A stretch of 64,000 nt of DNA from Candidatus Zixiibacteriota bacterium (GTDB taxonomy: Bacteria; Zixibacteria; MSB-5A5; GN15; FEB-12): assembly GCA_020346225.1 (NCBI GenBank), contig CP070777.1, forward strand, positions 303,976 through 367,975. Direction: 5' to 3'. Each line of letters begins with the position of its first letter. Positions within the stretch are counted from its first letter, which is position 1. A program made the position numbers and the translations under genes. Shown here piece by piece: positions 1 to 64,000 of this stretch. The notes under the pieces are model-generated. The model was not told the origin of the DNA. It did no database searches and worked only from the letters and a program-made list of their open reading frames with translations.

Positions 1-2304
1 ACGCACCATTTTCTCACCCTCTGGCACGACTTCGTTCTGATGGCTTTGATCGTCGTGACCATTGCCCTGCTCGTTATTAACCACCATCGCCTGAAAAACC
101 AGCGGGCATTGCGGGAATCCGAGCTCAGATTCTATGCTCTTGCCGAGCGCTCCATGGTGGGTATCGCCGTCATACAGGATGACATCTACCGTTATGTCAA
201 TCCGCGGCTGACAGAGATGCTGGGTTACGAGGAAGAGGAGCTGGTTGACAAGAAGGGCCCGCTGGATGTTGTTTACCCGGACGACAGGGGGCTGGTATTG
301 GCGAAGCTGAATCGGCGAGTATCCGGCGTCGACGAGTTCTCCCAGTACGAAGCCCGGGTGATGACCAGAGAAGGCGAGGTGAGGACGGTCGAGGTCTATG
401 GGTCGCGAATGATCTACCACGGCCGGCCGGCTGTCGTGGGCACCCTTCTGGATGTCACCGAGCGAAAGAGAACACAGCTCGAGCTGCTCAAAGCTCACTC
501 TGACCTCAGCCAGATATTCAACTCTTCGGTGCCGTTATACGTTGTTGCCAAGGACTACACGGTGCTCAAGGTGAATAAGACCTTCTGCGCAGAAACCGGC
601 CGCCGGCAGGAAGATATCGTCGGCCGCAAGTGCTATGACGTCTGGCCGGATTCCGCCTGCCACACCGACGAGTGCCCCATGAGGCTCATCAGTGGCGGCC
701 TGCCGGAGACGAAATACGAGCGGGAGCACATTCATGCGGACGGACACCGGCTCTCGTTTACGGCTGTATCCTCGCCGTATAAGGGGCCTGACGGCACTAT
801 CGAAGGGATTATCGCCAGCTTCACCGATGTCAGCGAGCTCAAGGAGCGCGAAAGGCAAATCCGCGAAAGCGATGAGAAGGCGCGGGCCCAGTTCAAAGCG
901 ATTCCGGCGCCGACGTACATCTGGCAATTGGTCGGAGACGATTTCGTGTTTATCGATTATAACGATGAAGCGAGCAACATCACCGGCAACATGGCTCAGG
1001 AGCTGGTAGGGAAGGGACTGCGGGAGATTTTTCCGGATCGCGACGACTGGCTGCAGGCCATGCTCCGATGCGTGAGAGAAAAGACAACCGTCAGGTCTGA
1101 CAAACCCATGCGCTATCTGTACCGGCGTACCGGGGAAGAGCGCTACCTCGCTGTCAGCTATGCCTATATCCCGCCGGACTCAGTTATGGTGATTACGGTA
1201 GATATAACCGCCCGCACGAAAGCCGAGCAGGCTCTGGCTGAAAGCGAGAAGAAATTTCGGTCCCTGGCGGAGACAACCGCGGCGGCTATCTTCATTTACC
1301 AGGACGGTCGCCTGGTATATACCAATCAGGCGACTCTTGACCTGGTCGGCTATTCCAGAGAAGAACTCCTGTCCTGCGACCCCATTGAGATCATTCGCCC
1401 CGACTTCAGAGTAGCCATCAAGGCCAGGGCGCGCAACCGTGCCGAGAGCCCCCGGGACAACCTTACCGAGAACCTGGAGATACCGCTGATCGCTAGGGAC
1501 GGCAGTGAGAAGTGGGTTATGTACACCGGATGCACTATTGAATACAGCGGGAGGCCCGCTGTCCTGGGAACCACCATTGATATTACCGAGCGCAAGAAGG
1601 CCGAAGCGCAGCTCCAGCTGGCTCACGCCGAGAGGTATACCCAGGTTAAGCAAATAGCCGGCGGTGTTGCCCACGAAATTTACAATGCCCTCTTTCCCGC
1701 CATGAGTTCTCTCGATAAGCTGAAGGAGAGATCCCGAGACGACCGGGGTGATGACGGTGGCCGGAACGGCCGGCTTGTGGAACTGGCCGAAGCCTCTGTC
1801 GAGAGGGCCATACAGATGACGGAACTGGTAACGCAGTTCTCGCGTCTTGATTCTCACAGTGAAATCGAATCGCTCAACCTTCGGTACCTGTTCGAGCAAA
1901 TCTTTCAGGAAAGTCCCCGAATCGATGAAATCGGGGCCAGAATCAATCTTGACGTTCCCGAGAATGCGGATATATCGATGAACCGCCTTCATGCTATTAG
2001 CCTCTTCACCAACATCATTAACAACGCCCTTGACGCGCTGGAGGACCGCAAGAGGCGGGCGGTTAATATTAAGGCCTTCAAGACGAACGGTGCCCTGACA
2101 ATCAGTATTTCCGACAGCGGTGCTGGCATCGCGCCTGAGATTATACCGGATATCTTTAATCCGTTTGTCAGCACCAAGCCCCGGAAAGGCACCGGGTTGG
2201 GGCTGGCCATATGCAAACGAATTGTTGATATATACGGCGGCGACATATCTGTGGAGTCGACCCTTGACAGAGGAACCACTTTTACTATATTAGTAAAATC
2301 ATAG
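1..2304 (+). CDS. Multi-PAS sensor histidine kinase (5' end probably cut by window edge)
   Basis: ORF 40..2304. The frame stays open back to nt 1 (THHFLTLWHDFVL then a hydrophobic segment). Four PAS-like modules each end in D(V/I)(T/S)E(R/L)K-type linkers. H-box GGVAHEIYNAL. HATPase motifs NNALDA, DSGAGI, GTGLGL. Confidence 0.85.
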   Translation, partial: THHFLTLWHDFVLMALIVVTIALLVINHHRLKNQRALRESELRFYALAERSMVGIAVIQDDIYRYVNPRLTEMLGYEEEELVDKKGPLDVVYPDDRGLVLAKLNRRVSGVDEFSQYEARVMTREGEVRTVEVYGSRMIYHGRPAVVGTLLDVTERKRTQLELLKAHSDLSQIFNSSVPLYVVAKDYTVLKVNKTFCAETGRRQEDIVGRKCYDVWPDSACHTDECPMRLISGGLPETKYEREHIHADGHRLSFTAVSSPYKGPDGTIEGIIASFTDVSELKERERQIRESDEKARAQFKAIPAPTYIWQLVGDDFVFIDYNDEASNITGNMAQELVGKGLREIFPDRDDWLQAMLRCVREKTTVRSDKPMRYLYRRTGEERYLAVSYAYIPPDSVMVITVDITARTKAEQALAESEKKFRSLAETTAAAIFIYQDGRLVYTNQATLDLVGYSREELLSCDPIEIIRPDFRVAIKARARNRAESPRDNLTENLEIPLIARDGSEKWVMYTGCTIEYSGRPAVLGTTIDITERKKAEAQLQLAHAERYTQVKQIAGGVAHEIYNALFPAMSSLDKLKERSRDDRGDDGGRNGRLVELAEASVERAIQMTELVTQFSRLDSHSEIESLNLRYLFEQIFQESPRIDEIGARINLDVPENADISMNRLHAISLFTNIINNALDALEDRKRRAVNIKAFKTNGALTISISDSGAGIAPEIIPDIFNPFVSTKPRKGTGLGLAICKRIVDIYGGDISVESTLDRGTTFTILVKS

Positions 2305-2337
2305 CAGATTAAGTCTTCTTTAAACCGTTAGGCGTCA

Positions 2338-3690
2338 GTGGACAGACGAAGCAAAATCCTGGTGGTTGATGATGACCCGCTCGTCCTGGAGGCTCTCAAC
2401 CAGACTTTTATGGACGACTATGAAGTGATGGCGGTCGCCTCGGGGAATGAGGCGATTGCCATAATCAGCTCCGACCACACTATCGAGACCATCGTCCTCG
2501 ATATCAAGATGGCCCAGCTGGACGGCCTTAAGACGGCATCCCGGCTCAAAGAAATCAATCCGGATATCCCCATTATTTTTCATACCGGTTATCCGGGGGA
2601 TTATTCCGAAGATGAAATCGAGAAAGGCCACCAGCCGTTCGACTACGTGGGCAAGAACGAACGACCGGCCCGCCTCAGACGTGCCGTCAGAAACGCCGTT
2701 AATTTCTACCGCCTCAAGGCCGGTTATACCGACCTGGCCAAGCTGGCCCGCGAAGAATTCGGGATGGTCGGTAAGTCCCGGGCTATGCTCGACGTTTATC
2801 GGACCATAGAGAAAATTGGGCCGACCGACAACAAGGTGATGATTCTCGGACCGACCGGATCGGGCAAAGAGTTGGTAGCACGCGCCATCCATAGGCGCAG
2901 CCAGCGAGCTCGCAAGCAACTGGCCATATTCAACTGCAATCACAAGGCCCCCGATCTGGTTGAATCAGAACTGTTTGGACATCTCAAGGGCAGTTTCACC
3001 GGAGCCGTGGCGGACCGAATCGGTATGTTTGAATATGCCGACGGCGGCACCGTTTTTCTCGACGAAATCGGCGATCTGGATATTACCACCCAGGCCAAGA
3101 TCCTCCGCGTTCTGGAAACGGGCGAAATGCAGCGCATCGGCTCACCCGAAATCATAAGAGTCGATGTACGCTTGATTTGTGCCACCCACCATATCCTGCC
3201 CCAGCGTATTATCGAAAGACGGTTCCGCGAGGATCTGTACTACCGACTGAAAGGCGTTACCATCGCCCTGCCGCCGCTTCGCGAGCGGCGCGAGGATATT
3301 CCCGATCTCATCGATTTCTTCGCCAGACGCTACTGTATGAAGCTCGGGTGCGCCCTCAAAATATTCGAACCGGCCGCCCGCGATTATCTGATAGAGTATG
3401 ACTGGCCCGGCAATGTCCGCCAGCTCCTTGACACGGTTCAGTCCCTTATCGACCTGTCCCCGTCTTACTATGTGACCCGGAAAGAGGTAGCCAATTATCT
3501 CGTGCTGTCAGACAGCCCGGCCGAGGGGGATGGCACTTTCGCACAGCAGATCAGAGATTTTAAACGAACCCTTATCCTCAAAAGCCTCGACAGGAACAAA
3601 AAGAACATCAGCGCGGCGGCGCGAGAACTCTCCCTTGACCCTTCCAACCTTCGCAAAATAATCCGTGACCTGAAGATCACTTTAGGTTAA
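2338..3690 (+). CDS. Sigma54-dependent response regulator (NtrC family: REC + AAA+ + Fis-type HTH)
   Basis: GTG start. REC (ILVVDDDP ... VLDIKM). Walker A GPTGSGKE. GSFTGA loop (GAFTGA-type sigma54 contact). Walker B VFLDEIG. C-terminal HTH ISAAARELSLDPSNLRKII. Confidence 0.9.
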   Translation: MDRRSKILVVDDDPLVLEALNQTFMDDYEVMAVASGNEAIAIISSDHTIETIVLDIKMAQLDGLKTASRLKEINPDIPIIFHTGYPGDYSEDEIEKGHQPFDYVGKNERPARLRRAVRNAVNFYRLKAGYTDLAKLAREEFGMVGKSRAMLDVYRTIEKIGPTDNKVMILGPTGSGKELVARAIHRRSQRARKQLAIFNCNHKAPDLVESELFGHLKGSFTGAVADRIGMFEYADGGTVFLDEIGDLDITTQAKILRVLETGEMQRIGSPEIIRVDVRLICATHHILPQRIIERRFREDLYYRLKGVTIALPPLRERREDIPDLIDFFARRYCMKLGCALKIFEPAARDYLIEYDWPGNVRQLLDTVQSLIDLSPSYYVTRKEVANYLVLSDSPAEGDGTFAQQIRDFKRTLILKSLDRNKKNISAAARELSLDPSNLRKIIRDLKITLG

Positions 3691-4039
3691 ATCGACCCCC
3701 GGTTTGGAGGCGCAATTTGGTGAATCGTACCTGATCTCCTGCCGCCCCCCTTTTTTCATTTACAGATCACAACATAACAACGGCTTACAGTGCACAAAAA
3801 CGACCCGCACGGGCACGTTTTTTGATTGCTACATGCGATGGATAGGCCGAATAACAGCAGCTTTCAGGGTGCTGGAAGGTCCGGTCTACGGGATAGCAGA
3901 GGTCATAGAAAATAGTCAGCACCTTGTCGCATGGCGCTTGACCGGATTTGCAGGATTCCGACAATCGCCGGGGTTAGTCCAGGGAGACAGAGGGGAGACC
4001 TGAAGGGTCTGTCTTATATTGCTTATCTGCGATTAGATG

Positions 4040-4075
4040 CCCGATGGAGCGGTGCTCACTCCATCGGGTGTTTTA
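4040..4075 (+). terminator. Terminator-like hairpin in the regulator-hypA spacer
   Basis: CCCGATGGAG (4040-4049) pairs with CTCCATCGGG (4059-4068), 9-nt loop, followed by TGTTTTA. Confidence 0.45.
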
Positions 4076-4254
4076 CGATCTATCAGTTGTCCTGCGCCAC
4101 GTAAATCCTTTCTCGGCAACCACAGCCTTATAGTCTTGTCCGTGGCGTACTTCGTGTGAAAAAGCGACAAATTCCAAACTTGCATTGTCGTTTCGGCTGT
4201 ATTACGATAGCAGCAGAACGACTTAGCGCAGAATTGTCCGGTTGGTCCAAAAGC

Positions 4255-4602
4255 ATGCACGAACTGGCCATCGCAAACTCGATTGTTGACACCGTCCTCG
4301 ACGAGGCCGCCAGGCGTAACCTCAAAGCTATCACTGCGGTAGGCCTGCGGGTGGGAGATCTCACCGATATCGTCCCGGAGGCCCTGGAGTTCGGTTTCTC
4401 CGCCATAATCAGCAATACGCCGCTACAGGGCGTGCGGCTGGAAATCGAGCGGGTACCGCTGGGCGGAACCTGCCGGGCTTGCTCGGAGTCCTTCGACATC
4501 AAGGAAATGGTTTTTGCCTGCCCCCGGTGCGGCTCGGGCAAGATAAAGATTGACCGGGGGGAAGAGCTTGATATTGCTTACATTGAAGTGGGCGATGATT
4601 AG
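4255..4602 (+). CDS. hypA: Hydrogenase nickel insertion protein HypA
   Basis: Chosen ATG 4255 gives the canonical N-terminus MHELAIANSIV. Two CxxC pairs (CRAC ... CPRC). The upstream in-frame extension from 4156 looks non-coding. Confidence 0.9.
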   Translation: MHELAIANSIVDTVLDEAARRNLKAITAVGLRVGDLTDIVPEALEFGFSAIISNTPLQGVRLEIERVPLGGTCRACSESFDIKEMVFACPRCGSGKIKIDRGEELDIAYIEVGDD

Positions 4603-4631
4603 TCAGCCAACGCGACTCATGAGACAAGGCC

Positions 4632-5297
4632 ATGCCGGATAGAATACCCATAGAAAAAAAGGTCCTTTCAGAAAACGACCGCATTGCCGCCGGCATACGA
4701 GGCGAATTGAAGCGGCGGCGGATATTTGCCCTGAATCTGGTCAGTTCGCCCGGTTCCGGAAAGACCAGCCTGCTCGAGAAAACAGTCGCGGCCCTGCACA
4801 GTGAGTTGAGTATCGCCCTGGTGGTCGGCGACGTACAGACCGATAACGACGCGGTCCGGCTCATGCGGGCCGGAGCTCGTATGGTCCGGCCGATCATCAC
4901 CGGTGGCGCCTGTCATCTCGACGCGGCCATGGTCCGCGAGGCGATCGGTCAGCTCGATCTCGACGGTACCGAACTGCTGCTGATCGAAAACGTGGGGAAC
5001 CTCGTCTGTCCCTCAAGCTACGATCTCGGCGAGGACATGAAAGTGGTGGTGCTGTCCACCACCGAGGGGGATGACAAGCCGCTCAAGTATCCGGCTATGT
5101 TTCGGCGTTCATCGGTGATGATCGTCAACAAGATCGACCTGCTCGGGACCTCCGATTTCGATATTGCCACCATGAGAGACCACGCCCTCAAGATAAACGG
5201 CGATCTTACTGTCTTCGAGACTTCGTGTCGGACCGGTGCCGGCCTGGAGGCGTGGTTCGGCTGGTTGGTCGAAGAGGTACATCGGAAAAAGCGCTAA
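4632..5297 (+). CDS. hypB: Hydrogenase maturation GTPase HypB
   Basis: P-loop SPGSGKTSLLEKT, ENVGNLVCP, NKIDL G4 motif. No His-rich N-terminal tract. Confidence 0.9.
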   Translation: MPDRIPIEKKVLSENDRIAAGIRGELKRRRIFALNLVSSPGSGKTSLLEKTVAALHSELSIALVVGDVQTDNDAVRLMRAGARMVRPIITGGACHLDAAMVREAIGQLDLDGTELLLIENVGNLVCPSSYDLGEDMKVVVLSTTEGDDKPLKYPAMFRRSSVMIVNKIDLLGTSDFDIATMRDHALKINGDLTVFETSCRTGAGLEAWFGWLVEEVHRKKR

Positions 5298-5317
5298 CTG
5301 ATCTTTGCATATTACCT

Positions 5318-7693
5318 ATGTGGGAGCATACGTCATCAGGCGGCAAGCGGACGCTTCAGATTAAGAGGCGAAGGTTCCATGTGGACGGAGTCGTTCAGGG
5401 CGTCGGTTTTCGACCCTTCGTCTTCAAGCTGGCCTGCCAGCTGGGTCTGAGTGGTTTCGTCAACAATGATACCACCGGGGTGCTGGTCGAGGTGGAAGGT
5501 CCGCCAGGCGATGTCGAGAGCTTTACCCGGCGCCTGACCGGTGAGGCTCCGGTGCTGTCCCGTATCGTCAGAGTCGACACCAGCGATATAGACTGTCTCG
5601 GGGAAGCCGGCTTTTCCATCCTGCAAAGCCGGCGCCACCGGCGGGCGGCCACGCTGATTGCCCCCGATGTCGCCGTTTGTGAAGACTGCCTTGACGAGCT
5701 CTTTGACCCGAGCGACCGCCGCTTTCGCTATCCGTTCATCAACTGCACCACCTGCGGCCCCCGCTATACGATTGTGGAAAGCATTCCGTACGACCGCAGC
5801 CGCACCTCCATGAAAATCTTCCCCATGTGTGCCGCCTGCTCGGAAGAATACCACAACCCGCAAAGCCGGCGTTTTCATGCTCAGCCCAATGCCTGCCCGG
5901 TATGCGGCCCCGAACTGACCTTGCACAACGGTGTCAATAAGGTCGCATCGGACGACTGTGTCGCCGAGGCGGCCCGCCTGCTGCGCGGTGGAAGCATCGT
6001 AGCCATACGGGGACTGGGCGGGTTCCATCTGGCCGTGGATGCCCGTAGCGGGGATGCCATCGAAGAGTTGCGGCTTCGCAAAGGAAGGGCCCGGAAGCCG
6101 CTGGCCATCATGGTGCCCGACCTGGAAACGGCAAGATCGTTCTGTGATATCGACCCCGATGAAGAGGCGCTGCTCACCCACTACACGCGCCCCATTGTCC
6201 TCCTGCGTCGAAACGGTCGCTGCGGTCTCCCCGATAGCATCGCACCGCGCAATAATTATCTGGGAATTATGCTGCCGTATACGCCGCTTCACCATCTGCT
6301 GATGAGGAACAGCTTCGACGCCCTCATCATGACCAGCGGAAATTATTCCGAGGAGCCTATCGCTATAGATAACGAGGAGGCCGTTGAGCGCCTCGGAGAC
6401 ATCGCCGATTACTTTCTCTTCCACGACCGCAAAATCCTCCAGCGCTGCGACGATTCCATTGCCGTCAAGTCAGCCGGAACCTCCCAGATTATCCGCCGCG
6501 CCCGCGGCTATGTGCCCCGGCCCGTCTTTATTACGCACGAAACGGGGCGGACCATCCTGGCCTGTGGCGCCGAGCTCAAGAATACCGTCGCCATCTCGCG
6601 TGGTGATCAGGTTTTCCTGAGTCAGCATATCGGTGACCTCGATAATCCGGCCGCATTTGCCTTCTTCGAGAACTCATTGGAGCACCTAAGCCGGATTCTG
6701 GAAATAGAACCCGAAGTGATAGCATACGACATGCATCCGGAGTATCTCAGCACCAAATGGGCCCTGAATCAGGACCTGCCGAAAGCGAAAGTGGCAGTCC
6801 AGCATCACCACGCGCACCTGGCCTCGGTTATGGCCGACAACGGCGTGACCGAGCCGACCATCGGCATTATACTGGACGGCACCGGTTACGGTACCGACGG
6901 CACCATCTGGGGTGGCGAAGTGCTTATTGGCGATGCCTCCCGGTTCGAACGTCACGCCTGGCTCAAACCCCTTCCCATGCCGGGTGCAGCGGCAGCTATC
7001 AAAGAACCCTGGCGTATGGGCTTCAGCTACCTGTACAGTGTTTACGGTGACGATTTCGTGAAGCTGAAACTTCCGCTTTTGGAGAGAATCGACATCAACC
7101 AGTGCAGTATTCTGGCGGAAATGATAAAGAAGGATATCAACTGTCCGCTGACGTCCAGTTGCGGGCGGCTGTTCGATGCCGTCTCGGCGATCCTGGGCAT
7201 ACGGCAGAGCATCAATTTCGAGGCTCAGGCGGCCATCGAATTGGAGATGGTTGCCGGTTACGAGTATCCGAACATCGGGCGGCATACCGTCGACTCCGAA
7301 CTTGCGGGCGCTCTGGATACATCTCATCTGATTCGAGCTGTGGTCGAAGGTGTGATCGCCGGTAAATCGGTGGCCGACTTGGCGGCGCAGTTTCATGTGA
7401 TGCTCGCGGAGATGTTCATCACGGTCGCTCTGGCCGCACGAGAAAAGATGGGGATCAATCGTGTAGCCCTGAGCGGAGGTGTCTACCAGAATCGCTATTT
7501 CAGCGGGTACCTTGTGCGCCGAATGGACGCCGAGGGACTCGAAGCCCTGACTCACCAGCAAGTGCCGACCAACGACGGCGGCATAGCCCTGGGACAGATA
7601 GTCGTCGCCGACGCTCAACTTCGCGCCGGTGCTCTGAAGATTGAGAAAGGAAAGAAGCTCCGTGTGTCTGGCGATTCCCGGAAAAGTAATTGA
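5318..7693 (+). CDS. hypF: Carbamoyltransferase HypF
   Basis: Acylphosphatase-like N-terminus (VQGVGFRPFVF). Two zinc-finger pairs (CEDC..CTTCGP and CAAC..CPVCGP). YrdC-like and Kae1-like C-terminal regions. ATG 5318 chosen because the ORF-track start at 5225 overlaps hypB. Confidence 0.9.
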   Translation: MWEHTSSGGKRTLQIKRRRFHVDGVVQGVGFRPFVFKLACQLGLSGFVNNDTTGVLVEVEGPPGDVESFTRRLTGEAPVLSRIVRVDTSDIDCLGEAGFSILQSRRHRRAATLIAPDVAVCEDCLDELFDPSDRRFRYPFINCTTCGPRYTIVESIPYDRSRTSMKIFPMCAACSEEYHNPQSRRFHAQPNACPVCGPELTLHNGVNKVASDDCVAEAARLLRGGSIVAIRGLGGFHLAVDARSGDAIEELRLRKGRARKPLAIMVPDLETARSFCDIDPDEEALLTHYTRPIVLLRRNGRCGLPDSIAPRNNYLGIMLPYTPLHHLLMRNSFDALIMTSGNYSEEPIAIDNEEAVERLGDIADYFLFHDRKILQRCDDSIAVKSAGTSQIIRRARGYVPRPVFITHETGRTILACGAELKNTVAISRGDQVFLSQHIGDLDNPAAFAFFENSLEHLSRILEIEPEVIAYDMHPEYLSTKWALNQDLPKAKVAVQHHHAHLASVMADNGVTEPTIGIILDGTGYGTDGTIWGGEVLIGDASRFERHAWLKPLPMPGAAAAIKEPWRMGFSYLYSVYGDDFVKLKLPLLERIDINQCSILAEMIKKDINCPLTSSCGRLFDAVSAILGIRQSINFEAQAAIELEMVAGYEYPNIGRHTVDSELAGALDTSHLIRAVVEGVIAGKSVADLAAQFHVMLAEMFITVALAAREKMGINRVALSGGVYQNRYFSGYLVRRMDAEGLEALTHQQVPTNDGGIALGQIVVADAQLRAGALKIEKGKKLRVSGDSRKSN

Positions 7694-7913
7694 AATAACC
7701 GAAGAGAACGGTCTTCCGATGGGGCGTATCGATTACTCCGGTACGGTAAATACCGCCTGCCTGGCCTATGTGCCCGAGGTTAAGATCGGCCAGTATGTTA
7801 TTGTTCACGCCGGGTTCGCCCTGAGCATCATCGACGAAGAGGAAGCGCGGAAAACGCTCGACCTGATGGGCGAGATGTTCCCGGGCGACTTGGGAGCGGG
7901 GGAAGAGAAGTGA
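7662..7913 (+). CDS. hypC: Hydrogenase maturation chaperone HypC/HupF
   Basis: GTG at 7662 yields the invariant N-terminus MCLAIPGKV. The ORF-track start at 7641 (TTG) would bury the essential Cys2. Confidence 0.9.
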
Positions 7914-9016
7914 AGTATCTCGACGAATTCCGCGACTTACTTCGTGCCCGACGTTTGCTCGACGATATAAAAGAGACAACGTCCCGGCCGTGCGTCATCA
8001 TGGAAGTCTGCGGTGGGCAGACCCACGCCATCGTGAAGAACGGCATAGATCGATTGCTGCCCGATAAAATAGAATTGGTCCACGGCCCCGGTTGTCCCGT
8101 CTGCGTCACACCGCTGGAACTGATCGACAAAGCGCTCGCTATTGCCTCGCGCCCCGGCGTGATATTCACCTCGTTTGGTGATATGCTCCGTGTCCCCGGT
8201 TCAAAGAAGGATCTGTTCACGGTCAAATCCGAGGGCGGCGACGTACGCATGGTGTATTCGCCCCTCGATGCGCTCAGGATAGCGCGAGAGAATCCTGCTA
8301 AGCAGGTCGTCTTTTTCGGGGTCGGCTTCGAAACCACCGCGCCTCTTACCGCGATGGCCGTCTGGCAGGCGCATCAGCAGCAGATCGACAACTTCTCAAT
8401 GCTGGTGGCCCATGTTCTTGTTCCGCCCGCCATAACGGCGCTGCTGAATTCCCCCGAAAACCGCATTCAGGCTTTCCTTGCGGCTGGGCATGTATGTACG
8501 GTCATGGGCTGGGAGGAATACATCCCGATAGCAGAAAAGTACCGGGTGCCCATTGTTGTCACCGGGTTCGAGCCGATTGACATACTCGAAGGCATCCTTA
8601 TGGCTGTGAGGCAGCTCGAAGACGGTCGGGCCGAGGTCGAGAATCAGTACGCGCGGGTCGTCAAACGCGAGGGTAACCGCCCGGCGCAGGAGCTGATAGC
8701 CCGCGTGTTTCAGGTCACCGGCCGCAAGTGGCGGGGGATAGGCGAGTTTCCGCAGAGCGGCCTGGTGCTGCGCCCGGAATTCGAAGCGCACGATGCTGAA
8801 AAGATATTCGAAATAGGCCAGATGAGGGTAGAAGAATCGCCCGAGTGCATCAGCGGTCTTATCCTGCAGGGTCTGAAAAAACCTCATGAATGCGGACAGT
8901 TTGGCTCTCGATGCACTCCTCAAAATCCGCTGGGGGCCACCATGGTGTCATCTGAGGGCGCCTGTGCCGCTTACTACGCTTATCATCGACACCGCACCGA
9001 CCACGTGGAGAACTGA
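7910..9016 (+). CDS. hypD: Hydrogenase maturation protein HypD
   Basis: GPGCPVCV motif. GTG start overlaps the hypC stop in a GTGA junction. Confidence 0.92.
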
Positions 9017-9019
9017 GAC

Positions 9020-10075
9020 ATGGCAAAGAAGATAAAGCCCGAAGACCTTACCTGCCCGCTTCCCATCACCGAGCATGACACCATTCAGCTGGCGCACGGC
9101 AGCGGCGGCAAAATGATGACCGACCTGATCAGCAGACTGTTCGTATGGGCTTTCGATAACCCGGCTCTGAACAAACAGGATGACCAGGCTGTGGTCGAAA
9201 TTGGCAAACAAAGGCTGTCTTTTACCACTGATTCATTCGTAGTTGACCCCATATTCTTTCCCGGCGGCGACATCGGCGAACTGGCCGTGTACGGCACGGT
9301 CAATGATATCTGCATGAACGGAGCCAGACCGCTGTACCTGTCGGTCGGGATGATTATCGAGGAAGGCATGCCGCTGGCGGACCTCGAGAAGATAGTCGTT
9401 TCGATGAAGCGGGCTGCCGAAGAAGCGGGGGTTGTGATAGTCACCGGCGATACCAAGGTCGTCAACAAGGGCAAAGGGGATAAGCTTTTCATCAATACCG
9501 CCGGGATAGGCATTCTGGAGCACGATTATACGATATCAGCCGACCAACTCAGACCCGGTGACAAAATACTCCTCAGCGGCACTATCGGCGACCACGGCAT
9601 AGCGGTACTGTCCAAGCGTGAGGGCCTTTCGTTCGAAACGCCCGTTGAAAGCGATACCTGCCCGCTCAATTCGCTCGTTGCGCAGATTCTCAAGGCGGGT
9701 CATGTCCACGCCATGCGTGACCCCACCCGCGGGGGCGTGGCCGCCACTCTAAACGAGTTCGCTCATGCTTCGGATGTCGGTATTCATATCCGCGAGGACC
9801 ATATCCCCGTCAAGCCGGCGGTGTCAGGGGCCTGCGAGGTTTTGGGTCTTGACCTCCTCTATGTTGCCAACGAAGGGAAGCTGATTGCTGCAGTTCCGCC
9901 GGATAAGGCTGAGGCTGTGCTTAGGGCAATGAAATCGCATCCCTTGGGCCAGGATGCCGCGATGATCGGCGAGGTCACGTCCGAGCAGCCGGGGATGGTG
10001 TCGATGACCACGAGAATCGGCGGCCGGCGCATCGTCGATATGCCGGTCGCCGAACAACTGCCGAGAATTTGTTAG
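9020..10075 (+). CDS. hypE: Hydrogenase maturation protein HypE
   Basis: PurM/AIR-synthase-like repeats. Conserved C-terminal PRIC. Confidence 0.92.
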   Translation: MAKKIKPEDLTCPLPITEHDTIQLAHGSGGKMMTDLISRLFVWAFDNPALNKQDDQAVVEIGKQRLSFTTDSFVVDPIFFPGGDIGELAVYGTVNDICMNGARPLYLSVGMIIEEGMPLADLEKIVVSMKRAAEEAGVVIVTGDTKVVNKGKGDKLFINTAGIGILEHDYTISADQLRPGDKILLSGTIGDHGIAVLSKREGLSFETPVESDTCPLNSLVAQILKAGHVHAMRDPTRGGVAATLNEFAHASDVGIHIREDHIPVKPAVSGACEVLGLDLLYVANEGKLIAAVPPDKAEAVLRAMKSHPLGQDAAMIGEVTSEQPGMVSMTTRIGGRRIVDMPVAEQLPRIC

Positions 10076-10078
10076 CCC

Positions 10079-12967
10079 TTACCAGGCCGCCGCGGAAATC
10101 TCATCGGCCCTGATTACATACACATCCCATCCGCCGCTTCCGTAAGATTGCGTGCCGCCGGCGATGGCGAAACTGTTATCCGAGGTCAGAGCGACCGAAT
10201 AACCGATGTCGGCTTCGGCCCCGCCCATAAGGTAGTACCAGAGCAGATAGCCGTAGCTGTCGGTCTTGACCACGTATACATCGGACGGTTCGGTGTCGCC
10301 GCTGTGGGAAAAGCCTGTCATCAAGAACCCATCATCCGACGCCGGGGCCAGTGAGTTGGCCTCATCCAGCCACGGCCCGCCCAGATCTGTCCGCTGCCAC
10401 ACCTGGCTGCCACCGCCGTCGGTTTTGATCAGGAAGGCATCCTCCGGAGTGCTCCCGGCCATCACCAGCGAACCGTCCTCCAGCGCCACGAGCGAATAGG
10501 CGCAGTCATCGCCGGTGGTGAGAGCAAACACCTCATCCCAGACGAGAGTGCCGCTACCGTCGACCTTGACCAGCCAGACATCCCTGGCAACAGCTCCAAA
10601 CGACCTTGTATAACCGGCGAGGGCGTACCCGCCGTCGGTAGTCTTCACCACGGTGTAAGCCCGGTCGGAACCGCTCCCGCCGTATGTCCGGGTCCACAGC
10701 GTGTCCCCGTTTTCATCGGTCTTGATGAGATAGAAATCGCATATGCCGCCGCTCCAGGAGCGCGCCCTTCCGCCAATGATATACCCGCCATCGGCAGTCT
10801 GAAGAACGCTCCTGCCGCGGTCGTCGAGGCTCCCGCCGAAGGTTTTCTCCCAGGTCAGGGTCCCGTTGGCGTCGGTTTTAACCAGATAAACGTCGCCTTC
10901 ACCTTCGCCTGACGAGAACGTGTAACCGACCACGGCAAAGCCGCCATCCTCGGTGGCTATGACCGAGTGCCCGCAGTCATCGGCCGCTCCGCCGAACGTC
11001 TCTTCCCACACGACGCTCCCGGATGCGTTGAGCTTGGCAAGGTATACGTCGCTGCCGCCCGCGCCGGAGGACTCGGTTGAACCGGCAATGACCAGCCCGC
11101 CATCACCGGTCGGGACTACTGAATATCCAATATCGTCGCTGGCCCCGCCCGCGTCGTATTCGGCGGTCACGAGCGTAACCGGGAAACAGTTGCCTTCGGC
11201 TATCATGGTTTCGTCACGGAACACTTCGGCCGAATAATCGGCTACGTTTACGTCGTATACACCGCCGGTAATGTCGACCGCACCGGCCACGCTGGAATAA
11301 AGGCTCCAGGAGCAGGACGGTTCAGACGCGACCTGGCCGTGGAGCTGAAGATTGCGCTCAGCCTCCAACCTTGCCGCTGAATATGAATAAGGTGTGAACT
11401 CTATGATCGGCTTGATTATGACCCTGGCCCGCATGTCGCCGAATTCGGCCCATGCTGACGGGCGGGGAACATCGTCGCCGGTGTGACCACCCTCCGGCGC
11501 CCAGCTGTTGTCCTGGTATTGGCAGCCGATCCATATGTTGCTGGAGCTCTCCGCGCCGAAGGCGACCTCGCCGCTTACCTCGGATTCCAGTTCCACCGTC
11601 GCCACGAATCTGAGGCTGGCTTCTAACCACACTGGAAACCAGTCCAGAAGCTGAATCCCGACCCCTGAGAAGCTCGCCAGCTCCAGCGGCGGCGTTTGCT
11701 GAAGAGTCACGGGCCCGTCGGTTTCCACGGTGAAATCACAGTTGACCGACAGGTCCCCTGTGGTCCGAGCCACAAACTCCGTCAGGCTGCCGCCGTCGAA
11801 AACTGCATTGCTTAGAACGTGCGGCTCGAATGTCATCTCACCCTGCGGAATCGACGCCGACACGGTCGCGGAGCCGAGCGTCCCTGAGTATAGGCTCACA
11901 TCCTCGAATCTTATTCGGCCCTCCTCGATATATACGCCATCCGGGACGTTCACCGTCGTCGTGGTTGATTTGTCGGCGCCAAACGGCATAATGAGAAACG
12001 TCAGTGATGTATGGCAGGTGCCGGTGGTGATGGCCTCGACGAGTGAGGCTGGTCCCGTCTCGACCGAGACCTGGCCGGCGGAGTATGTCGATGAAACGAC
12101 TTTCCTCAGGTAACCTGACGGCTCGGTGCCAACCACTATCCTGCCGGGTTCCAACATTGGCTGGCGCCCGCTGAAACTGAAGGTGTAAGTGGAACCGGTG
12201 GCGCCTATTAATGAGACACCCTCCAGCTCGTCAATCACAATCACGCCCTCGCCAAGGAGTACCCCTGTCTCGGTGACCGCCGGGCCTATCGCATAGGAGC
12301 CAGCAGGTTCGCTCAGAACGCTGTCACGGTAATCCTCAAACCGGAAATAATACTGATGCTGACCGTTGCCCAATGCTGTCTCGTAGCGATAAAGGCTTCC
12401 TGTCAGGGGTTCTCCCGATACGTGGGTCATGGCATGGGCCTCGCCGTTGACGAAAACCTCTGCCTTGGCCGGTTGATTTCCGGTCGGATCACGGAACGTC
12501 ACCTCGTATGTAAAGGTCTCGCCGTCATTGCCGCTTCCCGGAGTCACCTTGCCGGCGTTCAGAAAAGCCGTGTGGACGGTGACAAGGGCCAGCGTGTCCT
12601 CCGCCGAGGCCCGTCCGTCCGACACCACCACCACGATACTGACGGTGGCGCTGGTGTCCGGCGCCATCCATTCCACGCAGCTGGAATCATCGATGTTGAA
12701 CGAGCCGACGTTGGCCGACCACGTGGACGTAAGCGGGTCGTTGTCGGCGTCAGTCGCCGTGCACGTCAGAGTCAGCGGCTGCCCGGCCGGAATACGGCTG
12801 TACAGCTCCGGGGGCAAGACATAAGACCCCTGTTTAACTTCTATCCCTGAAATGACAGGCGGGTTATTGGGCGCGACCGGGTTGTCATCCTTGCCGCAGC
12901 TAAGAATCAGCGCTGCGACAGACAGGCAGATTGCCGCCGTAATCAGCCGATGATGCCGAAACTTCAT
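10079..12967 (-). CDS. 962-aa surface lipoprotein: Ig/PKD-like N-terminal domains, unknown central region, C-terminal seven-repeat beta-propeller
   Basis: Signal peptide with lipobox (ALILSC). DADNDPL Ig/PKD-like segment. Seven ~50-aa repeats W..(T)(F/Y)GG...D.G.SV..T.DGG....G.T.S.G.G..D(V/F)(Y/W)L(V/I)K(T/V)D..G... in the last ~360 aa. SD GGGAGG before the ATG. Confidence 0.8.
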   Translation of the reverse strand: MKFRHHRLITAAICLSVAALILSCGKDDNPVAPNNPPVISGIEVKQGSYVLPPELYSRIPAGQPLTLTCTATDADNDPLTSTWSANVGSFNIDDSSCVEWMAPDTSATVSIVVVVSDGRASAEDTLALVTVHTAFLNAGKVTPGSGNDGETFTYEVTFRDPTGNQPAKAEVFVNGEAHAMTHVSGEPLTGSLYRYETALGNGQHQYYFRFEDYRDSVLSEPAGSYAIGPAVTETGVLLGEGVIVIDELEGVSLIGATGSTYTFSFSGRQPMLEPGRIVVGTEPSGYLRKVVSSTYSAGQVSVETGPASLVEAITTGTCHTSLTFLIMPFGADKSTTTTVNVPDGVYIEEGRIRFEDVSLYSGTLGSATVSASIPQGEMTFEPHVLSNAVFDGGSLTEFVARTTGDLSVNCDFTVETDGPVTLQQTPPLELASFSGVGIQLLDWFPVWLEASLRFVATVELESEVSGEVAFGAESSSNIWIGCQYQDNSWAPEGGHTGDDVPRPSAWAEFGDMRARVIIKPIIEFTPYSYSAARLEAERNLQLHGQVASEPSCSWSLYSSVAGAVDITGGVYDVNVADYSAEVFRDETMIAEGNCFPVTLVTAEYDAGGASDDIGYSVVPTGDGGLVIAGSTESSGAGGSDVYLAKLNASGSVVWEETFGGAADDCGHSVIATEDGGFAVVGYTFSSGEGEGDVYLVKTDANGTLTWEKTFGGSLDDRGRSVLQTADGGYIIGGRARSWSGGICDFYLIKTDENGDTLWTRTYGGSGSDRAYTVVKTTDGGYALAGYTRSFGAVARDVWLVKVDGSGTLVWDEVFALTTGDDCAYSLVALEDGSLVMAGSTPEDAFLIKTDGGGSQVWQRTDLGGPWLDEANSLAPASDDGFLMTGFSHSGDTEPSDVYVVKTDSYGYLLWYYLMGGAEADIGYSVALTSDNSFAIAGGTQSYGSGGWDVYVIRADEISAAAW

Positions 12968-13132
12968 AAGACCTCCCTGAGATGTAAAGCGTACGTTTGA
13001 TTACTCCCTTGAACCCGAATGTGCTGCGCTGCAAATAAGAGACGAGCACGGTCATGTTTTGTCAAAAGGCTTCTGTAGGCCAGGCGCGAGTCAAACAACA
13101 GTATTCCCGACAGCGAAGAGCGCGTATAGCCG

Positions 13133-14350
13133 CTATTCCTGCTGCACCCCGCTGTCGTCCGTTTTGATCAGCCAGACGTCCTTCATATAGCTGGTGCCAT
13201 AGGAACCGATAGCGCCGGTGATTACATAGCCGCCGTCGGGGGCACATGCGATGTCATTGCCGTAGTCCGACATGCTTCCGCCGTATGTCTGTTGCCACTG
13301 CATGTTTCCACCGGCATCAGTCTTAATCAGAAAGGCATCCGGGGCCTCTTCTCCCGGAATGGTTGTATAGCCGGTTATAGCATAGCCGCCATCGGGGCAG
13401 CAGACAACGGACTCGCCGACATTGTTCTCTTCGTCGCCATAAACCTGTCGCCAGACGACATAACCGTCGGCGTCGAACCTGGTCAGGCATATGTCATACC
13501 CGTAACCCGTGGAGCCGCCGCAAAGACCTGCGACGACGAATCCGTCATCAGAGGTACACTTGATCGAAACGCCGAAATCACGATCGGTGTCGCTCATCCT
13601 TTCCCACAGAAGATTCCCCTCGTGGTCGGTTTTCAGCGTAAGCAGGCACAGCCTGTCATCGCTCCACACGTGAGCGGTGCCCGTGATGATAAACCCACCA
13701 TCGGGCGCAACGGTTACATCGTGGCATGTATAGGAGGCGCTGTCACCTCCCCTATAAAATTCCCACCACGGAACGTCACCCGAGAGGTCCATCCCGATGA
13801 GACTGGCTTTGTAGCCAACGGTGTCATCGTAGCAACTTCCTCCGATCACCAGCCCGTCCTCCCCGGTTAACACCACCGTATAATGGCTGCCCCAGCCGCT
13901 TTCAAACAGTCTCTTCCACACAGTTTTCCCGGATGCATCGGTTCTGATCACCCAGATGTACGGCACCGGCTGGTCGTCAACCGACTTCGATTTACCCGCA
14001 ATCACGAACCCGCCGTCGGATGTCTGAATCAGCGTGTGTCCCTCATCGCCCGCCGCTCCGCCGAAGGTACGCTGCCACTCGAGGTTGCCGGCGGCGTCAA
14101 TCTTCAGCAGATAAACATCGCTGTCCCCCGCGCCGAATGAGCTGGTTGCCCCGACCACGGCATAGCCGCCGTCATCTGTGGTGATTACGGATTCGCCCGT
14201 ATCGTCCTCGGCCCCGCCGTAGATCCATCTGGCATCGTACACCGGCTGGAAACTAACCGGACTTTTGCGCTCGTTGTAGCATCCGGCCACCCACAATAAT
14301 ATTAGGACGGTCACGCCCCCCAGAACTCTGAAGTAAAGCTTAGAATTCAA
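13133..14350 (-). CDS. 405-aa lipoprotein made almost entirely of the same seven-repeat beta-propeller unit
   Basis: Lipobox LWVAGC. Seven tandem repeats of the motif seen in 10079..12967 (for example WQRTFGGAAGDEGHTLIQTSDGGFVIAG, DVWLIKTDDSG). Confidence 0.8.
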   Translation of the reverse strand: MNSKLYFRVLGGVTVLILLWVAGCYNERKSPVSFQPVYDARWIYGGAEDDTGESVITTDDGGYAVVGATSSFGAGDSDVYLLKIDAAGNLEWQRTFGGAAGDEGHTLIQTSDGGFVIAGKSKSVDDQPVPYIWVIRTDASGKTVWKRLFESGWGSHYTVVLTGEDGLVIGGSCYDDTVGYKASLIGMDLSGDVPWWEFYRGGDSASYTCHDVTVAPDGGFIITGTAHVWSDDRLCLLTLKTDHEGNLLWERMSDTDRDFGVSIKCTSDDGFVVAGLCGGSTGYGYDICLTRFDADGYVVWRQVYGDEENNVGESVVCCPDGGYAITGYTTIPGEEAPDAFLIKTDAGGNMQWQQTYGGSMSDYGNDIACAPDGGYVITGAIGSYGTSYMKDVWLIKTDDSGVQQE

Positions 14351-14423
14351 TATCTCCTCCTCAACTGCGGAAACTGCCTTATAAAGCTGAATCGGCGCGT
14401 CGGCTCAAGGTGCTGCCCTGTAA

Positions 14424-14452
14424 AATGTAGCCACAAAACGACTTTCTGTCAA
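14424..14452 (-). promoter_or_regulatory. Sigma70-type promoter for the 405-aa lipoprotein gene
   Basis: On the minus strand, TTGACA (14452-14447), 17-nt spacer, TACATT (14429-14424). About 70 nt upstream of the ATG at 14350. Confidence 0.45.
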
Positions 14453-14572
14453 AGACTTTCGGCTGGAGTGTCCTCGGCAACCGTCCCACAAGGGCATTCC
14501 TCTATTAATGGTGCACAAGCCCACGGAAACCGGCGGCGGGTGATTTTTTTTCGCAGATTGCTAAAAAAAGTT

Positions 14573-14601
14573 TTGACAGAGCCGAAATGATGGCTTATAG
14601 T
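14573..14601 (+). promoter_or_regulatory. Near-consensus sigma70-type promoter
   Basis: TTGACA (14573-14578), 17-nt spacer, TATAGT (14596-14601). Confidence 0.55.
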
Positions 14602-14607
14602 TGAAAC

Positions 14608-14811
14608 AACCTCTAACCGCGTGCGTAGAGTAAGTTTGTGATTTACTAAGCTCAACAGGAAAGTTATCAGCTGTATGAATAAGGCTATCAATACAATTCA
14701 GGTAGTCCCTCTTATGGGAACATGCGGCGGAGGTAGTGCATCTCGATTATGACGCCACTGGCATATAAAGACTTTACCCGCCGCAACTGAAAGGTTCGGC
14801 GGGTTTTTTTT
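14608..14811 (+). promoter_or_regulatory. ~200-nt structured leader or small RNA with alternative pairings (attenuator-like) upstream of the ABC exporter
   Basis: Lies between the promoter and an intrinsic terminator and is AT-rich relative to its flanks. Seg1 14609-14625 pairs with seg2 14721-14737. TGCGGCGG 14723-14730 can instead pair with CCGCCGCA 14778-14785, the terminator left arm. Confidence 0.5.
14777..14811 (+). terminator. Intrinsic terminator
   Basis: CCCGCCG (14777-14783) pairs with CGGCGGG (14797-14803). Inner AAC/GTT extension. Followed by eight T (14804-14811). Confidence 0.7.
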
Positions 14812-14871
14812 GGTAGCGTCCTGTCCGGACCTGCGGCAAAGAATGTAAACCGTTAAGGCAAGGACAAGAAA

Positions 14872-16668
14872 ATGTCGGCAGACTTATTTGAACACGAACA
14901 GATAAACGAACAGGAAAAGCAGATCGGTTCACGCAAGGCATTCGCCCGGCTTCTGCCGCTTTTGAAAAGCCATGTTCGCGGCCTGCTGTTGTGCCTGTTT
15001 CTGCTGGCCGGCGCTACCGTTCTGTCACTGTACTGGCCGCTGCTTCTCAAGCGGGCTCTCGATGTAAACATAGCCAGCGGCGATGTGCGCGGTCTGTTGA
15101 CCACGGTGGCGGCCATCGGCCTCATTCAGGTGGTAACGATAGTGCTCCAGTACCTGATGCGCGTCAGGCTAGAAATCATTGGTCAGGACGTCATGCTCTC
15201 CCTGAAGCGCCGGCTGTTCCACCATATCCTGTCGCTGGACATTTCGTACTTTGACAAGAACCCGGTGGGACGCCTGATGGCGCGGGTAGAGTCCGACACC
15301 GAAGCCCTCCGCATGCTTTTCACCAATACGGCCGTTATGCTTGTGGGTGACGCTATCCTGGTGGCCGGCATCTACGGCGTCCTCTTTTATACCGAGTGGC
15401 GCCTGGCTCTGCCTTTGTTCTTCGGAGTACCGCTGATCGGCTTCATGGTCTGGGTCTTCCATAAGAAAACCACGCCGAGGTTTCTGGAAGTGCGCAAGAA
15501 AATGGCCGAAGTGACGGCGACCCTGACGGAGCTTCTGCATGGCATGTCCATTATCCAGATATTCCACCGGGGCGCCTATGCCCGGTACAAGGCGTTCAAG
15601 GCTAACCAGGCCAAGTTCAACGACGACGCTTACGTGAATATCAGCGTGGTGCTGTTTTTCAACGCCGTCTTCTTTCTCGAATATGTCAAGATCGGCCTGG
15701 TTCTGGTGGTCGGCCCCATTCTGGGCATTACTTACGGTGCGATTCTGATGTTCATAATATACATCTGGCGCTCTTTCGAGCCGATCTGGCGAACATCGGA
15801 GCAGCTCTCGACGCTCCAGAAAGCGGTGGCCGGCTCCAAGCGGATTTTCGCGCTGATGTCGCAGAAATCCCGGCTCCCGCAGCCGGCTCAGCCGCGTCGC
15901 TGGGACAGGCTCGAGAAGGGTATCCGCTTCGAGAATGTCTCGTTCTCGTACACCGGCGACGGCAACTATGCTCTGAAGGACGCTACCTTTGAGGTTCCCG
16001 TGGGCAAACGGGTCGCCCTGGTCGGCGTGACGGGCGGCGGCAAGACGACCGTGATATCACTGCTGCTTCGGCTCTATGACCCGCAGAAGGGGAAAATCAC
16101 GGTCGACGGCCTCGATATCCGCGACCTGGCCAGCGACCGGCTGCGTTCGCGGCTGGCCCTGGTGCTGCAGGATATAGTCCTGTTCCCGGGCGATGTCGAA
16201 TCGAACATCTCCTTGGAATCCGACGCCATCTCGCGGGAGGCCGTCATCCGGGCGGCGCAGACGGTGGAAGCCGACCGCTTTATCCGGCGGCTGTCTGGCG
16301 GTTACGGCACCGAGGTGTCCGAAAAAGGCGCTAATTTCAGCCGGGGGGAGAGGCAGCTTTTGTCGTTTGCCCGTGCCCTGGCCTACGACCCGGATGTGCT
16401 CATTCTCGACGAGGCCACCAGCTCGGTCGACCCCGAAACGGAGCGAACCATTCAGAACTCGCTCAAAAGGCTGATGGAGGGTCGCACCTCGCTGGTGATC
16501 GCGCACCGTCTTTCGACGATTCTCGATGCCGACCAGATCCTGGTGATCAGGCGGGGCGAGATTATCGAACGAGGTACGCATACCGAGTTGATCATGCAGG
16601 ATGGCTATTACTCGAAACTGTTCCACCTGCAGTTCAAGAATGCTAACGGAGTGACAACAAATGCTTGA
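14872..16668 (+). CDS. ABC exporter, fused permease/ATPase subunit 1 (catalytic Glu present, non-canonical signature)
   Basis: Six-TM type I exporter N-terminal half. Walker A GVTGGGKT. Signature FSRGERQ instead of LSGGQ. Walker B LILDEATS. H-loop AHRLS. Confidence 0.92.
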   Translation: MSADLFEHEQINEQEKQIGSRKAFARLLPLLKSHVRGLLLCLFLLAGATVLSLYWPLLLKRALDVNIASGDVRGLLTTVAAIGLIQVVTIVLQYLMRVRLEIIGQDVMLSLKRRLFHHILSLDISYFDKNPVGRLMARVESDTEALRMLFTNTAVMLVGDAILVAGIYGVLFYTEWRLALPLFFGVPLIGFMVWVFHKKTTPRFLEVRKKMAEVTATLTELLHGMSIIQIFHRGAYARYKAFKANQAKFNDDAYVNISVVLFFNAVFFLEYVKIGLVLVVGPILGITYGAILMFIIYIWRSFEPIWRTSEQLSTLQKAVAGSKRIFALMSQKSRLPQPAQPRRWDRLEKGIRFENVSFSYTGDGNYALKDATFEVPVGKRVALVGVTGGGKTTVISLLLRLYDPQKGKITVDGLDIRDLASDRLRSRLALVLQDIVLFPGDVESNISLESDAISREAVIRAAQTVEADRFIRRLSGGYGTEVSEKGANFSRGERQLLSFARALAYDPDVLILDEATSSVDPETERTIQNSLKRLMEGRTSLVIAHRLSTILDADQILVIRRGEIIERGTHTELIMQDGYYSKLFHLQFKNANGVTTNA

Positions 16669-18451
16669 TAAAATACAATGGTTCTGGCGGTACTACCGGC
16701 GCTATCCCTATGTGCTGTTTGTGCTGCTTGTCCTGACCCCCGTCCAGGCCGTGTTCCAGGTATCGATACCGAGGATGATTGATTTTACGGTCGATTTCCT
16801 CGACTCCGGCCAGGTTCCCTCTGACACCTTGGCCATCTGGCTGGCCGGTCTGGGGCGGCGGCTGGATTTGACCCCGGAGGTGACCTTTGGTCTGAGCTTC
16901 GTTCTGCTCGGATTGATCGCCGCCATCCTGTATGCATTCGTGCAGGCGCACCGCGCCTGGATGAACCTCAGGCTGGAATGGCTTTTCCGCCAGGACGCGT
17001 TCGATGATATCACCAATAAAGGGCCGGACTTCTTCAACCGCTTCCGCACCGGTGACCTGGTTACGAGGCTGACCGACGATGTGGCCGAGAAGCTCTCCTG
17101 GTTCGCCTGCTCCGGAATATTCCGGCTGTACGAGGCCCTCATTATGGTCGTCTTCACCATCACGATGATGATTTCCATCGAGCCGATGCTGACGTTGTGG
17201 GCCGTGGGCCCGCTGCCGGTCTTGATTGTCATATTTTTCAAGTCGTCGTCGATGCTCGACCGCAGGTACGACCACCTGCAGTCGCGCATATCGAGATTCA
17301 ACGACGTCATGGAAGCATGCTTTTCCGGCATCCGGGTCATCAAGGCTTACGTGAGAGAGAAAGCTCAGAAGCTGAAATTCGAAAAGGCCGCGGTTGACCG
17401 ACGGGGCGCGGAGATCTCGTCGATCAAGGCCTCGACCGTGATAGACTCGCTGTATATGTACATCTGGCAGTTGAGCATTCTCATCATACTGGTTGCAGGC
17501 GGGTACATGGTCATGAACGCCGACCTCTCGCGAGGAAAACTGGCCTCGTTCATCTTCTACACCGTTTGGCTGGTTTTCCCGATGTTCGACATCGGCCAGT
17601 TTCTGGTCAAGTCCCGTCAGTCGGCCGTTTCGATAAACCGGCTGGTGCAGCTGGAGAAGACCGAACCGATGGTTATCGACGACGGTGGCGGTTCGCAAGA
17701 GAGCGATCTTGCCGGCAGCATCCGTTTCGAAGATGTGACTTTCGCCTTCGCCGACTCCGACCGCCCGATACTGGCGGGGCTGACCCTTGATATCGAGGCC
17801 GGCTCAACGGTGGCTCTGGTGGGAAGGGTCGGTTCAGGCAAAAGCTGGCTGGTGAACCTGTTGCCGCGGCTGGTCGACCCCAGCGGCGGCCGGATCACTC
17901 TCAATGGCCGTGACCTCAGGCGGTTCCGGCTCGAGGACCTGCGCCGCCATATCGGTTACGTGCCGCAGGAACCGATGCTGTTCAGCGACACCGTCAGGAA
18001 CAACATCATTTTGGGACGCGAGATCTCCGATGAGCTTCTTAAGTGGGCGATCGACGTGGCCCAGCTCAAGGACGAAGTAGCGGCCTTTCCGAAAGGACTC
18101 GAAACGTTTATCGGAACCAGGGGCATGTCCATCTCCGGCGGCCAGAAACAGCGTCTGGGCCTGGCCCGGGCCCTGGTGGGCAAACCCGCTATCCTCATCC
18201 TCGATGACTGTACCTCGGCGCTCGACTCCCGAACCGAGGCGGCTTTGTGGGAACGACTTCACCAGGTACTGCCCGGCATGACGGCTATACTCATTACTCA
18301 TCGACCCGACACGCTCCAGCGGGCCGACAAGATAATTGTTCTTGCCGAGGGGGTTATGGTCGAAGCCGGCTCCCACGACGACCTGGTCGCTCGGGGCGGG
18401 CAGTATGCCAGGATATACAAGCGTTACCAGCTCGAGGAGCTGGTTCGCTGA
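16661..18451 (+). CDS. ABC exporter, fused permease/ATPase subunit 2 (canonical signature, catalytic Glu replaced by Asp)
   Basis: ATGCTTGA overlap with the upstream gene. Walker A GRVGSGKS. Signature ISGGQKQR. Walker B LILDDCTS. H-loop THRPD. Confidence 0.92.
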   Translation: MLDKIQWFWRYYRRYPYVLFVLLVLTPVQAVFQVSIPRMIDFTVDFLDSGQVPSDTLAIWLAGLGRRLDLTPEVTFGLSFVLLGLIAAILYAFVQAHRAWMNLRLEWLFRQDAFDDITNKGPDFFNRFRTGDLVTRLTDDVAEKLSWFACSGIFRLYEALIMVVFTITMMISIEPMLTLWAVGPLPVLIVIFFKSSSMLDRRYDHLQSRISRFNDVMEACFSGIRVIKAYVREKAQKLKFEKAAVDRRGAEISSIKASTVIDSLYMYIWQLSILIILVAGGYMVMNADLSRGKLASFIFYTVWLVFPMFDIGQFLVKSRQSAVSINRLVQLEKTEPMVIDDGGGSQESDLAGSIRFEDVTFAFADSDRPILAGLTLDIEAGSTVALVGRVGSGKSWLVNLLPRLVDPSGGRITLNGRDLRRFRLEDLRRHIGYVPQEPMLFSDTVRNNIILGREISDELLKWAIDVAQLKDEVAAFPKGLETFIGTRGMSISGGQKQRLGLARALVGKPAILILDDCTSALDSRTEAALWERLHQVLPGMTAILITHRPDTLQRADKIIVLAEGVMVEAGSHDDLVARGGQYARIYKRYQLEELVR

Positions 18452-18469
18452 GTCGTTCGTTTGCGAAGA

Positions 18470-18498
18470 CGGCCCGGCGCACTATCATGCCCGGGCCG
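18470..18498 (+). terminator. Terminator-like hairpin after the ABC genes (no clear U-tract)
   Basis: CGGCCCGG (18470-18477) pairs with CCGGGCCG (18491-18498), 13-nt loop. Confidence 0.35.
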
Positions 18499-18699
18499 CT
18501 CTTACAACTTCAGCGGTCACCCGACACCCGGCAAATGCATATTGGACAAGGTCATCAAAAAATCCGTCTATAGGTTGAAGACACACCGGGAAAACAGGAT
18601 AATTCAACTCCCTGTTCTGGCTACTGTGAAAGGTTCGGTCCCGCCATGAACTTGACAAGAGGAAACATAGAGAGTTAATTTCTCGTAAATAGGTAGCAT

Positions 18700-20343
18700 A
18701 TGAAAAAGCATGCAACCGCCAGCACCTTGGGTCGATGGTCGTATTTGTTCGTCTTTGTCGTGACCCTGGGCCTGACCGCACTACAGTGTTCATCCGACAA
18801 CGGTGTTGAGCCGGTCTTGCCGGCCCTTTATGTCTGGCCTCAGACAATATCTGTCTCGGGGCTGGTGGACGGACCCGACCCCTCCCAGGTTCTGGTCAAA
18901 GTCGACTGCGATCCTCACTCGAATATCCGCTTCACCTTCTCCGAGGATTGTTCGTGGCTGAACCTGTCAAATCTTGAGGGCACCAGCGAAGGAGTAACCC
19001 GGGACAGCTTCTCGGTTCGCTTCGATATTGACAATTTGCCGGTGGGTACACATCTGGATTCGGTGACGGTCGCTTCCTCTGATGCCTGCGACTCACCCCA
19101 GTACGTGTACGTGAGCCTAACCATCAATCCCATCCCCCCCGAGCTCGATGTCTGGCCCCCGCATTTGTCTTTCGAGAACTCCGAAGAGGAGCAGCTGCTC
19201 GTTGATACCGTTTACGTGACATGCACCAGCGGCGAGATCATCAACTTCGACCTGGATCCATCGGTGGCCTGGCTGGATTTCTCCAAAACCTCCGGGGTGA
19301 CGCCGGACACGGTTGTTGTCAGCCTCGATCTCGAGGCAGCCCATGGAGGAGCCAGTGTCGATACATTCTTCGTTACGGCGGACAATGTTCTGAACTCGCC
19401 CGTGCCCGTTCCCTGCAGCCTCTGGATTCCGCCCTGGCAGTCACAGTCGTTGCCGCTGACTATTGACCTGACCGATATTACCTTCCTCGATGATACGCTC
19501 GGCTGGGCGGTCGGAATCGTTGAGGACGGCAATTCGCACTCGGGCTTTCTGTTCGGCTCGATTGACGGCGGTGAAAACTGGGATGGCCAGATATTGATGT
19601 GGTCCGATCCTAATGACAGTCTGGCCCTGGCCTCTGTCTGTACGGTGGGAGAGACGGTGTGGGCGGTCGGGGAGTCCGGGATGATATGGTTGAGCGAGGA
19701 CTACGGCGCCACCTGGCAGCAGCGCTCTACCGGTCTGGCCGATACGTTGGTGCACCTGTATGATATCTGCTTTGTTAATTCGCAGGTTGGCTGGATCGTC
19801 GGCCAGGAGGGGCTTATTTTAAAGACCGTCGACGGCGGCGATACCTGGCAACAGCAAACGAGTGGTGTCGTGTTCGACCTGATCGCGGTGGATTTCTGCA
19901 GTGAAGATCTGGGCATGGCGGTCGGCACTTATTTTAACGTGCTGGTCACCGATGACGGTGGTGCCACCTGGACGTCCGAGAATACCGGCACCGGGACGAA
20001 TGATTTCCGCGACATTTGCTACTTCGATCCCGGTAACGTCTGGATCGTAGGTAAGAACGGCACAATCGTCTATACCGTCGATGGTGGTGCCAGTTTCAAC
20101 ACCCAGACCTCGGGGCTCAACACCTGGCTGAGCTCGGTCACCTTCGTCAACGACTCCACCGGATGGATCTCGGGCCAGGCCGGTGTCATTCTGTATACTG
20201 TCGACGCCGGGGTCACCTGGATGGAACAGGAATCCAACACCGCCCAGTGGCTCAATAGTATCTTCTTCCTCGATGATGTGACCGGTTGGGCGGTTGGCAA
20301 CGCTAATACGATCAGGTTTACCGACTGCGGCGGAAATCCCTGA
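18700..20343 (+). CDS. Lipoprotein with two BACON-like Ig-fold domains and a BNR/Ycf48-like beta-propeller
   Basis: Lipobox LTALQC. Two ~100-aa all-beta modules ending in NSP/DSP..V.V.L. Six Asp-box-like repeats (DGGENW, DYGATW, DGGDTW, DGGATW, DGGASF, DAGVTW). Confidence 0.8.
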   Translation: MKKHATASTLGRWSYLFVFVVTLGLTALQCSSDNGVEPVLPALYVWPQTISVSGLVDGPDPSQVLVKVDCDPHSNIRFTFSEDCSWLNLSNLEGTSEGVTRDSFSVRFDIDNLPVGTHLDSVTVASSDACDSPQYVYVSLTINPIPPELDVWPPHLSFENSEEEQLLVDTVYVTCTSGEIINFDLDPSVAWLDFSKTSGVTPDTVVVSLDLEAAHGGASVDTFFVTADNVLNSPVPVPCSLWIPPWQSQSLPLTIDLTDITFLDDTLGWAVGIVEDGNSHSGFLFGSIDGGENWDGQILMWSDPNDSLALASVCTVGETVWAVGESGMIWLSEDYGATWQQRSTGLADTLVHLYDICFVNSQVGWIVGQEGLILKTVDGGDTWQQQTSGVVFDLIAVDFCSEDLGMAVGTYFNVLVTDDGGATWTSENTGTGTNDFRDICYFDPGNVWIVGKNGTIVYTVDGGASFNTQTSGLNTWLSSVTFVNDSTGWISGQAGVILYTVDAGVTWMEQESNTAQWLNSIFFLDDVTGWAVGNANTIRFTDCGGNP

Positions 20344-20368
20344 TGATCACCGCATTATGAAAAAAAAG

Positions 20369-20398
20369 AAGCCCCCGCCTCGCGGCCGGGGCTTTGTT
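20369..20398. terminator. Bidirectional terminator between convergent genes
   Basis: AAGCCCC (20369-20375) pairs with GGGGCTT (20388-20394). A-run upstream and T-rich sequence downstream. Confidence 0.6.
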
Positions 20399-20412
20399 TA
20401 TTTACCGCTTTT

Positions 20413-21228
20413 CTAATTGTCCTCGTCCACGGTGGTCCGGCGCTTTCTCCCTTGCGTTAGATAAATTCCCAGCCCAAGACAGAACAGGGCGATAGAAATA
20501 ATCTGGTTGTAGGTCGGATTCATGCCCAGCAGCGAAAAATGCATCTCATCCTCGTAGTAGCGGACATATTCGATAGCATACCTGAAAACCGCCTCGACCA
20601 TGAACAGAGTGGCCAGTATCTGACCGGCGAACCGCCGGTGCTTGAGCATGAAATGGAGAAGGAGAAAGACCAGCAGGCCGTAAAGGGAACTGTAGAGTTG
20701 AGAGGGGTGCAGATGGGCGTCACCGAAAACATAGTGTGGTATCGACGCGACCGGAAACGAAACCCCCCAGGGCAGCTCGGTCGGCGTGCCAAAACAGCAG
20801 CCGTTCATAAAGCAGCCTATCCTGGTGATGGCCAGCCCCAGCCCGAGCGTCGGTGCGAAAAAGTCCAGCACCTCCAGCAGCGACATCTTCTTGACCCGGC
20901 AGTAGATGTATGTGGCCAGCACGGCGGCGATCACGCCGCCGTATACGTTCAGGCCGGCGATGCCGAAGCGGCTACCGCCGAATGGATTGAAGCTGCTCGG
21001 CCAGTTGCCGGAGAATTCATCGACGTGCGAGAAGACATAGAAAAGCCGGGCGCCGATAACGCCCGCAGCGATCATGATGTACGAAATCGACAGGTACGGG
21101 TCAAAAGACAGTCCGCGTTTCGAGGTTTGCCGCCACACGTACAGCACTCCCAAAAAGAACGATACAGCCAGGGCCAAACCGTAGGCGCGAATCGGCAAGG
21201 GGCCGATTTGGAACAGGTCAGGGCACAT
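20413..21228 (-). CDS. lgt: Prolipoprotein diacylglyceryl transferase
   Basis: N-terminus FQIGPLPIRAYGL. Polytopic membrane protein with an Lgt-like GRIGCFMNGCC(F)G block. Confidence 0.9.
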   Translation of the reverse strand: MCPDLFQIGPLPIRAYGLALAVSFFLGVLYVWRQTSKRGLSFDPYLSISYIMIAAGVIGARLFYVFSHVDEFSGNWPSSFNPFGGSRFGIAGLNVYGGVIAAVLATYIYCRVKKMSLLEVLDFFAPTLGLGLAITRIGCFMNGCCFGTPTELPWGVSFPVASIPHYVFGDAHLHPSQLYSSLYGLLVFLLLHFMLKHRRFAGQILATLFMVEAVFRYAIEYVRYYEDEMHFSLLGMNPTYNQIISIALFCLGLGIYLTQGRKRRTTVDEDN

Positions 21229-22162
21229 TCTTGGTTGTCAACTCCTCTGTCTTTGCATTGTTATACTCCTGGGTGACCCCGATACCGCAGTATTTCCACA
21301 CAATCAGCACCGAAGCCAACCCTATCAGTCCGCCCGCCACAACGTCGGACACGTAGTGATATCGGCCCCACACCGTGCCCAGGCCGAGACCGACCACCGC
21401 CGGCAGCAGCCACCATCCGGATCCGGACCGGTACCTGAAAGTATACATCAAAATCACCAAAGCCACGCCGAAGTGCGACGACGGCATACAGCCGCCTCGC
21501 ACGGCGGCGTTCGAGATTACGAACTCGGCCAGTCGTCGGAACACCGGCCCCTCGATACCGTTTACATACTGGCCGGCGAAGTGCCAGCGGGGGCCTTCTA
21601 TGGGATACAGAAAAAACAGCAGGTAGGAAACAAAAAAGGTGAGGCAGGTCGCCGCCATGAAACTCTTGATCAGCCCGTACTCTTTCCGGATGAAAAAGAC
21701 CAGCAGAAAAACGGGTATCATAAAGTAGTAGCTGAAATAGCACAGCGACAACAGCTCGTTGATCCACACGTTAAGCAGATGCCGGTCGATGAGAATGGTC
21801 GGGTACGCTCCGAATACCGTCTTTTCAAAAGCTGTCAGTTGCCAGTCATAAAAACCGTCAAAGACGAGAAACATCATCCCGCCGGTTTCACGATAGAAGA
21901 ACGTAAACAGCAGTGCCGGGTAAAAGAGGCGCAGAAACCTGCTTACTATGTTCTTTTCTTCGTTGACATAACGGATGATCAGCGCCGCTGCGGCCGCCGC
22001 CGAAGCGTAGAACACAATCTCGTCGATGTATTCGCCGATCGGTCGCCCGATGGCCAGCAGCAGGGCTAGCATCAGCAAACAGTAACCGATTACCAGCCTG
22101 TCATAGAGATAAAGCCCGCCCGTCTTCAGTACCCTCGCTGTTGGTGCTGCTGTTACCGTCAC
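21218..22162 (-). CDS. PAP2-superfamily (PAP2_3/Aur1-like) polytopic membrane phosphatase or phosphotransferase
   Basis: PSSHFG and GRYHYVSDVVAG match PAP2 motifs C2/C3. Start placed at GTG 22162, which overlaps the rsmI stop (GTGA). The ORF-track start at 22291 would run 130 nt inside rsmI. Confidence 0.72.
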   Translation of the reverse strand: MTVTAAPTARVLKTGGLYLYDRLVIGYCLLMLALLLAIGRPIGEYIDEIVFYASAAAAAALIIRYVNEEKNIVSRFLRLFYPALLFTFFYRETGGMMFLVFDGFYDWQLTAFEKTVFGAYPTILIDRHLLNVWINELLSLCYFSYYFMIPVFLLVFFIRKEYGLIKSFMAATCLTFFVSYLLFFLYPIEGPRWHFAGQYVNGIEGPVFRRLAEFVISNAAVRGGCMPSSHFGVALVILMYTFRYRSGSGWWLLPAVVGLGLGTVWGRYHYVSDVVAGGLIGLASVLIVWKYCGIGVTQEYNNAKTEELTTKNVP

Positions 22163-22845
22163 TGCCTGTGTCCCGCGACTACGATCACGATTTCCCCTTT
22201 GGGCGGTTTGGCTTTTACCTGCTCGCAAACCTCGCCGGTGCTCCCTCTCACAAATTCCTCGAATTTCTTGCTGACCTCTCGTGCCAGGCACATCGGCCTG
22301 TTACCCAGCACGGCCAAGATGTCTTCGAGCGTTTTACCGACGCGGTGCGGTGATTCGAAGAACACCAGCGTGTGTTCCAGGTCGGTCAGCTTCTCCAGCC
22401 GCTTCTTCCTGGCCGCCGTTTTGTGAGGGAGAAAGCCTTCGAAAAAGAAACGGTCGGTGGCCAGCCCGGACGCGGTCAGGGCCGGGATGATGGCGGTGGG
22501 TCCCGGAAGCGGCACCACCTGTATATCATTGTCGATAGCCGCCCGGACTACCCGGTAGGCCGGGTCCGATATTCCCGGCGAGCCGCCGTCGGTTATTACG
22601 GCAACTGTCAAACCCTGGCTGATCTGTCCTATGAGTTTACGGGCGCGACTCGCCTCGTTAAAATCATGGTAGCTGACAAGTTTCTTTTTCAGGCCCAGCT
22701 TCTTGAGAAATCGGCCGCTGTGACGCGTATCCTCGCAGGCAACGATATCCGCCGCCGCGAGCACCTCGACCGCCCGGGCCGTCATGTCGCCCATATTTCC
22801 GATCGGCGTCGGCACCAGGTAGATTTTCCCAGCCACTGGCCCCAT
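22159..22845 (-). CDS. rsmI: 16S rRNA (cytidine1402-2'-O)-methyltransferase RsmI
   Basis: GKIYLVPTPIGNMGDMT..ACEDTR tetrapyrrole-methylase-type fold motifs. ATG 22845 preceded by AAGGGG. Confidence 0.9.
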   Translation of the reverse strand: MGPVAGKIYLVPTPIGNMGDMTARAVEVLAAADIVACEDTRHSGRFLKKLGLKKKLVSYHDFNEASRARKLIGQISQGLTVAVITDGGSPGISDPAYRVVRAAIDNDIQVVPLPGPTAIIPALTASGLATDRFFFEGFLPHKTAARKKRLEKLTDLEHTLVFFESPHRVGKTLEDILAVLGNRPMCLAREVSKKFEEFVRGSTGEVCEQVKAKPPKGEIVIVVAGHRQ

Positions 22846-22855
22846 CTCCAACCCC

Positions 22856-23665
22856 TTATGCCTCCAGTTCGATCGCAGCCGGGATCGACGCTCGCCCCAA
22901 AGGGGCGATATCCGGGACGCGCCTTTTGAACGAATATCTGGTCAGAAGAGATGCTACCCGCTCTATGTCAGATTTCTCAAATCCCTCCGCCTCCAGTCGT
23001 GACGTCGACCTTTCGCCGTCATCGACCAGCCGTCGCAGGAGCCGATCCATCTTTTCGTAGGTCAACCCGATTTCGCCCTCGTCGGTCTGACCGGCCCACA
23101 GATCGGCTGACGGCGGTTTGGCGATTATCTGCTGGGGAATGCCGACTTCTTCGGCCAGCAGGCGAACTTCGCTTTTGTAAAGCTCCCCGAGCGGATTTAC
23201 CGAACAGGCCGAGTCGCCGTACCACGTTGTGTAGCCCAGACAGATCTCGGTGCGATTCCCCGTGCCCAGCACCAGCCGATTCGTTTCGCGGGCGACATCG
23301 AACAGGATTGACATCCGCTCCCGCGCCATCTTGTTGCCCCGACGAATCTCGCTGACCCGGTCAACCCGCTCAAAGTAAGCGTCCACCATCGGCGTAATGT
23401 CGATCTGACGATACTCCAATCCCAGCCGGTCTATGAGCGCCATGGCGTCGGCGACGGAGTCTTTTGACGAACTCTTGTAGGGCATCAGCAGCGCCAGGAC
23501 CCTGTCGGCTCCCACCGCCTGGGCCGCCAGCGTTGCCGAAAGCGCCGAGTCGATCCCGCCCGACAGGCCGATCACATAGCCGCTGAGACCGGACTGTGCC
23601 AGCTTGGATGAAAGAAAACTCTTGATCGACGAAATTGCCCTGGCCGCGTTGACTTGTTCGGTCAT
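22856..23665 (-). CDS. nadE: NH3-dependent NAD+ synthetase
   Basis: PP-loop GLSGGIDSA. ATG 23665 preceded by AAAGGAGAG. The ORF-track start at 23692 is TTG. Confidence 0.9.
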   Translation of the reverse strand: MTEQVNAARAISSIKSFLSSKLAQSGLSGYVIGLSGGIDSALSATLAAQAVGADRVLALLMPYKSSSKDSVADAMALIDRLGLEYRQIDITPMVDAYFERVDRVSEIRRGNKMARERMSILFDVARETNRLVLGTGNRTEICLGYTTWYGDSACSVNPLGELYKSEVRLLAEEVGIPQQIIAKPPSADLWAGQTDEGEIGLTYEKMDRLLRRLVDDGERSTSRLEAEGFEKSDIERVASLLTRYSFKRRVPDIAPLGRASIPAAIELEA

Positions 23666-23732
23666 CCTGCAACTCTCCTTTGGGCCGTACAATATATTAT
23701 TACGGCAGGCCTATCAAGCAAAATGTGGCCGC

Positions 23733-23762
23733 TTGACACGGCTCGGAGCTATCCTGTATATT
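23733..23762 (+). promoter_or_regulatory. Sigma70-type promoter for ssb
   Basis: TTGACA (23733-23738), 18-nt spacer, TATATT (23757-23762). Confidence 0.5.
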
Positions 23763-23802
23763 GACGCAACGAGATAAGAACACCGAATCTTTGAGGGGAA
23801 TC

Positions 23803-24234
23803 ATGTCAGTGAATAAAGCAATCCTTATCGGCAATCTGGGCAAGGACCCTGAATTGCGCTATACTCCCGGAGGCAAAGCAGTCGCCACTTTTCCTCTTGC
23901 GACCACCGAGCGGTGGACCAGTCAGGAAGGGCAGAAGAACGAATCGACCACCTGGCACAACATCGTCGCCTGGGGACGTCAGGCCGAGGTCATCAAGGAG
24001 TACCTGGCCAAGGGCCGCCAGGTGTACATCGAGGGGCGGATAGTCAATCGAAGTTACGACGACAAGGACGGCAACAAAAGATATGTGTCTGAAGTCGTCG
24101 TCCAGAGCTTCCAGTTCATCGGCGGCCGGCCGGGCGGGGCCGGCGACGAACGCGATTTCTCGCAGGCGCCTCCCGCGGACGAATCGGCCCCGGCACCCGA
24201 TACGAGTGAGACCGACGACGACTTGCCCTTCTGA
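23803..24234 (+). CDS. ssb: Single-stranded DNA-binding protein
   Basis: MSVNKAILIGNLGKDPELRYTP OB-fold N-terminus. Gly/Pro-rich linker. Acidic tip DDDLPF. SD GAGGGGA before ATG 23803. Confidence 0.93.
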   Translation: MSVNKAILIGNLGKDPELRYTPGGKAVATFPLATTERWTSQEGQKNESTTWHNIVAWGRQAEVIKEYLAKGRQVYIEGRIVNRSYDDKDGNKRYVSEVVVQSFQFIGGRPGGAGDERDFSQAPPADESAPAPDTSETDDDLPF

Positions 24235-24257
24235 TGAATTCCTGAATAGTGAGACGC

Positions 24258-24296
24258 AGAGCCCCGTAACCTGTTGGTGGCGGGGCTCTTTTGTTG
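24258..24296 (+). terminator. Intrinsic terminator after ssb
   Basis: AGAGCCCCG (24258-24266) pairs with CGGGGCTCT (24281-24289), followed by TTTGTTG. Confidence 0.7.
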
Positions 24297-24425
24297 CTCA
24301 AAACCGGTTCAGCGATTGTAAAAAAGTAGTACTAATCTTGTCGGCTTTTTCTGCCGAAATCATGCACGCCCGGATAGGAAAACCATAAGCCGTCAGCATG
24401 GCTCAAATTATAGGAGATGATTCTC

Positions 24426-25007
24426 ATGTTTCACGCCAAAGCACTCAGCCCGACCGAATACGTGCGTCGACTCACGCAGAGTGACTATCGTCGCATCTGG
24501 CTGCTCGGAACTTCGGCCGCCGTCCTCTCGGTGGCCGTCATCGTGTACTACAGCCACAAGATGTACTACGAACAGATCCAGCATGTATACACCTGGCTGG
24601 AGCTTCTCGGCATTACCCTCATGCCGTATATGATCTCGGCGGTGGTGGCCACCCTTACCGCCATCGGCATCATGACGATGCTGCCGATGATCCGAAGCAA
24701 GCAGACCGCCTACCGTATCCTTCTTCGTCTGAAACGGCTCAGCGACGGCGACCTGACAGTGGGTTCGCGGGTCGAGTCGGACAACCAGCATCTCAGGGAT
24801 GTTGCCACTGAGCTTAATTATGCCATCGGAACCCTGAGCGGTCTGGTCGCTCAGTGGAAAATAATAAACCGGCAACAGTGGGACCTGCTGGAAGGCATCA
24901 GGGACGAGGCCGTGAGCGACAAATCGCTCATTATACTCAGCCTGGTGGAGAAGATGGAGGAGAACTGGAAGATGATCGCTCAAATCGAGGGTCGCCTGTC
25001 CACCTGA
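24426..25007 (+). CDS. Small two-TM membrane protein with a HAMP-like linker and coiled-coil tail, no output domain
   Basis: Two hydrophobic helices, then AYRILLRLKRLSDGDLTVGS...ELNYAIGTLSGLV (HAMP-like). ATG 24426 has better spacing from AGGAG than 24417. Confidence 0.6.
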   Translation: MFHAKALSPTEYVRRLTQSDYRRIWLLGTSAAVLSVAVIVYYSHKMYYEQIQHVYTWLELLGITLMPYMISAVVATLTAIGIMTMLPMIRSKQTAYRILLRLKRLSDGDLTVGSRVESDNQHLRDVATELNYAIGTLSGLVAQWKIINRQQWDLLEGIRDEAVSDKSLIILSLVEKMEENWKMIAQIEGRLST

Positions 25008-25014
25008 GCCGACT

Positions 25015-26052
25015 CTACGATTCGTCTTCGAGCTTCTTGACTCTTTTGAACAGTTCCGGGAGTTTGGTCAGGCAGGCATCGATTCGTTTCATCTGCATGA
25101 TTTCGCGGGCCGGGTAGCCGAACATCGTCTTGCCCGCCCCGACCGATTTGGACACGCCCGACTGAGCGCCTATTACGGCTCCCTCGCCGATTTCCACGTG
25201 ACCGACTATACCTACCTGCCCGGCCAGTATCACGCTGTTGCCCAGCTTGGTGGAGCCGGAGATGCCTACCTGCGACACTATTATGCAGTTATTGCCGATT
25301 TCGACGTTATGGGCGATTTGAACCAGATTGTCTATCTTCGTCCCCTTGCCGACTTTGGTCGGCCCCAGGGCTCCCCGGTCGATCGTTGTGCCGGCGCCAA
25401 TCTCGACATCGTCGCCGATCTCGACCCACCCGATCTGCTTGACTTTCTTCAGACCTTTGTCGGACTCGGCGAAACCGAATCCGTCGGAACCGATGACGCC
25501 CGACGGGTGGATAATTACATTATTGCCGATTATACAGTCATTGAGAATCGCCACCCCCGGGTACAGGAGACAGTTCTCCCCGATGGTGACGTTCTCACCC
25601 ACATATACCGACGATATCAGACGCGTGTTGCGGCCTATCGAGGTCCCGCCGCCGACACGGCACAGGGGACCGATACAGGCATCCGGGGCCACGGTAGCAT
25701 CGGCCGAAACGATCGCCGAATCATCGATACCGGCGGCAGTTTTGGCTTCGGTGGGGTAGAGGATGTCAACAACTTCGGCAAAGACAAGGTACGGGTTGTC
25801 GTGGCGCAGCACCGCTAAGTGTGTGCAGGGCACCTGCCTGTCGAGCACGACCGCCGAAGCTTTGGTTGTCGCCAGGAACTTAAGGTATCGCTCGTTGGCT
25901 ACGAAGGTGATATCGCCCGTTGTCGCAGCCGTAATGGTGGCGGCACCGCATATTTCAATGCTGCCGTCGCCGTCAAGCTCGGAATTCGTGCGGTCGGCCA
26001 GTTCTCGGAGGGTGATCCTGGTATCAGTCTTCCTGCTTTTCAAGGTACTCAA
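25015..26052 (-). CDS. lpxD: UDP-3-O-acylglucosamine N-acyltransferase
   Basis: N-terminal LpxD domain followed by a long hexapeptide (left-handed beta-helix) repeat region. Confidence 0.9.
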
Positions 26053-26563
26053 GAACTTTATCCGTCACGTCGTAAGTTTCCTTGATATAACCCAGGCCGC
26101 TCTGGAGAGTGAAGATGACATCGTAATCGCCTTCCAAAGCGACGGCTTCAATCGCCCGGTTGGCCTTCTCCAGCAGCGGTTCGAGCAGGGTTTTTTGTTT
26201 CTGCTCGGCCCGGCCGCCGGGACCGTAAATCTGGCGCGTGAAGGCATCCAGCGCCTCCCGCTTGGCCCGGATGGCGGCTTCCTTCTCGTTGCGCTTTTCG
26301 TCCGAGAGAATCAGTTTCTGCTTGTCGTACTCCTCGAGAAGCTCTTCGATCTCCTGCTGCTTGGCCACCGCCTCATCGTCCCAGGCCTTGAATTCCAGCT
26401 CCAGTTCCTCCTGGGCTCGCTGCCACGCTTTGTAGCTCTGCTGAATCACATCGTCTTTGACGAAACCGATTCGCAGGCCCTGGGCGTCGGTGGTGCCGAC
26501 CGCGATGGCCAGCAAAAACGCCACGATAAGTGTTACATATACGGTTCTTCTGATTCTGAACAT
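26024..26563 (-). CDS. skp: OmpH/Skp-family periplasmic chaperone
   Basis: Signal peptide, then a Lys/Glu-rich coiled-coil of ~170 aa, positioned between bamA and lpxD. Confidence 0.85.
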
Positions 26564-26588
26564 GTCTGTCCCCTGAATCTTTATGTTG

Positions 26589-29066
26589 TTATCTGAATGT
26601 CGTGCCTATCTGAAAATGCGGTTTCCAGCCTAACTTGGAGCCTCTGATACTGTCAAAGGCATAGCCGAAGTCAAACCCCAGCGTACCTATACCCGGGACC
26701 ACGATTCTGAAGCCCAGACCCGCTCCCTTGTAAATGTCTCTGAAGGGCATTATGTCCCGTCGGTGCAACCACGAATTACCGGCGTCGTAAAACGCCAGCA
26801 GGTACACCTGCTGCTCTATCACCGGGAACTGCAGCTCCAGATTGCCCACCAGCATGTACTTACCGCGGACCCGCGTGGTCGCGACGCGAAAGAGCGTCTC
26901 GTCGGGCTCGTCCTCGCCGATCACCGCCGATGAATCGTAATAAACGAACACGGTGTCCGACTGCGTCACAATGGAATCGGGTGTGAGGATTCCGTCATCG
27001 TAGCCGCGGACGATGCCATCAAAGGCCGTTCCGCCCGGCGTGAACCTGTCCGAAAGCAGTATGCGGTCGTCGCCCGCCGGCGATGTCACGACCCCGTACT
27101 GCAGCTTTGCGGCCAGCGCAAACCTCCAGAAAAGCGGAAAGAACTTGGCAACCGATATGGTATGCTTCTGGTACTTCCAGAAACCGCCCATGATGCCGCC
27201 GGTATTCTCGAAGGTGTAGCTGACTTTGGAGCCCGAGGTGGCAAACTCCGGCAGGTTCCGGGAGTCGCGCACGATGGTAACGGCAATCCGGGAAGCCGTG
27301 TTCCACTGTTCGCCGTAGGTGAGCACCGAGCCGGGATAGGGGTTATCGAGATGGACCACTTCCGCCAGAAGAGAATCGTAGACGCCGTCATTTGCCCGGT
27401 CGTAATAGTGCAGTGCCTTGAAGGAATTATTCTCGCGAAAATCATCATCGTAGTCATAGTATCGCGCTCTTTCCAGGCGGTATGAAGTCAGCACCCGGAA
27501 GTAATTATCCGGCCAGCGCAGCCGTCGTCCCAGCCGGATCAGGCCGCCCTGGCGGCCTTCCGTATAATCGGTAAACCAGCGCCGGTTGAGCGTGTAGATA
27601 TCGGCGCCCATTAGGGTAGGACGTCCGAACAGCCAGGGCTCCGTAAACGAGATGGAGAAGGAATTGCGGCGACTGCCGAAATCCATGCTGAAGCCCAGGT
27701 TCTGGCCCATCCCGCGGAAATTCGGTATCCCCATGCTGAGGTTGCCGACTATCTTGTCCTGGCTGTTATAGCCGGCACCGGCTGAAATGGAGCCGGTCTG
27801 TTTCTCTTCGACGCGAAACTCAATGTCCACGTCGCCGCTCGGCAGGTTGATGGGTACCGGTTCGACATTGCCGAAAAAGTTCAGGGCCATGACATCCCGC
27901 ACCGAGCGTATCAGAAGGGCCCGGCTGAATTTCAGACCGGGAAGCATCGAAATCTCGCGCCGGATGACCTTGTCCTTGGTCTTGGTGTTACCCACGATGT
28001 TGACCAGGTTGACGTGCGACGGCAACCCTTCGCTGACTTCGTAGGTGATGTCTATGATCGAATCGCTGCGCGTGACCCGGTCATCGTACATGCGGATATT
28101 CAGATGCCCGATGTCATAATAAGCCGAGTAAATTTCTTCGATGGTCTTGTCGTACTTTTCCGAATCGAAAACCTCACCCTCGTCAAACTTGATGAGCCTG
28201 CGCAGCCTTTCCGTGCTCAACTCCTGATTCGATGCGAAGGCGACTTCACCGAAGTAGTACCGAGGACCCTCATAGACATCGAGGTAGATGGTCATGCGGT
28301 TCCGCGTGGTATCGATTGTCATCGAATCCGAGACGAGATAAGCGTCGATGTGCCCCTTCTTGTGGAACTCGTCGACGACCTTCTCCAGGTCTTCTTCATA
28401 CTTGTCCTTGGCAAAGTCGGAACTCTTCAGAAAACCCCGCTTGCGGTTACGCATCTTGCCGATTACCTCTTTGGCCGGCACGCGGACATTACCGGTCATG
28501 ACAACCTGCTCGACCTTGACTTTGGACTTCTCGTCGATGCGAAAGGTCAAAACCGCTTCCGCCGAATCGGTGCTGTACTCCAGCGAAGGTTGCACGGCCG
28601 CCTGGAAATAGCCCTTCTCGGCGTACATCTGCCTGATTTCGTTCTTCTTCCTCTGGATAAGATTGGGGGATATATAGCCGCCGACACCGAGCTTGAGATC
28701 TTCCTTCATTTTGTCGGTCTTGATCTTCTTGTTGCCTTCGAAGTTCAGACCGGCCAGTTTGGGAAGCTCTTCGACGACGATATAGACTTTGATGCCCCCC
28801 ATGACCTCTTCGGCCTCGATGCGAACGTCCGAGAAAATGCCCAGGCCGTAGAGACGCCGGATGGTTTCCGCTGTTACCACGGGAGTGAGAGGAGAGCCCC
28901 GGCTGACCGAAGACACCCCGAGTATGAGTGATTTGGATGCGACCCGGTTGCCTTCGACCTCGATGTCGACAACGTTGAAGCTTTGCTGGGCGGACGCCGC
29001 GCCGGCTCCGAGGAGCATCACGGCGACCAGTAGAGCTATCCATGCCCTGTGACGTGGCATCGTCAT
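26589..29066 (-). CDS. bamA: Outer membrane protein assembly factor BamA
   Basis: Signal peptide, POTRA repeats, C-terminal 16-strand-type barrel ending in ...FQIGTTFR. Confidence 0.92.
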   Translation of the reverse strand: MTMPRHRAWIALLVAVMLLGAGAASAQQSFNVVDIEVEGNRVASKSLILGVSSVSRGSPLTPVVTAETIRRLYGLGIFSDVRIEAEEVMGGIKVYIVVEELPKLAGLNFEGNKKIKTDKMKEDLKLGVGGYISPNLIQRKKNEIRQMYAEKGYFQAAVQPSLEYSTDSAEAVLTFRIDEKSKVKVEQVVMTGNVRVPAKEVIGKMRNRKRGFLKSSDFAKDKYEEDLEKVVDEFHKKGHIDAYLVSDSMTIDTTRNRMTIYLDVYEGPRYYFGEVAFASNQELSTERLRRLIKFDEGEVFDSEKYDKTIEEIYSAYYDIGHLNIRMYDDRVTRSDSIIDITYEVSEGLPSHVNLVNIVGNTKTKDKVIRREISMLPGLKFSRALLIRSVRDVMALNFFGNVEPVPINLPSGDVDIEFRVEEKQTGSISAGAGYNSQDKIVGNLSMGIPNFRGMGQNLGFSMDFGSRRNSFSISFTEPWLFGRPTLMGADIYTLNRRWFTDYTEGRQGGLIRLGRRLRWPDNYFRVLTSYRLERARYYDYDDDFRENNSFKALHYYDRANDGVYDSLLAEVVHLDNPYPGSVLTYGEQWNTASRIAVTIVRDSRNLPEFATSGSKVSYTFENTGGIMGGFWKYQKHTISVAKFFPLFWRFALAAKLQYGVVTSPAGDDRILLSDRFTPGGTAFDGIVRGYDDGILTPDSIVTQSDTVFVYYDSSAVIGEDEPDETLFRVATTRVRGKYMLVGNLELQFPVIEQQVYLLAFYDAGNSWLHRRDIMPFRDIYKGAGLGFRIVVPGIGTLGFDFGYAFDSIRGSKLGWKPHFQIGTTFR

Positions 29067-29073
29067 TCCTGAA

Positions 29074-29394
29074 TTAGCTTTTCGGTGGCACGATCTTGTC
29101 TATTTTTATCTCGCTGTAGTCCTGGCGGTGCCCTTGGCGTCGACGATACTTCGTGCGGCGCTTATACTTGTAAACCTGGACTTTGTCACCCTGGCCGTGG
29201 CCGAGCACCTCCGCTTCCACTACGGCATTGTCCAGATAAGGTTTCCCGACCTTAGTTTCGCCGTTGGTTTTGACCAGCAGCACGTCCGTAATACTGATTC
29301 TGTTGCCCTGTTCAACCTCCTGGAGAGGCACCTTCAGAACATCCCCTTCCGAAGCGGAAAACTGCATTCCGGCCAGCTCGAAAACCGCGTACAT
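29074..29394 (-). CDS. rplU: 50S ribosomal protein L21
   Basis: MYAVFELAGMQF... ATG 29394 preceded by GGAGGA. The ORF-track start at 29406 is TTG inside the SD. Confidence 0.92.
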   Translation of the reverse strand: MYAVFELAGMQFSASEGDVLKVPLQEVEQGNRISITDVLLVKTNGETKVGKPYLDNAVVEAEVLGHGQGDKVQVYKYKRRTKYRRRQGHRQDYSEIKIDKIVPPKS

Positions 29395-29582
29395 CGTATC
29401 CTCCAACTAATCGAAATTATTTTCAGCCTTACACTTAAGCTGTAAAAGGTAACAAATCCACCACCCAAGTCAAGGCAATTTTTCCGCGACCGAATCTGTC
29501 ATCCGCGGCCGCAAATGCCGGAATCATCACCTTATACATGCTCTGCCGATCAATCGCACCAAAATTCATCGGCCAAATATGA

Positions 29583-29611
29583 TTGCTCCCGTTGTTTCAG
29601 CCGGCTATATT
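29583..29611 (+). promoter_or_regulatory. Possible promoter for uvrB
   Basis: TTGCTC (29583-29588), 17-nt spacer, TATATT (29606-29611). 30 nt before the uvrB ATG. Confidence 0.35.
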
Positions 29612-29640
29612 AACTGGCTGAGCCAAAAGCAGGCAGCGAA

Positions 29641-31680
29641 ATGGCAAAGAAAACGGCGTTAACACACACGGAAACGACGGGGCTGTTTGAACTTCACTCC
29701 AGTTTCACCCCCACCGGGGACCAGCCGCAGGCCATTGCTCAACTCGTGGAAGGCCTGAACGGCAACCGCCGCTACCAGACTCTGCTCGGCGTCACCGGGT
29801 CGGGCAAAACATTCACCATCGCCAACGTTATTGCCCGCATCGGCCGGCCGACGCTGGTCATTTCCCACAACAAGACTCTGGCGGCCCAGCTCTACGGAGA
29901 ACTCAAGGCCTTTTTTCCGAAGAACGCCGTCGAGTTCTTCATCAGTTACTACGATTACTATCAACCGGAAGCCTACCTGCCCACCACGGACACCTATATC
30001 GAGAAAGACACTTCGATCAACGACGATATCGACCGTCTCCGCCTGAGGGCCACGGCCTCGCTGCTGGATAGGGAGGATGTTATAATCGTAGCCTCGGTGT
30101 CGTGTATCTACGGTCTGGGTTCGCCGGACGAATACAAAAGACAATTCGTGTTCATCGAGAAAGGCACCGAGAGAGACCGCGATGAGGTCATCCGTCAATT
30201 AATCTCTATCCACTACAATCGCAATGACGTCTCCTTTACCCGCGGCAACTTCCGCGTCCGTGGTGATACCATCGAATTGATCCCCGCCTACCACGAAAAC
30301 GCTTTCCGAATCGAGTTCTTCGGCGACGATATCGACCGTATCACCGAGATAGATCTCCTGACCGGTGAGATCATAAAAGAGCGCCGCCGCCTGGCCGTTT
30401 ATCCGGCCAAACACTTTGTTACCACTGAGCCCCAGCTGGAGAGGGCTATCGCTGACATCAAGGTCGAGCTCAAGGAATCGGTCGAGCACTTCGTGGCGGA
30501 GAACAAACTTCTCGAGGCGCAGCGCATCGAAATGCGCACCAAGTATGATCTGGAAATGCTCCAGGAGGTCGGCTACTGCAGCGGCATTGAAAACTACTCC
30601 CGCCATCTCACCGGCCGCAAAGCCGGCGAAAGACCGTTCACCCTGGTCGACTTTTTCCCGGACGGTTTTCTGACTATAATCGACGAATCCCACCAGACCG
30701 TACCCCAGCTCAGGGCCATGTATGCAGGGGACCGGAGCCGCAAGGAAACGCTGGTCGCCCACGGTTTCCGGCTGCCCTCGGCTCTGGATAACCGGCCGCT
30801 CTTTCTCGAAGAATTCGACGCCCTCTCCCAGCGCACCATTTTCGTTTCGGCCACTCCGGCCGAGTACGAGCTGGAGAAATGCGAAGGAGTGGTGGTCGAT
30901 CAGGTAATCCGTCCGACCGGCCTGCTGGACCCCAGGATCAGCGTCAAGCCGTTGTCGACGCAGGTGGATGACCTCCTCCAGCAGGTGAGACTCCGGCAGT
31001 CCCGAAAGGAGCGTACCCTGGTCACCACCCTCACCAAGCGCATGGCCGAAGACCTCACCGAGTATATGAAGAAGATGGGCGTTAGAATTCGCTATCTGCA
31101 TAGCGAAATTGACGCCATCGACCGCACCGAGATAATTCGCGATCTCCGTCTGGCCGAATTCGATGTCCTCGTCGGGGTAAATCTTTTGCGCGAAGGGCTG
31201 GACCTGCCCGAAGTGTCCCTGGTGGCCATTCTTGACGCCGACAAGGAGGGCTTTCTGCGCTCCGAGCGGTCGCTCATCCAGACCGTCGGTCGCGCCGCCC
31301 GGAACAAGAACGGCGAGGTTATTCTTTACGCCGACAAAATCACTGAATCCATGCGCCGGGCCATCGACGAAACCGAGCGGCGTCGCCGGAAGCAACTGGA
31401 ATACAACAGGAAACACAATATCGACCCCGAGACAATTTTCAAGACCCGTGAGGAGATCCTGCGATCCACCCAGTTTGCCGATGCCCGGACGGTTGAAGAA
31501 AAAACTTTCGAAAAACCGGCCCATTTTGATACCATGCGCAAAGAGGACCAGGTGGCTTTTATGCTTAAAGCCATGAAACAGGCCGCCGACAACCTCGATT
31601 TCGAAACGGCCATGCTCATCCGCGACGAGATTAAGGAGCTGAAGGCCGAGCTGAAAAAAGGAAAAAACAAAAAGAAATAG
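29641..31680 (+). CDS. uvrB: Excinuclease ABC subunit B
   Basis: GVTGSGKT Walker A, DESH box, helicase motifs, C-terminal UVR domain ([15 protein letters not shown]). Confidence 0.95.
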
Positions 31681-31708
31681 TCAAACGTCACTGCACCATA
31701 GACAACCT

Positions 31709-32716
31709 ATGAGTAAATCAAGCTTGATTAAGTACCTCGCCGCCGCCGCGGCTTTCTCTCTGGGCCTTTTCGCCTGTGAGGAAATCGACGTCCCCTACGT
31801 GATAGACGAAGAAGAGATCATGCGCTACATCGTTGAGTCCGATGTCGGCGTAGAACTTTTCCGCACCGACAGCCTTCTGCCGTCCAATCCCTACGTAATA
31901 CCGGACGACCCCGACGCTTTCTATGTGGACCGCGTGGATTCCGTCACTCGCATCTATGACATCTACATTCTGGTCGATAATTTCGGTTCGGAAGACCGCG
32001 AGTACATCCAGGATTTCGGCCCGCCCATCGGCGTGACCAGAGGTGCCGAGGCTACCGTTACCGATAACTTCTATATCCGCACTATCCGCTATGAGGGTGG
32101 CGACTCGACCGTTTATCACATGGTAAGGCCGGTCATCAGGTATGGCTTCTTCGTGAAACTCGGTGATGACAACCAGGCCTTCAGAGGCTGGCTCTTGATG
32201 GCTTTCAGCGGCGGCGGGCCGTTCGCACGCCAGAGCTGGCTGGGAACTTCCCGCGTACAGGGGATTCGTCCCGACAACACGACCTTTCCCGCTGACAGCG
32301 TCACTTACTATGACATTCCCTTTCTCATGATCGATATCACCAACAGGCCCTGGGATACGCTCGAAAACTACTTAGGCAGGACCAGGTTCTCCTATCTGTG
32401 GCTGAACGGAGATCCGCAGGTGACCAGAATTGACGATGGCGCGCAGTTGCGGTTCCGGGTGACCGAGCTGGGCGACTCCACTCTCTTCTACACGCTTGCC
32501 GGGGAGACCACGGGCGATTTTGCGGTCAGTGTTCTGCAACCCGATTCGGATTCCCTGCCCGTTGCTTCCATAAGCACGCCCTCGGATAATTCGCGGCCGT
32601 GGAATGTCGTTTACCTTCAGGAGTTCTGCGTCCCCTCGGGCAGCCCCGTCACCTTCACCTCCATAAACGCTCTCGAGATAAAAGGGTGGTGCGTGCCCTA
32701 CCGCGTCGGTGACTGA
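31709..32716 (+). CDS. Hypothetical lipoprotein (335 aa)
   Basis: Lipobox SLGLFAC. No family recognised. Confidence 0.6.
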   Translation: MSKSSLIKYLAAAAAFSLGLFACEEIDVPYVIDEEEIMRYIVESDVGVELFRTDSLLPSNPYVIPDDPDAFYVDRVDSVTRIYDIYILVDNFGSEDREYIQDFGPPIGVTRGAEATVTDNFYIRTIRYEGGDSTVYHMVRPVIRYGFFVKLGDDNQAFRGWLLMAFSGGGPFARQSWLGTSRVQGIRPDNTTFPADSVTYYDIPFLMIDITNRPWDTLENYLGRTRFSYLWLNGDPQVTRIDDGAQLRFRVTELGDSTLFYTLAGETTGDFAVSVLQPDSDSLPVASISTPSDNSRPWNVVYLQEFCVPSGSPVTFTSINALEIKGWCVPYRVGD

Positions 32717-32821
32717 CACCGCGCCGCTGTTTTTGCCATTCCTTTTTTGGTTGAATATGTGGGGCGGAATTTAGTAAGTTATAGCACAATCCTCAGGCAG
32801 AAAAATAACCAAGGAGGTCTT

Positions 32822-33631
32822 ATGTCGAGAAAGTATTCCCGCTATTTGCCGCTGCTGATCATTATCGCCCTGTCGCTTAATTTCGTGGGGTGCGGCACCC
32901 AGGTTCCCTCGGGCCATCGCGGTGTCTTCTACTACAAGTTCGGCGATGGCACCGAGATGGGCAAGATTTATCGCGAGGGTTTCGCCTGGCATCTGCCCTG
33001 GAACAGCATGTTCGTTTACAAGACCCAGCTGCAGGAGCGCAAGGAGGACCTGACGGTTCTTTCGTCCGACGGCGCGACCATCAACATGGAAGTGTCCATT
33101 CTGTATCGGCCCATGACCGGCAAGCTCGACTCCCTGCAGATTGAAGTGGGTCCCCGATATTACGATGTCGCTGTTGCACCGAGTATAAGGGGCATCGCTC
33201 GCGGCATTGCCGGTCGCTACAAACCGGAGGAGATATATTCCACCAAGCGCGAGCAGCTCAACACGGAAATTCTTACGGAGCTGCAGGAGGCCATGCAGGC
33301 CAAGTACATCATAATCGAGAAAGTGCTGGTGCGCGATGTGAAGATTCCCGCCAAGATATCGGAGGCTATTAACTTTAAGCTCACCGCCGACCAGGAAGCC
33401 CAGAAGATGCAGTTCACCATCGAAAAGGAAAGGCTCGAGGCCGAGCGAAAGCGAATCGAGGCCCAGGGCATCGCCGACTTCCAGAAGATAGTCTCGGCCG
33501 GCATCACGCCCTCGCTGCTCAAATGGAAGGGTATCGAAGCTACTCTGAAAATAGCTGAGTCGCCCAACACCAAAGTCGTTATCGTCGGCAACGACGCGGG
33601 CAGCCTGCCCATCATCCTCGGCGGCCAGTAA
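32822..33631 (+). CDS. SPFH/band-7 (prohibitin/HflC-like) lipoprotein
   Basis: ATG 32822 preceded by AAGGAGG. Lipobox NFVGC. SPFH core followed by a coiled-coil (QEAQKMQFTIEKERLEAERKRIEAQGIADFQ). Confidence 0.88.
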   Translation: MSRKYSRYLPLLIIIALSLNFVGCGTQVPSGHRGVFYYKFGDGTEMGKIYREGFAWHLPWNSMFVYKTQLQERKEDLTVLSSDGATINMEVSILYRPMTGKLDSLQIEVGPRYYDVAVAPSIRGIARGIAGRYKPEEIYSTKREQLNTEILTELQEAMQAKYIIIEKVLVRDVKIPAKISEAINFKLTADQEAQKMQFTIEKERLEAERKRIEAQGIADFQKIVSAGITPSLLKWKGIEATLKIAESPNTKVVIVGNDAGSLPIILGGQ

Positions 33632-33670
33632 CGTCGGGCGTCTTTGTCTCACAGAAACTCTGATTGATTC

Positions 33671-33705
33671 GGCCGGGGCACCCTTGGGTAGCCCCGGCCT
33701 TCTTC
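33671..33705 (+). terminator. Intrinsic terminator after the SPFH gene
   Basis: GGCCGGGGC (33671-33679) pairs with GCCCCGGCC (33691-33699), followed by TTCTTCTT. Confidence 0.6.
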
Positions 33706-33734
33706 TTGACACAACGTGGAGGCGATGGTATATT
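33706..33734 (+). promoter_or_regulatory. Near-consensus sigma70-type promoter
   Basis: TTGACA (33706-33711), 17-nt spacer, TATATT (33729-33734). Confidence 0.5.
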
Positions 33735-33832
33735 TAGGACGAACCTCACCGTCTTGATGCGAACCCTCACGGATCACGCTGTCTTGTCGTTCCCGGCGGG
33801 CAGTGTCAGGCAGCCCGTTTCAAAAGGATGTT

Positions 33833-34477
33833 ATGGCCCAGCGGCTATACCGCATTGTGACAATCATTACCGCGATTGTCGTCCTGGTATTGTTCGGCTG
33901 TGATTGTTCCACCGATAATCCGTCCGGACCGCAGGCGCCGGTGGTGACCGGGACGGCCAAGAGTGTTTCCGGCCTCGATGCCGGCTCCGGCGGTGGCGGG
34001 CCGCGCAAGAATCTGGTCCACAACCCCGGCTTTGAATCCGGTTTCGCCCTGTGGCATCCGGTGTTCTATGCTCACGGCTGGAGTGTGTCCGGCTACAACC
34101 CGCACGGCGGCGACTCCTGTATGACCTTTACTTTTCCCGACGATGCCGGTTTCTACAGCGCCGCCATAGAAACCGATCCGTATTTTATGTTCATAGAGCA
34201 GGACGTTGCCTATCGCTTTTCGTTCTGGCTCCGTGAAAGATACACGCACAAACCGGGGCACCCCGATTTATCCATAGTCGGCTGCTGCGTTAAAGTGAAC
34301 GGCAACTGTTACTCCAACCACCCGCTCATCTTCCCTTCCCAGGACTGGCAGTTTGTAAACGAAACGATGATCTTCCCCGAAAGCGGTCAGGCGGCGGTTC
34401 ACTTCCGTGTCTATGGTTATGCCACTTCGGCGGGCGCCGAATTCGCCCTGGATGATATCGTCCTTATGAAAAAGTAG
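33833..34477 (+). CDS. Lipoprotein with a CBM4/9-like jelly-roll carbohydrate-binding-type domain
   Basis: ATG 33833. Lipobox VLFGC. LVHNPGFESG..W start and FALDDIVLMK end, typical of CBM_4_9-type beta-sandwiches. Confidence 0.68.
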   Translation: MAQRLYRIVTIITAIVVLVLFGCDCSTDNPSGPQAPVVTGTAKSVSGLDAGSGGGGPRKNLVHNPGFESGFALWHPVFYAHGWSVSGYNPHGGDSCMTFTFPDDAGFYSAAIETDPYFMFIEQDVAYRFSFWLRERYTHKPGHPDLSIVGCCVKVNGNCYSNHPLIFPSQDWQFVNETMIFPESGQAAVHFRVYGYATSAGAEFALDDIVLMKK

Positions 34478-34610
34478 CGGGCAACCCGATACTCCTCGCT
34501 CGGAGAGGCGCCGTTGAACCACGCGGCTGCCGGCAGCAGCTTACTGGATGAATATAGTCCTCTATTCCCCGGTCAGTCGGGATTTGTTGGTGCAACTGGG
34601 GCGATTTCTC

Positions 34611-34639
34611 TTGACAGTTATCTGCGAAAATCCTACGAT
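34611..34639 (+). promoter_or_regulatory. Sigma70-type promoter
   Basis: TTGACA (34611-34616), 17-nt spacer, TACGAT (34634-34639). Confidence 0.45.
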
Positions 34640-34819
34640 TAAGTGAAAGGCGAATTAGTCGCTGACCGCATTGCCTTGCTCTCACGAGCGGGAGGATTTT
34701 CTACACGACAAGGCGGCATGCTATCTGCTGGTTCAGGGGGTGCATCACAACGATTGAAGCACCGTATCACGTACTCCCGAGGCAGTTTGTTTATTAAACT
34801 CCGAGCAAGGGAGGATTCC

Positions 34820-35578
34820 GTGAGACGCATTTTAACCTGTCTTATGGTCGTTTCGGCGGCAGCCTTGATAGGCACCGGCTGCTCCCGGGACAGCTCTACC
34901 GGCCCCGACGATTTTGCCAACGGTCGAGCCACTGCGGTTCAACAGTCACTGGTCACCGGGATAGACTACTTCGACGTCGGCTACCCGTACGTCGCCTGGC
35001 AAGATGGCTTCGAAACATACACCGTCGGTACCTGGCCGCCGACCTTCAAGGCCGACGGCAACGCTCCAGTCCCGCCCAACGGTATCGTCAATGATGTTTT
35101 TTATGAAGGGGCTCAGAGCCTCCGACTCTACGGAGTGGTTGGCGGCTGTTGGGCCGGGTGTGCTTACCGTGCCCTTACCGTATCACCGCCGTACGAAGTC
35201 AAGGTGGCCGTTTACAACGGTAATGAACCGCTCTCGAGTTCGTGTCAGCCGGCTCGCGGCCACGTGGGCATTTTGGCCGGCACCAACTGGTGGGATCCCT
35301 GGCGAACCTTTGTTTATTTTAACCGTTACGGCGAAATTATCAGCAGCGGCGGTGAGGTGCTCGGTACCTACAACAGCCTGGAATGGTACCTGCTGAGGAT
35401 ACGGTATGAACGTATCGATGAGGGTAATGTGCGCCTCAGGTACTGGGTCAACAACAGGTACATACTGTCTGAAACGCTGCCTGTTCGCACCGAGGAAGAT
35501 AACATGGTAACCCTGACATTCGAGGCCCTGGAAGGAAGCGCCTGGTTCGATGCGGCCGAGGTGCGTGACCGCCACTGA
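34820..35578 (+). CDS. Lipoprotein with a LamG/concanavalin-like jelly-roll domain
   Basis: GTG 34820, 5 nt after GGGAGGA. Lipobox LIGTGC. DGFE..W, GAQSLRLYG and SAWFDAAEV pattern. The ORF-track start at 34643 adds an implausible 59-aa extension before the signal peptide. Confidence 0.62.
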   Translation: MRRILTCLMVVSAAALIGTGCSRDSSTGPDDFANGRATAVQQSLVTGIDYFDVGYPYVAWQDGFETYTVGTWPPTFKADGNAPVPPNGIVNDVFYEGAQSLRLYGVVGGCWAGCAYRALTVSPPYEVKVAVYNGNEPLSSSCQPARGHVGILAGTNWWDPWRTFVYFNRYGEIISSGGEVLGTYNSLEWYLLRIRYERIDEGNVRLRYWVNNRYILSETLPVRTEEDNMVTLTFEALEGSAWFDAAEVRDRH

Positions 35579-35631
35579 GTCAGGCCCCGGCCGTCAAACT
35601 GCCCTTCTCGCTGCACGGGCAACTAACGACA

Positions 35632-35659
35632 ACAGGGGTTCAGATACCTGAACCCCTGT
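35632..35659. terminator. Perfect 12-bp hairpin between convergent genes
   Basis: ACAGGGGTTCAG (35632-35643), loop ATAC, CTGAACCCCTGT (35648-35659). No strong U-tract on either side. Confidence 0.5.
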
Positions 35660-35729
35660 GCGATAAATAGAAACCTCAATCGACCGTTATGTCCCGTCAG
35701 AACCCGGTCGGCGCCGGTATCATTCGCGT

Positions 35730-38700
35730 CTACTTCAGAAGAACCATCTTCTTCGTCACGGCTCGGTCACCCGCCGTTAGCCGGTATAGATATATCCCCG
35801 AAGCTACCCGCTCGCCCCGGCTGTCGGTGCCGCGCCAATCGATACGATGTGCTCCCGCCGGTAGCCGCTCCCGGTCAACAAGGGTGTTCACTCTTTGTCC
35901 GAGGATATTGAATATCTCCAGAGTCACGTTGGCGGCCGCCGGTAACTCAAAGCAAATTACCGTGCCGGGATTGAACGGGTTCGGGTAATTCTGTCGCAGC
36001 GTGAATTCTCCCGGCAGAGATAATGTCTCACCCGGCGGCGCGTCGGTCGGCACTCCCTGAAATATCTGACTCACCAGTTCGCGGGCGGCGTCCAGCTCCA
36101 TATACCACAGGTGGAAACCGAATATGTAAGTCTCGGTGCTGTCGGTCTTCAGCGTGGCGGCGACAGTGTAGCCGTCGATCCGCGATGTCTCCGGATATAT
36201 TGAGGTGTAGCTATAGAGCGGTTGCGCCCCGGCGCCGGTAGCGAAGCATGCCACTGCCGGCGGGGTGGCATCCTGCCAGTAAGCTGTCACGTAGGCAGTA
36301 AACGGCTGGCGCGCGATGTCGAAAGCGATGGCGGGCAGGGTGCCGACGAGCGGCTGCGCCGAGCCGAAGCCGAAGCAGGAATCGTAGTTCAGCGGCAGCG
36401 AGTTATACAGATAGTACCGGTGGTGGTAGAAATACAGTGAATCCACCCCGAAGTACGGTTGAATGAACCAGTCGTTCTGACGGTAGTACTGGCCCACATT
36501 GGCTTCGAAGAAGTTCATGCCCTTGAATTCTCCGAAATACGCCACCTTTCCGCCCGACAGCAGATATTTTTCAAAGCGGTGATACTTGCTTTCCGACGAG
36601 GTCTTGAGCATGCCGTCGTAATCCTCGCCGTCGACAATGACCATTTCGTACCGGGTAAGGTCCCGCCAGTCCATGCAATACTCGTCCATCGTGGGATCAC
36701 AACTGTTCACGATAATCGTATCCTTGTAACAGTACACGTCGATATCGAGGTCAAGGCCGGACCGCAGGCCGTCGTAGAAATCCATCACCGTGTCCGGATG
36801 TGCGAGAACACCGTTGCCGAGCTGCGTGATAAGCAGAATGTCACGGGTTGTCTCATACACCTCGCAGGCCTGTACCGCCGATGAGAACTCGGATTCGAAA
36901 CCCTCTTTGTCCACGGCGGTAATAACGTAGGAGGCGTCGTTGAGCGGTTCCGTGTCTTCAAAAACGTAGGTCCCGGAGTCGACCGAGGCGAACGGATCCA
37001 TGGCGAAGTAGTAGCAGGTTATGCTGTCCTCGGTTATCTTAAAACTGTCTTTCGGAACGAGGGGCGGGTCGGGTATCGTATAACTGTAAAAAGGTTTGTA
37101 GAGCAACGATATCCCCTCGATGCTGTCGGCCCGGTATATGTTGTAGTGGCTGAGGTCGGCCTCGGTGGAGTCGGTCCATGTCAGCGCCGCCGGTATACCC
37201 TGCGCGTAGTAGAGCCGCGACCCGTCAGGGACGGGCGCCGCCATGCGTCCACGCTGGGTGATGACGACTCGCTCGCCGCTCAGTGCACCGGTGCCGCCGG
37301 AGAGTCGATGAGCGGCGGCGGCAAAGTAGAACTTGTGTGGGTCGAGGCCGGTAAGAGCGCAGGAGGCTGTTTTGCCTACCGAAGCGGCCGGTTCGAAATC
37401 TTGCGGCTCCAGCCACGGCGGCACCAGGCCGGGGTAGGGGAGAGTATCCTCGGGAACCTCAGAGAGAAAAATATCGTACCCGTCATAATTGTCAAAAACC
37501 CAGGGATCCCAGACCACCACGACCGAATCCCAGTCCTCAAACGCACCTTCCAGTCCGGTGACGGGTCGAACCGGATCCCGCAGGATCACGGATAACTCCT
37601 CAGCGCGGCCGGCATTGGCGAGGACGTCGCTAAAATCGAGATTGGCCAGATAGCCCGTGGGATTATCAGGAAGGTTGAGAGGGTTCCACGTCAACCAGTG
37701 AACGTGGTCCGCTGTGAACATGGCGAAGATCAGCCTGATGCTCGAGTCCGGCGCCAGCTCGAACGGCCCGTAAGACATCAGGAACTTGGTATCGCAGCCG
37801 TCGGTATAATCTTCAGCTTTGGACTGCGGGGGATACATCCATACCGGGTCATCGGGCTCGATGCTGGCCGTGAAAACCTGGTCGTAATCCCACTCTGGGT
37901 GGCTGAGCATGTAATATTTGTTGGTGTCGCCTGTTGGAGTGCCCAAACCGTTGGTTTCAAAATCGAAGAACGGGTCATCAGGAGTGCCCAGCAGTCGCGG
38001 GCCGAAGTCCCACTCCGCGTAAGTACTGCTCGTCCACCAGTTGAAGTTGGTATCGGCTATAGCGTGAGACGAGGCCAGCAACCTGAAGGCAAAAATCTTC
38101 TCCAGGCTGGTGGCCGGGTCGAACTCGTACCCATCCGGGTCGCCGTCATTGTCGATTAGGTAGCCTATCCCGTGTTCTCTTATTGAACCGCTGATATCGT
38201 CCTGGTACCCGAAAGGTGAAGTAATCAGCAGCACATCGCCGTCCATATAGAACCCTATATAGCACTCGCTGATATCCTGTGTGCCGATGTTCGATATGAC
38301 CATGTCATAGGCAACGATGTCTTCGTAAGTATCGTTTCGCCAGACGTGGCTCCTCAGGACTATCTTGACGTTCAGCGGCACGTGAGGCACAAGGGTGAAG
38401 GGGTCTATATACTCCGCTGTATCCGTATATACGGCGCGCATGGAGTAGTCCGAGAATCCCTCCAACCCGGTGACCGAGCCTATCGGATAATTCGGCGGAG
38501 AGAACTCCTCTCCGGAGGTGCTCCATCCATCCCATCCTGTAGAAACCAGAGTGTCGCTTCCGATTCGACCACCCACCCAGAGCGCGCTTGTAAATAAGTA
38601 ATCTTTGCCGCTATAAGACGGTGTACGGAAACCGGCCTGCGGCCAGCCGTAGTCTGGATACCCGTATGTGCCGTTGTAACTGGCAAACCTGCCGAAGCAA

Positions 38701-38927
38701 TCAAAAGAGGTATTGACCATACCGGTTTGCTGGACACCGTAGGGGACTGGACAGGGGATATCCGGGTCGTCCATCAACGAACCCGTCTGGTCTACCCACA
38801 CCACCGACGGCGTTGCCGGAGCTGCCGCCTTCTCTTCGTCGTAAAGCAGTGAGCGACCCTGGACCGGCGCAGCCCATGCCGCAATAGCAAGCAACAAACT
38901 CCCCGTACCCATGACTCGTGAAAACAT
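35730..38927 (-). CDS. 1065-aa secreted protein of unknown function with a T9SS (Por) type-A C-terminal sorting domain; paralogue B
   Basis: Signal peptide (LLLAIAAWAAPVQG). Large N-terminal module, Fn3-like middle, alpha/beta-like module. C-terminal LRQNYPNPFNP...LEIFNILGQRV...GIYLYRL...KKMVLLK. Confidence 0.85.
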   Translation of the reverse strand: MFSRVMGTGSLLLAIAAWAAPVQGRSLLYDEEKAAAPATPSVVWVDQTGSLMDDPDIPCPVPYGVQQTGMVNTSFDCFGRFASYNGTYGYPDYGWPQAGFRTPSYSGKDYLFTSALWVGGRIGSDTLVSTGWDGWSTSGEEFSPPNYPIGSVTGLEGFSDYSMRAVYTDTAEYIDPFTLVPHVPLNVKIVLRSHVWRNDTYEDIVAYDMVISNIGTQDISECYIGFYMDGDVLLITSPFGYQDDISGSIREHGIGYLIDNDGDPDGYEFDPATSLEKIFAFRLLASSHAIADTNFNWWTSSTYAEWDFGPRLLGTPDDPFFDFETNGLGTPTGDTNKYYMLSHPEWDYDQVFTASIEPDDPVWMYPPQSKAEDYTDGCDTKFLMSYGPFELAPDSSIRLIFAMFTADHVHWLTWNPLNLPDNPTGYLANLDFSDVLANAGRAEELSVILRDPVRPVTGLEGAFEDWDSVVVVWDPWVFDNYDGYDIFLSEVPEDTLPYPGLVPPWLEPQDFEPAASVGKTASCALTGLDPHKFYFAAAAHRLSGGTGALSGERVVITQRGRMAAPVPDGSRLYYAQGIPAALTWTDSTEADLSHYNIYRADSIEGISLLYKPFYSYTIPDPPLVPKDSFKITEDSITCYYFAMDPFASVDSGTYVFEDTEPLNDASYVITAVDKEGFESEFSSAVQACEVYETTRDILLITQLGNGVLAHPDTVMDFYDGLRSGLDLDIDVYCYKDTIIVNSCDPTMDEYCMDWRDLTRYEMVIVDGEDYDGMLKTSSESKYHRFEKYLLSGGKVAYFGEFKGMNFFEANVGQYYRQNDWFIQPYFGVDSLYFYHHRYYLYNSLPLNYDSCFGFGSAQPLVGTLPAIAFDIARQPFTAYVTAYWQDATPPAVACFATGAGAQPLYSYTSIYPETSRIDGYTVAATLKTDSTETYIFGFHLWYMELDAARELVSQIFQGVPTDAPPGETLSLPGEFTLRQNYPNPFNPGTVICFELPAAANVTLEIFNILGQRVNTLVDRERLPAGAHRIDWRGTDSRGERVASGIYLYRLTAGDRAVTKKMVLLK

Positions 38928-38985
38928 CGGTCCCTCCCGCGGAACTCCCGGCCGGATTCATTCCCGCCGACCCTCCGCGTATCTC

Positions 38986-39013
38986 AATATGCAATAATTT
39001 CCAAATTTGTCAA
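38986..39013 (-). promoter_or_regulatory. Possible promoter for paralogue B
   Basis: On the minus strand, TTGACA (39013-39008), 16-nt spacer, CATATT (38991-38986). Confidence 0.35.
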
Positions 39014-39155
39014 CTTTACTGTGAGGCGTTTTGATTGTCTTCAGGGCAGCGGCGGGGTGGCTCTTAGGATAATGACGAAACTGGGACCGGCGTTGTTTAA
39101 ATCTATGACCGGGCTCCTGTTGACCGGAGTCTGTCCGGCACCCGGACCAAGATGC

Positions 39156-42100
39156 CTATCTGACCAGCATCATCTTCCGGCTGTAATGGTTCTGACCGTA
39201 CCGGATCCGGTAGAAGTAGATACCCGACGAGACCGGGCGGCCATCAGGGGCCGTGCCGTTCCACTCCGCCACGTGTGTGCCGGCCTCCAGGGGGACTCCG
39301 TCGAGGAGCACCCTTACCCGCCTGCCCAGGATATTGAATATTTCCAGTGTAACCTCGCCGGCGCGCGGCAGGTCGAAGGTAATTCTCGTGGCCGGATTGA
39401 AAGGATTGGGATAGTTCTGTCGCAGGGCAAACCGGGCGGGCAGGGCGGCCGGAGCGGCATCCCGTTCGTCGGTCGGCGATCCCTCGAACAGATAGTCCAC
39501 CAGTTCCCGGGCCGACTCCCGCTCGATGTACCACAGGTGAAACCCGAAGAGGTAGGTTTCGAACTCGCCTGTCGTCAGCCTGACACCGACTGGGTCGCCC
39601 TCGAGCCGGCTGCTCACGGGATAACGCGAGCGGTACCGGTAAAGCAACTCGGCGTTATCGTTAACATGGAAAGTCGATACGGAGGGCGGCGTTTGGTCCT
39701 GCCACAGGTTCCGGACAAACGGGCTGATCGCCCCGCCCAGACTGTCGAAAGCCAGGACCGGCAGGTCGGCGGCGCACGGCTCGGCTGCGGCGAACCCGAA
39801 ACAGGTATCACTGTCGATCGGCAACTCGTTATAGAAGTAATAACGATAATGCTGGAAATACAGCGAGTCGATCCCGAAAAATCGATTCACAAACCAGTCG
39901 TTCTGGAGGTAGTAACAGGACTCGTAGCCGTCAAAGTAGTTCATGCCGTTAAGGCAGCCGAAATAGGCCAGCCGGCCGCCCGAAAGCAGGTACTTGGCGA
40001 ATGTATGAACGTTCTCTTCCGCCTTCTGCGTCATCAGATTGTCGTATTTTTCACCGTCGAAAATCGTCAGCCTGAACCGCGTGAAATCGGCCCAGTTGAT
40101 GCATCCCGGCTGACTCGGATCGCAATAATAGTCCGCCACCGTATCGAGGACGCTGTAGACGGCGTAGTCGTAGTCGGCCAGTACGGATTCATAAAATGCC
40201 CGAACCGAATCGTACACGCCAAAGTAACTGTTGCCCAGATTCGTGATCAGCAGGATATCCCGCGTTTGAGGATATACCTCCAGCAGTTGAAGCGGGGAAG
40301 AGAACTCGGATTCAAACCCTTCCTCGTCCGTCACCGTGAGAACGTAATATTCCCCGTTAGTCGGAGAGACGACCTCGAAAGCGTTGACGTCCGGCTCCAC
40401 CGTGACGTAGGGCTCCATGGCATAATAGTAATAGGTGTCGTCACCTATATAGAAGGTATCTGCCGGCTCGATGGCCTCACCGGGGGCCGTCTTGGTGTAA
40501 AACGGACGGTACATGTCCTGAAGCGCCTCTTCGTCGGGGAACCGGTACAGAGTGTAATGGTCGACTTCACAACCTGTCGCGTCTTCCCACTGAATGGTCA
40601 CCGTCTCGCCGCTGATGAAGTACTCGTAGTCTTCCTGTACAACCGGTGGCTCGAGGCGGCCTCTTTGTACCGCGCATTCCGGCTCGCTCAACTGGCCGAT
40701 ACCGGCCTGTGACCGTGGCGCTATGCTCAGAAAATAAAACTTGCCGGGGTCGAGATTGTCCAACTTATGCCGGTAGGTCGGGCCGACTGAGGCTATCGGC
40801 CCCAGGTTGGCCGGCTGATACCAGGGGGGTACCAGCCCGGGGTAGGGCAACGAGTCCTCCGGAATCTCGGCCAGGTAAATGTCGTAGCCCTCCACCTCGC
40901 TGAACGTGAAGGGGTCCCATTCGATTACCACGGAATCCCAGCTTTCGGTCACCACTTCCAGACCGGTCGCCGGAAGCATGGGGTTCAGCAGCGAGTCGGC
41001 CAGCGCTCCCGCCCGTGCAATGTTCGCGATCAACCCGTCAAAATTGAGATTCCGAACGTACCCCAGAGGATTATCCGGCAGATTATAGATGTTCCAGATT
41101 AACTCGTGGACCTCGTCAGCCGTGGACATGGCATACAGAACCCGCACACTTGAGTCGGGAGCAATGTCGAATGGGCCGAACGACAGGACTATTTTGACGT
41201 CGTACCCGTCAGCCAGATCGGCCGCCATGTCCTGGGGAGGATAACACCACTGCGGGTCATCGGGCGGAATTATCGCCGTGAGCACCTGGTCGTAATCCCA
41301 CTCGCGATGCTTAAGAAGATAGTACTTGTTGCGGTCGCCCTCGGGAGTCCCCAGTGTGCCCGTTTGGAAGTCGAAAAACGGGTCCTCCGATGTGCCGAGC
41401 TGACGCGGCCCGAAGTCGACGTTGACGCCAAATCTGTTTACCCACCAGTTGAAGTTGGTGTCTTGGACGGGTTGTGACGCCGCCAGCAGAGACAGCGCCA
41501 GCACCTTGCGCACGCTGGTGGTGGAGTCGTAATCGCCCCCTACCGGGTCACCGTCGGCGTCAATGACATACGCTATACCTTGATCCCGGAGCCCGCCGGC
41601 GACGTCATCGGTCCAGAAATAGTCCTTACTCTCGTGACCAACGTCGCCATCGACGTATATTCCGATGTATCCCTGCTCGATATCCTGACTCCCCAAGTTC
41701 GTCATTACCAGGTCGTAAATCACAAAATCCTGATACTCGGGTGCCCGCCAGATGTGGCTCCGGTTGACCACGCGCAGATTCAGCGGCACATGGGGTCGCC
41801 CGAAAAAGTCGCGCTCGACATACTGCGTGATCGTGTCGGTGAAGATGGCCCGCATCGCCTCGTCGGAGGGGTAATCGAACCCGGTCACCGACCCGTAGGG
41901 ATGAGTCGGGGGGAAAAACTCGCGACCGACTATGTACCCCCAGCCGTTAAGACCGTGCGATACCAGTGTGTCGCCGCCGACAACCCCGCCGATCCAGAGG
42001 GCCCCCATCCACAGGTACTCTTTGCCGCTTCCGGGCGGTGTCTCGAAGGAAGCGGACGGCCAGTCCGGAATGGAGGGATACCAGGGCGTCGCCCCCATGC

Positions 42101-42335
42101 CGAATAAGCCGTAACAGTCGAAGGAGACGTCCACTGAACCCGTTTGCTGAACACCGTACTTGGTGGGCCAGGGGATGTCAGCGTCGTCGAGCGGGTCCCG
42201 GACGCTGGCCTCGTCAATGCTGCTATCATCGAGCCGCGTTATGTCCAGCGGCGAGCGCGCCGCCCCCTGGCCGCCAGTAAATACCAAGAGTAAGGGGATT
42301 ATACAGTACCGACCAACCGCTCCCGGCAAGCTCAC
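39156..42335 (-). CDS. 1059-aa secreted protein of unknown function with a T9SS (Por) type-A C-terminal sorting domain; paralogue A
   Basis: Collinear with 35730..38927. C-terminal LRQNYPNPFNP...LEIFNILGRRV...GIYFYRI...RKMMLVR. The GTG at 42335 sits directly on the SD GGGAGG, so the TTG at 42329 (5-nt spacing) may be the real start. Confidence 0.85.
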   Translation of the reverse strand: MSLPGAVGRYCIIPLLLVFTGGQGAARSPLDITRLDDSSIDEASVRDPLDDADIPWPTKYGVQQTGSVDVSFDCYGLFGMGATPWYPSIPDWPSASFETPPGSGKEYLWMGALWIGGVVGGDTLVSHGLNGWGYIVGREFFPPTHPYGSVTGFDYPSDEAMRAIFTDTITQYVERDFFGRPHVPLNLRVVNRSHIWRAPEYQDFVIYDLVMTNLGSQDIEQGYIGIYVDGDVGHESKDYFWTDDVAGGLRDQGIAYVIDADGDPVGGDYDSTTSVRKVLALSLLAASQPVQDTNFNWWVNRFGVNVDFGPRQLGTSEDPFFDFQTGTLGTPEGDRNKYYLLKHREWDYDQVLTAIIPPDDPQWCYPPQDMAADLADGYDVKIVLSFGPFDIAPDSSVRVLYAMSTADEVHELIWNIYNLPDNPLGYVRNLNFDGLIANIARAGALADSLLNPMLPATGLEVVTESWDSVVIEWDPFTFSEVEGYDIYLAEIPEDSLPYPGLVPPWYQPANLGPIASVGPTYRHKLDNLDPGKFYFLSIAPRSQAGIGQLSEPECAVQRGRLEPPVVQEDYEYFISGETVTIQWEDATGCEVDHYTLYRFPDEEALQDMYRPFYTKTAPGEAIEPADTFYIGDDTYYYYAMEPYVTVEPDVNAFEVVSPTNGEYYVLTVTDEEGFESEFSSPLQLLEVYPQTRDILLITNLGNSYFGVYDSVRAFYESVLADYDYAVYSVLDTVADYYCDPSQPGCINWADFTRFRLTIFDGEKYDNLMTQKAEENVHTFAKYLLSGGRLAYFGCLNGMNYFDGYESCYYLQNDWFVNRFFGIDSLYFQHYRYYFYNELPIDSDTCFGFAAAEPCAADLPVLAFDSLGGAISPFVRNLWQDQTPPSVSTFHVNDNAELLYRYRSRYPVSSRLEGDPVGVRLTTGEFETYLFGFHLWYIERESARELVDYLFEGSPTDERDAAPAALPARFALRQNYPNPFNPATRITFDLPRAGEVTLEIFNILGRRVRVLLDGVPLEAGTHVAEWNGTAPDGRPVSSGIYFYRIRYGQNHYSRKMMLVR

Positions 42336-42424
42336 CTCCCTGTATTAGCATGTCCGAACACTAATTAGACGGGGCAACCGCGACGGTGTTTAGCAGGCAG
42401 TCTTTGCGACGGAGCCCGGCCGTC

Positions 42425-42895
42425 TCACTTGTGATAATCGGTACCGTGTATTATGGAGAAAGCTCTGAACAGTTGTTCCAGTACGACCAGCCTGACGAGC
42501 TGGTGCGAGAATGTGAGCGGCGAGAGCGAAATAACCCGTTCGGCCCCCTTCAGAATCGATTCGTCCAGCCCATAAGGCCCGCCCATCACTAAGACGAGCG
42601 GCGTCCGGCCGCTGACCTGTGTTTTTTCGAGCCATTTCGCGAACTTGCCGCTGTCCATCGCCACGCCGTCGTCGGCCAGGGCGAAATATGGCCTCCCGGC
42701 CAGCTTCTTCCTCACCGCCAGCGCCTCTTTTCTTCTTATCTCCGCCGGTGAAAGTGAGGAACCCCTCTTGCACGCCGCCGCCGTTTCAAGCTCGACCCTG
42801 GCATATCGCGACAACAGCCGCACAAAGTGCCGGCACCCCTCGGTGACCCAGCGCTGTTTATCCCGTCCCACCGAAACGATACTGATCTTAGTCAA
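42425..42895 (-). CDS. rlmH: 23S rRNA (pseudouridine1915-N3)-methyltransferase RlmH
   Basis: SPOUT family, 156 aa. KISIVSVGR N-terminus and LVMGGPYG..LSLS..TFSH.. C-terminal knot region. Confidence 0.9.
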   Translation of the reverse strand: MTKISIVSVGRDKQRWVTEGCRHFVRLLSRYARVELETAAACKRGSSLSPAEIRRKEALAVRKKLAGRPYFALADDGVAMDSGKFAKWLEKTQVSGRTPLVLVMGGPYGLDESILKGAERVISLSPLTFSHQLVRLVVLEQLFRAFSIIHGTDYHK

Positions 42896-43286
42896 AAGCC
42901 TGCACCTTGATGATAAGCCGCCGCCGGCGCGGGCCGTCGAACTCGCAGAAGTAAACAGCCTGCCAGGTCCCCAGAACCAGCCGCCCCTTCTCGATCAACA
43001 CCTGCTGCGAAAAACCCATCAGCGAGGCCTTGAGGTGGGCATCCGAATTTCCTTCGGCGTGGTGGTAGCCGTCGCTCTGGGGTATCTCTTTGGCCAGCTT
43101 GTACAGGATGTCCCGGCGCACGTCGGGGTCGGCGTTTTCATTGATGGTTATACCGGCGGTTGTGTGCGGCACGAAACAGTGCGCGACGCCGCTCTGGCGG
43201 CCGCTGGTGTTCACTGCCTCCTGTACCAGATGGGTGACATCGATCAGCTCCTCGCGCTGACGTGACTCCACCGCATACGCTTCCAT
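42888..43286 (-). CDS. yjbQ: YjbQ/UPF0047 family protein
   Basis: ATG 43286 shares TAATG with the ftsY stop. HTTAGITINENADPDV and HLKASL motifs. The upstream ORF-track extension is Arg/Gly-rich junk inside ftsY. Confidence 0.85.
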   Translation of the reverse strand: MEAYAVESRQREELIDVTHLVQEAVNTSGRQSGVAHCFVPHTTAGITINENADPDVRRDILYKLAKEIPQSDGYHHAEGNSDAHLKASLMGFSQQVLIEKGRLVLGTWQAVYFCEFDGPRRRRLIIKVQAFD

Positions 43287-44200
43287 TACGAAAACAGAGC
43301 CTCCGTAAACTGTTTGGCGTCGAAGGCCTGGAGGTCGTCCAGTCCCTCGCCGATTCCGATAAAGTCCACCGGTACTCCCAGTTGTTCGGCTACCGCTATC
43401 ACCACGCCGCCCTTGGCTGTCCCGTCGAGCTTGGTGACGATGATGCCGTCGCAACCCACGGCGTCGGTGAAGACCTGCACCTGCGAGAGAGCGTTCTGAC
43501 CGGTTGACCCGTCTATAATGAGCTTGCTGTAGATGGCCGCCCCGGGCAGCGCCTTGGCGACCACCCGCTTTATCTTCTTGAGTTCCTCCATGAGATTCGC
43601 CTTGGTCTGCAGCCGGCCCGCCGTGTCCACCAGCAGCAGATCGGCCGACCGCGCCCGGGCCGCCTTGGCGCCGTCGAACGCCACCGCCGCCGGGTCCGAA
43701 CCGCTCTGCGATTTCACTATGTCGACGTTGCTGCGCTCGGCCCAGATGGCGATCTGCTCTATGGCAGCGGCGCGAAAGGTGTCACAGGCGGCTATTATTA
43801 CTTTCTTGCCCTCCGAGGAGAACCGCGTTGCCAGCTTCCCGATAGCGGTTGTCTTGCCCACGCCGTTGACGCCGACGATCAGCCACACCACCGGGCGGGG
43901 GTCGCTGTCTTTCAGCAGGGGAGACCCGCCGCGCGAGAGTATAACCTGTATCTCCTCCTTGAGCAGGGCCATTATTTCCTGTCCCTCGCTCAGCTTGTGT
44001 TGCGCGGCTTTTTCCCGGATACCGCCGATGAGTCTTGTAGTGGCCGCCACGCCCACATCGGCCTCGATGAGAATCTCCTCGATATCATCGAGCAAGTCGT
44101 CGTCCAGCCGGCGTTGCGATACCGCCTGCGTGATTCGGCCCAGCAAGTTGGCTTTGGTCTTGCTGAGCGAATTCTTCAGCTTCTCAAATGGGGTTGCCAT
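43286..44200 (-). CDS. ftsY: Signal recognition particle receptor FtsY (NG domain only)
   Basis: GVNGVGKTT, DTAGR, TKLDG SRP-GTPase motifs. Confidence 0.92.
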   Translation of the reverse strand: MATPFEKLKNSLSKTKANLLGRITQAVSQRRLDDDLLDDIEEILIEADVGVAATTRLIGGIREKAAQHKLSEGQEIMALLKEEIQVILSRGGSPLLKDSDPRPVVWLIVGVNGVGKTTAIGKLATRFSSEGKKVIIAACDTFRAAAIEQIAIWAERSNVDIVKSQSGSDPAAVAFDGAKAARARSADLLLVDTAGRLQTKANLMEELKKIKRVVAKALPGAAIYSKLIIDGSTGQNALSQVQVFTDAVGCDGIIVTKLDGTAKGGVVIAVAEQLGVPVDFIGIGEGLDDLQAFDAKQFTEALFS

Positions 44201-44214
44201 TGGTGCGGGTCAGG

Positions 44215-47200
44215 TCACGCCTCATCATCCTGGCGCGACTCGCTTATCGGTTGGCCCAGCCGCTCCGCCACTCTCGCCGGCAGCTCCTCGGGACCGCCCG
44301 CGTCGACCGGGTCCGTTGCGACCGGTCGATTGCCGTTGCCCGGTTCCGCCTCGGTTTCCGCCACAGCCGCATCGTCGACCTCGACGATCTCTTCCGGGCT
44401 GTCGCCTTCGGCGCTGCCGCCGAACTTGACCGCCACCATCTTGGACACACCGAACTGCTCCATCGTCACGCCGTACAGGTTGTGCGCCGCCTCCATGGTG
44501 ATCTTGTTGTGGGTGATGATGATGAACTGTGTCTGCTCCGAGAATTTCCTGATGATTCTCAGAAAACGCTGGCAGTTGGCATCATCCAGCGGAGCGTCGA
44601 TCTCGTCAAGAATACAGAACGGTGACGGTTTAACCAGGTAGAGTGAAAACAACAGCGATATTGCCGTCAGCGCCCTTTCGCCACCCGACATCATCGTTAT
44701 CGAAAGAAGCTTTTTACCTTTCGGGCGTGCGATGATTTCAATATCCGATTCCAGCGGGTCGCTCGGGTCTTTAAGGAAGATATCCGCTTCGCCGCCGGTA
44801 AACAGTTCGACGAACAGGTTGCGGAAATTCACCCGCACCTGGTCGAATGTCTCCAGAAACATCTGCCGGGCGGTATGGTTTACCTTGACGATGGTTGTCT
44901 TCAGGTCGTCTTTGGCCGTCGACAGGTCTTTCAGCTGTTCCTCCAGAAAAGCCTTTCGCTCCGCCGCCGTCTTGTACTCCTCCAGGGCCAGCAGGTTCAC
45001 CGCCCCGAATCCCTTCAGCCGCTCCTTGAGCTCGTGCAGCTTCGTTCTGGCCTCCTCTTCCGTCAGGCCGCTGTCCGGGTTTTCGATTTCGGAAGCCCGA
45101 ATATCGATTTCGTACTCGTCACGAATCCGCTCACAGATGGACCGAACTTCGGCATCCATGGTATTGAGGCGCATTTCCAGCTGGTGACGTTCGTCGCTGA
45201 GCCCCTCCCGTTCGGAGCGGAGCTCTTTCAACTGCTTCTCTCTGGCGTCCGCCTTTTCCAGCAGTTCACTCTGTTTGACCCGATGAGCGGACTGCCGTTC
45301 GATCGCCTCCTGGCGCCGCTGGAAGGTTTCTTTGAGTTTGGATTCCAACTCTTCGGTACTTTCGGTGGCGACGGCAATCTGCTGCCGCGCCTGGCTGATC
45401 TCTTCCGTCTTGGTCTCGACGGTGCCGGCGATATCGTTCAGCAGCTCCTCCAAATGCGAAGTCTTGCTTTCCGTTTGCTCCACGAGGCTGCGGCACTCGA
45501 CCTGCCTGACCTGCAGCTCGGAAACCTGCTGCAGGGCGTTGGCCGCCGCCGCCTCGCATTCCTCGAGTTGCGCCAGTGACTGCGCGATATCGTTTACCAG
45601 AGTTTCGCGGCTTCGGCTGAGCTGGTTGAAATCCAGCCCCAGCGTGTACTGCCGGTTCTTGACCCGTTCAAGTTTGCCGGTCAGCGTCGTTCTCTCCTTC
45701 TCCAGCCGTGCTCGCTCGCTGCCCAGGCTGCGGCGCCCGAAATCGATTTCCTTGACCTGCTCCCTGGCGGTCTCGATGTCTTCCGCCAGCGTTTCCGTTT
45801 TCTCGGCCAGGCTGCTGAGTTCGGCTCTCACCGCGGCGATCTCTGCCGTAACCTGCCCTTTCTCTTTGTTTACCTCAACCAGTTGACCTTCGAACTTGGC
45901 TATCATTACGGCCTGTTGCTTGACCTTCTCCTTGCGGCGAAACAGCGGGAAATTATCCTGGGACCCGCCCGAAATCGTATTCTTGCTGTACAGGTCCCCG
46001 CTCGTCGAGACAGCCTGAAATCCGTAGGGCAGGCGCCGCAGGATTTCGTCCGGCTCGAAACCCGACTTGAATACGGCCGTGCGCGACAGCACCGCCCGCA
46101 TCAGCGGCACCAATGGCTGGTCGGCGGTGATAAAGTCGTCCAGCCATCCGATAAACTCCGGCATTTCCAGCTGGGGACGCTTGACAGCGGGATTGATCGT
46201 CCCCGTATCGGGCACCAGTATCCCGGCGCGACCCTTGCTTTCCGATTTGAGAAACCCAATGATGGCTTCACCGGTCCGACGATCGTCACATATAATGAAC
46301 CGGGCCAGCTCGCCCAGGGCCGCTTCCGTGGCGACCTCAAACCCCTCCTCAGGCACGAACCTCTCGGCCACCGTCCCGTGAATCCCCGGCCACCGGTCCC
46401 TGACATCCATGACCGCCTTCACCCCCGACTCGTAGCCTTCGTAGTGCAGCATCATCTCTTCCAGAAGGTTCTTGCGCGCCTGGCACGCTTCGATTGATGC
46501 CGTCAGGTTGGATATCTCCTGAGTAATGTCATCACCTCTGGAGATAAGCTCCTCGAGCTTGCCCGACAGCTCGCTGCTCGAACGCTCTGTTCCGGCCCTT
46601 TCTTCCAGCAGCCTTTCCAGTTCGCTCCTGGCCTGTGCGTACTCGGTCTCCTTGTCGCGCCCGCACCGCCGGTTTTCGTCCAGTTGCCGTTCGACCGAGG
46701 CCGCGCTCTCGGCCAATTCCTCGGTTTGTTCCCTGAGGTTGACTTCCTCCGTTTTCCCCGACGACAGTTTCCCCTCGAGTTCCAGCAGGTGTTTGTTCTC
46801 CTGCTCTTTTGCCGACCGTGCCGCCAGCAGCCGCCGGTCAGCCTCGGCCTGCGTCTTCTCCGCCTCTTTCAGAAACGCTTCGGTGGCAACGAGTTTTTCT
46901 TTCTCATCGACCACTTGCCGCTTCGTTTCTTCGAGTTGTTCGCGCAACATCTCCGAGCGCTTCTTTAAAGCGACAATATCGTTCTCATTGCGCTCGATCA
47001 GATCGGCGGCGTTGCGTTTCTTCTCTTTAAGAATAGAGATTTCGGTCTCATAACCGTGTGCCTGCTCCGATATCTCATAGACCTCGGCGCCCACCCTGGT
47101 CAGTTCCTGCTCCATCTCTATCTGCTGCGTGCGATCAACCTCGAGTTGCGAGGCCAGGGAGTTCACTGCCGTTTTGCTCTCTTCAAGTCTGTCAGCCAGC

Positions 47201-47949
47201 CGGTCAGCCGAGGCCTGCAGCTGCCGCCGCTCCCCGGCGACGGCTCCGATTCGCTGAGAGCTCAGGAACAGTTCCCATTGCCGCACGCTGTCCACGACCT
47301 TTTGGTACCGCTCGGCTTTCTTCTGCTGGCGCCGCAGGGAGTTGACCTGCGTCTTCACCTCGGCGTAGATATCGTTGAGGCGCAGCCAGTCATTCTCGGT
47401 CGCCTCCAGCTTTCGGATGGCGGCCTTCTTGCGCTGCTTGTACTTGGTGATGCCGGCCGCCTCTTCAAAGAGAAACCGGCGTTCCTCGGCCTTGTCCGAT
47501 ATTACGGCCTCGATCATGTCCTGCTGGATGACCGAGTATGAATGCGCCCCCACCCCGGTATCGTAAAACAGTTCGGTAATGTCTTTCAAACGGCACGGGA
47601 CCTTGTTGAGCAGGTATTCCGACTCGCCGCTTCGGAACAGACGCCGGGTGATCTGGACCTCGGTATATTCCGTGGGCAAAATGCCGCGGTCGTTCACCAG
47701 CGACAGCGTCACCTCGGCCATCCCCAGCGGTTTCATGTCGCGGGTACCGTTGAAAATGACCTCTTCCATCTTGCTGCCGCGCAGAAGCGTTACCTTCTGT
47801 TCGCCCAGCACCCAGCGAAGGGCGTCGAGAATATTCGTTTTGCCGCACCCGTTGGGCCCGACTATCGCCGTAATGCCGCTGGAAAAATGTATGGTTGTCT
47901 TGTTCGCAAAAGATTTGAATCCGATTATATCAAGCTTCTTAAGGTGCAC
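44215..47949 (-). CDS. smc: Chromosome partition protein SMC
   Basis: N-terminal Walker A GPNGCGKTN, long coiled-coils, hinge. C-terminal signature LSGGE and Walker B ILDEIDAPLD. Extra ~60-aa acidic tail. Confidence 0.95.
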   Translation of the reverse strand: MHLKKLDIIGFKSFANKTTIHFSSGITAIVGPNGCGKTNILDALRWVLGEQKVTLLRGSKMEEVIFNGTRDMKPLGMAEVTLSLVNDRGILPTEYTEVQITRRLFRSGESEYLLNKVPCRLKDITELFYDTGVGAHSYSVIQQDMIEAVISDKAEERRFLFEEAAGITKYKQRKKAAIRKLEATENDWLRLNDIYAEVKTQVNSLRRQQKKAERYQKVVDSVRQWELFLSSQRIGAVAGERRQLQASADRLADRLEESKTAVNSLASQLEVDRTQQIEMEQELTRVGAEVYEISEQAHGYETEISILKEKKRNAADLIERNENDIVALKKRSEMLREQLEETKRQVVDEKEKLVATEAFLKEAEKTQAEADRRLLAARSAKEQENKHLLELEGKLSSGKTEEVNLREQTEELAESAASVERQLDENRRCGRDKETEYAQARSELERLLEERAGTERSSSELSGKLEELISRGDDITQEISNLTASIEACQARKNLLEEMMLHYEGYESGVKAVMDVRDRWPGIHGTVAERFVPEEGFEVATEAALGELARFIICDDRRTGEAIIGFLKSESKGRAGILVPDTGTINPAVKRPQLEMPEFIGWLDDFITADQPLVPLMRAVLSRTAVFKSGFEPDEILRRLPYGFQAVSTSGDLYSKNTISGGSQDNFPLFRRKEKVKQQAVMIAKFEGQLVEVNKEKGQVTAEIAAVRAELSSLAEKTETLAEDIETAREQVKEIDFGRRSLGSERARLEKERTTLTGKLERVKNRQYTLGLDFNQLSRSRETLVNDIAQSLAQLEECEAAAANALQQVSELQVRQVECRSLVEQTESKTSHLEELLNDIAGTVETKTEEISQARQQIAVATESTEELESKLKETFQRRQEAIERQSAHRVKQSELLEKADAREKQLKELRSEREGLSDERHQLEMRLNTMDAEVRSICERIRDEYEIDIRASEIENPDSGLTEEEARTKLHELKERLKGFGAVNLLALEEYKTAAERKAFLEEQLKDLSTAKDDLKTTIVKVNHTARQMFLETFDQVRVNFRNLFVELFTGGEADIFLKDPSDPLESDIEIIARPKGKKLLSITMMSGGERALTAISLLFSLYLVKPSPFCILDEIDAPLDDANCQRFLRIIRKFSEQTQFIIITHNKITMEAAHNLYGVTMEQFGVSKMVAVKFGGSAEGDSPEEIVEVDDAAVAETEAEPGNGNRPVATDPVDAGGPEELPARVAERLGQPISESRQDDEA

Positions 47950-47975
47950 GGTGCCTCCGAGTTGGTTGTCATTGA

Positions 47976-48539
47976 CTAGGATGCCGCTCGGCTCTCGCTG
48001 CTGCGCATGAGCCGAATAGTCTCCAGCAGTGAACGATAAATATTGCGCTCATCACGTAAATACTTGGTCTTTATCTCTAGGTTGTAGTAGGGTCGGCCGA
48101 GGTGATTGCCCCGCCCGATCCTGACGGCATCGGGAAAATTCAGAAGGATGCTCGAGGTGAAGTTCGACTGCTGAAGATTCAAATCCAGTACCAGGTCGAT
48201 CTTCAGTTCCTTGAGCGTCTGGATATAACTCCTCTTCGGTAATCCCGACCAGGTGAGTTGCTCCGAGGTCGGAGAGAGAATCTGAAACCCTTTCCGCGGG
48301 AAAATGTCGTTCACTCTGATTCCCGGACTGCTGAGAAGGGCTATATCGGCCGGCTTGAACAGGTCCGAAATCGTCGGAAGAAACTGCTTTACAAGCGTCA
48401 GCTCCCTCAGGCCGCTGGGCAGGCACACCAGTATGTGTCTGGGTTTCCGGAGCGAATCGGGAAACACCAGTTGCTGCGAAACCATTTGTCTGGCTCCGCG
48501 ACGTATCGCCATCTGTGCCACCAGGCTCTTAAGGCTCAT
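47976..48539 (-). CDS. Hypothetical protein (~187 aa)
   Basis: Coding-looking ORF between the rodZ-like gene and smc. Faint resemblance to the N-terminal Rossmann half of GT9 heptosyltransferases (ILVCLPSGLRE..., DLVLDLN). The start at 48539 versus 48572 is uncertain. Confidence 0.5.
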   Translation of the reverse strand: MSLKSLVAQMAIRRGARQMVSQQLVFPDSLRKPRHILVCLPSGLRELTLVKQFLPTISDLFKPADIALLSSPGIRVNDIFPRKGFQILSPTSEQLTWSGLPKRSYIQTLKELKIDLVLDLNLQQSNFTSSILLNFPDAVRIGRGNHLGRPYYNLEIKTKYLRDERNIYRSLLETIRLMRSSESRAAS

Positions 48540-49479
48540 CTTGACTTTCCTCAACGGAGGGTACCGCCTCATTCGTGTCTACCGGGGGCGCCGTCCGCTC
48601 CACAGCTTCCTCCGGTTCATCCGTCGGCTCAACGGCGCGCTCAGGGGAGAGGAACTGCTCGAGGTTGACCTGGTTTATCTCGACTCTCGATATCCGACCG
48701 GTCTCCGCATCGGCCAGATTTACCTCCCGGCCGTTCAGCTCCACCCGTACCTGTGAGGGAATGCCGACCGATACGGTCAGGCGGTACTGTGCCTCAACCT
48801 CGTAAATGCGACCCGGCAGAAGATTACGGAAAATGGCCGTATCGCCGTCAGCCAGCACCGTCGACCAGCTTTCACTCTGCGGAATGAGTCTGAGCCTGAT
48901 GATCTCGGGTTCCTGGTACCCCGGCACGTTCCAGTCGAAAGCCGCTTCCGTCTGGCTGTCGGCAGCCGTAACGGGTTGCTCCGCGACCGCCTCGGACGAT
49001 TCTCCGGCGGTGTCGCCCGGCTCCTCATCGCGCCCCTCGGATGGCATAAGAATGCTGTAACCGATCAGGAAGAGAACGAAAACGACAACGATGGCACCGA
49101 ACAGGTACAGCAGTTTTTTTATCAGCCTGGCGTTGTCACCGTCCCGCTCCGTTTCCTTCTCGGTTTCCTCGCGCCTCTTCTCCGTCTTTTTATCAGCGCC
49201 GCTCTTGACCGCGTTGGGGCGACCCTCAATCGCCTCACCCACGTCTTCCTTTATCGCCTCCATGGTGCGGTCGAAGTCGATCCCGAGCGACTCGGCATAG
49301 GCCTTGGCAAAAAGGTCGTAGTATATCATAGAGGGAAGTTCCCCGACCTCCCCCTTCTCGATGTGTTCGAGGTTGGCCTGCGAGATTTTGAGCTGATCGG
49401 AGAGGTCCTCAAGGGTGACGCCCTTGCGCTTCCTCTCCATATGAAGCAGCTCTCCAAATTTATTGTATAACTCGCTCAT
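48529..49479 (-). CDS. rodZ: RodZ-like cytoskeleton-associated protein (XRE HTH + TM + C-terminal beta domain)
   Basis: N-terminal HTH (RKRKGVTLEDLSDQLKISQANLEHIEKG), one TM (LLYLFGAIVVVFVLFLIGY), DUF4115-like C-terminus. Confidence 0.72.
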   Translation of the reverse strand: MSELYNKFGELLHMERKRKGVTLEDLSDQLKISQANLEHIEKGEVGELPSMIYYDLFAKAYAESLGIDFDRTMEAIKEDVGEAIEGRPNAVKSGADKKTEKRREETEKETERDGDNARLIKKLLYLFGAIVVVFVLFLIGYSILMPSEGRDEEPGDTAGESSEAVAEQPVTAADSQTEAAFDWNVPGYQEPEIIRLRLIPQSESWSTVLADGDTAIFRNLLPGRIYEVEAQYRLTVSVGIPSQVRVELNGREVNLADAETGRISRVEINQVNLEQFLSPERAVEPTDEPEEAVERTAPPVDTNEAVPSVEESQDEP

Positions 49480-49500
49480 AAGAAAACAGTTGCCACCTTA

Positions 49501-50109
49501 CTATTCTTCTATGACCTGTTTGGCCAGTCGCTCCAGAAGCGTCCGGGGAAAGCCAATCACAGTATCCAACTCGCCCTTGATACTGTCAACTAAAAATGCC
49601 CCCATACCCTGTATGCCGTAAGCGCCGGCCTTATCCATCGGTTCACCCGTCGCAATGTATTCGCGAATTTGTTCTGCCGTCACCTTGTTAAACCGAACCT
49701 CGGTCAGTTCGTAACCGCTGGCCAGGATGCCGGAGTGCTCCGCAATTGCCAGAGCTGTGCAGACCACGTGCCGTTTTCCCGAAAGGCGCGACAGGATCTC
49801 GTAGGCATCGCTCTCATTCGCCGGTTTCCCCAGCACTTCGCCTTCGAGAACGACAACGGTGTCGCACCCGATGACGGCGTCACCGGCCTCACTCCGTCGG
49901 GCAACCTGAAGGGCCTTGTCCCTGGCCAGCCGTTCCGCAAAGTTATACGGGTGTTCCCCCTCAAAAGGGGCCTCCTCGAGGTCGGGAATGATTCGGGCGA
50001 AACTCACCCCGGTCTCACTCAGAAGTTTCATTCTCCGCGGCGATCGTGAGCCGAGAACAAGACGGTATTTCTCGGCGAGAAGCGGCAGGTATTTATAGGT
50101 CATGGTCAA
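49501..50109 (-). CDS. maf: Maf-family nucleotide pyrophosphatase
   Basis: LVLGSRSPRR ... GCDTVV ... KAGAYGIQG motifs. Confidence 0.88.
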   Translation of the reverse strand: MTMTYKYLPLLAEKYRLVLGSRSPRRMKLLSETGVSFARIIPDLEEAPFEGEHPYNFAERLARDKALQVARRSEAGDAVIGCDTVVVLEGEVLGKPANESDAYEILSRLSGKRHVVCTALAIAEHSGILASGYELTEVRFNKVTAEQIREYIATGEPMDKAGAYGIQGMGAFLVDSIKGELDTVIGFPRTLLERLAKQVIEE

Positions 50110-50536
50110 TAATTATCGTTACCGGACCCGTGTTGTTGAATCTTATATCCATCCTGGCGCCGAACTTACCGGTGCCGACCCTCAGGCCCGAGTCCCGGAC
50201 CAGCCCCACGAAGCGCTCGTACAGTCGCTCCGCTTCTTCCGGCTCCTGAGCTTCCGTGAAGGCCGGACGGCGTCCCTTGCGGGTGTCAGCGTACAGCGTA
50301 AACTGCGAGACTATCATAATCTCCGCCCCGATGTCGAGCGCTGAAAGGTTCATCTTGCCCTGCTCGTCTTCGAAAATGCGCAGGTTGACAACCTTGTCGG
50401 CCAGCTTGACGCAGGACGGCTCCTCGTCCCCCCTCCGGGTGCCAAACAGCACCAGAAGACCGGCCCCGGTGCGGCTGTGCGCCCGGCCGTCGATCGCAAG
50501 TTCCGCGCCGTCCGTTCTCTGAACCACTACCCGCAT
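50093..50536 (-). CDS. dtd: D-aminoacyl-tRNA deacylase
   Basis: ATG 50536 gives MRVVVQR. GKMN, VSQFTL and NTGPVTIIID motifs. The ORF-track N-terminal extension looks non-coding. Confidence 0.88.
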   Translation of the reverse strand: MRVVVQRTDGAELAIDGRAHSRTGAGLLVLFGTRRGDEEPSCVKLADKVVNLRIFEDEQGKMNLSALDIGAEIMIVSQFTLYADTRKGRRPAFTEAQEPEEAERLYERFVGLVRDSGLRVGTGKFGARMDIRFNNTGPVTIIIDHDL

Positions 50537-50671
50537 ATTAAATCTCTTATCCTCATGAGAATATACCGTAACAACTAATAAAGACAACAACTTTAAACAG
50601 GGAAGCCAGCGGAGCAACAATGAAGTATAAAATGCTTGCTAAAACTCAGGGGTCAGCGTTCATTTAGCGTC

Positions 50672-53600
50672 ATGTCGGGGTTGTCTACATCGCTCGGGAT
50701 AGATATCGGCTCGGTTTCCGTTAAGCTCGTTCTCCTTGAAAACGACCGAGTCGTGCGAACTGCCTATCGTCGCTTTCACGGGAGGCCTTTCGAAACCCTG
50801 TGTCAACTTCTCAATGAACAGTTTCGGGACCTCGACGGTTCTTCGCTCAACCTCGGTTTCACCGGTATCGGCGGCAAAACGGCCCGGCGCGTGCTCGGCG
50901 GGAAATTCTTCGGCGAGATCGCCTCGATAGCTGCGGGCAACTTTCACAGCGTGCCGCAGGCCAGGACTATCATCGAGATGGGCGGCGAGGATTCGAAACT
51001 CATCGTGGTCGATTCCCCTACCCGGACCGTCAGGGACTTCGCCATGAACGCGCAGTGTGCCGCGGGCACCGGCTCGTTTCTGGACCAGCAGGCCGCCCGG
51101 CTCAAGATCTCTATCGAGGGTGAGTTCGGCCGGCTGGCTTTAAAGTCTCAAAAGCCCCCGCGGATTGCCGGGCGTTGTTCCGTCTTCGCCAAATCTGACA
51201 TGATTCATCTCCAGCAGATCGCTGCACCGGACTATGATATAGTCGCAGGCCTGTGCTTCGCCGTGGCCCGAAACTTCAAAAGCTCTATTGCCCGGGCCAA
51301 GAAGTTCGAACCGCCCATCGTATTTGAAGGCGGCGTGGCCGCCAACCCGGGCATGGTTCGCGCCTTTGCCGAGATACTCGGGCTGACCGATGGACAGCTG
51401 CAGGTCCCCGAACACTACAACGTCATTGGGGCGCTCGGCGCCGCCGTTCTGGCCGGCGAAAACTCAACCCTGGTCGAATCCTTCGACAGCGAAAAAATTC
51501 GAAGCTATCTGGATTACCGGCAGGTGGTTGCCTCCGGCCGCGAAGCGCTGTCTTTCGATTTTCCGGACTCGAAATACTATGATATAACCATGGCTGACAG
51601 GCCCGCCGATATCGACGATCTGGAGGTTTATCTGGGGGTCGATGTCGGCTCCCTCTCCACCAACCTCGTTCTCATTGACGCTGACCATCGCGTGATCGCC
51701 CGTCGTTACCTCATGACCGAGGGACGTCCCATCGAGGCGGTCCGGCGGGGCCTTCGGGAAATCAGCGAAGAGGTGGGCGACCGGGTAACCGTGAAAGCGG
51801 TCGGCTCCACCGGTTCCGGTCGCTATCTCATCGGTGACCTGATCGGAGCCGATGTGATCCGCAACGAGATTACGGCTCAGGCCACTGCGGCCATCGATAT
51901 CGATCCCGAGGTCGATACCGTCTTTGAAATAGGCGGGCAGGATTCCAAGTACATTTCCATAGACAAGCGGGCGGTCGTTGATTTCGAGATGAACAAGGCC
52001 TGTGCCGCCGGCACCGGGTCCTTCCTGCAGGAGCAGGCCGAGAAGCTCAACGTCAACATAGAAACCGAGTTCAGCGATCGCGCCCTTTGCGCCACCTGCC
52101 CGGTGGGATGCGGCGAGCGCTGCACGGTGTTCATGGAATCCGATCTGGTGGCTCACCAGCGCTCCGGCGCCAGCAAGGATGACCTGTTGGCCGGACTGGC
52201 TTACTCCATAGTCAGCAACTACTTGACAAAGGTTGTCGGAGACCGGCGCGTGGGTGATCATATCTTCTTTCAGGGCGGCGTTGCCTGGAATAAAGCGGTC
52301 GTGGCTGCCTTTGAAAAGATGACGGGCAAGCATGTAACGGTGCCGCCGCATCACGACGTCACCGGTGCTATCGGCGCCGCCATCCTGGCTAAGGAACAAA
52401 TCGATCAACCCGGCTTCGAAACCTCCTTCAAGGGTTTCGATTTTCATAAACGGCGTTATGAACTAGAATCGTTCACGTGCGAAGACTGCGCCAACCAGTG
52501 TGAAATCCACAAGGTGATTCTCGAAGGCGAGGAGCCGCTGTACTATGGCTCGCGGTGTGAGCGATACGAGGTCGACCGCCGCCAGGGGCGGGACCTCCCG
52601 ACGGACTACGCCGCCGTCAGGAAGCGTCTTTTATTCAAGCGCTATTTGGAGCCGGCCGTGGTATCCGGATCAAAAGGAAGGGTCGGTATTCCAAGGGTTC
52701 TTCATTTCTTCGATTATTATCCCTTCTGGCGGGCTTTCTTCGAATCGGCCGGTTTCAAGGTGGTCAACTCCGATGTCTCCAACCAGAAGATAGTGGAAAA
52801 CTCGCTGGAGCTTTTCAGCGCCGAAACCTGCTACCCCATCAAAATCGTCTTCGGTCACGTTGGCAACCTCCTTGACAAAGGCGTCGATTGGCTGTTTCTC
52901 CCGTCCCTCATAAAAGTTGCCGATCAGCAGGAGTTGGCTGAGGAAGGCGCCTATATTTGCCCCTATGTGCAGACCATCGGGTCGACCATTGCCACGTCCT
53001 TCGATTTTGCTGCCGCCGGAGCGAAACTCGTCAACCGGCCCATCAACCTGAGCCAGAATGTCGGTGACTTGCGCCACAAGCTGAAGGGCCTGGCTTCTGA
53101 TTTCGGCCTGTCCGACCGGGAATACAATCGCGCTATCGACGCCGGCCTGAAAGCGTATCAAACCTACCGGCTGGCCTTGCGCGACGAAGGCCGAAAGGTG
53201 CTCGGCCGGCTCGGTCCCGACGAGAAGGCGCTGGTGATAGTCAGCCGCCCCTATAACGGCTACGACCCGAGGTTGTCGCTGGAGCTGCCCGATAAAATAC
53301 GTGAACTCGGCGTGAAATCCATTCCTCTCGACTTTCTGGATACCGGCAATGGCAGCGACGTACCGTTCATGTACTGGCGCTACGGACGCCGCATCCTGTC
53401 GGCCGCCAAGTATATCCGAGAGCATCCCAACCTTTTTGCCGTCTATATCACCTCTTTTGGCTGTGGCCCGGACTCGTTCATTACCCATTTTTTCCGCAAG
53501 GCGATGTCCGGCAAACCCTATCTTCAGCTCGAACTGGACGAACATTCTGCCGACGCCGGTCTGATAACCCGGTCCGAGGCGTTTATCGATTCGCTCCGGT

Positions 53601-54892
53601 TCTACCGGTTCAAGGTGCCAGTAAGCGGCTTCAATATCGCCTGCGATGATTTCCGGCCGTTCGAAAGAACCATTTACATACCGAACATGTGCGACCACGC
53701 CTACGCGTTGCGCGGCGCTTTTGAACGATGCGGACTCAGGGCTGAGGTTCTGGATGAACCCGATGATCTGACCCTGGAATACGGCAAGAAATTTACTTCC
53801 GGCAAGGAGTGTTTCCCCTGTGTTATCACCACCGGAGACATGATCAAGAAGATCAAATCACCGCACTTCGATACCTCCCGGGCGGTGTTCTTTATGCCCG
53901 GCGCCAACGGTCCCTGCCGGTTCGGTCTGTACAGCCAGTTTCACCGGATGATTCTCGACGACCTGGGCTACACCGATATCCCTATCTACTCGCCGAACTC
54001 CGACAACGGCTACGCCGACTTCGGTCTCGACGGCACCGCGTTCCGCAAGATTGCGTGGAAGGGATTTGTCTTCGTGGACTGTCTTCAGAAGCTGTTGTTC
54101 GGCATCCGACCCTATGAAATCAACGAGGGCGAGACCGAGAAAGTATATCTCAAATATCTGGCCCGACTTGACCGCGCCCTGGTTCACGACGAATCGCTGG
54201 ATCGCCTTGGCCGCGAAGCGGCAGCAGCTTTCGCCGCAATAGAAAGGGAGCCCTCGGTGCGCCCGCGTGTAGGTGTGGTGGGGGAGATCTATCTCAGGAA
54301 TAACCGGTTCTCGAATAATCATCTGATTGAAACACTGGAGAAACTCGGCCTTGAAGTGTGGCTGGCCACCTTCACCGAATGGCCGCTGTATACGTCGTGG
54401 AGTTATCAGAAAGACTCCATCTCGCAATTCAACCTCAAGGGTCTGGTCGAGAGTTCCCTGCAGCTTGTTTTCCAGCGTCGGCAGGAACATCGTATCGCCC
54501 GCGCCTTCAGCCGCGATAAACACTTCTGGAGTGACTATCCCGTTGAGAAGGTTCTCAAGCTGGCCTCGGCGTACCTGCCTTTGGATTTCAAGGGCGAGGC
54601 GGTGCTGTCCATCGGAAAAGCCATTGAGATGACTATTGAGGGCGCCGGCGGCATTGTCAACGCAATGCCTTTTAACTGCATGCCGGGTACGGTCGTGTCC
54701 TCCCTGTCGAAGAGGATTTCCGAAGATTACGGCGATATCCCGTGGCTCAACATTTCCTATGAAGGTTTGCGAGACTCCGGCGAGGAAACGCGACTTGAGG
54801 CTTTTGCCGATCAGGCCCGCGCCTACCAGCGCAGCCGCAGCCGTCAAACGACCGCCGAAGCCACCCTGCTGCTGAAAGAGCAGCAAAAGTGA
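50672..54892 (+). CDS. Fusion protein: two BcrA/BadF/HgdC-type activase ATPase domains plus a DUF2229/2-hydroxyacyl-CoA-dehydratase-like C-terminal module
   Basis: Two acetate/sugar-kinase-fold ATPase domains (LGIDIGSVSVK and LGVDVGSLSTN). Each has the cluster-ligand pattern N(A/K).CAAGTGSFL plus RC(S/T)VF. CEDCANQC..GSRCERY Cys block, then GIPRVLHFFDYYPFWRAFFESAGFKVV. ATG 50672 chosen. Confidence 0.88.
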   Translation: MSGLSTSLGIDIGSVSVKLVLLENDRVVRTAYRRFHGRPFETLCQLLNEQFRDLDGSSLNLGFTGIGGKTARRVLGGKFFGEIASIAAGNFHSVPQARTIIEMGGEDSKLIVVDSPTRTVRDFAMNAQCAAGTGSFLDQQAARLKISIEGEFGRLALKSQKPPRIAGRCSVFAKSDMIHLQQIAAPDYDIVAGLCFAVARNFKSSIARAKKFEPPIVFEGGVAANPGMVRAFAEILGLTDGQLQVPEHYNVIGALGAAVLAGENSTLVESFDSEKIRSYLDYRQVVASGREALSFDFPDSKYYDITMADRPADIDDLEVYLGVDVGSLSTNLVLIDADHRVIARRYLMTEGRPIEAVRRGLREISEEVGDRVTVKAVGSTGSGRYLIGDLIGADVIRNEITAQATAAIDIDPEVDTVFEIGGQDSKYISIDKRAVVDFEMNKACAAGTGSFLQEQAEKLNVNIETEFSDRALCATCPVGCGERCTVFMESDLVAHQRSGASKDDLLAGLAYSIVSNYLTKVVGDRRVGDHIFFQGGVAWNKAVVAAFEKMTGKHVTVPPHHDVTGAIGAAILAKEQIDQPGFETSFKGFDFHKRRYELESFTCEDCANQCEIHKVILEGEEPLYYGSRCERYEVDRRQGRDLPTDYAAVRKRLLFKRYLEPAVVSGSKGRVGIPRVLHFFDYYPFWRAFFESAGFKVVNSDVSNQKIVENSLELFSAETCYPIKIVFGHVGNLLDKGVDWLFLPSLIKVADQQELAEEGAYICPYVQTIGSTIATSFDFAAAGAKLVNRPINLSQNVGDLRHKLKGLASDFGLSDREYNRAIDAGLKAYQTYRLALRDEGRKVLGRLGPDEKALVIVSRPYNGYDPRLSLELPDKIRELGVKSIPLDFLDTGNGSDVPFMYWRYGRRILSAAKYIREHPNLFAVYITSFGCGPDSFITHFFRKAMSGKPYLQLELDEHSADAGLITRSEAFIDSLRFYRFKVPVSGFNIACDDFRPFERTIYIPNMCDHAYALRGAFERCGLRAEVLDEPDDLTLEYGKKFTSGKECFPCVITTGDMIKKIKSPHFDTSRAVFFMPGANGPCRFGLYSQFHRMILDDLGYTDIPIYSPNSDNGYADFGLDGTAFRKIAWKGFVFVDCLQKLLFGIRPYEINEGETEKVYLKYLARLDRALVHDESLDRLGREAAAAFAAIEREPSVRPRVGVVGEIYLRNNRFSNNHLIETLEKLGLEVWLATFTEWPLYTSWSYQKDSISQFNLKGLVESSLQLVFQRRQEHRIARAFSRDKHFWSDYPVEKVLKLASAYLPLDFKGEAVLSIGKAIEMTIEGAGGIVNAMPFNCMPGTVVSSLSKRISEDYGDIPWLNISYEGLRDSGEETRLEAFADQARAYQRSRSRQTTAEATLLLKEQQK

Positions 54893-54942
54893 AAACTGCG
54901 TATCCGCCCGTGCCGGGCGACCCGCTCTAACAAATTAAATAC

Positions 54943-54971
54943 TTGATATTGATGCGCTTACAATGTACACT
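54943..54971 (+). promoter_or_regulatory. Possible promoter for trxA
   Basis: TTGATA (54943-54948), 17-nt spacer, TACACT (54966-54971). Confidence 0.4.
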
Positions 54972-55080
54972 GAGAACGATGTAGCCGCGTTCGCCGGACC
55001 CGAGACAGGTTTCAGGAACAACTCAAAACTGTCCGTGTTATAAAGAAAGATTTATATTCGCACATTTATTGGAGGTACGG

Positions 55081-55407
55081 ATGAGTAAGCCGCTCAACAT
55101 CACTGATGATACTTTCGAACAGGAAGTTCTCCAGTCCGATATACCGGTTATTGTCGACTTCTGGGCAACCTGGTGTGGCCCCTGTAAAATGATCGCTCCC
55201 ATTCTCGAAGAAGTGGCCGCGGAATATGCCAATAAGATCAAGGTGGTCAAACTGGACGTTGATGCTAACAACAAGACGGCCGGGAAGTACAATATTATGT
55301 CCATCCCGTCGCTGCTCTTCTTCAAGGGTGGCGAGATGGTCGATCAGGTGGTAGGCGCCATCCCCAAAGCTCAACTGACTTCCCGCCTCGATAAGGTCCT
55401 GGCGTAG
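55081..55407 (+). CDS. trxA: Thioredoxin
   Basis: WATWCGPCK active site. ATG 55081 preceded by GGAGG. Confidence 0.93.
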   Translation: MSKPLNITDDTFEQEVLQSDIPVIVDFWATWCGPCKMIAPILEEVAAEYANKIKVVKLDVDANNKTAGKYNIMSIPSLLFFKGGEMVDQVVGAIPKAQLTSRLDKVLA

Positions 55408-55430
55408 ACCGCCCTTTGCTTGAGAAAATC

Positions 55431-55462
55431 AGGGCCGGCTTTGATTGAAGCCGGCCCTTTTA
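55431..55462 (+). terminator. Intrinsic terminator after trxA
   Basis: AGGGCCGGCTT (55431-55441), 6-nt loop, AAGCCGGCCCT (55448-55458), followed by TTTACGTTT. Confidence 0.75.
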
Positions 55463-55530
55463 CGTTTGTCTCTGGCCCACGCAGCTTGCCCTGATTATCG
55501 GACCGCCGTGGCGGAACATATTCGCCCGAT

Positions 55531-55560
55531 TTGCATTTTAATTAGGTTAGATGTATAAAT
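55531..55560 (+). promoter_or_regulatory. Sigma70-type promoter in an AT-rich patch
   Basis: TTGCAT (55531-55536), 17-nt spacer, TATAAAT (55554-55560). Confidence 0.4.
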
Positions 55561-55606
55561 ATGTTGTAGATTCATCTTGCACGGGCAACCGGAAAGGTCT
55601 ATAGCA

Positions 55607-55702
55607 GTGGACTGGTACGATGTCATTTTTGTCGTTGTCTTTATCGGTGTTTGGCTGCTCCTGGTCACCAAGGTGCTGCCTCGCTTCGGCGTCCACTCCT
55701 GA
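55607..55702 (+). CDS. Possible 31-aa single-TM small protein (not in the ORF track)
   Basis: GTG start. Translation (M)DWYDVIFVVVFIGVWLLLVTKVLPRFGVHS. None of the 31 codons ends in A, matching the local coding bias. Sits ~40 nt downstream of the predicted transcription start. Confidence 0.3.
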   Translation: MDWYDVIFVVVFIGVWLLLVTKVLPRFGVHS

Positions 55703-55842
55703 AGGATACCGATGTCGCGTTTCCCGGAGGGGGACGAAGAAAAAGGGCACAAGGAACAGCCCGCCGAAGAATAAGCGGGCCTTCCAGCGGAATAAGGTGG
55801 CTATCTTCAAGAGATGCCGGCGTTCTTCCGATAAGGTAAGAT

Positions 55843-56667
55843 ATGAAGTACTACCAGGATAGCGGCGACGCTCCCCGACGGGGATTCAGGATTGGCCCGG
55901 GCGCCCTCTCACCTTTCATAAAGGTCATGATTCTGGTCAACCTGGGCGTTTTCATCGCTCAGAATCTGTACCCGTCGCTAACCGTACATCTGGGCCTGTC
56001 GCCCAAAAACTTCTTCGCTGATTTTCCGAACCTTATATACCAGCCGTTCACCTACATGTTCCTCCATGGGGACTTCTGGCACATCTTCTTTAATATGTTT
56101 GTGCTGTGGATGTTCGGAACGGAAATCGAGTTCAATCTCGGCACCCGGAGATTCGCTCGTTTTTATATTCTGGCCGGTCTGGCCGGCGCCGTGCTGACAA
56201 TGATTGCGAAATCGTACCAGACCAACCCGATGATTGGAGCTTCGGCAGCCGTTTACGGCGTCATGGCAGCCTACTGGGTCAGCTTCCCGCAGCGTTATGT
56301 CTACCTGTATTTTCTTTTCCCGATTAAAGTTAAGTGGTTCGTGCCCGGTTTTATGCTGTTGGGCTTTCTCTTTGGCGGCCCCCACGTGGCCCATTTTGCC
56401 CATCTGGGCGGAGCTGTTTTCGGATTCATCTACTTCAAATCCGACTGGCGGCTCTGGTCTTTCTCGCGGAAAATTAAAGACTTGCGCTACCGACGCCAAT
56501 CCGCGAAACTGGAGAAAAACCGGCAAAAAGCCGAAGAAATAATGAAGAGGGTAGATGATATCCTCGACAAGATCAACGAGGTGGGTATCGAGAATATCAG
56601 CAAGGAAGACCGCAAGTTTCTCGAGGAAGCCTCGTCCCGGTTGTCGGATAAGAAAATGAAAGAATAG
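55843..56667 (+). CDS. Rhomboid-family intramembrane serine protease
   Basis: HGDFWHIFFNM, GASAAVYG (GxSxxxxG catalytic Ser) and AHLGGAVFG (catalytic His). Lys/Glu-rich soluble tail. Confidence 0.88.
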   Translation: MKYYQDSGDAPRRGFRIGPGALSPFIKVMILVNLGVFIAQNLYPSLTVHLGLSPKNFFADFPNLIYQPFTYMFLHGDFWHIFFNMFVLWMFGTEIEFNLGTRRFARFYILAGLAGAVLTMIAKSYQTNPMIGASAAVYGVMAAYWVSFPQRYVYLYFLFPIKVKWFVPGFMLLGFLFGGPHVAHFAHLGGAVFGFIYFKSDWRLWSFSRKIKDLRYRRQSAKLEKNRQKAEEIMKRVDDILDKINEVGIENISKEDRKFLEEASSRLSDKKMKE

Positions 56668-56682
56668 CGGTGGGTTGTTGAT

Positions 56683-57930
56683 ATGCGTAAGAGAGTTCTG
56701 TTGGCTGAGGCTTCCGATACCGTGCGCGGCGTCGCCGAGTCGGTACTGAGACAAAACGGTTTTGAAGTCATACCGGTGGTGAGCGGCGAAAAAGCTCTCG
56801 AAGTAATTCAGTTCTCTCGTCCGGATATAATCATTGCCGGCAGCGACCTGACCGGCAAGGCCAGAAAACCGCTGCACGAGCACATCAAGGAAGACCCTAA
56901 GGTGTCCTCGGTGCCGATGATCATTCTCACCGACTCGCCTGAAGGCGAGCTGTCCGCGCCGGTCGAGGCGACCCTTACTCGTCCTTTCGAGCCGGCTGAT
57001 CTTATCGACACGGTTAACGGCGTTATCGCCAAGCCGGTCGAGAGCCAACCGGCCGCGGCCGATAATCCGCTGGGTGAGGCCGCGCTGGAAGATGATTTTC
57101 TCGATGCCGCTCTGGGCCTCGATCATATTCATGTCACCGACTCGGAAGTGATGGACCGGACTCAGGCCGGCACCGCTTCCGCCAAGAGTGAATCTCACGC
57201 CGAGGCGAGCGGTTCCGATGACCTTCGCCCCCAGGGTGAAGCAACCACCGATTCCCGCAAGGTCGAGTCACTGATAATCCGTGAGGACGATACCGACATT
57301 CGCCCCCATGGCAGCCGCGGCGGTCGCGACAAAAGCATGTCGTCCTCCGGCAAAATCGAGATTCTCGATGACCAGTTCGGGCTGAGCGATGATGACGGCC
57401 TACCGGTCGATGATGAGGACAGCGCCCATGATTATCAGTGGTTTATCAATGAGATGCAAAAGGACGTGAATTTTCCCCCGACGCCGCCGGCCACGTCTTC
57501 ACCGGCTGACGAGCCCGCCTCCTCGGATCTCTCCTTCTCGGAACCATCGTCGATGGTGGACCCGGTAACACCGCCGCCGAAGGCGTCATCGGCCCCTCCG
57601 GCCGGCAAGTCCGGCGAACCCGCCGCGGGCCAGTTTATAAATGAGTTCCGGCGCGAGATGGAGAAAATGCGTTCCGATGAACCGGATAGTGTCGCCATCG
57701 ATGAACAGAAGATCGCTTCCGAGGCCGACGGTCGCGAACTGTCCTGGCAGGACACTCTCGAGAAGATGACGCCCGAGGAGATAAACCTCTTCACTCGGCA
57801 ATTTGTGGCCGAGTTGGCTGACAGAATAGCTCGGCTCATAGCCGCCAAGATCGACGATGAAAAGCTGCTGAGCCTGCTCAAAAAGGAAATCATTAAATAT
57901 CTGCAGGCCAGCCGCAAACCCTCCAGTTGA
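56683..57930 (+). CDS. Receiver-domain protein with a long acidic/Pro-rich disordered region and a C-terminal helical segment
   Basis: REC fold in the first ~120 aa (DIIIAGSDLTG acceptor Asp). The rest is low complexity until ...FTRQFVAELADRIARLIAAKIDDEKLL. Confidence 0.75.
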   Translation: MRKRVLLAEASDTVRGVAESVLRQNGFEVIPVVSGEKALEVIQFSRPDIIIAGSDLTGKARKPLHEHIKEDPKVSSVPMIILTDSPEGELSAPVEATLTRPFEPADLIDTVNGVIAKPVESQPAAADNPLGEAALEDDFLDAALGLDHIHVTDSEVMDRTQAGTASAKSESHAEASGSDDLRPQGEATTDSRKVESLIIREDDTDIRPHGSRGGRDKSMSSSGKIEILDDQFGLSDDDGLPVDDEDSAHDYQWFINEMQKDVNFPPTPPATSSPADEPASSDLSFSEPSSMVDPVTPPPKASSAPPAGKSGEPAAGQFINEFRREMEKMRSDEPDSVAIDEQKIASEADGRELSWQDTLEKMTPEEINLFTRQFVAELADRIARLIAAKIDDEKLLSLLKKEIIKYLQASRKPSS

Positions 57931-57986
57931 TTATCCCATGCCCGGATCTCACCTTTCATGCCATCGTATAGTCCGCCGAGGTCGCC

Positions 57987-58730
57987 ATGTTTGAGCAACC
58001 CAGCGTTGAAATACCTGCGGCCGTTCTGGCCGGCTTCCTTTCGTTCATCTCACCGTGTGTTCTGCCTCTGATTCCCGGCTATCTGTCCTTTATCTCCGGG
58101 GTTTCTATCGAGGACCTGAGCGGCGGAGGGAAGGGAAAACCACATCTCTGGAAGGTCTTCATTAATACCGTCTTTTTTGTCATCGGTTTCTCTATCGTCT
58201 TTGTCATTCTGGGTGCCGGAGCGACCCAGATCGGCAACCTGTTGCGCGGAAATCTCGTCATATTCAACAGGGTAGCCGGAGTGATCGTGTTCGTCTTCGG
58301 CCTGCACGTGGCCGGTGTGTTCAAAATCAGCTTTCTCAACTACGAAAAACGGTTTCACTCGCGACAGAAAACCATGGGCGTCGTCGGTTCCATGCTTGTC
58401 GGCATCGCTTTCGCCTTCGGCTGGACACCCTGTATCGGCCCTATCCTTGGCGCTATTCTGACGCTGGCCGCCCAGCAGGGCTCCGTCAATCAGGGCATCG
58501 TACTGCTGCTGTTCTACTCGGCGGGGCTGGGTATTCCGTTCATCCTCACGGCCCTGCTCTTCAACTACCTTATTGGAGCCTTTGGTTTTATCAAACGGCA
58601 CTTCCGCGCCGTTGAAATCATCTCCGGCTCGCTGCTTATGCTGGTCGGTATCCTGATCTTCTTCAACCTGCTGCAGGTCATTTCGACGTTTCTCCTCGAA
58701 AAAATCCCGGCCCTTCAGAACGTAGGATAG
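57987..58730 (+). CDS. ccdA: Cytochrome c biogenesis/thiol-disulfide transporter CcdA (DsbD transmembrane-core family)
   Basis: FLSFISPCVLPLIPGYL and GWTPCIGPILG Cys-Pro motifs. Six TM segments. Confidence 0.88.
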   Translation: MFEQPSVEIPAAVLAGFLSFISPCVLPLIPGYLSFISGVSIEDLSGGGKGKPHLWKVFINTVFFVIGFSIVFVILGAGATQIGNLLRGNLVIFNRVAGVIVFVFGLHVAGVFKISFLNYEKRFHSRQKTMGVVGSMLVGIAFAFGWTPCIGPILGAILTLAAQQGSVNQGIVLLLFYSAGLGIPFILTALLFNYLIGAFGFIKRHFRAVEIISGSLLMLVGILIFFNLLQVISTFLLEKIPALQNVG

Positions 58731-58817
58731 TTATTTTTTTCATCCGCATCGCCTTGACTGGCTCCAGCACGGTTTTTATATTGTCGCAGAATTTAATCTG
58801 AGGACCAGCCGTATCGC

Positions 58818-59567
58818 ATGGGCGAAAAGAAGAAAAGAAATTCCGTAATCGCCATCTGCATCCAGGAACCGCAGGAAGACGGTTCCTCGATGGACTTCGG
58901 CCCCATTCAGGGCGACAACCTGAGATTCCTGCACCAGGCGTTCATCACCGACACTATCGTCAACGCCAGCGTCGTCGAGAACGCCGATATCAAGCTGTAC
59001 CACATTGATCAGCCCGACCGGAAGAAGCTCGTGCGAATCGTCACCGACTATCTCATGAACCGTTCCCAAGGCAAGAAAGGCGATCAGTTCAAGAGTCGTT
59101 TCCAGACCGTCGAGCTCGAGAAACAGCGCTGGGGTATCAGGATCGAAGAGGTCTTCAAGGACTGTTTCGCGCAGGGCTATAAGCATGTTCTGGTGGCCGG
59201 CAGCCGCACGCCCACCATCCGCCCGGCGATGTTTGAGACGGCTCTCAAGATGCTCTCTGAATCGGATGCCGTTTTCGGACCCACCCCGGAGGGGCGTTAT
59301 TACGTTATCGGCATGTCCGGCTCCTACAAAATCAACTTGGCTGATTTCGACTGGAAGTCGCCGGCCATCTATTCCGAGGTCGCCGAAGCTTTCACCCAGA
59401 AGAACCTGGAGTGGTCCGAACTCGAAATCTGGTACTGCGTCGAAAACACCGAGGAAATCGAAATGATGATCAGGGACATCAATCAATTTCGCTACGAGGG
59501 TGACGAACAGACCGCCCGGGAAACGGAAAAGGTCCTCGAAAGGATTCTCACCCGATTGGAGCCCTGA
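58818..59567 (+). CDS. DUF2064-like (TIGR04282/CofC-MobA-like nucleotidyltransferase fold) protein
   Basis: The pattern ...GIRIEEVFKDCFAQGYKHVLVAGSRTPTI...ESDAVFGPTPEGRYYVIGM matches the DUF2064 core (G.R...AF...G...V.LIGSD.P.L....DAV.GPA.DGGYYLIG). Called from memory only. Confidence 0.65.
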   Translation: MGEKKKRNSVIAICIQEPQEDGSSMDFGPIQGDNLRFLHQAFITDTIVNASVVENADIKLYHIDQPDRKKLVRIVTDYLMNRSQGKKGDQFKSRFQTVELEKQRWGIRIEEVFKDCFAQGYKHVLVAGSRTPTIRPAMFETALKMLSESDAVFGPTPEGRYYVIGMSGSYKINLADFDWKSPAIYSEVAEAFTQKNLEWSELEIWYCVENTEEIEMMIRDINQFRYEGDEQTARETEKVLERILTRLEP

Positions 59568-60302
59568 TTGCAGCGAGAACTGCAGAAACTCAACTGGCTG
59601 GACATCGCCCGGCTCGTTCCTGAAGAAATCGACACGGTTCTATTGCCGGTGGGCACGGTGGAGGCTCACGGCCCGTCATGCGTGGGCACCGATAATTATA
59701 TCCCCGAAGCCATTGCCGCCGGTATCGCCGAGCGTGTCAACGCCCTCATCGCTCCCACCATAAGTTATGGTATCACCCGGTCCCTGGCTCGCTACCCTGG
59801 CGCCTTTACCATCAAACCGTCCACCTTCCAGGATTACGTAAGGCAGGTTCTTGACTCGCTTGCGGCCACTGGTTTCCGCAATATGATCCTTCTCAACGGG
59901 CACGGCGGCAACAACACCGACCTTAAGACCGTCGCCAATCAGTTTCATCACGAGAAAAGAGCCAACGTCGCCGTGGTCCACTGGTGGCATCTCTGCGCCG
60001 ATATGACCGAGAAGTTCTTCGGGCATACCGGCGGCCACGGGGGCACCGATGAAACCGCCATGGTGCAGGCCATCGACCCCTCCCTGGTCAGTGAAAAGCT
60101 CTACGACCCCGAATCCGCTTATTACTTCCGGCCGGGCGCCGATGTTTATCCCGTTCCCGGCTCTATCCTCCTGTACAAAGAGGGCGAAGGCTACCCGGAG
60201 TTCGACCTCAAGAGAGCCAAGCAGTATCGGCAGAAGGTCGTCGAGGCGGTGGGCGAATTTGTTGAATCCGTACTGTCCCGCTGGTCCAGGCTCGGCTTCT
60301 GA
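59568..60302 (+). CDS. Creatininase/ArfB/MftE-family metal amidohydrolase
   Basis: LLPVGTVEAHGP, LLNGHGGN and GGHGGTDET motifs. TTG start directly abuts the upstream stop. Confidence 0.78.
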   Translation: MQRELQKLNWLDIARLVPEEIDTVLLPVGTVEAHGPSCVGTDNYIPEAIAAGIAERVNALIAPTISYGITRSLARYPGAFTIKPSTFQDYVRQVLDSLAATGFRNMILLNGHGGNNTDLKTVANQFHHEKRANVAVVHWWHLCADMTEKFFGHTGGHGGTDETAMVQAIDPSLVSEKLYDPESAYYFRPGADVYPVPGSILLYKEGEGYPEFDLKRAKQYRQKVVEAVGEFVESVLSRWSRLGF

Positions 60303-60433
60303 GCGATTGCCTACGAATATTGGCGAAGAGCCCTCGAACCGGCCGGCTGAACCCACTGCGGCACAGTGCCGTGGACTCCGGCCGAGGGAAATCCCGTCTC
60401 CGTCGGCTCGCGGGACAGACCGATCCCCGCAAC

Positions 60434-61243
60434 TCAGAACTTATCGATATAGGTGATGCTGATCTCGCGTGTGATGGTGTCCGATTCGCGCCGGTTCAGC
60501 AGCAGATCCTTCACATGCGCCGCCAGTTCCAGCTTCTCCGTGAAAAGCCATTTGATCCCGATATTCAAATAGCCCCGACCTTTGCCGCCAAACGTGTTCG
60601 GGTCACCGTTCGGCAGGCCGGAGCGGTCGTCATTGAGGGCGGCGTCGTATTCCATCAAAAGGGCCAGGTTGTACTTGAAGGTCGCGTCAAACCCCGCGAA
60701 GACACTGATGTCCTTTTCGTCATCGACATCGTTTTCCAGACTGTAGTTCACACCGAAGTGCCAGCCCGAGGTCCATTCATAAAAGTAGAAACTGCGGCTG
60801 ACCACGCCATAAAAGCCGCGCGACTTGAACGTGTACCTGTCGAATTCGTCGTTCCAGGCACCGAAGCCCTGCGAACTGAACCCCACCGTCACCGCCGGGA
60901 AATACTCCAGCTCATCGACTACGCGAAACTTGATGTTGAACTCGATGCGCGGGTTCCAGTTGGGATCGGTATTGGAAATTACGTCCTCCGCGCCGTAGGA
61001 AATGCCCAGCTGGAGGCGGTTGGAAAGTCCGATATCAGTATAACCTATCGCTCCGCCGTTGGGATAGAAGCGCACTCCGATGTTGAAATACCCGCGCGGC
61101 AGCGTTCCCGCTGTCGGCAGATCCACCAGCCATCGCGGCGGCACGTCGTAAAGGGTCGCCGAAAACTCCTCCTGGCCTTTGACTCCTGAAGCTCCGAACA
61201 GAAGAATCAGCAGCGCGGCCGCACCTGCGTATATCTTTCTCAT
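60434..61243 (-). CDS. Putative outer-membrane beta-barrel protein (269 aa)
   Basis: Signal peptide (LLILLFGASGVKG). Alternating aromatic/hydrophilic strands. C-terminal ...ITYIDKF with terminal Phe. Confidence 0.68.
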   Translation of the reverse strand: MRKIYAGAAALLILLFGASGVKGQEEFSATLYDVPPRWLVDLPTAGTLPRGYFNIGVRFYPNGGAIGYTDIGLSNRLQLGISYGAEDVISNTDPNWNPRIEFNIKFRVVDELEYFPAVTVGFSSQGFGAWNDEFDRYTFKSRGFYGVVSRSFYFYEWTSGWHFGVNYSLENDVDDEKDISVFAGFDATFKYNLALLMEYDAALNDDRSGLPNGDPNTFGGKGRGYLNIGIKWLFTEKLELAAHVKDLLLNRRESDTITREISITYIDKF

Positions 61244-61333
61244 CTTACGTTCCTTCCTAATATGTCTCTTCGATGGACTCTTTTCGGGGAAGATAGAGGC
61301 GTCAAAAACGCCAAGTCAATTAAAACAAGCCTG

Positions 61334-62188
61334 TCACCGCAGCCCGGTTATTTGCAGAAAATGTCGACGCAGCCCTTCCGTTACGGGGCCTGTCTTGATT
61401 CGGAAATTCTTCCTGGCCGTTTTGATTTGAGAAACACCGACCACCAGTTTGAGAGAACTCGAAATGAACACCTCGTCGGCCGCCACCAGTTGCTCCAGTC
61501 GGCAGTTTCTTTCTCTTACCGTCATCCCCAGCTGCCGCGCCACCTTGATGGCGATCCCGCGTGTGATCCCGTCCAGGCACCCCGAACCTATCGCCGGCGT
61601 GTAAACGACTCCGCCTTCCACCCAGAACACGTTCGCCGAAGTAACCTCGGCCACTTTGTCCGACTCGTTCAAAAGCAGGGCGTCGTCGCAACCGCGCTTT
61701 TTCGCCTGCTTCAGAGCGGCGGCGTGGATGGCGTAGGATAGGGTCTTGATGACTCGAAAAACCGATTTCTGGTCGACGCGAAACTCGGAAACATGAAGCT
61801 TGAATGGTTGCGAAGGCATCTCGTGCGGCGAGGCGCTCAGGATTACTTGCGGTTTGCCGGACACGCCGACCCAGCGGGCCGATTCTCCGCTGGTTACGGT
61901 CATACGCAGTTTCTTGATGCGGTCGGGATGGGCTTTTAACGTTCTTCGCATCCACAGGCTCAGGGTCTTCGCCGTTACCGGAATGCGCAGATCGATTACG
62001 CCGGCACCCTTATAAAGCCTCCTGAGATGCTCTGCCGGAAATATTATTTGGTCGTCCACAGCCAGGAAGGTTTCGAACAGACCTTCGGCGTAAAGCACGG
62101 CGTTGTCGAACACCGAGATTTTGTCCCGGCCGCGCCTGACCAGGCGCCCGTTGATGCTGGTTACTGTTTTGAGTTTCTTGCCGCGCAA
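61334..62188 (-). CDS. Class IV (fold-type IV) PLP aminotransferase family protein (BCAT / D-aminotransferase / ADC-lyase type)
   Basis: VFDNAVLYAEGLFETF, IKTLSY (Lys), GCDDALLLN, ANVFWV and GITR motifs. TTG start. Confidence 0.8.
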   Translation of the reverse strand: MRGKKLKTVTSINGRLVRRGRDKISVFDNAVLYAEGLFETFLAVDDQIIFPAEHLRRLYKGAGVIDLRIPVTAKTLSLWMRRTLKAHPDRIKKLRMTVTSGESARWVGVSGKPQVILSASPHEMPSQPFKLHVSEFRVDQKSVFRVIKTLSYAIHAAALKQAKKRGCDDALLLNESDKVAEVTSANVFWVEGGVVYTPAIGSGCLDGITRGIAIKVARQLGMTVRERNCRLEQLVAADEVFISSSLKLVVGVSQIKTARKNFRIKTGPVTEGLRRHFLQITGLR

Positions 62189-62494
62189 ATCATCTATCCC
62201 TGACTGCCGTGAGCTGAAGTCTTCTCATTATATATGCCCCTCAAGGTGGTGTCAGCCACTTTTTTGCTGACCCGGTGCCGCCCGCTGTCGGACCTAAGCC
62301 AAGTTGGCACAATATCTTACCCTTTGTTCTGGCTGGGCTTTACCGGGCACCGGGAAAATTCTGTTGACGCCCCGTATTTATTTGTTAACTTATTATATGA
62401 CAATAAGTAATAAGGCTTCCGCGAACCGAGAAATCTGGAACTTCCGGACCCTTCGTGGGTAGTATTAGTAAAGAACTGAACCTGACTTTACCAG

Positions 62495-63097
62495 ATGCCG
62501 AAAGAAACTGAAAAAGACATTGACTTCACGCTGATCAAAGCGGTTCAGAGCGGTGATATGGTAGCTTTCAACGCCCTCGTTGATCGCTACAAGGACCGGC
62601 TGATGAACGTTATTGGCAGGATGCTGTCCTCGGCCGATGAGGCCCAGGATATCGTGCAGGAGACCTTTGTCAGAGTTTACCAGCATCGCCAGTCCTTCAA
62701 CTTTCAGCATTGCTTCTCGACCTGGATTTATACCATCGCCCTTAACCTGGCCCGCAACGAGTTGAGAAAGAGAAAGAAGTTCAAGTTCTTTGACATTCAT
62801 GACATGAAGGGTAACGAAACCGAATTTGCGGTGGAAATGAAGCCACCCAGCCGATTTCCTCAGGCGCTGAATGCCGCCATCAAGGAACTGCCCGAAAAAT
62901 ATCGGACAGCCTTTATCCTTCGCGATATGCAGGAGTTGCCGTACGAGGAAGTGGCCAAAATTCTGGGCGTTCCCCTCGGAACCGTCAAGTCGCGCGTCAA
63001 TCGTGCCCGCATGATGTTGCGCGACAAACTGCTGCCCAAAATGGAGGGATACGATGCGTTGTCGAAAAGTGCGCTCTTACCTGTCGGCCTACTCTAA
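62495..63097 (+). CDS. ECF-type RNA polymerase sigma factor
   Basis: Region 2 (DIVQETFVRVY, STWIYTIALN) and region 4 (LPYEEVAKILGVPLGTVKSRVNRAR). Confidence 0.9.
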   Translation: MPKETEKDIDFTLIKAVQSGDMVAFNALVDRYKDRLMNVIGRMLSSADEAQDIVQETFVRVYQHRQSFNFQHCFSTWIYTIALNLARNELRKRKKFKFFDIHDMKGNETEFAVEMKPPSRFPQALNAAIKELPEKYRTAFILRDMQELPYEEVAKILGVPLGTVKSRVNRARMMLRDKLLPKMEGYDALSKSALLPVGLL

Positions 63098-63749
63098 CGG
63101 GGAGTTGACTGATCGAACCAGGCTGGCGGTCGTCGAGCATCTTTCGACTTGTTCAGCCTGTCGAAAAGAGGAAGCCATATACAAGAACATTAATGCCGCC
63201 CGGGCCGATGTGGACAAACTCACTGTCACCGAGGATTTCAACGTTCAGCTCCTCAACCGAATCGCCCGGGAGCGTTTCGCCGAAACCCGCACCAGGGCTT
63301 TTCTGCCGAAACCGGCGCCGCGCGTGTCGTTCAGCCGCGTCGCCCCCGTGATGGCGGCGGCCTGTGTTGTTATCCTGGCCCTCGCCACGACCTTTTCGCC
63401 TTTGCGCCAGGCCGACCCGAATATGGCCGGTCCCGGCGGCAGTTCGCTGGACAATGCTTACTTGACGGCTCAGCCTCAGGATAATCCCAATATGGCGGTG
63501 CCGATGAATCGCGAATGGTCGCTCAGTAATGAAATGGCCAGAGCCGAGCGCATCGCCAGAATTTCCACCTCTCTGACCGCCGCCGGTAGTTTCGACCGCT
63601 ATGTCCTCTCGGGGAATGCCCGGAGAGCGTCATCGCGCGTTCTCGACCGGGCTCCTTACGTTCCCGAGTATTTCAAAGTGCGGCCAGTGGTTCGCATTTA
63701 CGGCGCTCCGCAGGCGGCTCCGGTCAAGGAGGTTATACAGGTCTATTGA
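63054..63749 (+). CDS. Anti-sigma factor (zf-HC2 N-terminus, one TM)
   Basis: MRCRKVRSYL...HLSTCSACR zinc-binding anti-sigma motif. TM VAPVMAAACVVILALA. 44-nt overlap with the sigma gene. Confidence 0.8.
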   Translation: MRCRKVRSYLSAYSNGELTDRTRLAVVEHLSTCSACRKEEAIYKNINAARADVDKLTVTEDFNVQLLNRIARERFAETRTRAFLPKPAPRVSFSRVAPVMAAACVVILALATTFSPLRQADPNMAGPGGSSLDNAYLTAQPQDNPNMAVPMNREWSLSNEMARAERIARISTSLTAAGSFDRYVLSGNARRASSRVLDRAPYVPEYFKVRPVVRIYGAPQAAPVKEVIQVY

Positions 63750-63750
63750 A

Positions 63751-64000
63751 ATGCTGAGGAATCGGTTTAGCAGGGCCGCCGGGAAATGCATCTTGACGAC
63801 AGCTTTTTGGGCGGTCCTTTTTTCGTCGGCTTTCCCGGCTGACTACTCCCTGAGTCAGTTGGAGGCGAGTCTTAATGACCTTATCTACCGGCTTTCCCGG
63901 TCGGTCGTCACCGTGGAGTCCCGTTACTCCATTCCCACCGAATTAAGCCGGGGTTCTCAGGACGAAGCCGTCTTCAACTTCTTCACTACCGGTATCATCT
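63751..64000 (+). CDS. Secreted protein, 3'-truncated by window end (possibly a DegP/MucD-like serine protease)
   Basis: My own translation from ATG 63751: MLRNRFSRAAGKCILTTAFWAVLFSSAFPADYS...SRSVVTVES...FFTTGII, open to the window end. The position after sigma/anti-sigma and the VVTVES-type start suggest an HtrA family protein. Confidence 0.45.
   Translation, partial: MLRNRFSRAAGKCILTTAFWAVLFSSAFPADYSLSQLEASLNDLIYRLSRSVVTVESRYSIPTELSRGSQDEAVFNFFTTGII

Follow-up and report, generated by a model that had tools for sequence, protein, structure and literature searches.

A probable leader-peptide transcription attenuator upstream of a heterodimeric ABC exporter in Candidatus Zixiibacteriota

[quoted passage not shown] That transcription starts and terminates as described here and that the leader ORF is translated are predictions for this uncultivated organism. 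In the first half-transporter the Walker B-Glu is canonical (VLILDE) and the signature motif degenerate (FSRGE), and among bacterial solved chains TmrA, BmrD/YheH and TM_0288 are the closest to it. The second carries a degenerate Walker B (ILILDD) together with a canonical ISGGQ, and its closest bacterial solved chains are TmrB, BmrC/YheI and TM_0287. Both half-transporters show the features of the heterodimeric exporter class with one degenerate ATP site (TM287/288, BmrCD, TmrAB).

Table 1. Coordinates of the leader elements and exporter genes, numbered from the first nucleotide of the window.
Feature	Position	Strand	Details
T8 and A7 tracts, UP-element-like	14544..14569	+	just 5' of the -35 box; read from sequence
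Promoter, sigma-70-type	14573..14601	+	TTGACA 14573-14578, 17-nt spacer, TATAGT 14596-14601; 11/12 consensus match
Segment 1, anti-antiterminator 5' strand (ACCUCU..CCGCGUG)	14609..14625	+	pairs with 14721-14734 in minimum-energy fold
Small 5' hairpin (AGUAAGUU / GAUUUACU)	14629..14647	+	minimum-energy fold; 74% paired in clade
Leader-ORF RBS-like AGGAAAG	14657..14663	+	weak; 11-14 nt before ATG
Leader ORF, 25 codons + TGA, encodes MNKAINTIQVVPLMGTCGGGSASRL	14675..14752	+	open frame; conserved in orthologs
Two small hairpins inside ORF	14684..14718	+	just 5' of segment 2; minimum-energy fold
Segment 2	14721..14737	+	core 14723-14730 (UGCGGCGG, codons Cys-Gly-Gly) is the antiterminator 5' strand; flanks pair with segment 1
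Segments 3 and 4, terminator hairpin	14776..14804	+	left arm 14776-14788 (bulged C14784), right arm 14793-14804
U-tract (T8) of intrinsic terminator	14804..14811	+	read from sequence
RBS (AAGGA) of first ABC gene	14860..14864	+	read from sequence; AAGGCAAGGACAAG conserved in clade
ABC half-transporter 1, 598 aa	14872..16668	+	Pfam ABC_membrane, ABC_tran; the regulated gene
ABC half-transporter 2, 596 aa	16661..18451	+	Pfam; 8-nt overlap with gene 1

A preliminary description of this DNA had pointed to a near-consensus TTGACA-17-TATAGT promoter followed by a leader that is AT-rich relative to its flanks, and both observations held. The promoter was the best of six promoter-like sites in the 9 kb scanned (shuffled sequences gave 4.5 +/- 2.1), and the GC content over 14550-14750 was 0.38-0.44 compared to 0.55-0.66 in the flanking genes. 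A TTGACA-like box, a spacer of 16-17 nt and TAnnnT were present at the equivalent position in nearly all orthologs, with an A-run immediately 5' of TTGACA recurring in most orthologous leaders. The T8 and A7 tracts of the window resemble an UP element and may act as one. Transcription is predicted to start near A14608, inside a GAAAC motif that is conserved at the start of the leader and is followed by a second conserved motif, CGUAAG.

The distal end of the leader is formed by an intrinsic terminator, situated within the 5' leader and upstream of the regulated gene, with 60 nt separating its end from the ATG at 14872. In its stem CCCGCCG (14777-83) pairs with CGGCGGG (14797-14803), followed by the bulged C14784 and an AAC(T)/(G)GTT extension, and the hairpin alone has a predicted energy of -17.7 kcal/mol. 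Because the bulge splits the stem, a simple terminator scan did not detect the hairpin at 14776-14804; its T8 tract and its distance from the first ABC gene were nevertheless as previously described. Across 34 non-redundant leaders from related genomes, 90.9% of the cells were paired for segments 3 and 4 (3:4), with 11 double-change cells, rising to 97.5% in the clade of the window, and a run of at least 5 T was found in every ortholog.

The left arm of this terminator has a second potential partner. The core of segment 2, TGCGGCGG (14723-30), is exactly complementary to CCGCCGCA (14778-85), and thus a mutually exclusive antiterminator shares a strand with the terminator. In the 34 leaders 92.8% of the cells of this 2:3 pairing were paired, with 16 double-change cells, compared to 36-56% when the strands were slid against each other, and its covariation score was 0.272 versus 0.195 in shuffles, none of 500 of which reached it. 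The pair between columns 13 and 86 of 2:3 was particularly variable (GC 21, UA 4, AU 3, GU 3). Since the nucleotide in column 86 bulges out of the terminator and is unconstrained there, its covariation is explicable only by the antiterminator. Furthermore, the third positions of the two Gly codons carried only bases that preserve the 2:3 pairs. The 8-bp antiterminator of the preliminary description is exact in the window, and seven of its pairs are invariant in the window clade; the eighth, U14723-A14785, is specific to the window, its position forming a standard pair in only 2 of 10 clade leaders (U-A here and C-G in one other).

Segment 2 can in addition be sequestered by segment 1. The minimum-energy fold of 14608-14811 comprises this 1:2 helix (14609-14/14729-34 and 14617-23/14721-27) plus the terminator, at -62.4 kcal/mol and z = -3.0, a value equaled by 1 of 200 shuffles. 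All leaders contain a CCGC-containing equivalent of segment 1, and most of the per-locus minimum-energy folds listed had segment 2 in a long-range helix with an upstream strand that contains CCGC. Cognate 1:2 duplexes had a mean energy of -19.6 kcal/mol compared to -16.0 kcal/mol for non-cognate duplexes (p = 1e-6), and their energy was also below that of shuffled upstream regions (paired Wilcoxon p = 9e-9). Fixed-column covariation of 1:2, in contrast, was weak: the CCGC:GCGG core is nearly invariant and was 80% paired versus 77% in permuted alignments (109 of 2000 reached it), and for the outer helix the difference across the family was non-significant (63% versus 60%). Because the register varies among lineages, only the energy test and the within-clade counts carry weight for 1:2. 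Within the ten clade members the inner 7 bp are retained, with C-to-U wobble changes and one compensatory change. Thus, the energy tests, the fold and the inner helix of the clade support an anti-antiterminator that competes for segment 2. Of the 5+7 bp originally proposed for it, the inner seven are those kept in the clade; the outer helix is partly conserved, amounting to 3 bp in the window clade. A local alternative for segment 1, CTCTA 14611-15 with TAGAG 14626-30, is present as sequence and was rejected as a structure, being neither in the minimum-energy fold nor conserved. The two small hairpins just 5' of segment 2 are weakly conserved in the window clade, and across the leaders the region equivalent to 14684-14718 folded better than shuffles (mean z = -0.9, Wilcoxon p = 2e-5).

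The leader had been taken to be untranslated; it contains a conserved ORF of 25 codons that had been overlooked. Codons 17-19 of this ORF (Cys-Gly-Gly) constitute the antiterminator strand, and the interval of ~95 nt between segments 1 and 2, not recognised as a known aptamer in the preliminary description, is in fact the RBS and the 5' two-thirds of the ORF. Relative to the GGCGG of segment 2, this frame was open in 32 of 32 leaders, while the other two frames were open in 0 and 10; at matched composition, a frame would be open by chance with a probability of 0.23 per locus. The start codon was ATG in 30 of the 32 leaders, the length was 23-30 codons, and a GGAG-type RBS-like site was found 5-14 nt before the start in 31 of 32. 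In the window clade the ORF is exactly 25 codons long with identical start and stop columns in all ten members. If X denotes the codon directly preceding the conserved Gly-Gly, the stop codon lies 9 codons past X in 22 of 32 leaders, although the tail sequences differ. A short ORF with an RBS, overlapping a regulatory segment, has therefore been conserved as an ORF. Its peptide has not: diversity in the clade was 0.28, 0.28 and 0.30 by codon position, without codon periodicity and equal to the diversity of the untranslated flanks. The amino-acid sequence of the leader peptide is thus not under selection, and we rejected a functional peptide as the principal reading. Codon runs for a regulating amino acid were absent from the 34 leader peptides, and in the window peptide neither such a run nor a recognised arrest motif was found. 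We also rejected the Gly-Gly codons as an amino-acid-starvation sensor, as a ribosome stalled there would cover the antiterminator.

This arrangement was found at 46 of 46 orthologous ABC loci that have upstream sequence, in Zixibacteria and relatives; several hundred orthologs exist, with 665 proteins matching at E <= 1e-150. Model R1, built from the leaders, matched all 46 loci and gave a single match in the window (14713-14809, 74.9 bits) and no match with E below 0.1 at ABC paralog loci of 30-41% identity; within 260 nt upstream of the paralogs there were no terminators, although many of the genes matched at these loci may come second in their pair. Weak model matches ~5 kb downstream in L004, L011, L012 and L028 were discarded, the only one inspected (L011) corresponding to the 3' end of a BNR-repeat gene plus a terminator. 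Since the layout recurs at every orthologous locus and its pairings covary, it is beyond chance. Altogether, these data provide good support for an attenuator architecture upstream of the ABC exporter, and the 1:2 / 2:3 / 3:4 reading proposed from the single sequence is upheld by the related genomes, in which the terminator and antiterminator are conserved and covary.

We consider a ribosome-mediated, four-segment (leader-peptide) transcription attenuator controlling the heterodimeric ABC exporter to be the best reading of these data, with a probability of roughly 55%. Segments 1 and 3 are C-rich and segments 2 and 4 G-rich, and a transcript started near 14608 by the strong promoter could fold in alternative ways: 3:4 would form the terminator ahead of the first ABC gene, 2:3 would exclude 3:4, and 1:2 would withhold segment 2 from segment 3. 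The leader ORF starts inside the 1:2 loop, would be read through segment 2 and stops 25 nt before segment 3. We infer that it is translated, and the fold would then be set by the position of the ribosome on the ORF at the time when RNA polymerase makes segments 3 and 4. With a ribosome on segment 2 (P-site codons ~13-22), or with no ribosome, in which case 1:2 forms, segment 3 would be free to enter the terminator and the exporter would be off. A ribosome held in the early ORF would instead perturb 1:2 and let segment 2 capture segment 3, giving read-through into the exporter genes. Segment 1 overlaps the RBS in most relatives, where a ribosome held back in this way would directly cover segment 1. 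By analogy with bmrB-bmrCD of Bacillus subtilis, the signal is likely slowed or stalled translation, caused for example by ribosome-targeting antibiotics, and the ribosome reading the mini-gene would probably decide whether the exporter is made.

In the full leader of the window the terminated state is predicted at -62.4 kcal/mol versus -49.0 kcal/mol for the antiterminated state, and equilibrium ribosome masks on the full leader were uninformative, with the terminator dominating at almost every ribosome position. Any antitermination must therefore be kinetic, and the footprint of the ribosome was modelled instead on transcripts cut after segment 3. At that point the 1:2 and 2:3 states of the window are nearly balanced (-45.7 versus -42.3 kcal/mol) and can thus be tipped. 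In these models 2:3 was abolished at all loci with the P site over approximately codons X-3 to X+5, and in the window its probability, 0.06 without a ribosome, rose to ~0.6 once a ribosome occupied the first codons. In 19 of 32 leaders the distance from the end of the segment-1 strand to the ATG is 14 nt or less, and the strand thus overlaps the RBS there. It weighs against the main reading that the leader RBS of the window is weak and 11-14 nt from the ATG, and that 50 nt separate segment 1 of the window from the leader ATG, too far for an initiating ribosome to occupy that segment as it could in most relatives. Furthermore, 2:3 is favored over 1:2 in the models of most relatives even when no ribosome is present, and so segment 1 does not play the same role in all members of the family.

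The models also bear on the direction of the switch. With a footprint edge of -12 nt a ribosome at the stop codon permits 2:3 as well, which is compatible with the same attenuator operating by the opposite logic, efficient translation leading to read-through; we consider this unlikely. Here, a ribosome that keeps pace with the polymerase would dwell at the stop codon (14750) and cover the GAGGU flank of segment 2 but not the core at 14723-30, so that 1:2 would be blocked and 2:3 would form, while a lagging ribosome on segment 2, or none, would lead to termination. Production of the exporter would then follow translational capacity, or else a slow release of the peptide at the stop codon. The distance of exactly 9 codons from X to the stop codon in 22 of 32 leaders, and the common stop column in all ten clade members, would fit such an arrangement. 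With the -12 nt edge, a ribosome on the last 1-3 codons restored 2:3, whose probability in the window was ~0.7 at the penultimate codon compared to 0.06 without a ribosome, and reached 0.9 in most leaders with a 6-codon tail. However, the footprint edge is uncertain by several nucleotides, and in leaders with short tails (such as L005, L008 and L013, where the stop lies 5-6 codons after X) the terminating ribosome would be placed on the antiterminator core. Moreover, there is no obvious reason for a positive coupling of the exporter to translation, and the characterised precedent, bmrB, works in the contrary direction.

The position of the stop codon allows a related, doubtful variant, in which the leader responds not to slow translation in general but to what happens at its stop codon or within the exit tunnel, as a substrate-specific arrest-peptide switch resembling TnaC. 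With the stop 9 codons after X, as in 22 of 32 leaders, a ribosome terminating there would lie exactly at the 3' border of the antiterminator core, and the upper exit tunnel would contain the conserved x-Gly-Gly-(Arg)-Gly stretch. Inhibition of release by a small molecule, for instance the substrate of the exporter or a natural ribosome-targeting compound of the sediment, could then turn the exporter on.

Control by a trans-acting factor, be it a metabolite bound by a riboswitch or an RNA- or DNA-binding protein, with the small ORF being incidental, appears improbable. In its favor, the 5' leader has the conserved GAAAC and CGUAAG motifs, and in most leaders the stretch from the ORF stop to the terminator contains a hairpin (mean z = -1.1, p = 2e-6). 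In 11 of 47 leaders this hairpin corresponds to a TGTGA-N6-TCACA palindrome, perfect or nearly so, of the kind recognized by CRP/FNR-family regulators. This palindrome is missing from the window, however, and its 64 kb hold zero GTGA-N6-TCAC sites. The sequence that separates segment 1 from segment 2 diverges at the rate of the neutral flanks and lacks a conserved pocket-like core, while the start, RBS, frame and length of the ORF are conserved far beyond chance, which is unexpected of an incidental ORF. A search of the 64-kb window against Rfam 15, as suggested by the preliminary description, gave no match at the gathering score; at E <= 10 there were only terminator-driven sub-threshold matches, the best being STnc240 with 27.6 bits against a cutoff of 55. 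Thus, of the "attenuator or riboswitch" left open in that description, the conserved ORF favors an attenuator with a leader peptide, and the lack of an Rfam match speaks against a riboswitch.

It is very improbable that the leader is an independent small gene, as in bacteriocin operons, specifying an RNA of ~200 nt or a peptide of 25 residues (such as an exporter substrate or partner) from its own promoter and followed by a leaky terminator: the strong promoter of its own, the strong terminator and the fixed place directly upstream of the exporter would suit such a gene, but the peptide is without purifying selection, its sole invariant residues, Gly-Gly, are explained by base pairing down to the third codon positions, the covariation between segment 2 and the terminator left arm would serve no role in a simple structural gene, and no modification or immunity genes were identified nearby.

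The favored reading, a ribosome-mediated attenuator, has several known counterparts. The classical four-segment attenuators are the trp-type leaders of Escherichia coli, in which the leader ORF overlaps segment 1 and contains tandem codons for the regulating amino acid. The leader analyzed here shares with them the 1:2/2:3/3:4 logic, a leader ORF, an intrinsic terminator and, as proposed, a decision made by ribosome position. It differs in that the ORF overlaps segment 2, with segment 1 overlapping the RBS in most relatives, that a regulatory codon run is lacking and the Gly-Gly codons lie inside the antiterminator and are explained by pairing, and that the downstream genes encode an exporter rather than a biosynthetic pathway.

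A close counterpart is bmrB (yheJ) of B. subtilis, through which bmrCD is induced by ribosome-targeting antibiotics by means of a leader peptide with a terminator, an antiterminator and an anti-antiterminator (PMC4191407). Both systems combine a short upstream ORF, translated in the case of bmrB, and a heterodimeric ABC exporter with one degenerate ATP site with an intrinsic terminator that has an alternative antiterminator and an anti-antiterminator, and in both the ORF runs over the antiterminator strand. The exporter is itself related to BmrD/BmrC, although the order of the half-transporters is reversed compared to bmrCD, the BmrD-like one being first here. The bmrB ORF has 53 codons and all three structures, including the terminator, are within its coding region (PMC4191407), whereas the ORF of the window, with 25 codons, stops 25 nt short of the terminator. 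The leader is thus analogous to bmrB in its proposed mechanism but not a member of the bmrB leader family, its ORF stopping at 14752, before the terminator at 14776; the two organisms belong to different phyla, and homology of the leader sequences is not expected. The analogy to bmrB-bmrCD had been drawn before the ORF was seen, and it is apt because the intervening sequence turns out to be an RBS and a conserved 25-codon ORF running into segment 2. Antibiotic induction, demonstrated for bmrB, would be the corresponding behavior here.

Antibiotic-sensing leader peptides with defined arrest motifs and mapped polymerase pause sites are also known from B. subtilis yxjB (tylosin; PMC6851288) and vmlR (PMC9226507), where a short ORF, drug-dependent ribosome stalling and a leader terminator control a resistance determinant. 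The short leader ORF and leader terminator are common to the window, and drug-dependent stalling would be the presumed counterpart; in contrast to yxjB and vmlR, the window peptide has no recognised arrest motif, and it is without the Lys/Arg-x-Lys/Arg pattern found near the N-terminus of about 9 related leaders. In Streptococcus pneumoniae, a terminator, an antiterminator and an anti-antiterminator were predicted upstream of the heterodimeric ABC multidrug exporter patAB, and compensatory mutations demonstrated the role of the terminator, according to the parts of the report considered here (PMC4319486). The patAB leader is much shorter than that of the window, with 67 nt from the start site to patA, and those parts of the report mention no leader peptide (PMC4319486).

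The kind of control proposed here is already known, and what is added is its occurrence in the uncultivated phylum Zixibacteria. To our knowledge, no cis-regulatory RNAs have been described in Zixibacteria. If the reading is correct, leader-peptide attenuation of a bmrCD-like, multidrug-type exporter is not peculiar to Firmicutes but forms a well-conserved family in Zixibacteria and relatives, and suggests that these sediment bacteria sense translation stress, possibly natural antibiotics, and make the exporter in response. The ~200-nt element with its clear covariation signature could seed an Rfam family and improve the annotation of their metagenome-assembled genomes. Moreover, unlike in the classic trp and bmrB layouts, the RBS lies inside the anti-antiterminator and the antiterminator inside the ORF, which makes this layout useful for comparing the ways in which leaders read out the position of the ribosome.

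The near-consensus promoter of the preliminary description was recovered as the top-scoring of six promoter-like sites in the 9 kb scanned. The region from this promoter to ~14750 was AT-rich, as had been reported (GC 0.38-0.44 compared to 0.55-0.66 in the adjacent genes). It had also been called untranslated, a label that does not hold, since the leader carries a putative translated ORF, preceded by AGGAAAG, that was overlooked in the sequence-only reading. This ORF runs through segment 2, and its codons 17-19 (UGC GGC GGA) form the antiterminator strand. The intrinsic terminator had been identified correctly; its isolated hairpin had an energy of -17.7 kcal/mol (RNAfold), it ends 60 nt before the first ABC ATG (14872), and a simple terminator scanner overlooked it because of its bulge. 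UGCGGCGG (14723-14730) is the perfect complement of CCGCCGCA (14778-14785), exactly as proposed for the antiterminator. The minimum-energy fold of 14608-14811 (-62.4 kcal/mol, z = -3.0, equalled by 1 of 200 shuffles) contained both the long-range 1:2 helix and the terminator.

Features of the exporter leader and its surroundings in the window
Feature	Position	Strand	Remarks
405-aa gene	13133-14350	minus	no Pfam match
Divergent promoter-like site	14424-14452	minus	TTGACA-17-TACATT; 10/12; faces the 405-aa gene
Leader promoter	TTGACA 14573-14578, 17 nt, TATAGT 14596-14601	plus	11/12 match
Segment 1	14609-14625		pairs with segment 2 (1:2, anti-antiterminator)
Leader ORF	14675-14752	plus	ATG, 25 codons, TGA; encodes MNKAINTIQVVPLMGTCGGGSASRL
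Segment 2	14721-14737		pairs with segment 3 (2:3, antiterminator)
Terminator (segments 3 and 4)	arms 14776-14804	plus	3:4; CCCGCCG/CGGCGGG, bulged C14784, inner AAC(U)/(G)GUU extension, eight U
Beta-propeller gene	18700-20343		547 aa; BNR/Asp-box, YCF48-like; 250-nt gap after the ABC pair

Further elements flank the leader. Within 14527-14569, CCGGCGGCGGG-TGA-T8 (14530-14551) looks like a segment 4 with its U-tract, and no convincing complementary left arm was found for it; this T8 stretch and the A7 run at 14563-14569 may instead serve the leader promoter as an A/T tract resembling a UP element, and relatives likewise have a T-run and an A-run ahead of the -35 box. The 60 nt between terminator and ABC start (14812-14871) contain the clade-conserved GUCCG..CGG.., GUAAAC and AAGGCAAGGACAAG, and may constitute a second, translational control layer; here CUGCGGCA (14830-14837) duplicates the 5' portion of segment 2, and in transcripts that read through, it could pair with segment 3.

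The ABC genes share an 8-nt overlap. Gene 1 encodes VLILDE and a degenerate signature, FSRGE, and gene 2 encodes ILILDD, in which Asp replaces the catalytic Glu, and a canonical ISGGQ; their top bacterial solved relatives are TmrA/BmrD/TM288 and TmrB/BmrC/TM287, respectively. As a pair, the two products make up a heterodimeric exporter in which one ATP site is degenerate. An identical copy of ABC protein 1 is encoded in a metagenome-assembled genome that NCBI lists as 'Candidatus Zixiibacteriota', and orthologs of the protein (54-83% identity) all belong to Zixibacteria or closely binned relatives. Among the ortholog loci (L-numbers), L162 and L163 have minus-strand upstream genes of ~392-403 aa at the position of the window's 405-aa gene, and at L166 and L167 this position is occupied by a 966-aa gene that may correspond to the window's 962-aa gene (10079-12967). 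A 542-aa BNR/Asp-box, YCF48-like beta-propeller protein is likewise encoded behind the ABC pair in the distant locus L011 (7745-9373); the pair and the downstream beta-propeller gene are thus in conserved synteny.

We gathered 47 orthologous upstream regions, which yielded 34 non-redundant leaders. The order of parts was identical in all leaders compared: an A-tract and TTGACA-type promoter, a 5' region, a CCGC-containing segment 1, a GGAG-type ribosome-binding site and ATG, a short ORF containing GCGGCGGG, a stop codon, a small hairpin, and a CCCGCCGC...UUCGGCGGG-U(n) terminator lying 41-88 nt, in most cases ~60 nt, upstream of the ABC start. A covariance model spanning segment 2 through the terminator matched 46 of 46 ortholog loci with enough upstream sequence and had a single match in the window (14713-14809, 74.9 bits); upstream of ABC paralogs (30-41% identity) it found no match. 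In 11 of the 47 leaders, the hairpin between ORF stop and terminator is a perfect or near-perfect TGTGA-N6-TCACA palindrome (for example L014:3875-3890, L083, L092, L016, L018, L002, L003, L023, L081 and L089), located at -117 to -130 from the ABC ATG. It resembles the CRP/FNR type of binding site, and its left half-site contains the ORF's TGA stop. Other lineages have a hairpin of unrelated sequence in its place, and the window's 64 kb contain no GTGA-N6-TCAC site. The palindrome could act in the RNA, as a pause or nucleation hairpin, or in the DNA, as a regulator-binding site.

The covariation that the preliminary description had called for was present. In a MAFFT alignment of the 34 sequences (A1), the terminator was 90.9% paired with 11 double-change cells and the antiterminator 92.8% paired with 16, compared to 28-57% and 36-56%, respectively, when partner columns were slid. 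The antiterminator covariation score was 0.272 compared to 0.195 +/- 0.015 after shuffling, and was reached in 0 of 500 shuffles. Columns 13 and 86 paired as GC in 21 leaders, UA in 4, AU in 3 and GU in 3; column 86 is the nucleotide bulged from the terminator and lies outside its stem, and its covariation with segment 2 is therefore attributable to the antiterminator only. Triple changes were read straight off the sequences of L096 (CGUGGCGG / CCGCCACG, with the terminator right arm altered to match), the L004 clade (CUCGGCGG / CCGUCGAG) and L021 (CAGCGGG / CCCGUUG). In the window's clade (alignment A2; ten leaders, including eight extra members fetched), the terminator was 97.5% paired and seven antiterminator pairs were invariant, the eighth being U-A in the window and C-G in one other leader. 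We regard the attenuator architecture as secure, with little room for doubt.

Minimum-energy folds of transcripts from the start to segment 2 gave a long-range helix of two or three parts in most leaders, in which ACCUY..CCGC, often running on into the ribosome-binding site's GCGGAG, pairs with (UCCGC)GGCGG..GAGGU. Duplexes between upstream region and segment 2 averaged -19.6 kcal/mol for cognate compared to -16.0 kcal/mol for non-cognate pairs (Wilcoxon p = 1e-6), and cognate duplexes were stabler than those with shuffled upstream regions (p = 9e-9). In fixed columns, the two outermost pairs of the CCGC:GCGG core were 88-94% paired and nearly invariant; fixed-column covariation of the outer helix lacked significance across the family, the register of this helix differing from lineage to lineage. 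The window's 1:2 helix was 81.5% paired in A2. Of the 5+7 bp originally proposed, the inner seven were kept, five sequences showing C-to-U changes to wobble pairs and a single change being compensatory, and the outer five stood only in part, 3 bp being conserved in the clade. In 19 of 32 leaders, no more than 14 nt separate the end of segment 1 from the ATG, and the segment thus overlaps the ribosome-binding site in these; in the window's clade it lies at the extreme 5' end, ~50 nt upstream of the ATG. L023 (3733-3800) has two CCGC-containing copies, one at the 5' end, like the window (14609-14663), and one abutting the ribosome-binding site, like most other lineages, and resembles an evolutionary intermediate, as if a required anti-antiterminator strand were being relocated.

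The frame reading x-Gly-Gly across GGCGG was open over the ORF span in 32 of 32 leaders, compared to 0 and 10 for the other two frames and 23% of the time in composition-matched shuffles. An ATG start was present in 30 of the 32 and a ribosome-binding-like motif 5-14 nt upstream of the start in 31; the ORFs have 23-30 codons, and in 22 the stop falls nine codons after the codon directly before Gly-Gly, with differing tail sequences. In the window's clade, all ten ORFs have exactly 25 codons and begin and stop in the same columns, even though nucleotide divergence is ~30%. Codon positions 1/2/3 had diversities of 0.28/0.28/0.30, and the N-terminal 14 codons diverged like untranslated flanks (0.34 compared to 0.35). 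Thus, conservation extends to the frame and length and not to the peptide, the signature expected of an ORF that would matter through being translated. The invariant Gly-Gly is accounted for by base pairing, and the third positions of both Gly codons carry only bases that preserve 2:3 pairs. About nine leader peptides (L002, L014, L082, L018, L003, L020, L013, L027 and L007) start with M-x-(K/R)-x-(K/R/H), such as MIKNR, MSRNR, MSKNR and MTRNK, with Lys and Arg swapped at codons 3-5 via multi-nucleotide codon changes; this start is absent from the window ORF. It resembles '+x+', a macrolide arrest motif, and a stall there would put the ribosome over a segment 1 proximal to the ribosome-binding site.

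When the window transcript was cut after segment 3, its 1:2 and 2:3 states were close to balance (-45.7 and -42.3 kcal/mol, respectively); for the complete leader, the terminated fold was favored by 13 kcal/mol. Thus, antitermination must be decided kinetically, before segment 4 emerges, as in bmrB. Ribosome positions on the ORF were modelled as a masked 26-nt footprint, on transcripts whose 3' end lies after segment 3. A peptidyl site over about codons 13-22 abolished 2:3 in every leader. For the window, the modelled probability of 2:3 was 0.06 without a ribosome; placing one on the first codons gave ~0.6, and ribosomes around codon 11 and at the penultimate codon gave ~0.9 and ~0.7, respectively. 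L003, L007 and L096, three of the leaders with 1:2 dominant in the absence of a ribosome, shifted to 2:3 once a ribosome occupied the first few codons. We favor, with a probability of about 0.55, a model in which a ribosome over segment 2 while segments 3 and 4 emerge would cause termination, as would the lack of any ribosome, and a ribosome delayed in the early part of the ORF would permit antitermination and exporter expression, the signal likely being impaired translation. Rather unlikely, though the chief alternative, is the same attenuator operating in the opposite direction, with a ribosome dwelling at the conserved stop favoring 2:3; such a ribosome would cover segment 2 only where it pairs with segment 1. 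Control of the switch by a factor or ligand is less likely still; the Rfam search envisaged in the preliminary description matched the leader to no family, and thus to no known riboswitch. An independent small gene is highly improbable for an ORF conserved in frame and length and not in peptide.

Comparative evidence thus supports the four-segment interpretation and sharpens it to a leader-peptide attenuator, apparently of an already known kind of mechanism. We know of no regulatory RNAs described from this phylum, and a known kind of attenuator is now seen in Zixibacteria. In the experimentally characterised bmrB-bmrCD system, the leader has to be translated, and antibiotics that target the 50S subunit induce read-through (PMC4191407), in agreement with the model of an early-held ribosome. 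The initial analogy to bmrCD is apt in that the leader would work like bmrB, yet it falls outside the bmrB family because ORF length and terminator placement differ. A trp-type amino-acid attenuator was ruled out, as the leader ORF lacks a regulatory codon run. In its mode of action the leader would resemble classic four-segment attenuators. Among related precedents are patAB, another attenuator (PMC4319486), the yxjB leader peptide (PMC6851288) and vmlR (PMC9226507).

Follow-up and report, generated by a model that had tools for sequence, protein, structure and literature searches.

A tandem pair of proteins with type IX sorting tails belongs to a large Zixibacteria family with interchangeable anchors

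What is the role of two adjacent genes whose long products carry, in public records, names that come only from a tail or an Fn3 domain? An earlier note on the 64-kb stretch of DNA analysed here (the window) had read the pair as secreted tandem paralogues with type IX secretion system (T9SS) tails, and our analysis supports that reading. The note also saw no recognisable enzyme family in the two proteins and put the genes forward as a candidate for an undescribed surface system. The large modules are, however, not unrecognisable, and the two genes are no self-contained system: AlphaFold models and Foldseek assign known folds to both modules, and the genes belong to a large family with variable copy number at the locus and swappable anchors.

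Results

Both genes lie on the minus strand, as do all of their features described below, and directly downstream of smc-ftsY-yjbQ(UPF0047)-rlmH, the gene order originally reported for the window. Gene A, the distal paralogue (35730..38927, 1065 aa), is identical to P0001, and gene B, the promoter-proximal one (39156..42335, longest ORF 1059 aa), is identical to P0002, which comes from a Candidatus Zixiibacteriota MAG and is annotated there as a T9SS type A sorting domain protein. The two ORFs fall exactly where the earlier note had placed them. They are collinear paralogues, as it had claimed: every motif that it listed is found in both proteins in the same order, and BLASTP aligns them at 50% identity and 65% positives over 1018 residues with 11 gaps (1016 bits, E=0). 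A Shine-Dalgarno sequence, GGGAGGGA, stands directly 5' of the ATG of gene A. For gene B, the TTG at 42329 is more likely to be the true start, because a GGGAGG Shine-Dalgarno lies 6 nt upstream of it and the public annotation gives the resulting length of 1057 aa.

Gene A opens with a signal peptide read from the sequence (residues 1-24, MFSRVMGTGSLLLAIAAWAAPVQG; 38856..38927), in which a basic n-region, a hydrophobic core and small residues preceding the cut can be made out by eye, and a putative counterpart occupies about residues 1-27 of gene B (42255..42335). At the other end, a T9SS type A C-terminal sorting domain covers residues 981-1065 plus the stop codon in gene A (35730..35987) and residues 975-1059 plus the stop codon in gene B (39156..39413). 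The identification of Por/T9SS type A tails is confirmed by TIGR04183, which scores 37.2 bits in A and 36.0 bits in B against a curated cut-off of 23, and Pfam FlgD_ig and Por_Secre_tail match both tails as well. No other gene in the window has a TIGR04183-type tail, and no T9SS core gene lies within its 64 kb. Known T9SS type A cargo includes the gingipains of Porphyromonas gingivalis, ChiA/SprB-type cargo of Flavobacterium and cellulases of Fibrobacter succinogenes. A and B resemble such cargo in pairing a signal peptide with an Ig-like C-terminal sorting domain of ~80 aa that scores above cut-off, and in having a modular passenger for which surface attachment is expected (PMC6851124). They differ from it in that their passenger modules fall outside any described family and that orthologues at their locus swap the tail for a dockerin. 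A T9SS in Zixibacteria is not described in the literature searched; F. succinogenes provides the precedent for TIGR04183 tails as surface anchors outside Bacteroidetes (PMC6851124). Judged from their sequences, the two proteins are probably displayed and anchored on the cell surface.

As the earlier note had anticipated, neither large module can be assigned to a characterised sequence family: searches of Pfam, NCBIfam and PDB sequences gave no match that covers either one, even at E<=1-10. The N-module (~400 aa) spans residues 45-450 of gene A (37578..38795), as supported by an AlphaFold2 model, Foldseek and the family profile, and residues 42-447 of gene B (40995..42212), as placed by alignment with gene A and with the family. 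The gene A model (pLDDT 94.6, pTM 0.93) is a beta-supersandwich with a small helical subdomain after it. Its fold class is that of the N-terminal beta-supersandwich domains of GH15 dextran dextrinase, GH116 beta-glucosidase, GH94 cellobiose phosphorylase and cyclic glucan synthase and of the periplasmic P1 domain of YidC. The Foldseek matches to GH15, GH116, GH94 and YidC P1 reach an E of about 1e-7 at a TM of only 0.30-0.45 and an rmsd of about 10 A, and the fold also resembles the non-catalytic N-domains of GH149, GH161 and GH63 enzymes. Unlike in the GH15, GH116 and GH94 enzymes, no (alpha/alpha)6 catalytic barrel follows, and unlike these domains and YidC P1, the N-module has many more conserved acidic residues and no sequence-family match. 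Among 115 sequences, D125, D169, D259, Y338 and D347 are invariant, E141, H182, K337, E345 and H410 are more than 90% conserved, and 15 acidic residues together with H182, K337, Y338 and H410 are conserved at >=85%. Among the conserved acidic residues are those of a DNDGD loop, a kind often seen at Ca2+ sites, and the proteins, strongly acidic with a pI of 4.25, are probably calcium-binding. HExxH and GxSxG motifs are absent and no Cys column is conserved in either module, which, with the low pI, disfavours a protease or canonical hydrolase.

The Fn3-like middle described in the earlier note is clear in gene B (residues 456-552, 40680..40970; Pfam PF00041, E 9.4e-8, 32.6 bits against a cut-off of 25) and weak in gene A (about residues 451-556, 37260..37577; Pfam fn3, E 0.025). 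Searched with the family profile, receptor phosphatases and titin give matches in their Fn3 domains, with E down to 6e-10. A putative second beta-rich linker follows at about residues 557-684 of gene A (36876..37259), proposed from a sequence pattern, and collinearly at about residues 553-678 of gene B (40302..40679). In gene A it is Fn3-like by motif only (W..DHYNIYR .. TAVD..G.ES.FS), with no Pfam match in either protein and none in PDB for A.

The C-module (~280 aa) occupies residues 685-968 of gene A (36024..36875) and, collinear and 48% identical, residues 679-960 of gene B (39456..40301). The parallel alpha/beta fold suspected earlier is borne out by the AlphaFold2 model for gene A (pLDDT 90.9, pTM 0.91), which has a three-layer alpha/beta structure of the class-I-glutamine-amidotransferase-like / ThuA-like kind without the catalytic Cys. 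Foldseek matched it, with probability 1.0, to the similarly layered, parallel-sheet structures of GH42 domain B (5xb7, 4oif), ThuA-like proteins (4jqs, 4e5v) and STM3548 (2gk3), at E 1e-7 to 1e-3 and a TM of only about 0.5. The lack of a catalytic Cys is shared with domain B of GH42 beta-galactosidases, the "trimerisation" domain (Glyco_hydro_42M). Unlike all of these structures, the C-module has no Pfam match and conserves its own set of residues, which includes Y718, D736, D829, D849, S915 and H939, and unlike GH42 domain B, it has no TIM-barrel catalytic domain attached, is probably extracellular and is followed by an anchor domain. In solved structures, the folds of both modules are found as accessory, not catalytic, domains of glycoside hydrolases and phosphorylases. 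Because the fold matches of both modules are distant (TM 0.30-0.5, 8-13% identity), "carbohydrate-binding" is for the N-module an analogy of fold class, not homology to a proven lectin.

Genes A and B are two members of a very large, unannotated paralogous family found almost only in Zixibacteria (1665 clusters at E<=1e-10; the N-module profile matches 4102 clusters), which is not mentioned in the literature searched. Family members often stand in tandem at one and the same genomic position. The locus of A and B is conserved throughout the phylum as a core position, with housekeeping genes around it (smc, ftsY, rlmH, uvrB, bamA) and bamA only a few kb away; in one relative it is also near ompH-lpxD. 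Two copies are present here and three in relatives, where the third is a short paralogue composed of the N-module, Fn3 and tail. Because this paralogue has no C-module, the C-module is dispensable in the family, which marks the N-module, the core domain of the whole family, as the functional core. In a neighbour-joining tree, tandem copies group by lineage, so that A and B have no ancient, fixed division of labour.

The anchor itself is exchanged. Among 250 representative members, 57 combine both modules with a T9SS tail and 48 combine them with a dockerin, and a shorter architecture accounts for a further 37 and 39, respectively. About a third of the sampled members end in a type I dockerin (above the Pfam cut-off in P0017), and a few have a cohesin directly ahead of the T9SS tail (P0019, E 8e-11). 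At the same syntenic locus, adjoining Band7-UvrB, some genomes have a T9SS-tailed pair and others a dockerin-tailed one. Because tail and dockerin swap both at this locus and across the family, what is conserved is surface attachment and not a particular route to it. Some members recall cellulosomal dockerin/cohesin proteins, whereas genes A and B have neither domain and no glycoside hydrolase modules, and their host is diderm, so that anchoring would follow another logic than in the cellulosomes of Firmicutes. Two domain families are new here, as is the connection of T9SS with anchoring by cohesin and dockerin.

Discussion

The explanation that we favour, with confidence that is about evenly balanced, is that A and B are surface-displayed cargo proteins whose N-module binds a ligand, possibly a glycan, and whose C-module mediates assembly. 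The design, modular and family-wide, would consist of a signal peptide, the N-module, Fn3-type spacers, the C-module and an anchor. The signal peptides suggest Sec export to the periplasm, and the TIGR04183-type domain suggests that the type IX pathway would then take the proteins across the outer membrane, remove the tail and fix them to the surface, on the model of Porphyromonas and of what has been proposed for Fibrobacter. Fold and conservation point to the N-module, an acidic and probably Ca2+-loaded beta-supersandwich of the "glycoside-hydrolase-type carbohydrate-binding" fold class, as the working part; it would bind an external ligand, most likely a glycan or a particle surface, with the Fn3-type domains keeping it off the membrane. 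The C-module may be an assembly or interaction domain that possibly pairs the A and B products, because its fold mediates trimer formation in GH42 enzymes and it has no catalytic Cys.

Several observations run counter to this picture, among them the lack of T9SS core genes in the window, the distance of the fold matches and the grouping of tandem copies by lineage. Set against ligand binding, the N-module is unusually rich in conserved Asp, Glu, His, Lys and Tyr residues, which would suit an enzyme as well. Set against glycan binding, the neighbours are housekeeping genes, with no glycan-utilisation genes nearby, here or at the relatives' loci examined.

Alternatively, the N-module may be a new glycan-active enzyme, either a hydrolase or a Ca2+-dependent lyase, built on the beta-supersandwich and displayed on the surface to attack polymers, in which case the family expansion would reflect substrate diversification. 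Five invariant residues in 115 sequences, with five more above 90%, make for very dense conservation in a binding module, and supersandwich enzymes do exist, namely galactose mutarotase and, in its domain I, PL4 rhamnogalacturonan lyase. Neither of these, however, is among the top 50 structural matches of the N-module, the best of which are accessory rather than catalytic. In one member, P0052, the fusion partner is a right-handed beta-helix, as often seen in pectate lyases, and polymer-degrading enzymes typically carry T9SS and dockerin tails (PMC6851124). Nevertheless, no glycoside hydrolase or polysaccharide lyase sequence family was matched, carbohydrate-utilisation genes are absent nearby, and Ca2+ binding could account for every one of the conserved acidic residues; we regard an enzyme as unlikely, if still a serious contender.

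A structural surface coat or general adhesin (S-layer-like, or for cell-cell or cell-mineral contact) without glycan specificity strikes us as decidedly unlikely. Paralogue diversity would then stem from the pressure that phages or predators exert on whatever is exposed at the surface. The conserved core locus near bamA, the great size of the family with its repeated tandem duplication and the acidity of the proteins would all fit, as would the fusion of family members to FG-GAP/VCBS, Big_5, beta-propeller and cadherin-like neighbours, which are usual partners for adhesins. Yet the core of the N-module is strongly conserved, not hypervariable, and the repeat architecture typical of adhesins is missing.

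That the C-module is a Cys/His enzyme (a gingipain/C25-like peptidase or an active glutamine-amidotransferase-type amidase) acting through the H..RYY..D(S/T)CFGF block is largely refuted and very improbable: the block is the same in A and B, the fold class of the module includes Cys-His-Glu enzymes and H939 (in FGFHLWY) is conserved in 59/61 homologues, but H835 is His in only 4/61 (Gly in 36), H836 is variable, C851 is Cys in only 8/61 (Leu in 27), no Cys column of the module reaches 85%, Pfam Peptidase_C25 and GATase give no match even at E<=1, and caspase/gingipain structures are absent from the top 50 fold matches. The catalytic residues of amidotransferases and C25 peptidases are thus absent. 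With peptidase C25 (gingipain, PorU), A and B share the T9SS tail and an alpha/beta domain before an Ig-like C-terminal domain; they lack its His/Cys dyad and belong to a different fold family, so that C25 is ruled out by sequence and by fold, and the NCBIfam PorU match covers the tail only. The earlier note, which took the His and Cys of the block to be conserved, had coupled a lack of their conservation in homologues with the proteins being generic adhesin repeats; the residues are indeed not conserved, yet the proteins are not such repeats.

The tandem genes of relatives share a 4-nt overlap, which is consistent with co-expression. In the window, the B-A gap of 228 bp holds the TTGACA that had suggested a separate promoter for gene A. 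It is part of a sigma-70-like site, TTGACA-16 nt-CATATT (38986..39013, minus strand), 59 nt ahead of the gene A ATG, with 10/12 matches to a consensus from which the phylum's own may differ. A promoter of its own is plausible for gene A but statistically unsupported, since shuffling the sequence yields such sites just as often (3 found here, 3.5 expected). Gene A and the ORF 34643-35578(+) converge on a perfect 12-bp hairpin (35632..35659), which is probably a bidirectional terminator; its predicted RNA fold reaches -27.2 kcal/mol (z = -5.5), and 0/200 shuffles fold as well.

The gene pair and its flanking signals

Genes A and B encode a variant of modular, probably surface-anchored proteins built with two unannotated domain families, and they do not make up a new kind of system. 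The earlier note had proposed a candidate undescribed surface system, a view that does not hold because the pair belongs to a very large family that is nearly all Zixibacteria. What was observed there is confirmed and its interpretation is supported in part; the idea of a new system does not stand, and that of a Cys/His enzyme is all but refuted.

Both genes lie on the minus strand, gene A (distal; protein P0001) at 35730-38927 with 1065 aa and gene B (promoter-proximal; P0002) at 39156-42335 with 1059 aa, and they are indeed collinear paralogues. They align over 1018 residues with 11 gaps, end to end except in the signal-peptide region (1016 bits, E=0, 50% identity, 65% positives), and all of the motifs originally listed occur in both in the same order, a likeness far beyond chance. 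A strong Shine-Dalgarno sequence (GGGAGGGA) precedes the ATG of gene A. The start of gene B is more probably the TTG at 42329 than that of the longest ORF, since GGGAGG lies 6 nt upstream of the TTG and the public annotation of P0002 has 1057 aa. On inspection, both N-termini have the n-, h- and c-regions of a putative Sec signal peptide, and once mature the proteins would be strongly acidic, with a pI of 4.25. Antisense ORFs of up to 563 aa within the two genes (39021-40712(+), 37698-38159(+) and similar) are not genes but shadow ORFs that arise from GC-rich coding sequence.

As described previously, smc, ftsY, a UPF0047/yjbQ gene and rlmH lie upstream of the pair; downstream, on the opposite strand, come a pair of small ORFs without annotation, a Band 7 gene, another unknown ORF, uvrB and bamA. 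That gene A has its own promoter is plausible but has no statistical support: a TTGACA-16 nt-CATATT element is present 59 nt upstream, but such sites are equally frequent in shuffled sequence (3 found against 3.5 expected), and the consensus of the host phylum may differ. A perfect 12-bp hairpin at 35632-35659 (folding energy -27.2 kcal/mol, z = -5.5), situated where gene A and the neighbouring ORF converge, is likely to act as a bidirectional terminator.

Domain organization

The expectation that the large modules belong to no characterised sequence family was correct: searches of Pfam and NCBIfam were empty at E<=1, a PDB sequence search with a single protein gave no match to either module, and a 61-sequence family profile retrieved only Fn3 and dockerin entries from the PDB sequences. 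A BLAST map of 120 homologues divides the long protein into four units, namely an N-module at about residues 45-450, a C-module at about residues 685-968, the middle region between them and a tail, and a second family architecture of about 850 aa has the N-module without the remainder. Pfam places an Fn3 domain at residues 456-552 of gene B (E 9e-8) and weakly in gene A (E 0.025); a second Fn3-like stretch, residues 557-684, is a pattern for which Pfam and PDB sequence searches gave no confirmation. With TIGR04183 the tails score 37.2 and 36.0 bits, above the curated cut-off of 23 bits, and so count as T9SS type A cargo sorting domains; with Pfam Por_Secre_tail (PF18962) they score 24.0 and 26.4 bits, just below its cut-off of 27 bits, and FlgD_ig lies above its own. 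Pfam finds no type I dockerin (PF00404) in either gene. The 64-kb window of the 3.18-Mb contig encodes none of the T9SS core components SprA/Sov, PorV, PorU and GldK/L/M/N.

The N-module as a candidate ligand-binding domain

AlphaFold2, run on alignments of the family, gave models of both modules. That of the N-module (pLDDT 94.6, pTM 0.93) has a large beta-supersandwich and, after it, a small helical part. In Foldseek its best matches (E 1e-7 to 1e-4, probability 1.0, TM 0.30-0.45) are the N-terminal accessory domains of GH15 dextran dextrinase (9ju0), GH116 (7w2t), GH94 phosphorylases (3qde), cyclic glucan synthase (8rfe) and GH149, GH161 and GH63 enzymes, together with the P1 domain of the YidC insertase. 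Because these structural scores are distant, as are those of the C-module, the predicted supersandwich is an assignment at the level of fold class and not of family membership, and no glycoside hydrolase N-domain sequence family matches the N-module in Pfam, NCBIfam or PDB sequences. Fifteen acidic positions, including a DNDGD loop, are conserved along with H182, K337, Y338 and H410. In 115 sequences, D125, D169, D259, Y338 and D347 do not vary at all.

Judged by its fold class, its acidity and the conservation of aromatic and acidic residues, the N-module most likely binds a ligand and is stabilised by Ca2+; the ligand would probably be a glycan. The main rival is that the N-module is itself an enzyme, as its unusually dense conservation could indicate. 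The supersandwich is common to the N-module and the GH15, GH94 and GH116 N-domains, but genes A and B lack the (alpha/alpha)6 catalytic barrel of those enzymes, the remainder of each protein consisting of Fn3, the T9SS tail and an amidotransferase-like domain. A third possibility is a coat with a purely structural or adhesive role.

The C-module as a candidate assembly domain

The alpha/beta fold foreseen for the C-module is borne out by its AlphaFold2 model (pLDDT 90.9, pTM 0.91), a three-layer alpha/beta/alpha arrangement with a parallel sheet. All 42 PDB chains that it matches at E<=1e-3 have the class-I-glutamine-amidotransferase-like fold, the best being domain B of GH42 beta-galactosidases and arabinopyranosidase (5xb7, 4oif, 5e9a; E 1e-7 to 1e-5), along with ThuA-like proteins (4jqs, 4e5v), STM3548 (2gk3) and an Ignavibacterium glucosyltransferase (7vkz). 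With TM values of about 0.5 and 8-13% identity, the predicted fold again denotes a class and not a family, and PF08532, PF06283, PF07090 and PF00117 give no match to the module at E<=1 in Pfam and NCBIfam.

Residue conservation essentially refutes the idea that this module is an enzyme relying on a Cys and a His. The block H..RYY..D(S/T)CFGF, taken for invariant in the earlier note, is identical in genes A and B but not across 61 homologues: position 835 is His in 4/61 and Gly in 36/61, position 836 is variable, and position 851 is Cys in 8/61 and Leu in 27/61. The conserved residues are instead D696, Y718, D736, Y760, D829, D849, D870, S915 and H939 of FGFHLWY; of a Cys-His-Glu triad, only H939 is conserved in the 61 homologues, and neither the N-module nor the C-module alignment has a conserved Cys column. 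An active glutamine amidotransferase is rejected for want of that Cys. So is a peptidase C25 of the gingipain/PorU kind, given the rarity of the 835 His and the 851 Cys and the absence of any PF01364 match; no caspase-like or gingipain structure is among the best 50 fold matches, and the NCBIfam PorU match is confined to the tail. A zinc metalloprotease and a serine hydrolase are likewise rejected because the HExxH and GxSxG motifs are missing. Since the C-module shares with GH42 enzymes a fold that mediates their trimerisation, and the catalytic residues are missing, it is most likely an assembly domain.

A homologue search with a single C-module sequence returned 0 matches and also missed the parent protein, a limit of retrieval. 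The sole match of a 12-sequence C-module profile, the family protein P0251, starts within an Fn3 domain and has dockerin-like repeats at its end; it was rejected as a stand-alone C-module, being a fragment of a full-length member.

Interchangeable anchors

With HMMs built for each module, a census of 250 representatives found N- and C-modules followed by a T9SS tail in 57 and by a dockerin in 48; the N-module is joined to other sequence and a dockerin in 39, to other sequence and a T9SS tail in 37, and has no recognised tail in 62. Dockerin-tailed and T9SS-tailed full-length members are both encoded in four MAGs. Pfam confirms a type I dockerin in the family protein P0017, and P0036 is also a dockerin-bearing orthologue. 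Two other zixibacterial genomes have family genes in the order smc-ftsY-yjbQ-rlmH-[family genes]-...-Band7-...-uvrB-...-bamA, and a third genome has, at this position, a pair of full-length genes with dockerin tails; the T9SS sorting tail and the dockerin are interchangeable at one orthologous locus. Other fusions in the family involve FG-GAP/VCBS with Big_5, beta-propellers and a right-handed beta-helix.

Two family proteins have a cohesin immediately before the T9SS tail, an unusual juxtaposition of two surface-anchoring systems. In P0019 (residues 1523-1743) the Pfam cohesin is complete (E 8e-11), and P0143 (residues 934-1148) has a weaker match.

Family distribution and locus evolution

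Searched against clusters at 50% identity among 1.84 billion representatives, the N-module profile matches 4102 of them at E<=1e-3; a threshold of E<=1e-10 leaves 1665, and one of E<=1e-30 leaves 601. With a 5-sequence N-module alignment (an 18-sequence alignment was too divergent), a scan of the GTDB species representatives gave 47 loci, nearly all from Zixibacteria MAGs. Some MAGs labelled uncultured Ignavibacteriales or Ignavibacteriaceae bear family genes (L027, L012, L016, L024, L025 and others), as does one labelled Candidatus Deferrimicrobium. At L027, Zixibacteria-type Band7-orf-UvrB synteny is kept and the proteins are 71-78% identical to those of the window, which suggests that its Ignavibacteriales-type label is doubtful and that such records are mislabelled or misbinned. 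Public names of P0001- and P0002-type proteins all refer to the dockerin, the Fn3 domain or the tail, where they are not simply 'hypothetical', and our literature search found no paper on the family, nor on T9SS, dockerin or FlgD-like tails in Zixibacteria.

At the two syntenic loci with three family genes, the coding regions of neighbouring family genes share 4 nt, and a short paralogue (L001 4537-6822, 761 aa; L002 4579-6810, 743 aa) with an N-module, Fn3 and T9SS tail and no C-module lies between rlmH and two full-length genes. The window lacks this short paralogue: gene B follows rlmH after only 90 bp, and the two full-length genes, 228 bp apart, are the only family members at the position. 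Eight loci have a block of family genes followed by Band7-UvrB, and eleven have tandem pairs or triplets. In a neighbour-joining tree, tandem copies group by lineage and not by position, so ancient A-type and B-type orthologous groups find no support; such clustering suggests that the copies were duplicated repeatedly or underwent gene conversion, and not that they split long ago.

Elsewhere, L052 10001-20738 (GCA_900498245.1, LS998015.1) has four tandem paralogues of about 860 aa, each with the N-module and a different unannotated C-terminal part of about 400 aa, preceded by genes for a 291-aa dockerin protein and three M16 peptidases. At L050, the dockerin-tailed pair of family genes has as its divergent neighbour the gene for a giant T9SS-tailed protein (1-9326(-), 3949 aa) with faint matches to PKD and cadherin-like domains.

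A surface-display reading

The conserved core of the family is a secreted N-module on Fn3-type spacers together with some surface-attachment device, the C-module being optional and the tail swappable, and we therefore read the products of genes A and B as surface-displayed cargo. We infer, as for every functional step of these genes, that export by Sec would be followed by the type IX pathway, in which the tail would act as the signal for sorting and anchoring, a role established for such tails in Porphyromonas and proposed for Fibrobacter (PMC6851124).

A bolder reading, which we consider rather unlikely, is that Zixibacteria build a cellulosome-like surface assembly from this single paralogous family, with two coupled anchoring modes and the N-module as a glycan-binding or -cleaving domain not described before. 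T9SS-tailed members, genes A and B included, would be fixed to the outer membrane, some of them with a cohesin (P0019, P0143); dockerin-tailed members from the same genomes would plug into those cohesins, and the Ca2+-rich N-module would capture particulate organic matter in sediments. Such an assembly is compatible with the co-occurrence of both tails in single genomes, with family cohesins and dockerins above Pfam cut-offs and with an unannotated N-module.

Zixibacteria are widespread uncultured sediment and aquifer bacteria whose cell-surface biology is, to our knowledge, essentially unknown. The locus reveals a family with thousands of sequence clusters. Neither of its two main domains is represented in Pfam or NCBIfam, and defining both would annotate a sizeable part of the predicted secreted proteins of the phylum. 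Tail swapping and the cohesin before the tail link two surface-display systems usually discussed separately, and the family offers a concrete, testable handle on how these bacteria fix proteins to their surface and interact through it.

Other features of the window

The two small ORFs convergent with gene A (33803-34477(+), 224 aa; 34643-35578(+), 311 aa) have no Pfam match at E<=1 and lipoprotein-like N-termini (LFGC, GTGC). They have no counterparts in the syntenic loci of the other Zixibacteria compared, where an acetyl-CoA synthetase or acyl-CoA dehydrogenase gene is found instead. The 335-aa ORF at 31709-32716(+), with no Pfam match, recurs between Band7 and uvrB in several zixibacterial loci at 31-40% identity. 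The yjbQ/UPF0047 ORF at 42888-43454(-) has 188 aa, with the Pfam domain at residues 72-184 and orthologues of 132 aa; its N-terminal extension, which overlaps ftsY, is probably an artefact of first-start-codon choice. A 962-aa ORF at 10079-12967 has a weak DUF5122 beta-propeller match and no T9SS tail of the gene A/B type. The window further encodes a PAS histidine kinase with a sigma-54 activator (40-3690), hypF followed by two ORFs in the hypD/hypE position (5225-10075), and a 1418-aa BcrAD/BadFG-type CoA-enzyme activase fusion (50636-54892).

Follow-up and report, generated by a model that had tools for sequence, protein, structure and literature searches.

Judged from its sequence, a protein of 1406 residues encoded in the window (the whole stretch of 64,000 nucleotides of Zixibacterial DNA that was analysed) is a member of the known PlsA/Ger family, through which anaerobic bacteria convert ester-linked membrane lipids to ether lipids. 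Zixibacteria are an uncultured phylum that is common in anoxic sediments and aquifers. The protein is likely to be a soluble, oxygen-sensitive, ATP-driven iron–sulfur reductase of this family. It would act on membrane glycerophospholipids that have already been assembled and reduce their ester carbonyl to an ether, starting at sn-1. Public records list the protein, like its many orthologs in Zixibacteria, under no other name than 'CoA activase' or 'acyl-CoA dehydratase activase', and the NCBIfam model TIGR00241 (acyl-CoA dehydratase activase) matches it at 2e-95.

The gene forms a single uninterrupted ORF of 1406 codons plus stop (50672..54892, +), so that the ORF described in an earlier sequence-only reading of this DNA is intact. 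The ATG at 50672 matches the N-termini and lengths (1395–1407 aa) of the Zixibacterial homologs; the NCBI model (P0001, 100% identity) starts at an upstream TTG at 50636, giving 1418 aa. No transmembrane helix was found in the 1406-residue protein, which is in keeping with a peripheral or soluble location. The protein is composed of five elements arranged in the following order.

50672..54892 (+): fused PlsA/Ger-family protein, complete ORF (evidence: ORF, Pfam, NCBIfam, homolog N-termini)
50693..51457 (+): activase-type ATPase domain 1, residues 8–262, with the cluster cysteines C129 and C169 (PF01869; MbdQ/HadI alignment)
51632..52399 (+): activase-type ATPase domain 2, residues 321–576, with the cluster cysteines C444 and C484 (PF01869; HgdC alignment)
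52478..52558 (+): Cys4 linker C603-x2-C606-x3-C610...C629, a small β-rich element (conservation, AF2 model)
52661..53626 (+): reductase module 1 (DUF2229), residues 664–985, with C720, C763, and C931 (PF09989, hhalign)
53657..54841 (+): reductase module 2 (PlsR-equivalent), residues 996–1390, with C1047, C1082, and C1336 (hhalign)

The N-terminal half harbors two BcrA/BadF/HgdC-type ATPase domains, each with the cysteine pattern of a bridging cluster, as the sequence-only reading had proposed. Pfam PF01869 (BcrAD_BadFG) matches twice, at residues 8–262 and 321–573 (E 9e-77), and all of the quoted motifs are found in the translation: NAQCAAGTGSFL (C129) and GRCSVF (C169) in domain 1, NKACAAGTGSFL (C444) and ERCTVF (C484) in domain 2. 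C129 and C169 align with the corresponding cysteines of MbdQ (9gai_D, E 1e-31 for domain 1) and HadI (4eht), whereas C444 and C484 occupy the columns of the two HgdC cysteines (1hux, E 2e-30 for domain 2). All four are invariant among 99 family sequences. The AF2 model of this half has a pLDDT of 85.7 and a pTM of 0.78.

The two halves are joined by a cysteine-rich linker, which had likewise been pointed out before and is present in the translation as CEDCANQC...GSRCERY, corresponding to C603, C606, C610, and C629. These four cysteines are 99% conserved in the 99 family members, including those of the PlsA-type clade. In the AF2 model the linker consists of three short strands, predicted with moderate confidence only. 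What the linker may do, and which cluster types the protein may carry, is read here from the cysteine counts only.

The C-terminal half had been described as one DUF2229/dehydratase-like block. The DUF2229 assignment holds (PF09989, residues 670–888, E 1e-58), whereas the single block resolves into two homologous modules, residues 664–985 and 996–1390. The modules align with each other at an hhalign probability of 98.4% (E 4e-15), with their three conserved cysteines paired, and each has only three invariant cysteines among the 99 family sequences; those of module 1 are C720, C763, and C931. Module 1 matches a Monoglobus DUF2229 protein (hhalign E 5e-53). Module 2 matches a 404-aa PlsR-like protein of Fusobacterium over its full length (probability 100%, E 2e-52) as well as a Monoglobus '2-hydroxyacyl-CoA dehydratase' (E 2e-34). 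The cysteine spacing in module 2 (35 and 254) is near that of the catalytic three-cysteine cluster of BzdO, formed by Cys95/128/380 (PMC11971306).

In the AF2 model, the fold of the C-terminal half resembles those of BzdNO (8s02_B), DCCP (7yyl/6eno), and HadBC (3o3o_A), with E values from 2.5e-5 to 2.6e-4. The HadBC-like fold, together with the 30–36% identity of the activase halves to HgdC, HadI, and MbdQ, would suit a classical 2-hydroxyacyl-CoA dehydratase fused to its activator and acting in amino-acid fermentation, as the database names suggest. We consider this reading highly improbable, since PF06050 (HGD-D) has no match in the protein, a profile of the C-terminal half finds no HAD, BCR, or DCCP chain among the PDB sequences, and the pairing of DUF2229 with a PlsR-like module is the signature of the PlsA/Ger family. 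Moreover, the scanned ORFs of the 64-kb window include neither a CoA-transferase nor an acyl-CoA gene, in line with what had been noted before. A classical HAD fusion was therefore rejected, for lack of both HGD-D subunits and such a gene context.

The resemblance to the dehydratases HgdAB/HgdC and HadBC/HadI extends to the ATP-dependent activase with its Cys2+Cys2 bridging cluster and to the pairing of two homologous modules as in a heterodimer, both having a three-cysteine cluster site. In contrast to these systems, the Zixibacterial activase is duplicated and fused, an extra Cys4 linker is present, the modules are not recognized by PF06050, and the presumed substrate is a membrane lipid ester instead of a CoA thioester. 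The class I benzoyl-CoA reductases BzdNOPQ/MbdONPQ and the double-cubane cluster proteins (DCCP, among them E. coli YjiM/YjiL) provide the best fold matches (8s02_B, 7yyl_A, 6eno), and MbdQ the best activase sequence match, whereas BzdN and DCCP use six cysteines per subunit for their [8Fe–9S] cluster (PMC11971306), compared with three invariant cysteines in each Zixibacterial module. The sequence-only reading had also named placement with YjiL/YjiM-type (DCCP) proteins as an example of a result that would count against it, and the protein is not so placed: YjiM matches PF06050 at 5e-122 whereas the Zixibacterial protein has no match, and the best hhalign hit to YjiM (E 1e-4 over 64 columns) is too marginal for a credible relative.

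PlsA/PlsR and Ger share an architecture in which PF01869 occurs twice, together with PF09989 and additional short D/H stretches, the fused forms having about 1400 aa (PMC13159169; PMC12838417). The assignment of the Zixibacterial protein to this architecture, made earlier from the DNA, is supported by its domains, its PlsR-like module 2, and end-to-end homology. The protein is collinear with the fused PlsA-type protein of Listeria monocytogenes (query residues 9–1365, 97% coverage, E 4e-138), a species in which plasmalogens are reported and the plsA/plsR orthologs are apparently active in anaerobic growth, according to Goldfine's review (PMC9702350). End-to-end alignments were also obtained with fused or split PlsA(/R)-type proteins from Acetoanaerobium, Collinsella, Haliovirga, Fusobacterium, and Subdoligranulum. 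All 14 conserved cysteines (4 in the activase, 4 in the linker, 3+3 in the reductase modules) are present, each with a conservation of 99% or more among the 99 family sequences, and they are among the 94 positions invariant across both clades of the family, all 94 of which are retained.

A protein search with the 1406-residue sequence returned Zixibacteria-like matches only, and all matches to a Desulfobacterales homolog came from MAGs. A Thermodesulfatator homolog retrieved T. geofontis and other Thermodesulfobacteria, with Thermotoga not among the matches. An exhaustive search with the C-terminal half gave 150 diverse representatives, including Brocadiia, Bacteroidales, Aerophobetes, and a delta MAG, and about 1000 sequence clusters (50% identity) match at E ≤ 1e-30. 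In addition, a contig scan with a clade-consensus query yielded 80 loci, nearly all from MAGs; the one complete genome among them is that of Ca. Brocadia pituitae, and neither T. maritima nor D. alkenivorans is represented in these 80 loci.

In a bootstrapped tree of homologs other than the verified Ger sequences AGL49404 (T. maritima) and SHJ90043 (D. alkenivorans), the protein is excluded from the Firmicute/Actinobacterial/Fusobacterial PlsA(/R) clade with 100% support, its identity to that clade being 27–30%. It lies inside a large clade (44–51% identity) with Thermodesulfobacterium geofontis (P0453, 44.5%), anammox bacteria (Ca. Brocadia pituitae, 47.5%, with Scalindua in the same clade), Desulfobacterota (47–51%), and Nitrospirota. 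T. geofontis and Ca. Kuenenia have been named as carriers of a 'modified plsA' and as producers of non-plasmalogen ether lipids (PMC8788747).

Ger itself, the 'modified PlsA' (T. maritima Tmari_0479, D. alkenivorans; Sahonero-Canavesi et al. 2022, PMC13159169), shares with the Zixibacterial protein a single polypeptide of about 1400 aa, a domain order with PF01869 twice, then PF09989 and a PlsR-like part of low score, and a strictly anaerobic host. The T. geofontis and anammox homologs with which our protein clusters were grouped with Ger by the Ger authors. The two differ in that PF06050 fragments are reported in Ger whereas none is detected in our sequence, although many close homologs have such fragments precomputed. 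The comparison with PlsA/PlsR (C. perfringens CPE1194-1195; fused PlsA of E. faecalis, L. cremoris, and Listeria) shows a collinear domain order, all invariant cysteines, and the same PlsA|PlsR split point, judged by the two-gene versions of Fusobacterium and Subdoligranulum. Besides their separation in the tree, the two clades have different fixed residues at 34 positions; our protein has the non-PlsA residue at 34/34, though it was used in defining that group. A TetR regulator adjoins the Collinsella and E. faecalis genes, whereas none is adjacent to the Zixibacterial gene.

The protein thus probably forms ether bonds, and for its product we lean slightly towards a saturated, Ger-like alkyl ether, because it groups with alkyl-ether-producing lineages (Thermodesulfobacteria, anammox bacteria, sulfate reducers) and outside the plasmalogen-producer clade. 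A strict plasmalogen synthase, which stops at the 1-alk-1'-enyl (vinyl) ether like C. perfringens PlsA/PlsR and E. faecalis PlsA, is rather unlikely. In its favor, our protein has the architecture and invariant residues of PlsA-type proteins, the vinyl ether is also the presumed Ger intermediate (PMC8788747), and no Ger-specific motif is known (PMC13274423). PlsA and Ger are, by the field's own account, not yet distinguishable by sequence. The low identity to the PlsA-type clade and the fully supported separation from it argue in the other direction, as do the nearest named relatives, which come from lineages described as producers of alkyl ethers and not of plasmalogens. Moreover, the second DUF2229 stretch present in Listeria PlsA scores only E 0.017 in our protein, which is not significant, this being a soft criterion from a 2026 sponge preprint.

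Apart from the domain and cysteine assignments, the mechanism we propose follows the BCR/HAD paradigm by analogy. A low-potential donor, for instance ferredoxin or flavodoxin, would reduce a [4Fe–4S] cluster that C129/C169 and C444/C484 would hold between the two activase domains. ATP binding and hydrolysis would then drive the electron onward, perhaps via the conserved Cys4 linker, to the two three-cysteine clusters of the paired reductase modules. At the open iron site of module 2, the lipid ester carbonyl would be reduced via a ketyl-type intermediate, which would be protonated and dehydrated to the 1-alk-1'-enyl ether. In Ger-type enzymes, this ether would be reduced further to the saturated 1-O-alkyl ether.

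The gene is divergent from dtd-maf, as described before. The accompanying claim that it is monocistronic needs softening, since 190 bp beyond its end a thioredoxin gene (55081..55407, +) follows in the same orientation. The search for terminator-like sites gave none in the DNA that separates them, a strong hairpin occurring only after the thioredoxin gene. Across Zixibacteria the gene is kept at 62–100% identity with fixed synteny, which fits a housekeeping membrane function. The Zixibacterial gene neighborhoods are themselves uninformative on function, and among 134 neighboring ORFs from 80 related loci no linkage to lipid synthesis was found. The commonest neighbor in these loci is an uncharacterized radical-SAM protein, found at eight Desulfobacterota loci (nine radical-SAM neighbors overall).

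These contexts lacking a lipid linkage, and the pairing with the radical-SAM protein, are points in favor of a BCR/HAD-superfamily reductase or dehydratase that acts on a non-lipid substrate, or of a catalytically silent paralog; in either case ether lipids would be wrongly predicted for this clade. D. alkenivorans Ger2, a close paralog of the verified Ger, gave no ether lipids upon expression (PMC11150832), its only test, so that homology is no guarantee of activity, and assays have covered just a few of the roughly 1000 sequence clusters. We nevertheless judge this explanation improbable, as the catalytic-looking residues are all shared with active family members, the gene appears as one syntenic locus in the Zixibacterial loci examined and does not look like a divergent duplicate, and the phyletic spread tracks strict anaerobes known for ether lipids.

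Since a PlsA/Ger-family gene is core and syntenic in Zixibacteria, members of this uncultured phylum are predicted to have ether lipids. In the literature searched, we found neither a link between Zixibacteria and the family nor Zixibacterial lipid data. The identification is correct but unsurprising and leaves the understanding of the PlsA/Ger family itself unchanged; reannotating the 'CoA activase' records as members of this family turns them into a testable prediction on Zixibacterial membrane chemistry, and brings a well-populated lineage into the question of which bacteria make ether lipids in anoxic settings. We tentatively suggest, at somewhat less than even confidence, that Zixibacterial membranes contain non-isoprenoid alkyl (possibly dialkyl) glycerol ethers and are an unrecognized source of biomarkers, and that the family-wide Cys4 linker is an additional metal site of a kind absent from all structurally solved BCR, HAD, and DCCP systems. 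If so, Zixibacteria would be among the sources of the alkyl-glycerol biomarkers in sediments that are usually attributed to sulfate reducers.

The window contains a single uninterrupted ORF at 50672..54892 (+), which encodes 1406 residues when read from the ATG at 50672. With this start, the first conserved motif (LGIDIGS) sits 6–9 residues from the N-terminus, matching ten Zixibacterial homologs (1395–1406 aa). In the public record, the identical protein (P0001, "MAG: CoA activase [Candidatus Zixiibacteriota bacterium]", on a 3.18-Mb contig) is modelled from a TTG 12 codons upstream. The domains found in the window protein are as follows.

Residues 8–262 and 321–573: two BcrAD_BadFG domains (Pfam, E 9e-77)
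Residues 670–888: DUF2229 (Pfam, E 1e-58)
Window protein: acyl-CoA dehydratase activase domain (NCBIfam, E 2e-95)

The N-terminal half harbors the two activase domains, and every Cys motif quoted in the sequence-only reading is present in the translation. In PDB alignments, C444 and C484 match both Cys of HgdC (1hux), and C129 and C169 match the Cys of MbdQ and HadI. In HgdC, these two Cys ligate the dimer-bridging [4Fe–4S] cluster. The AF2 model of residues 1–630 is a confident single body (pLDDT 85.7, pTM 0.78), which would be compatible with an intramolecular activase pseudo-dimer.

The C-terminal half, previously described as a single DUF2229/dehydratase-like block, is composed of two modules, module 1 (residues 664–985, containing DUF2229) and module 2 (residues 996–1390). 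The modules are mutually homologous (hhalign probability 98.4%, E 4e-15), and their alignment pairs C720 with C1047, C763 with C1082 and C931 with C1336. Module 2 gives a whole-length match with a 404-aa "2-hydroxyacyl-CoA dehydratase" of Fusobacterium (hhalign, E 2e-52), whose gene comes after that of a 975-aa protein combining activase and DUF2229. We infer that this gene pair represents the split plsA-plsR arrangement of C. perfringens, because its combined length is close to that of the 4,287-bp CPE1194-1195 region (PMC12838417).

In a family alignment of 99 sequences, 14 Cys are conserved at ≥99%, comprising four in the activase half, four in the linker between the activase and reductase halves (C603, C606, C610, and C629) and three in each module. 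The same 14 are invariant both in the PlsA-type clade and in the remaining sequences. A sequence profile search of the PDB found no solved relative of residues 590–1406, whereas the AF2 model of this region (pLDDT 84, pTM 0.82) has the following as its sole significant PDB matches, at E 2.5e-5 to 2.6e-4.

8s02_B: BzdNO, class I benzoyl-CoA reductase
7yyl and 6eno: double-cubane cluster protein
3o3o_A: 2-hydroxyisocaproyl-CoA dehydratase

An [8Fe–9S] double cubane requires six Cys within one subunit, whereas the catalytic [4Fe–4S]-OH2 cluster of BzdNO uses three, Cys95/128/380 (PMC11971306). Since each module has three invariant Cys, spaced by 35 and 254 residues in module 2, the modules probably carry HAD-like three-Cys clusters rather than double cubanes.

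Plasmalogens are made by PlsA/PlsR of C. perfringens and by PlsA encoded as one gene in E. faecalis (4,248 bp), L. cremoris, and Bifidobacterium (PMC12838417), and Listeria plsA orthologs are reported to be active in anaerobic growth (PMC9702350). [quoted passage not shown] By tblastn against a set of plasmids that includes some mislabelled chromosomes, we obtained full-length PlsA-type references from Listeria monocytogenes, Acetoanaerobium, Collinsella (where a TetR regulator adjoins the gene), and Haliovirga, together with split genes of Fusobacterium and Subdoligranulum. The L. monocytogenes protein (1475 aa) is matched at E 4e-138 with 97% coverage. Exhaustive search with the C-terminal half recovered 1012 clusters at E ≤ 1e-30, and a genome scan found 80 fused homologs of ~1400 aa. 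Their hosts are Desulfobacterota, Nitrospirota (Thermodesulfovibrionia), Planctomycetota (including Ca. Brocadia pituitae and Scalindua), Armatimonadota, Zixibacteria, and Thermodesulfatator. An additional search added P0453 from Thermodesulfobacterium geofontis and isolate proteins, for example from T. hydrogeniphilum and Thermosulfurimonas dismutans.

Several homologous loci show arrangements of their own. At eight Desulfobacterota loci (L015, L019, L024, L026, L033, L052, L073, and L082), a radical-SAM protein of ~305–335 aa is encoded directly upstream on the same strand, its ORF ending ~100–150 nt before the Ger-like gene (for example, L082:3148-4068). This uncharacterised protein has CxxxCxxC near its N-terminus and only generic MoaA/PflA-like matches. 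The two genes may form a conserved two-gene unit in Desulfobacterota; the window lacks a neighbour of this type. In Ca. Brocadia pituitae (L062 2930..9036, family scan), the normally adjacent leuC and leuD are split by the Ger-like gene. The related anammox loci L056 and L068 have flanking ORFs of similar size, leuC is also upstream in L069, and the neighbour survey gave aconitase-family matches. Monoglobus pectinilyticus (L002 3010..6227) has a three-gene split system, 35% identical to the window protein, encoding a DUF2229 protein (329 aa), a PlsR-like protein (407 aa), and lastly a single activase (330 aa); here the PlsA/Ger system is reordered and has just one activase.

In a neighbour-joining tree of 53 sequences (1341 columns, 200 bootstraps; the verified Ger of T. 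maritima and D. alkenivorans are not among them), the six PlsA-type references form their own clade with 100% support, and all other sequences fall outside it. The window protein is placed in the Zixibacterial lineage (100% support) within the large clade containing T. geofontis, anammox bacteria, Desulfobacterota, Nitrospirota, and Zixibacteria. It shares 27–30% identity with the PlsA-type references, and 44.5% with T. geofontis, 47.5% with Ca. Brocadia pituitae and 47–51% with Desulfobacterota. The alignment has 34 positions where the PlsA clade is nearly fixed for one residue and all other sequences for another; the window protein, itself among the sequences defining the latter group, has the non-PlsA state at 34/34. 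Moreover, a second DUF2229 stretch is significant in Listeria PlsA, whereas it reaches only E 0.017 in the window protein (Pfam).

On the minus strand, upstream of the window gene, are located dtd, maf, a RodZ-like gene, a 198-aa ORF without family, and smc. Its downstream neighbour is

55081..55407, + strand: thioredoxin gene trx (WCGPC), 190 bp downstream on the same strand.

The interval separating the window gene from trx showed no terminator-like site, and a strong terminator-like hairpin lies just beyond trx (55431–55458). Further on are a rhomboid gene, a response-regulator protein, DsbD_TM, DUF2064, and a creatininase-like gene. This gene order is common to Zixibacterial genomes with orthologs of 77%, 68%, and 63% identity, in one of which a DUF885 gene sits between the Ger-like gene and trx. 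The shared order reflects conservation of the chromosomal backbone and not a functional operon, and its retention makes the window gene a stable core gene of the lineage. A second Zixibacterial lineage of the Ger-like gene (P0123, L017, L023, L030, and L041), ~49–54% identical to the lineage of the window protein, is without the dtd/maf/trx synteny.

The rest of the window contains hydrogenase maturation genes, ABC exporters, lgt, a PAP2 protein, nadE, lpxD, bamA, uvrB, ftsY, and similar genes; in agreement with the sequence-only reading, no CoA-transferase or acyl-CoA genes were found among the window ORFs scanned. The hydrogenase maturation genes hypF, hypD, and hypE (5225..10075) adjoin ORFs 10079..12967 (-) of 962 aa and 13133..14350 (-) of 405 aa, neither of which has a Pfam match at E ≤ 1e-5. 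ORFs 35730..38927 (-) and 39156..42335 (-), of ~1060 aa each, have a C-terminal FlgD_ig or Por_Secre_tail (T9SS sorting) and little else recognisable, and probably encode secreted surface proteins.

A classical hydroxyacyl-CoA dehydratase fusion was rejected on the PF06050 domain test and on gene context. The YjiL/YjiM (DCCP) type was also rejected, since the window protein has no PF06050 match, against one at 5e-122 for YjiM; YjiM aligns only marginally with modules 1 and 2 (hhalign). Placement with YjiL/YjiM, which had been named as an example of an outcome that would speak against an ether-lipid enzyme, is thus absent. As judged from sequence, the window protein belongs to the PlsA/Ger family by every testable criterion; the domains, the 14 Cys, the PlsR-equivalent module 2, and the full-length Listeria match bear out the family originally proposed. 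Its place in the family is outside the plasmalogen-producer clade. Sahonero-Canavesi et al. (PMC8788747) list four organisms that carry modified plsA and make ether lipids but no plasmalogens, and both T. geofontis and the anammox bacterium Ca. Kuenenia are on that list. We therefore lean toward an alkyl ether product by association with these lineages, not by a sequence determinant. According to the field, sequence does not yet separate PlsA from Ger, and Ger2, a close paralog that D. alkenivorans has besides its verified Ger, made no ether lipids when expressed (PMC11150832). That the window protein is a family member with a non-lipid role, or inactive, appears unlikely.

Ger homologs are already known across many phyla, "superphylum FCB" among them (PMC13159169), so their occurrence here would not surprise a specialist. 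None of the papers searched links Zixibacteria to a PlsA/Ger enzyme or to ether lipids, and the novelty therefore lies in a specific ether-lipid prediction for this uncultured phylum and in the observation that the Ger-like gene is core and syntenic in Zixibacteria.
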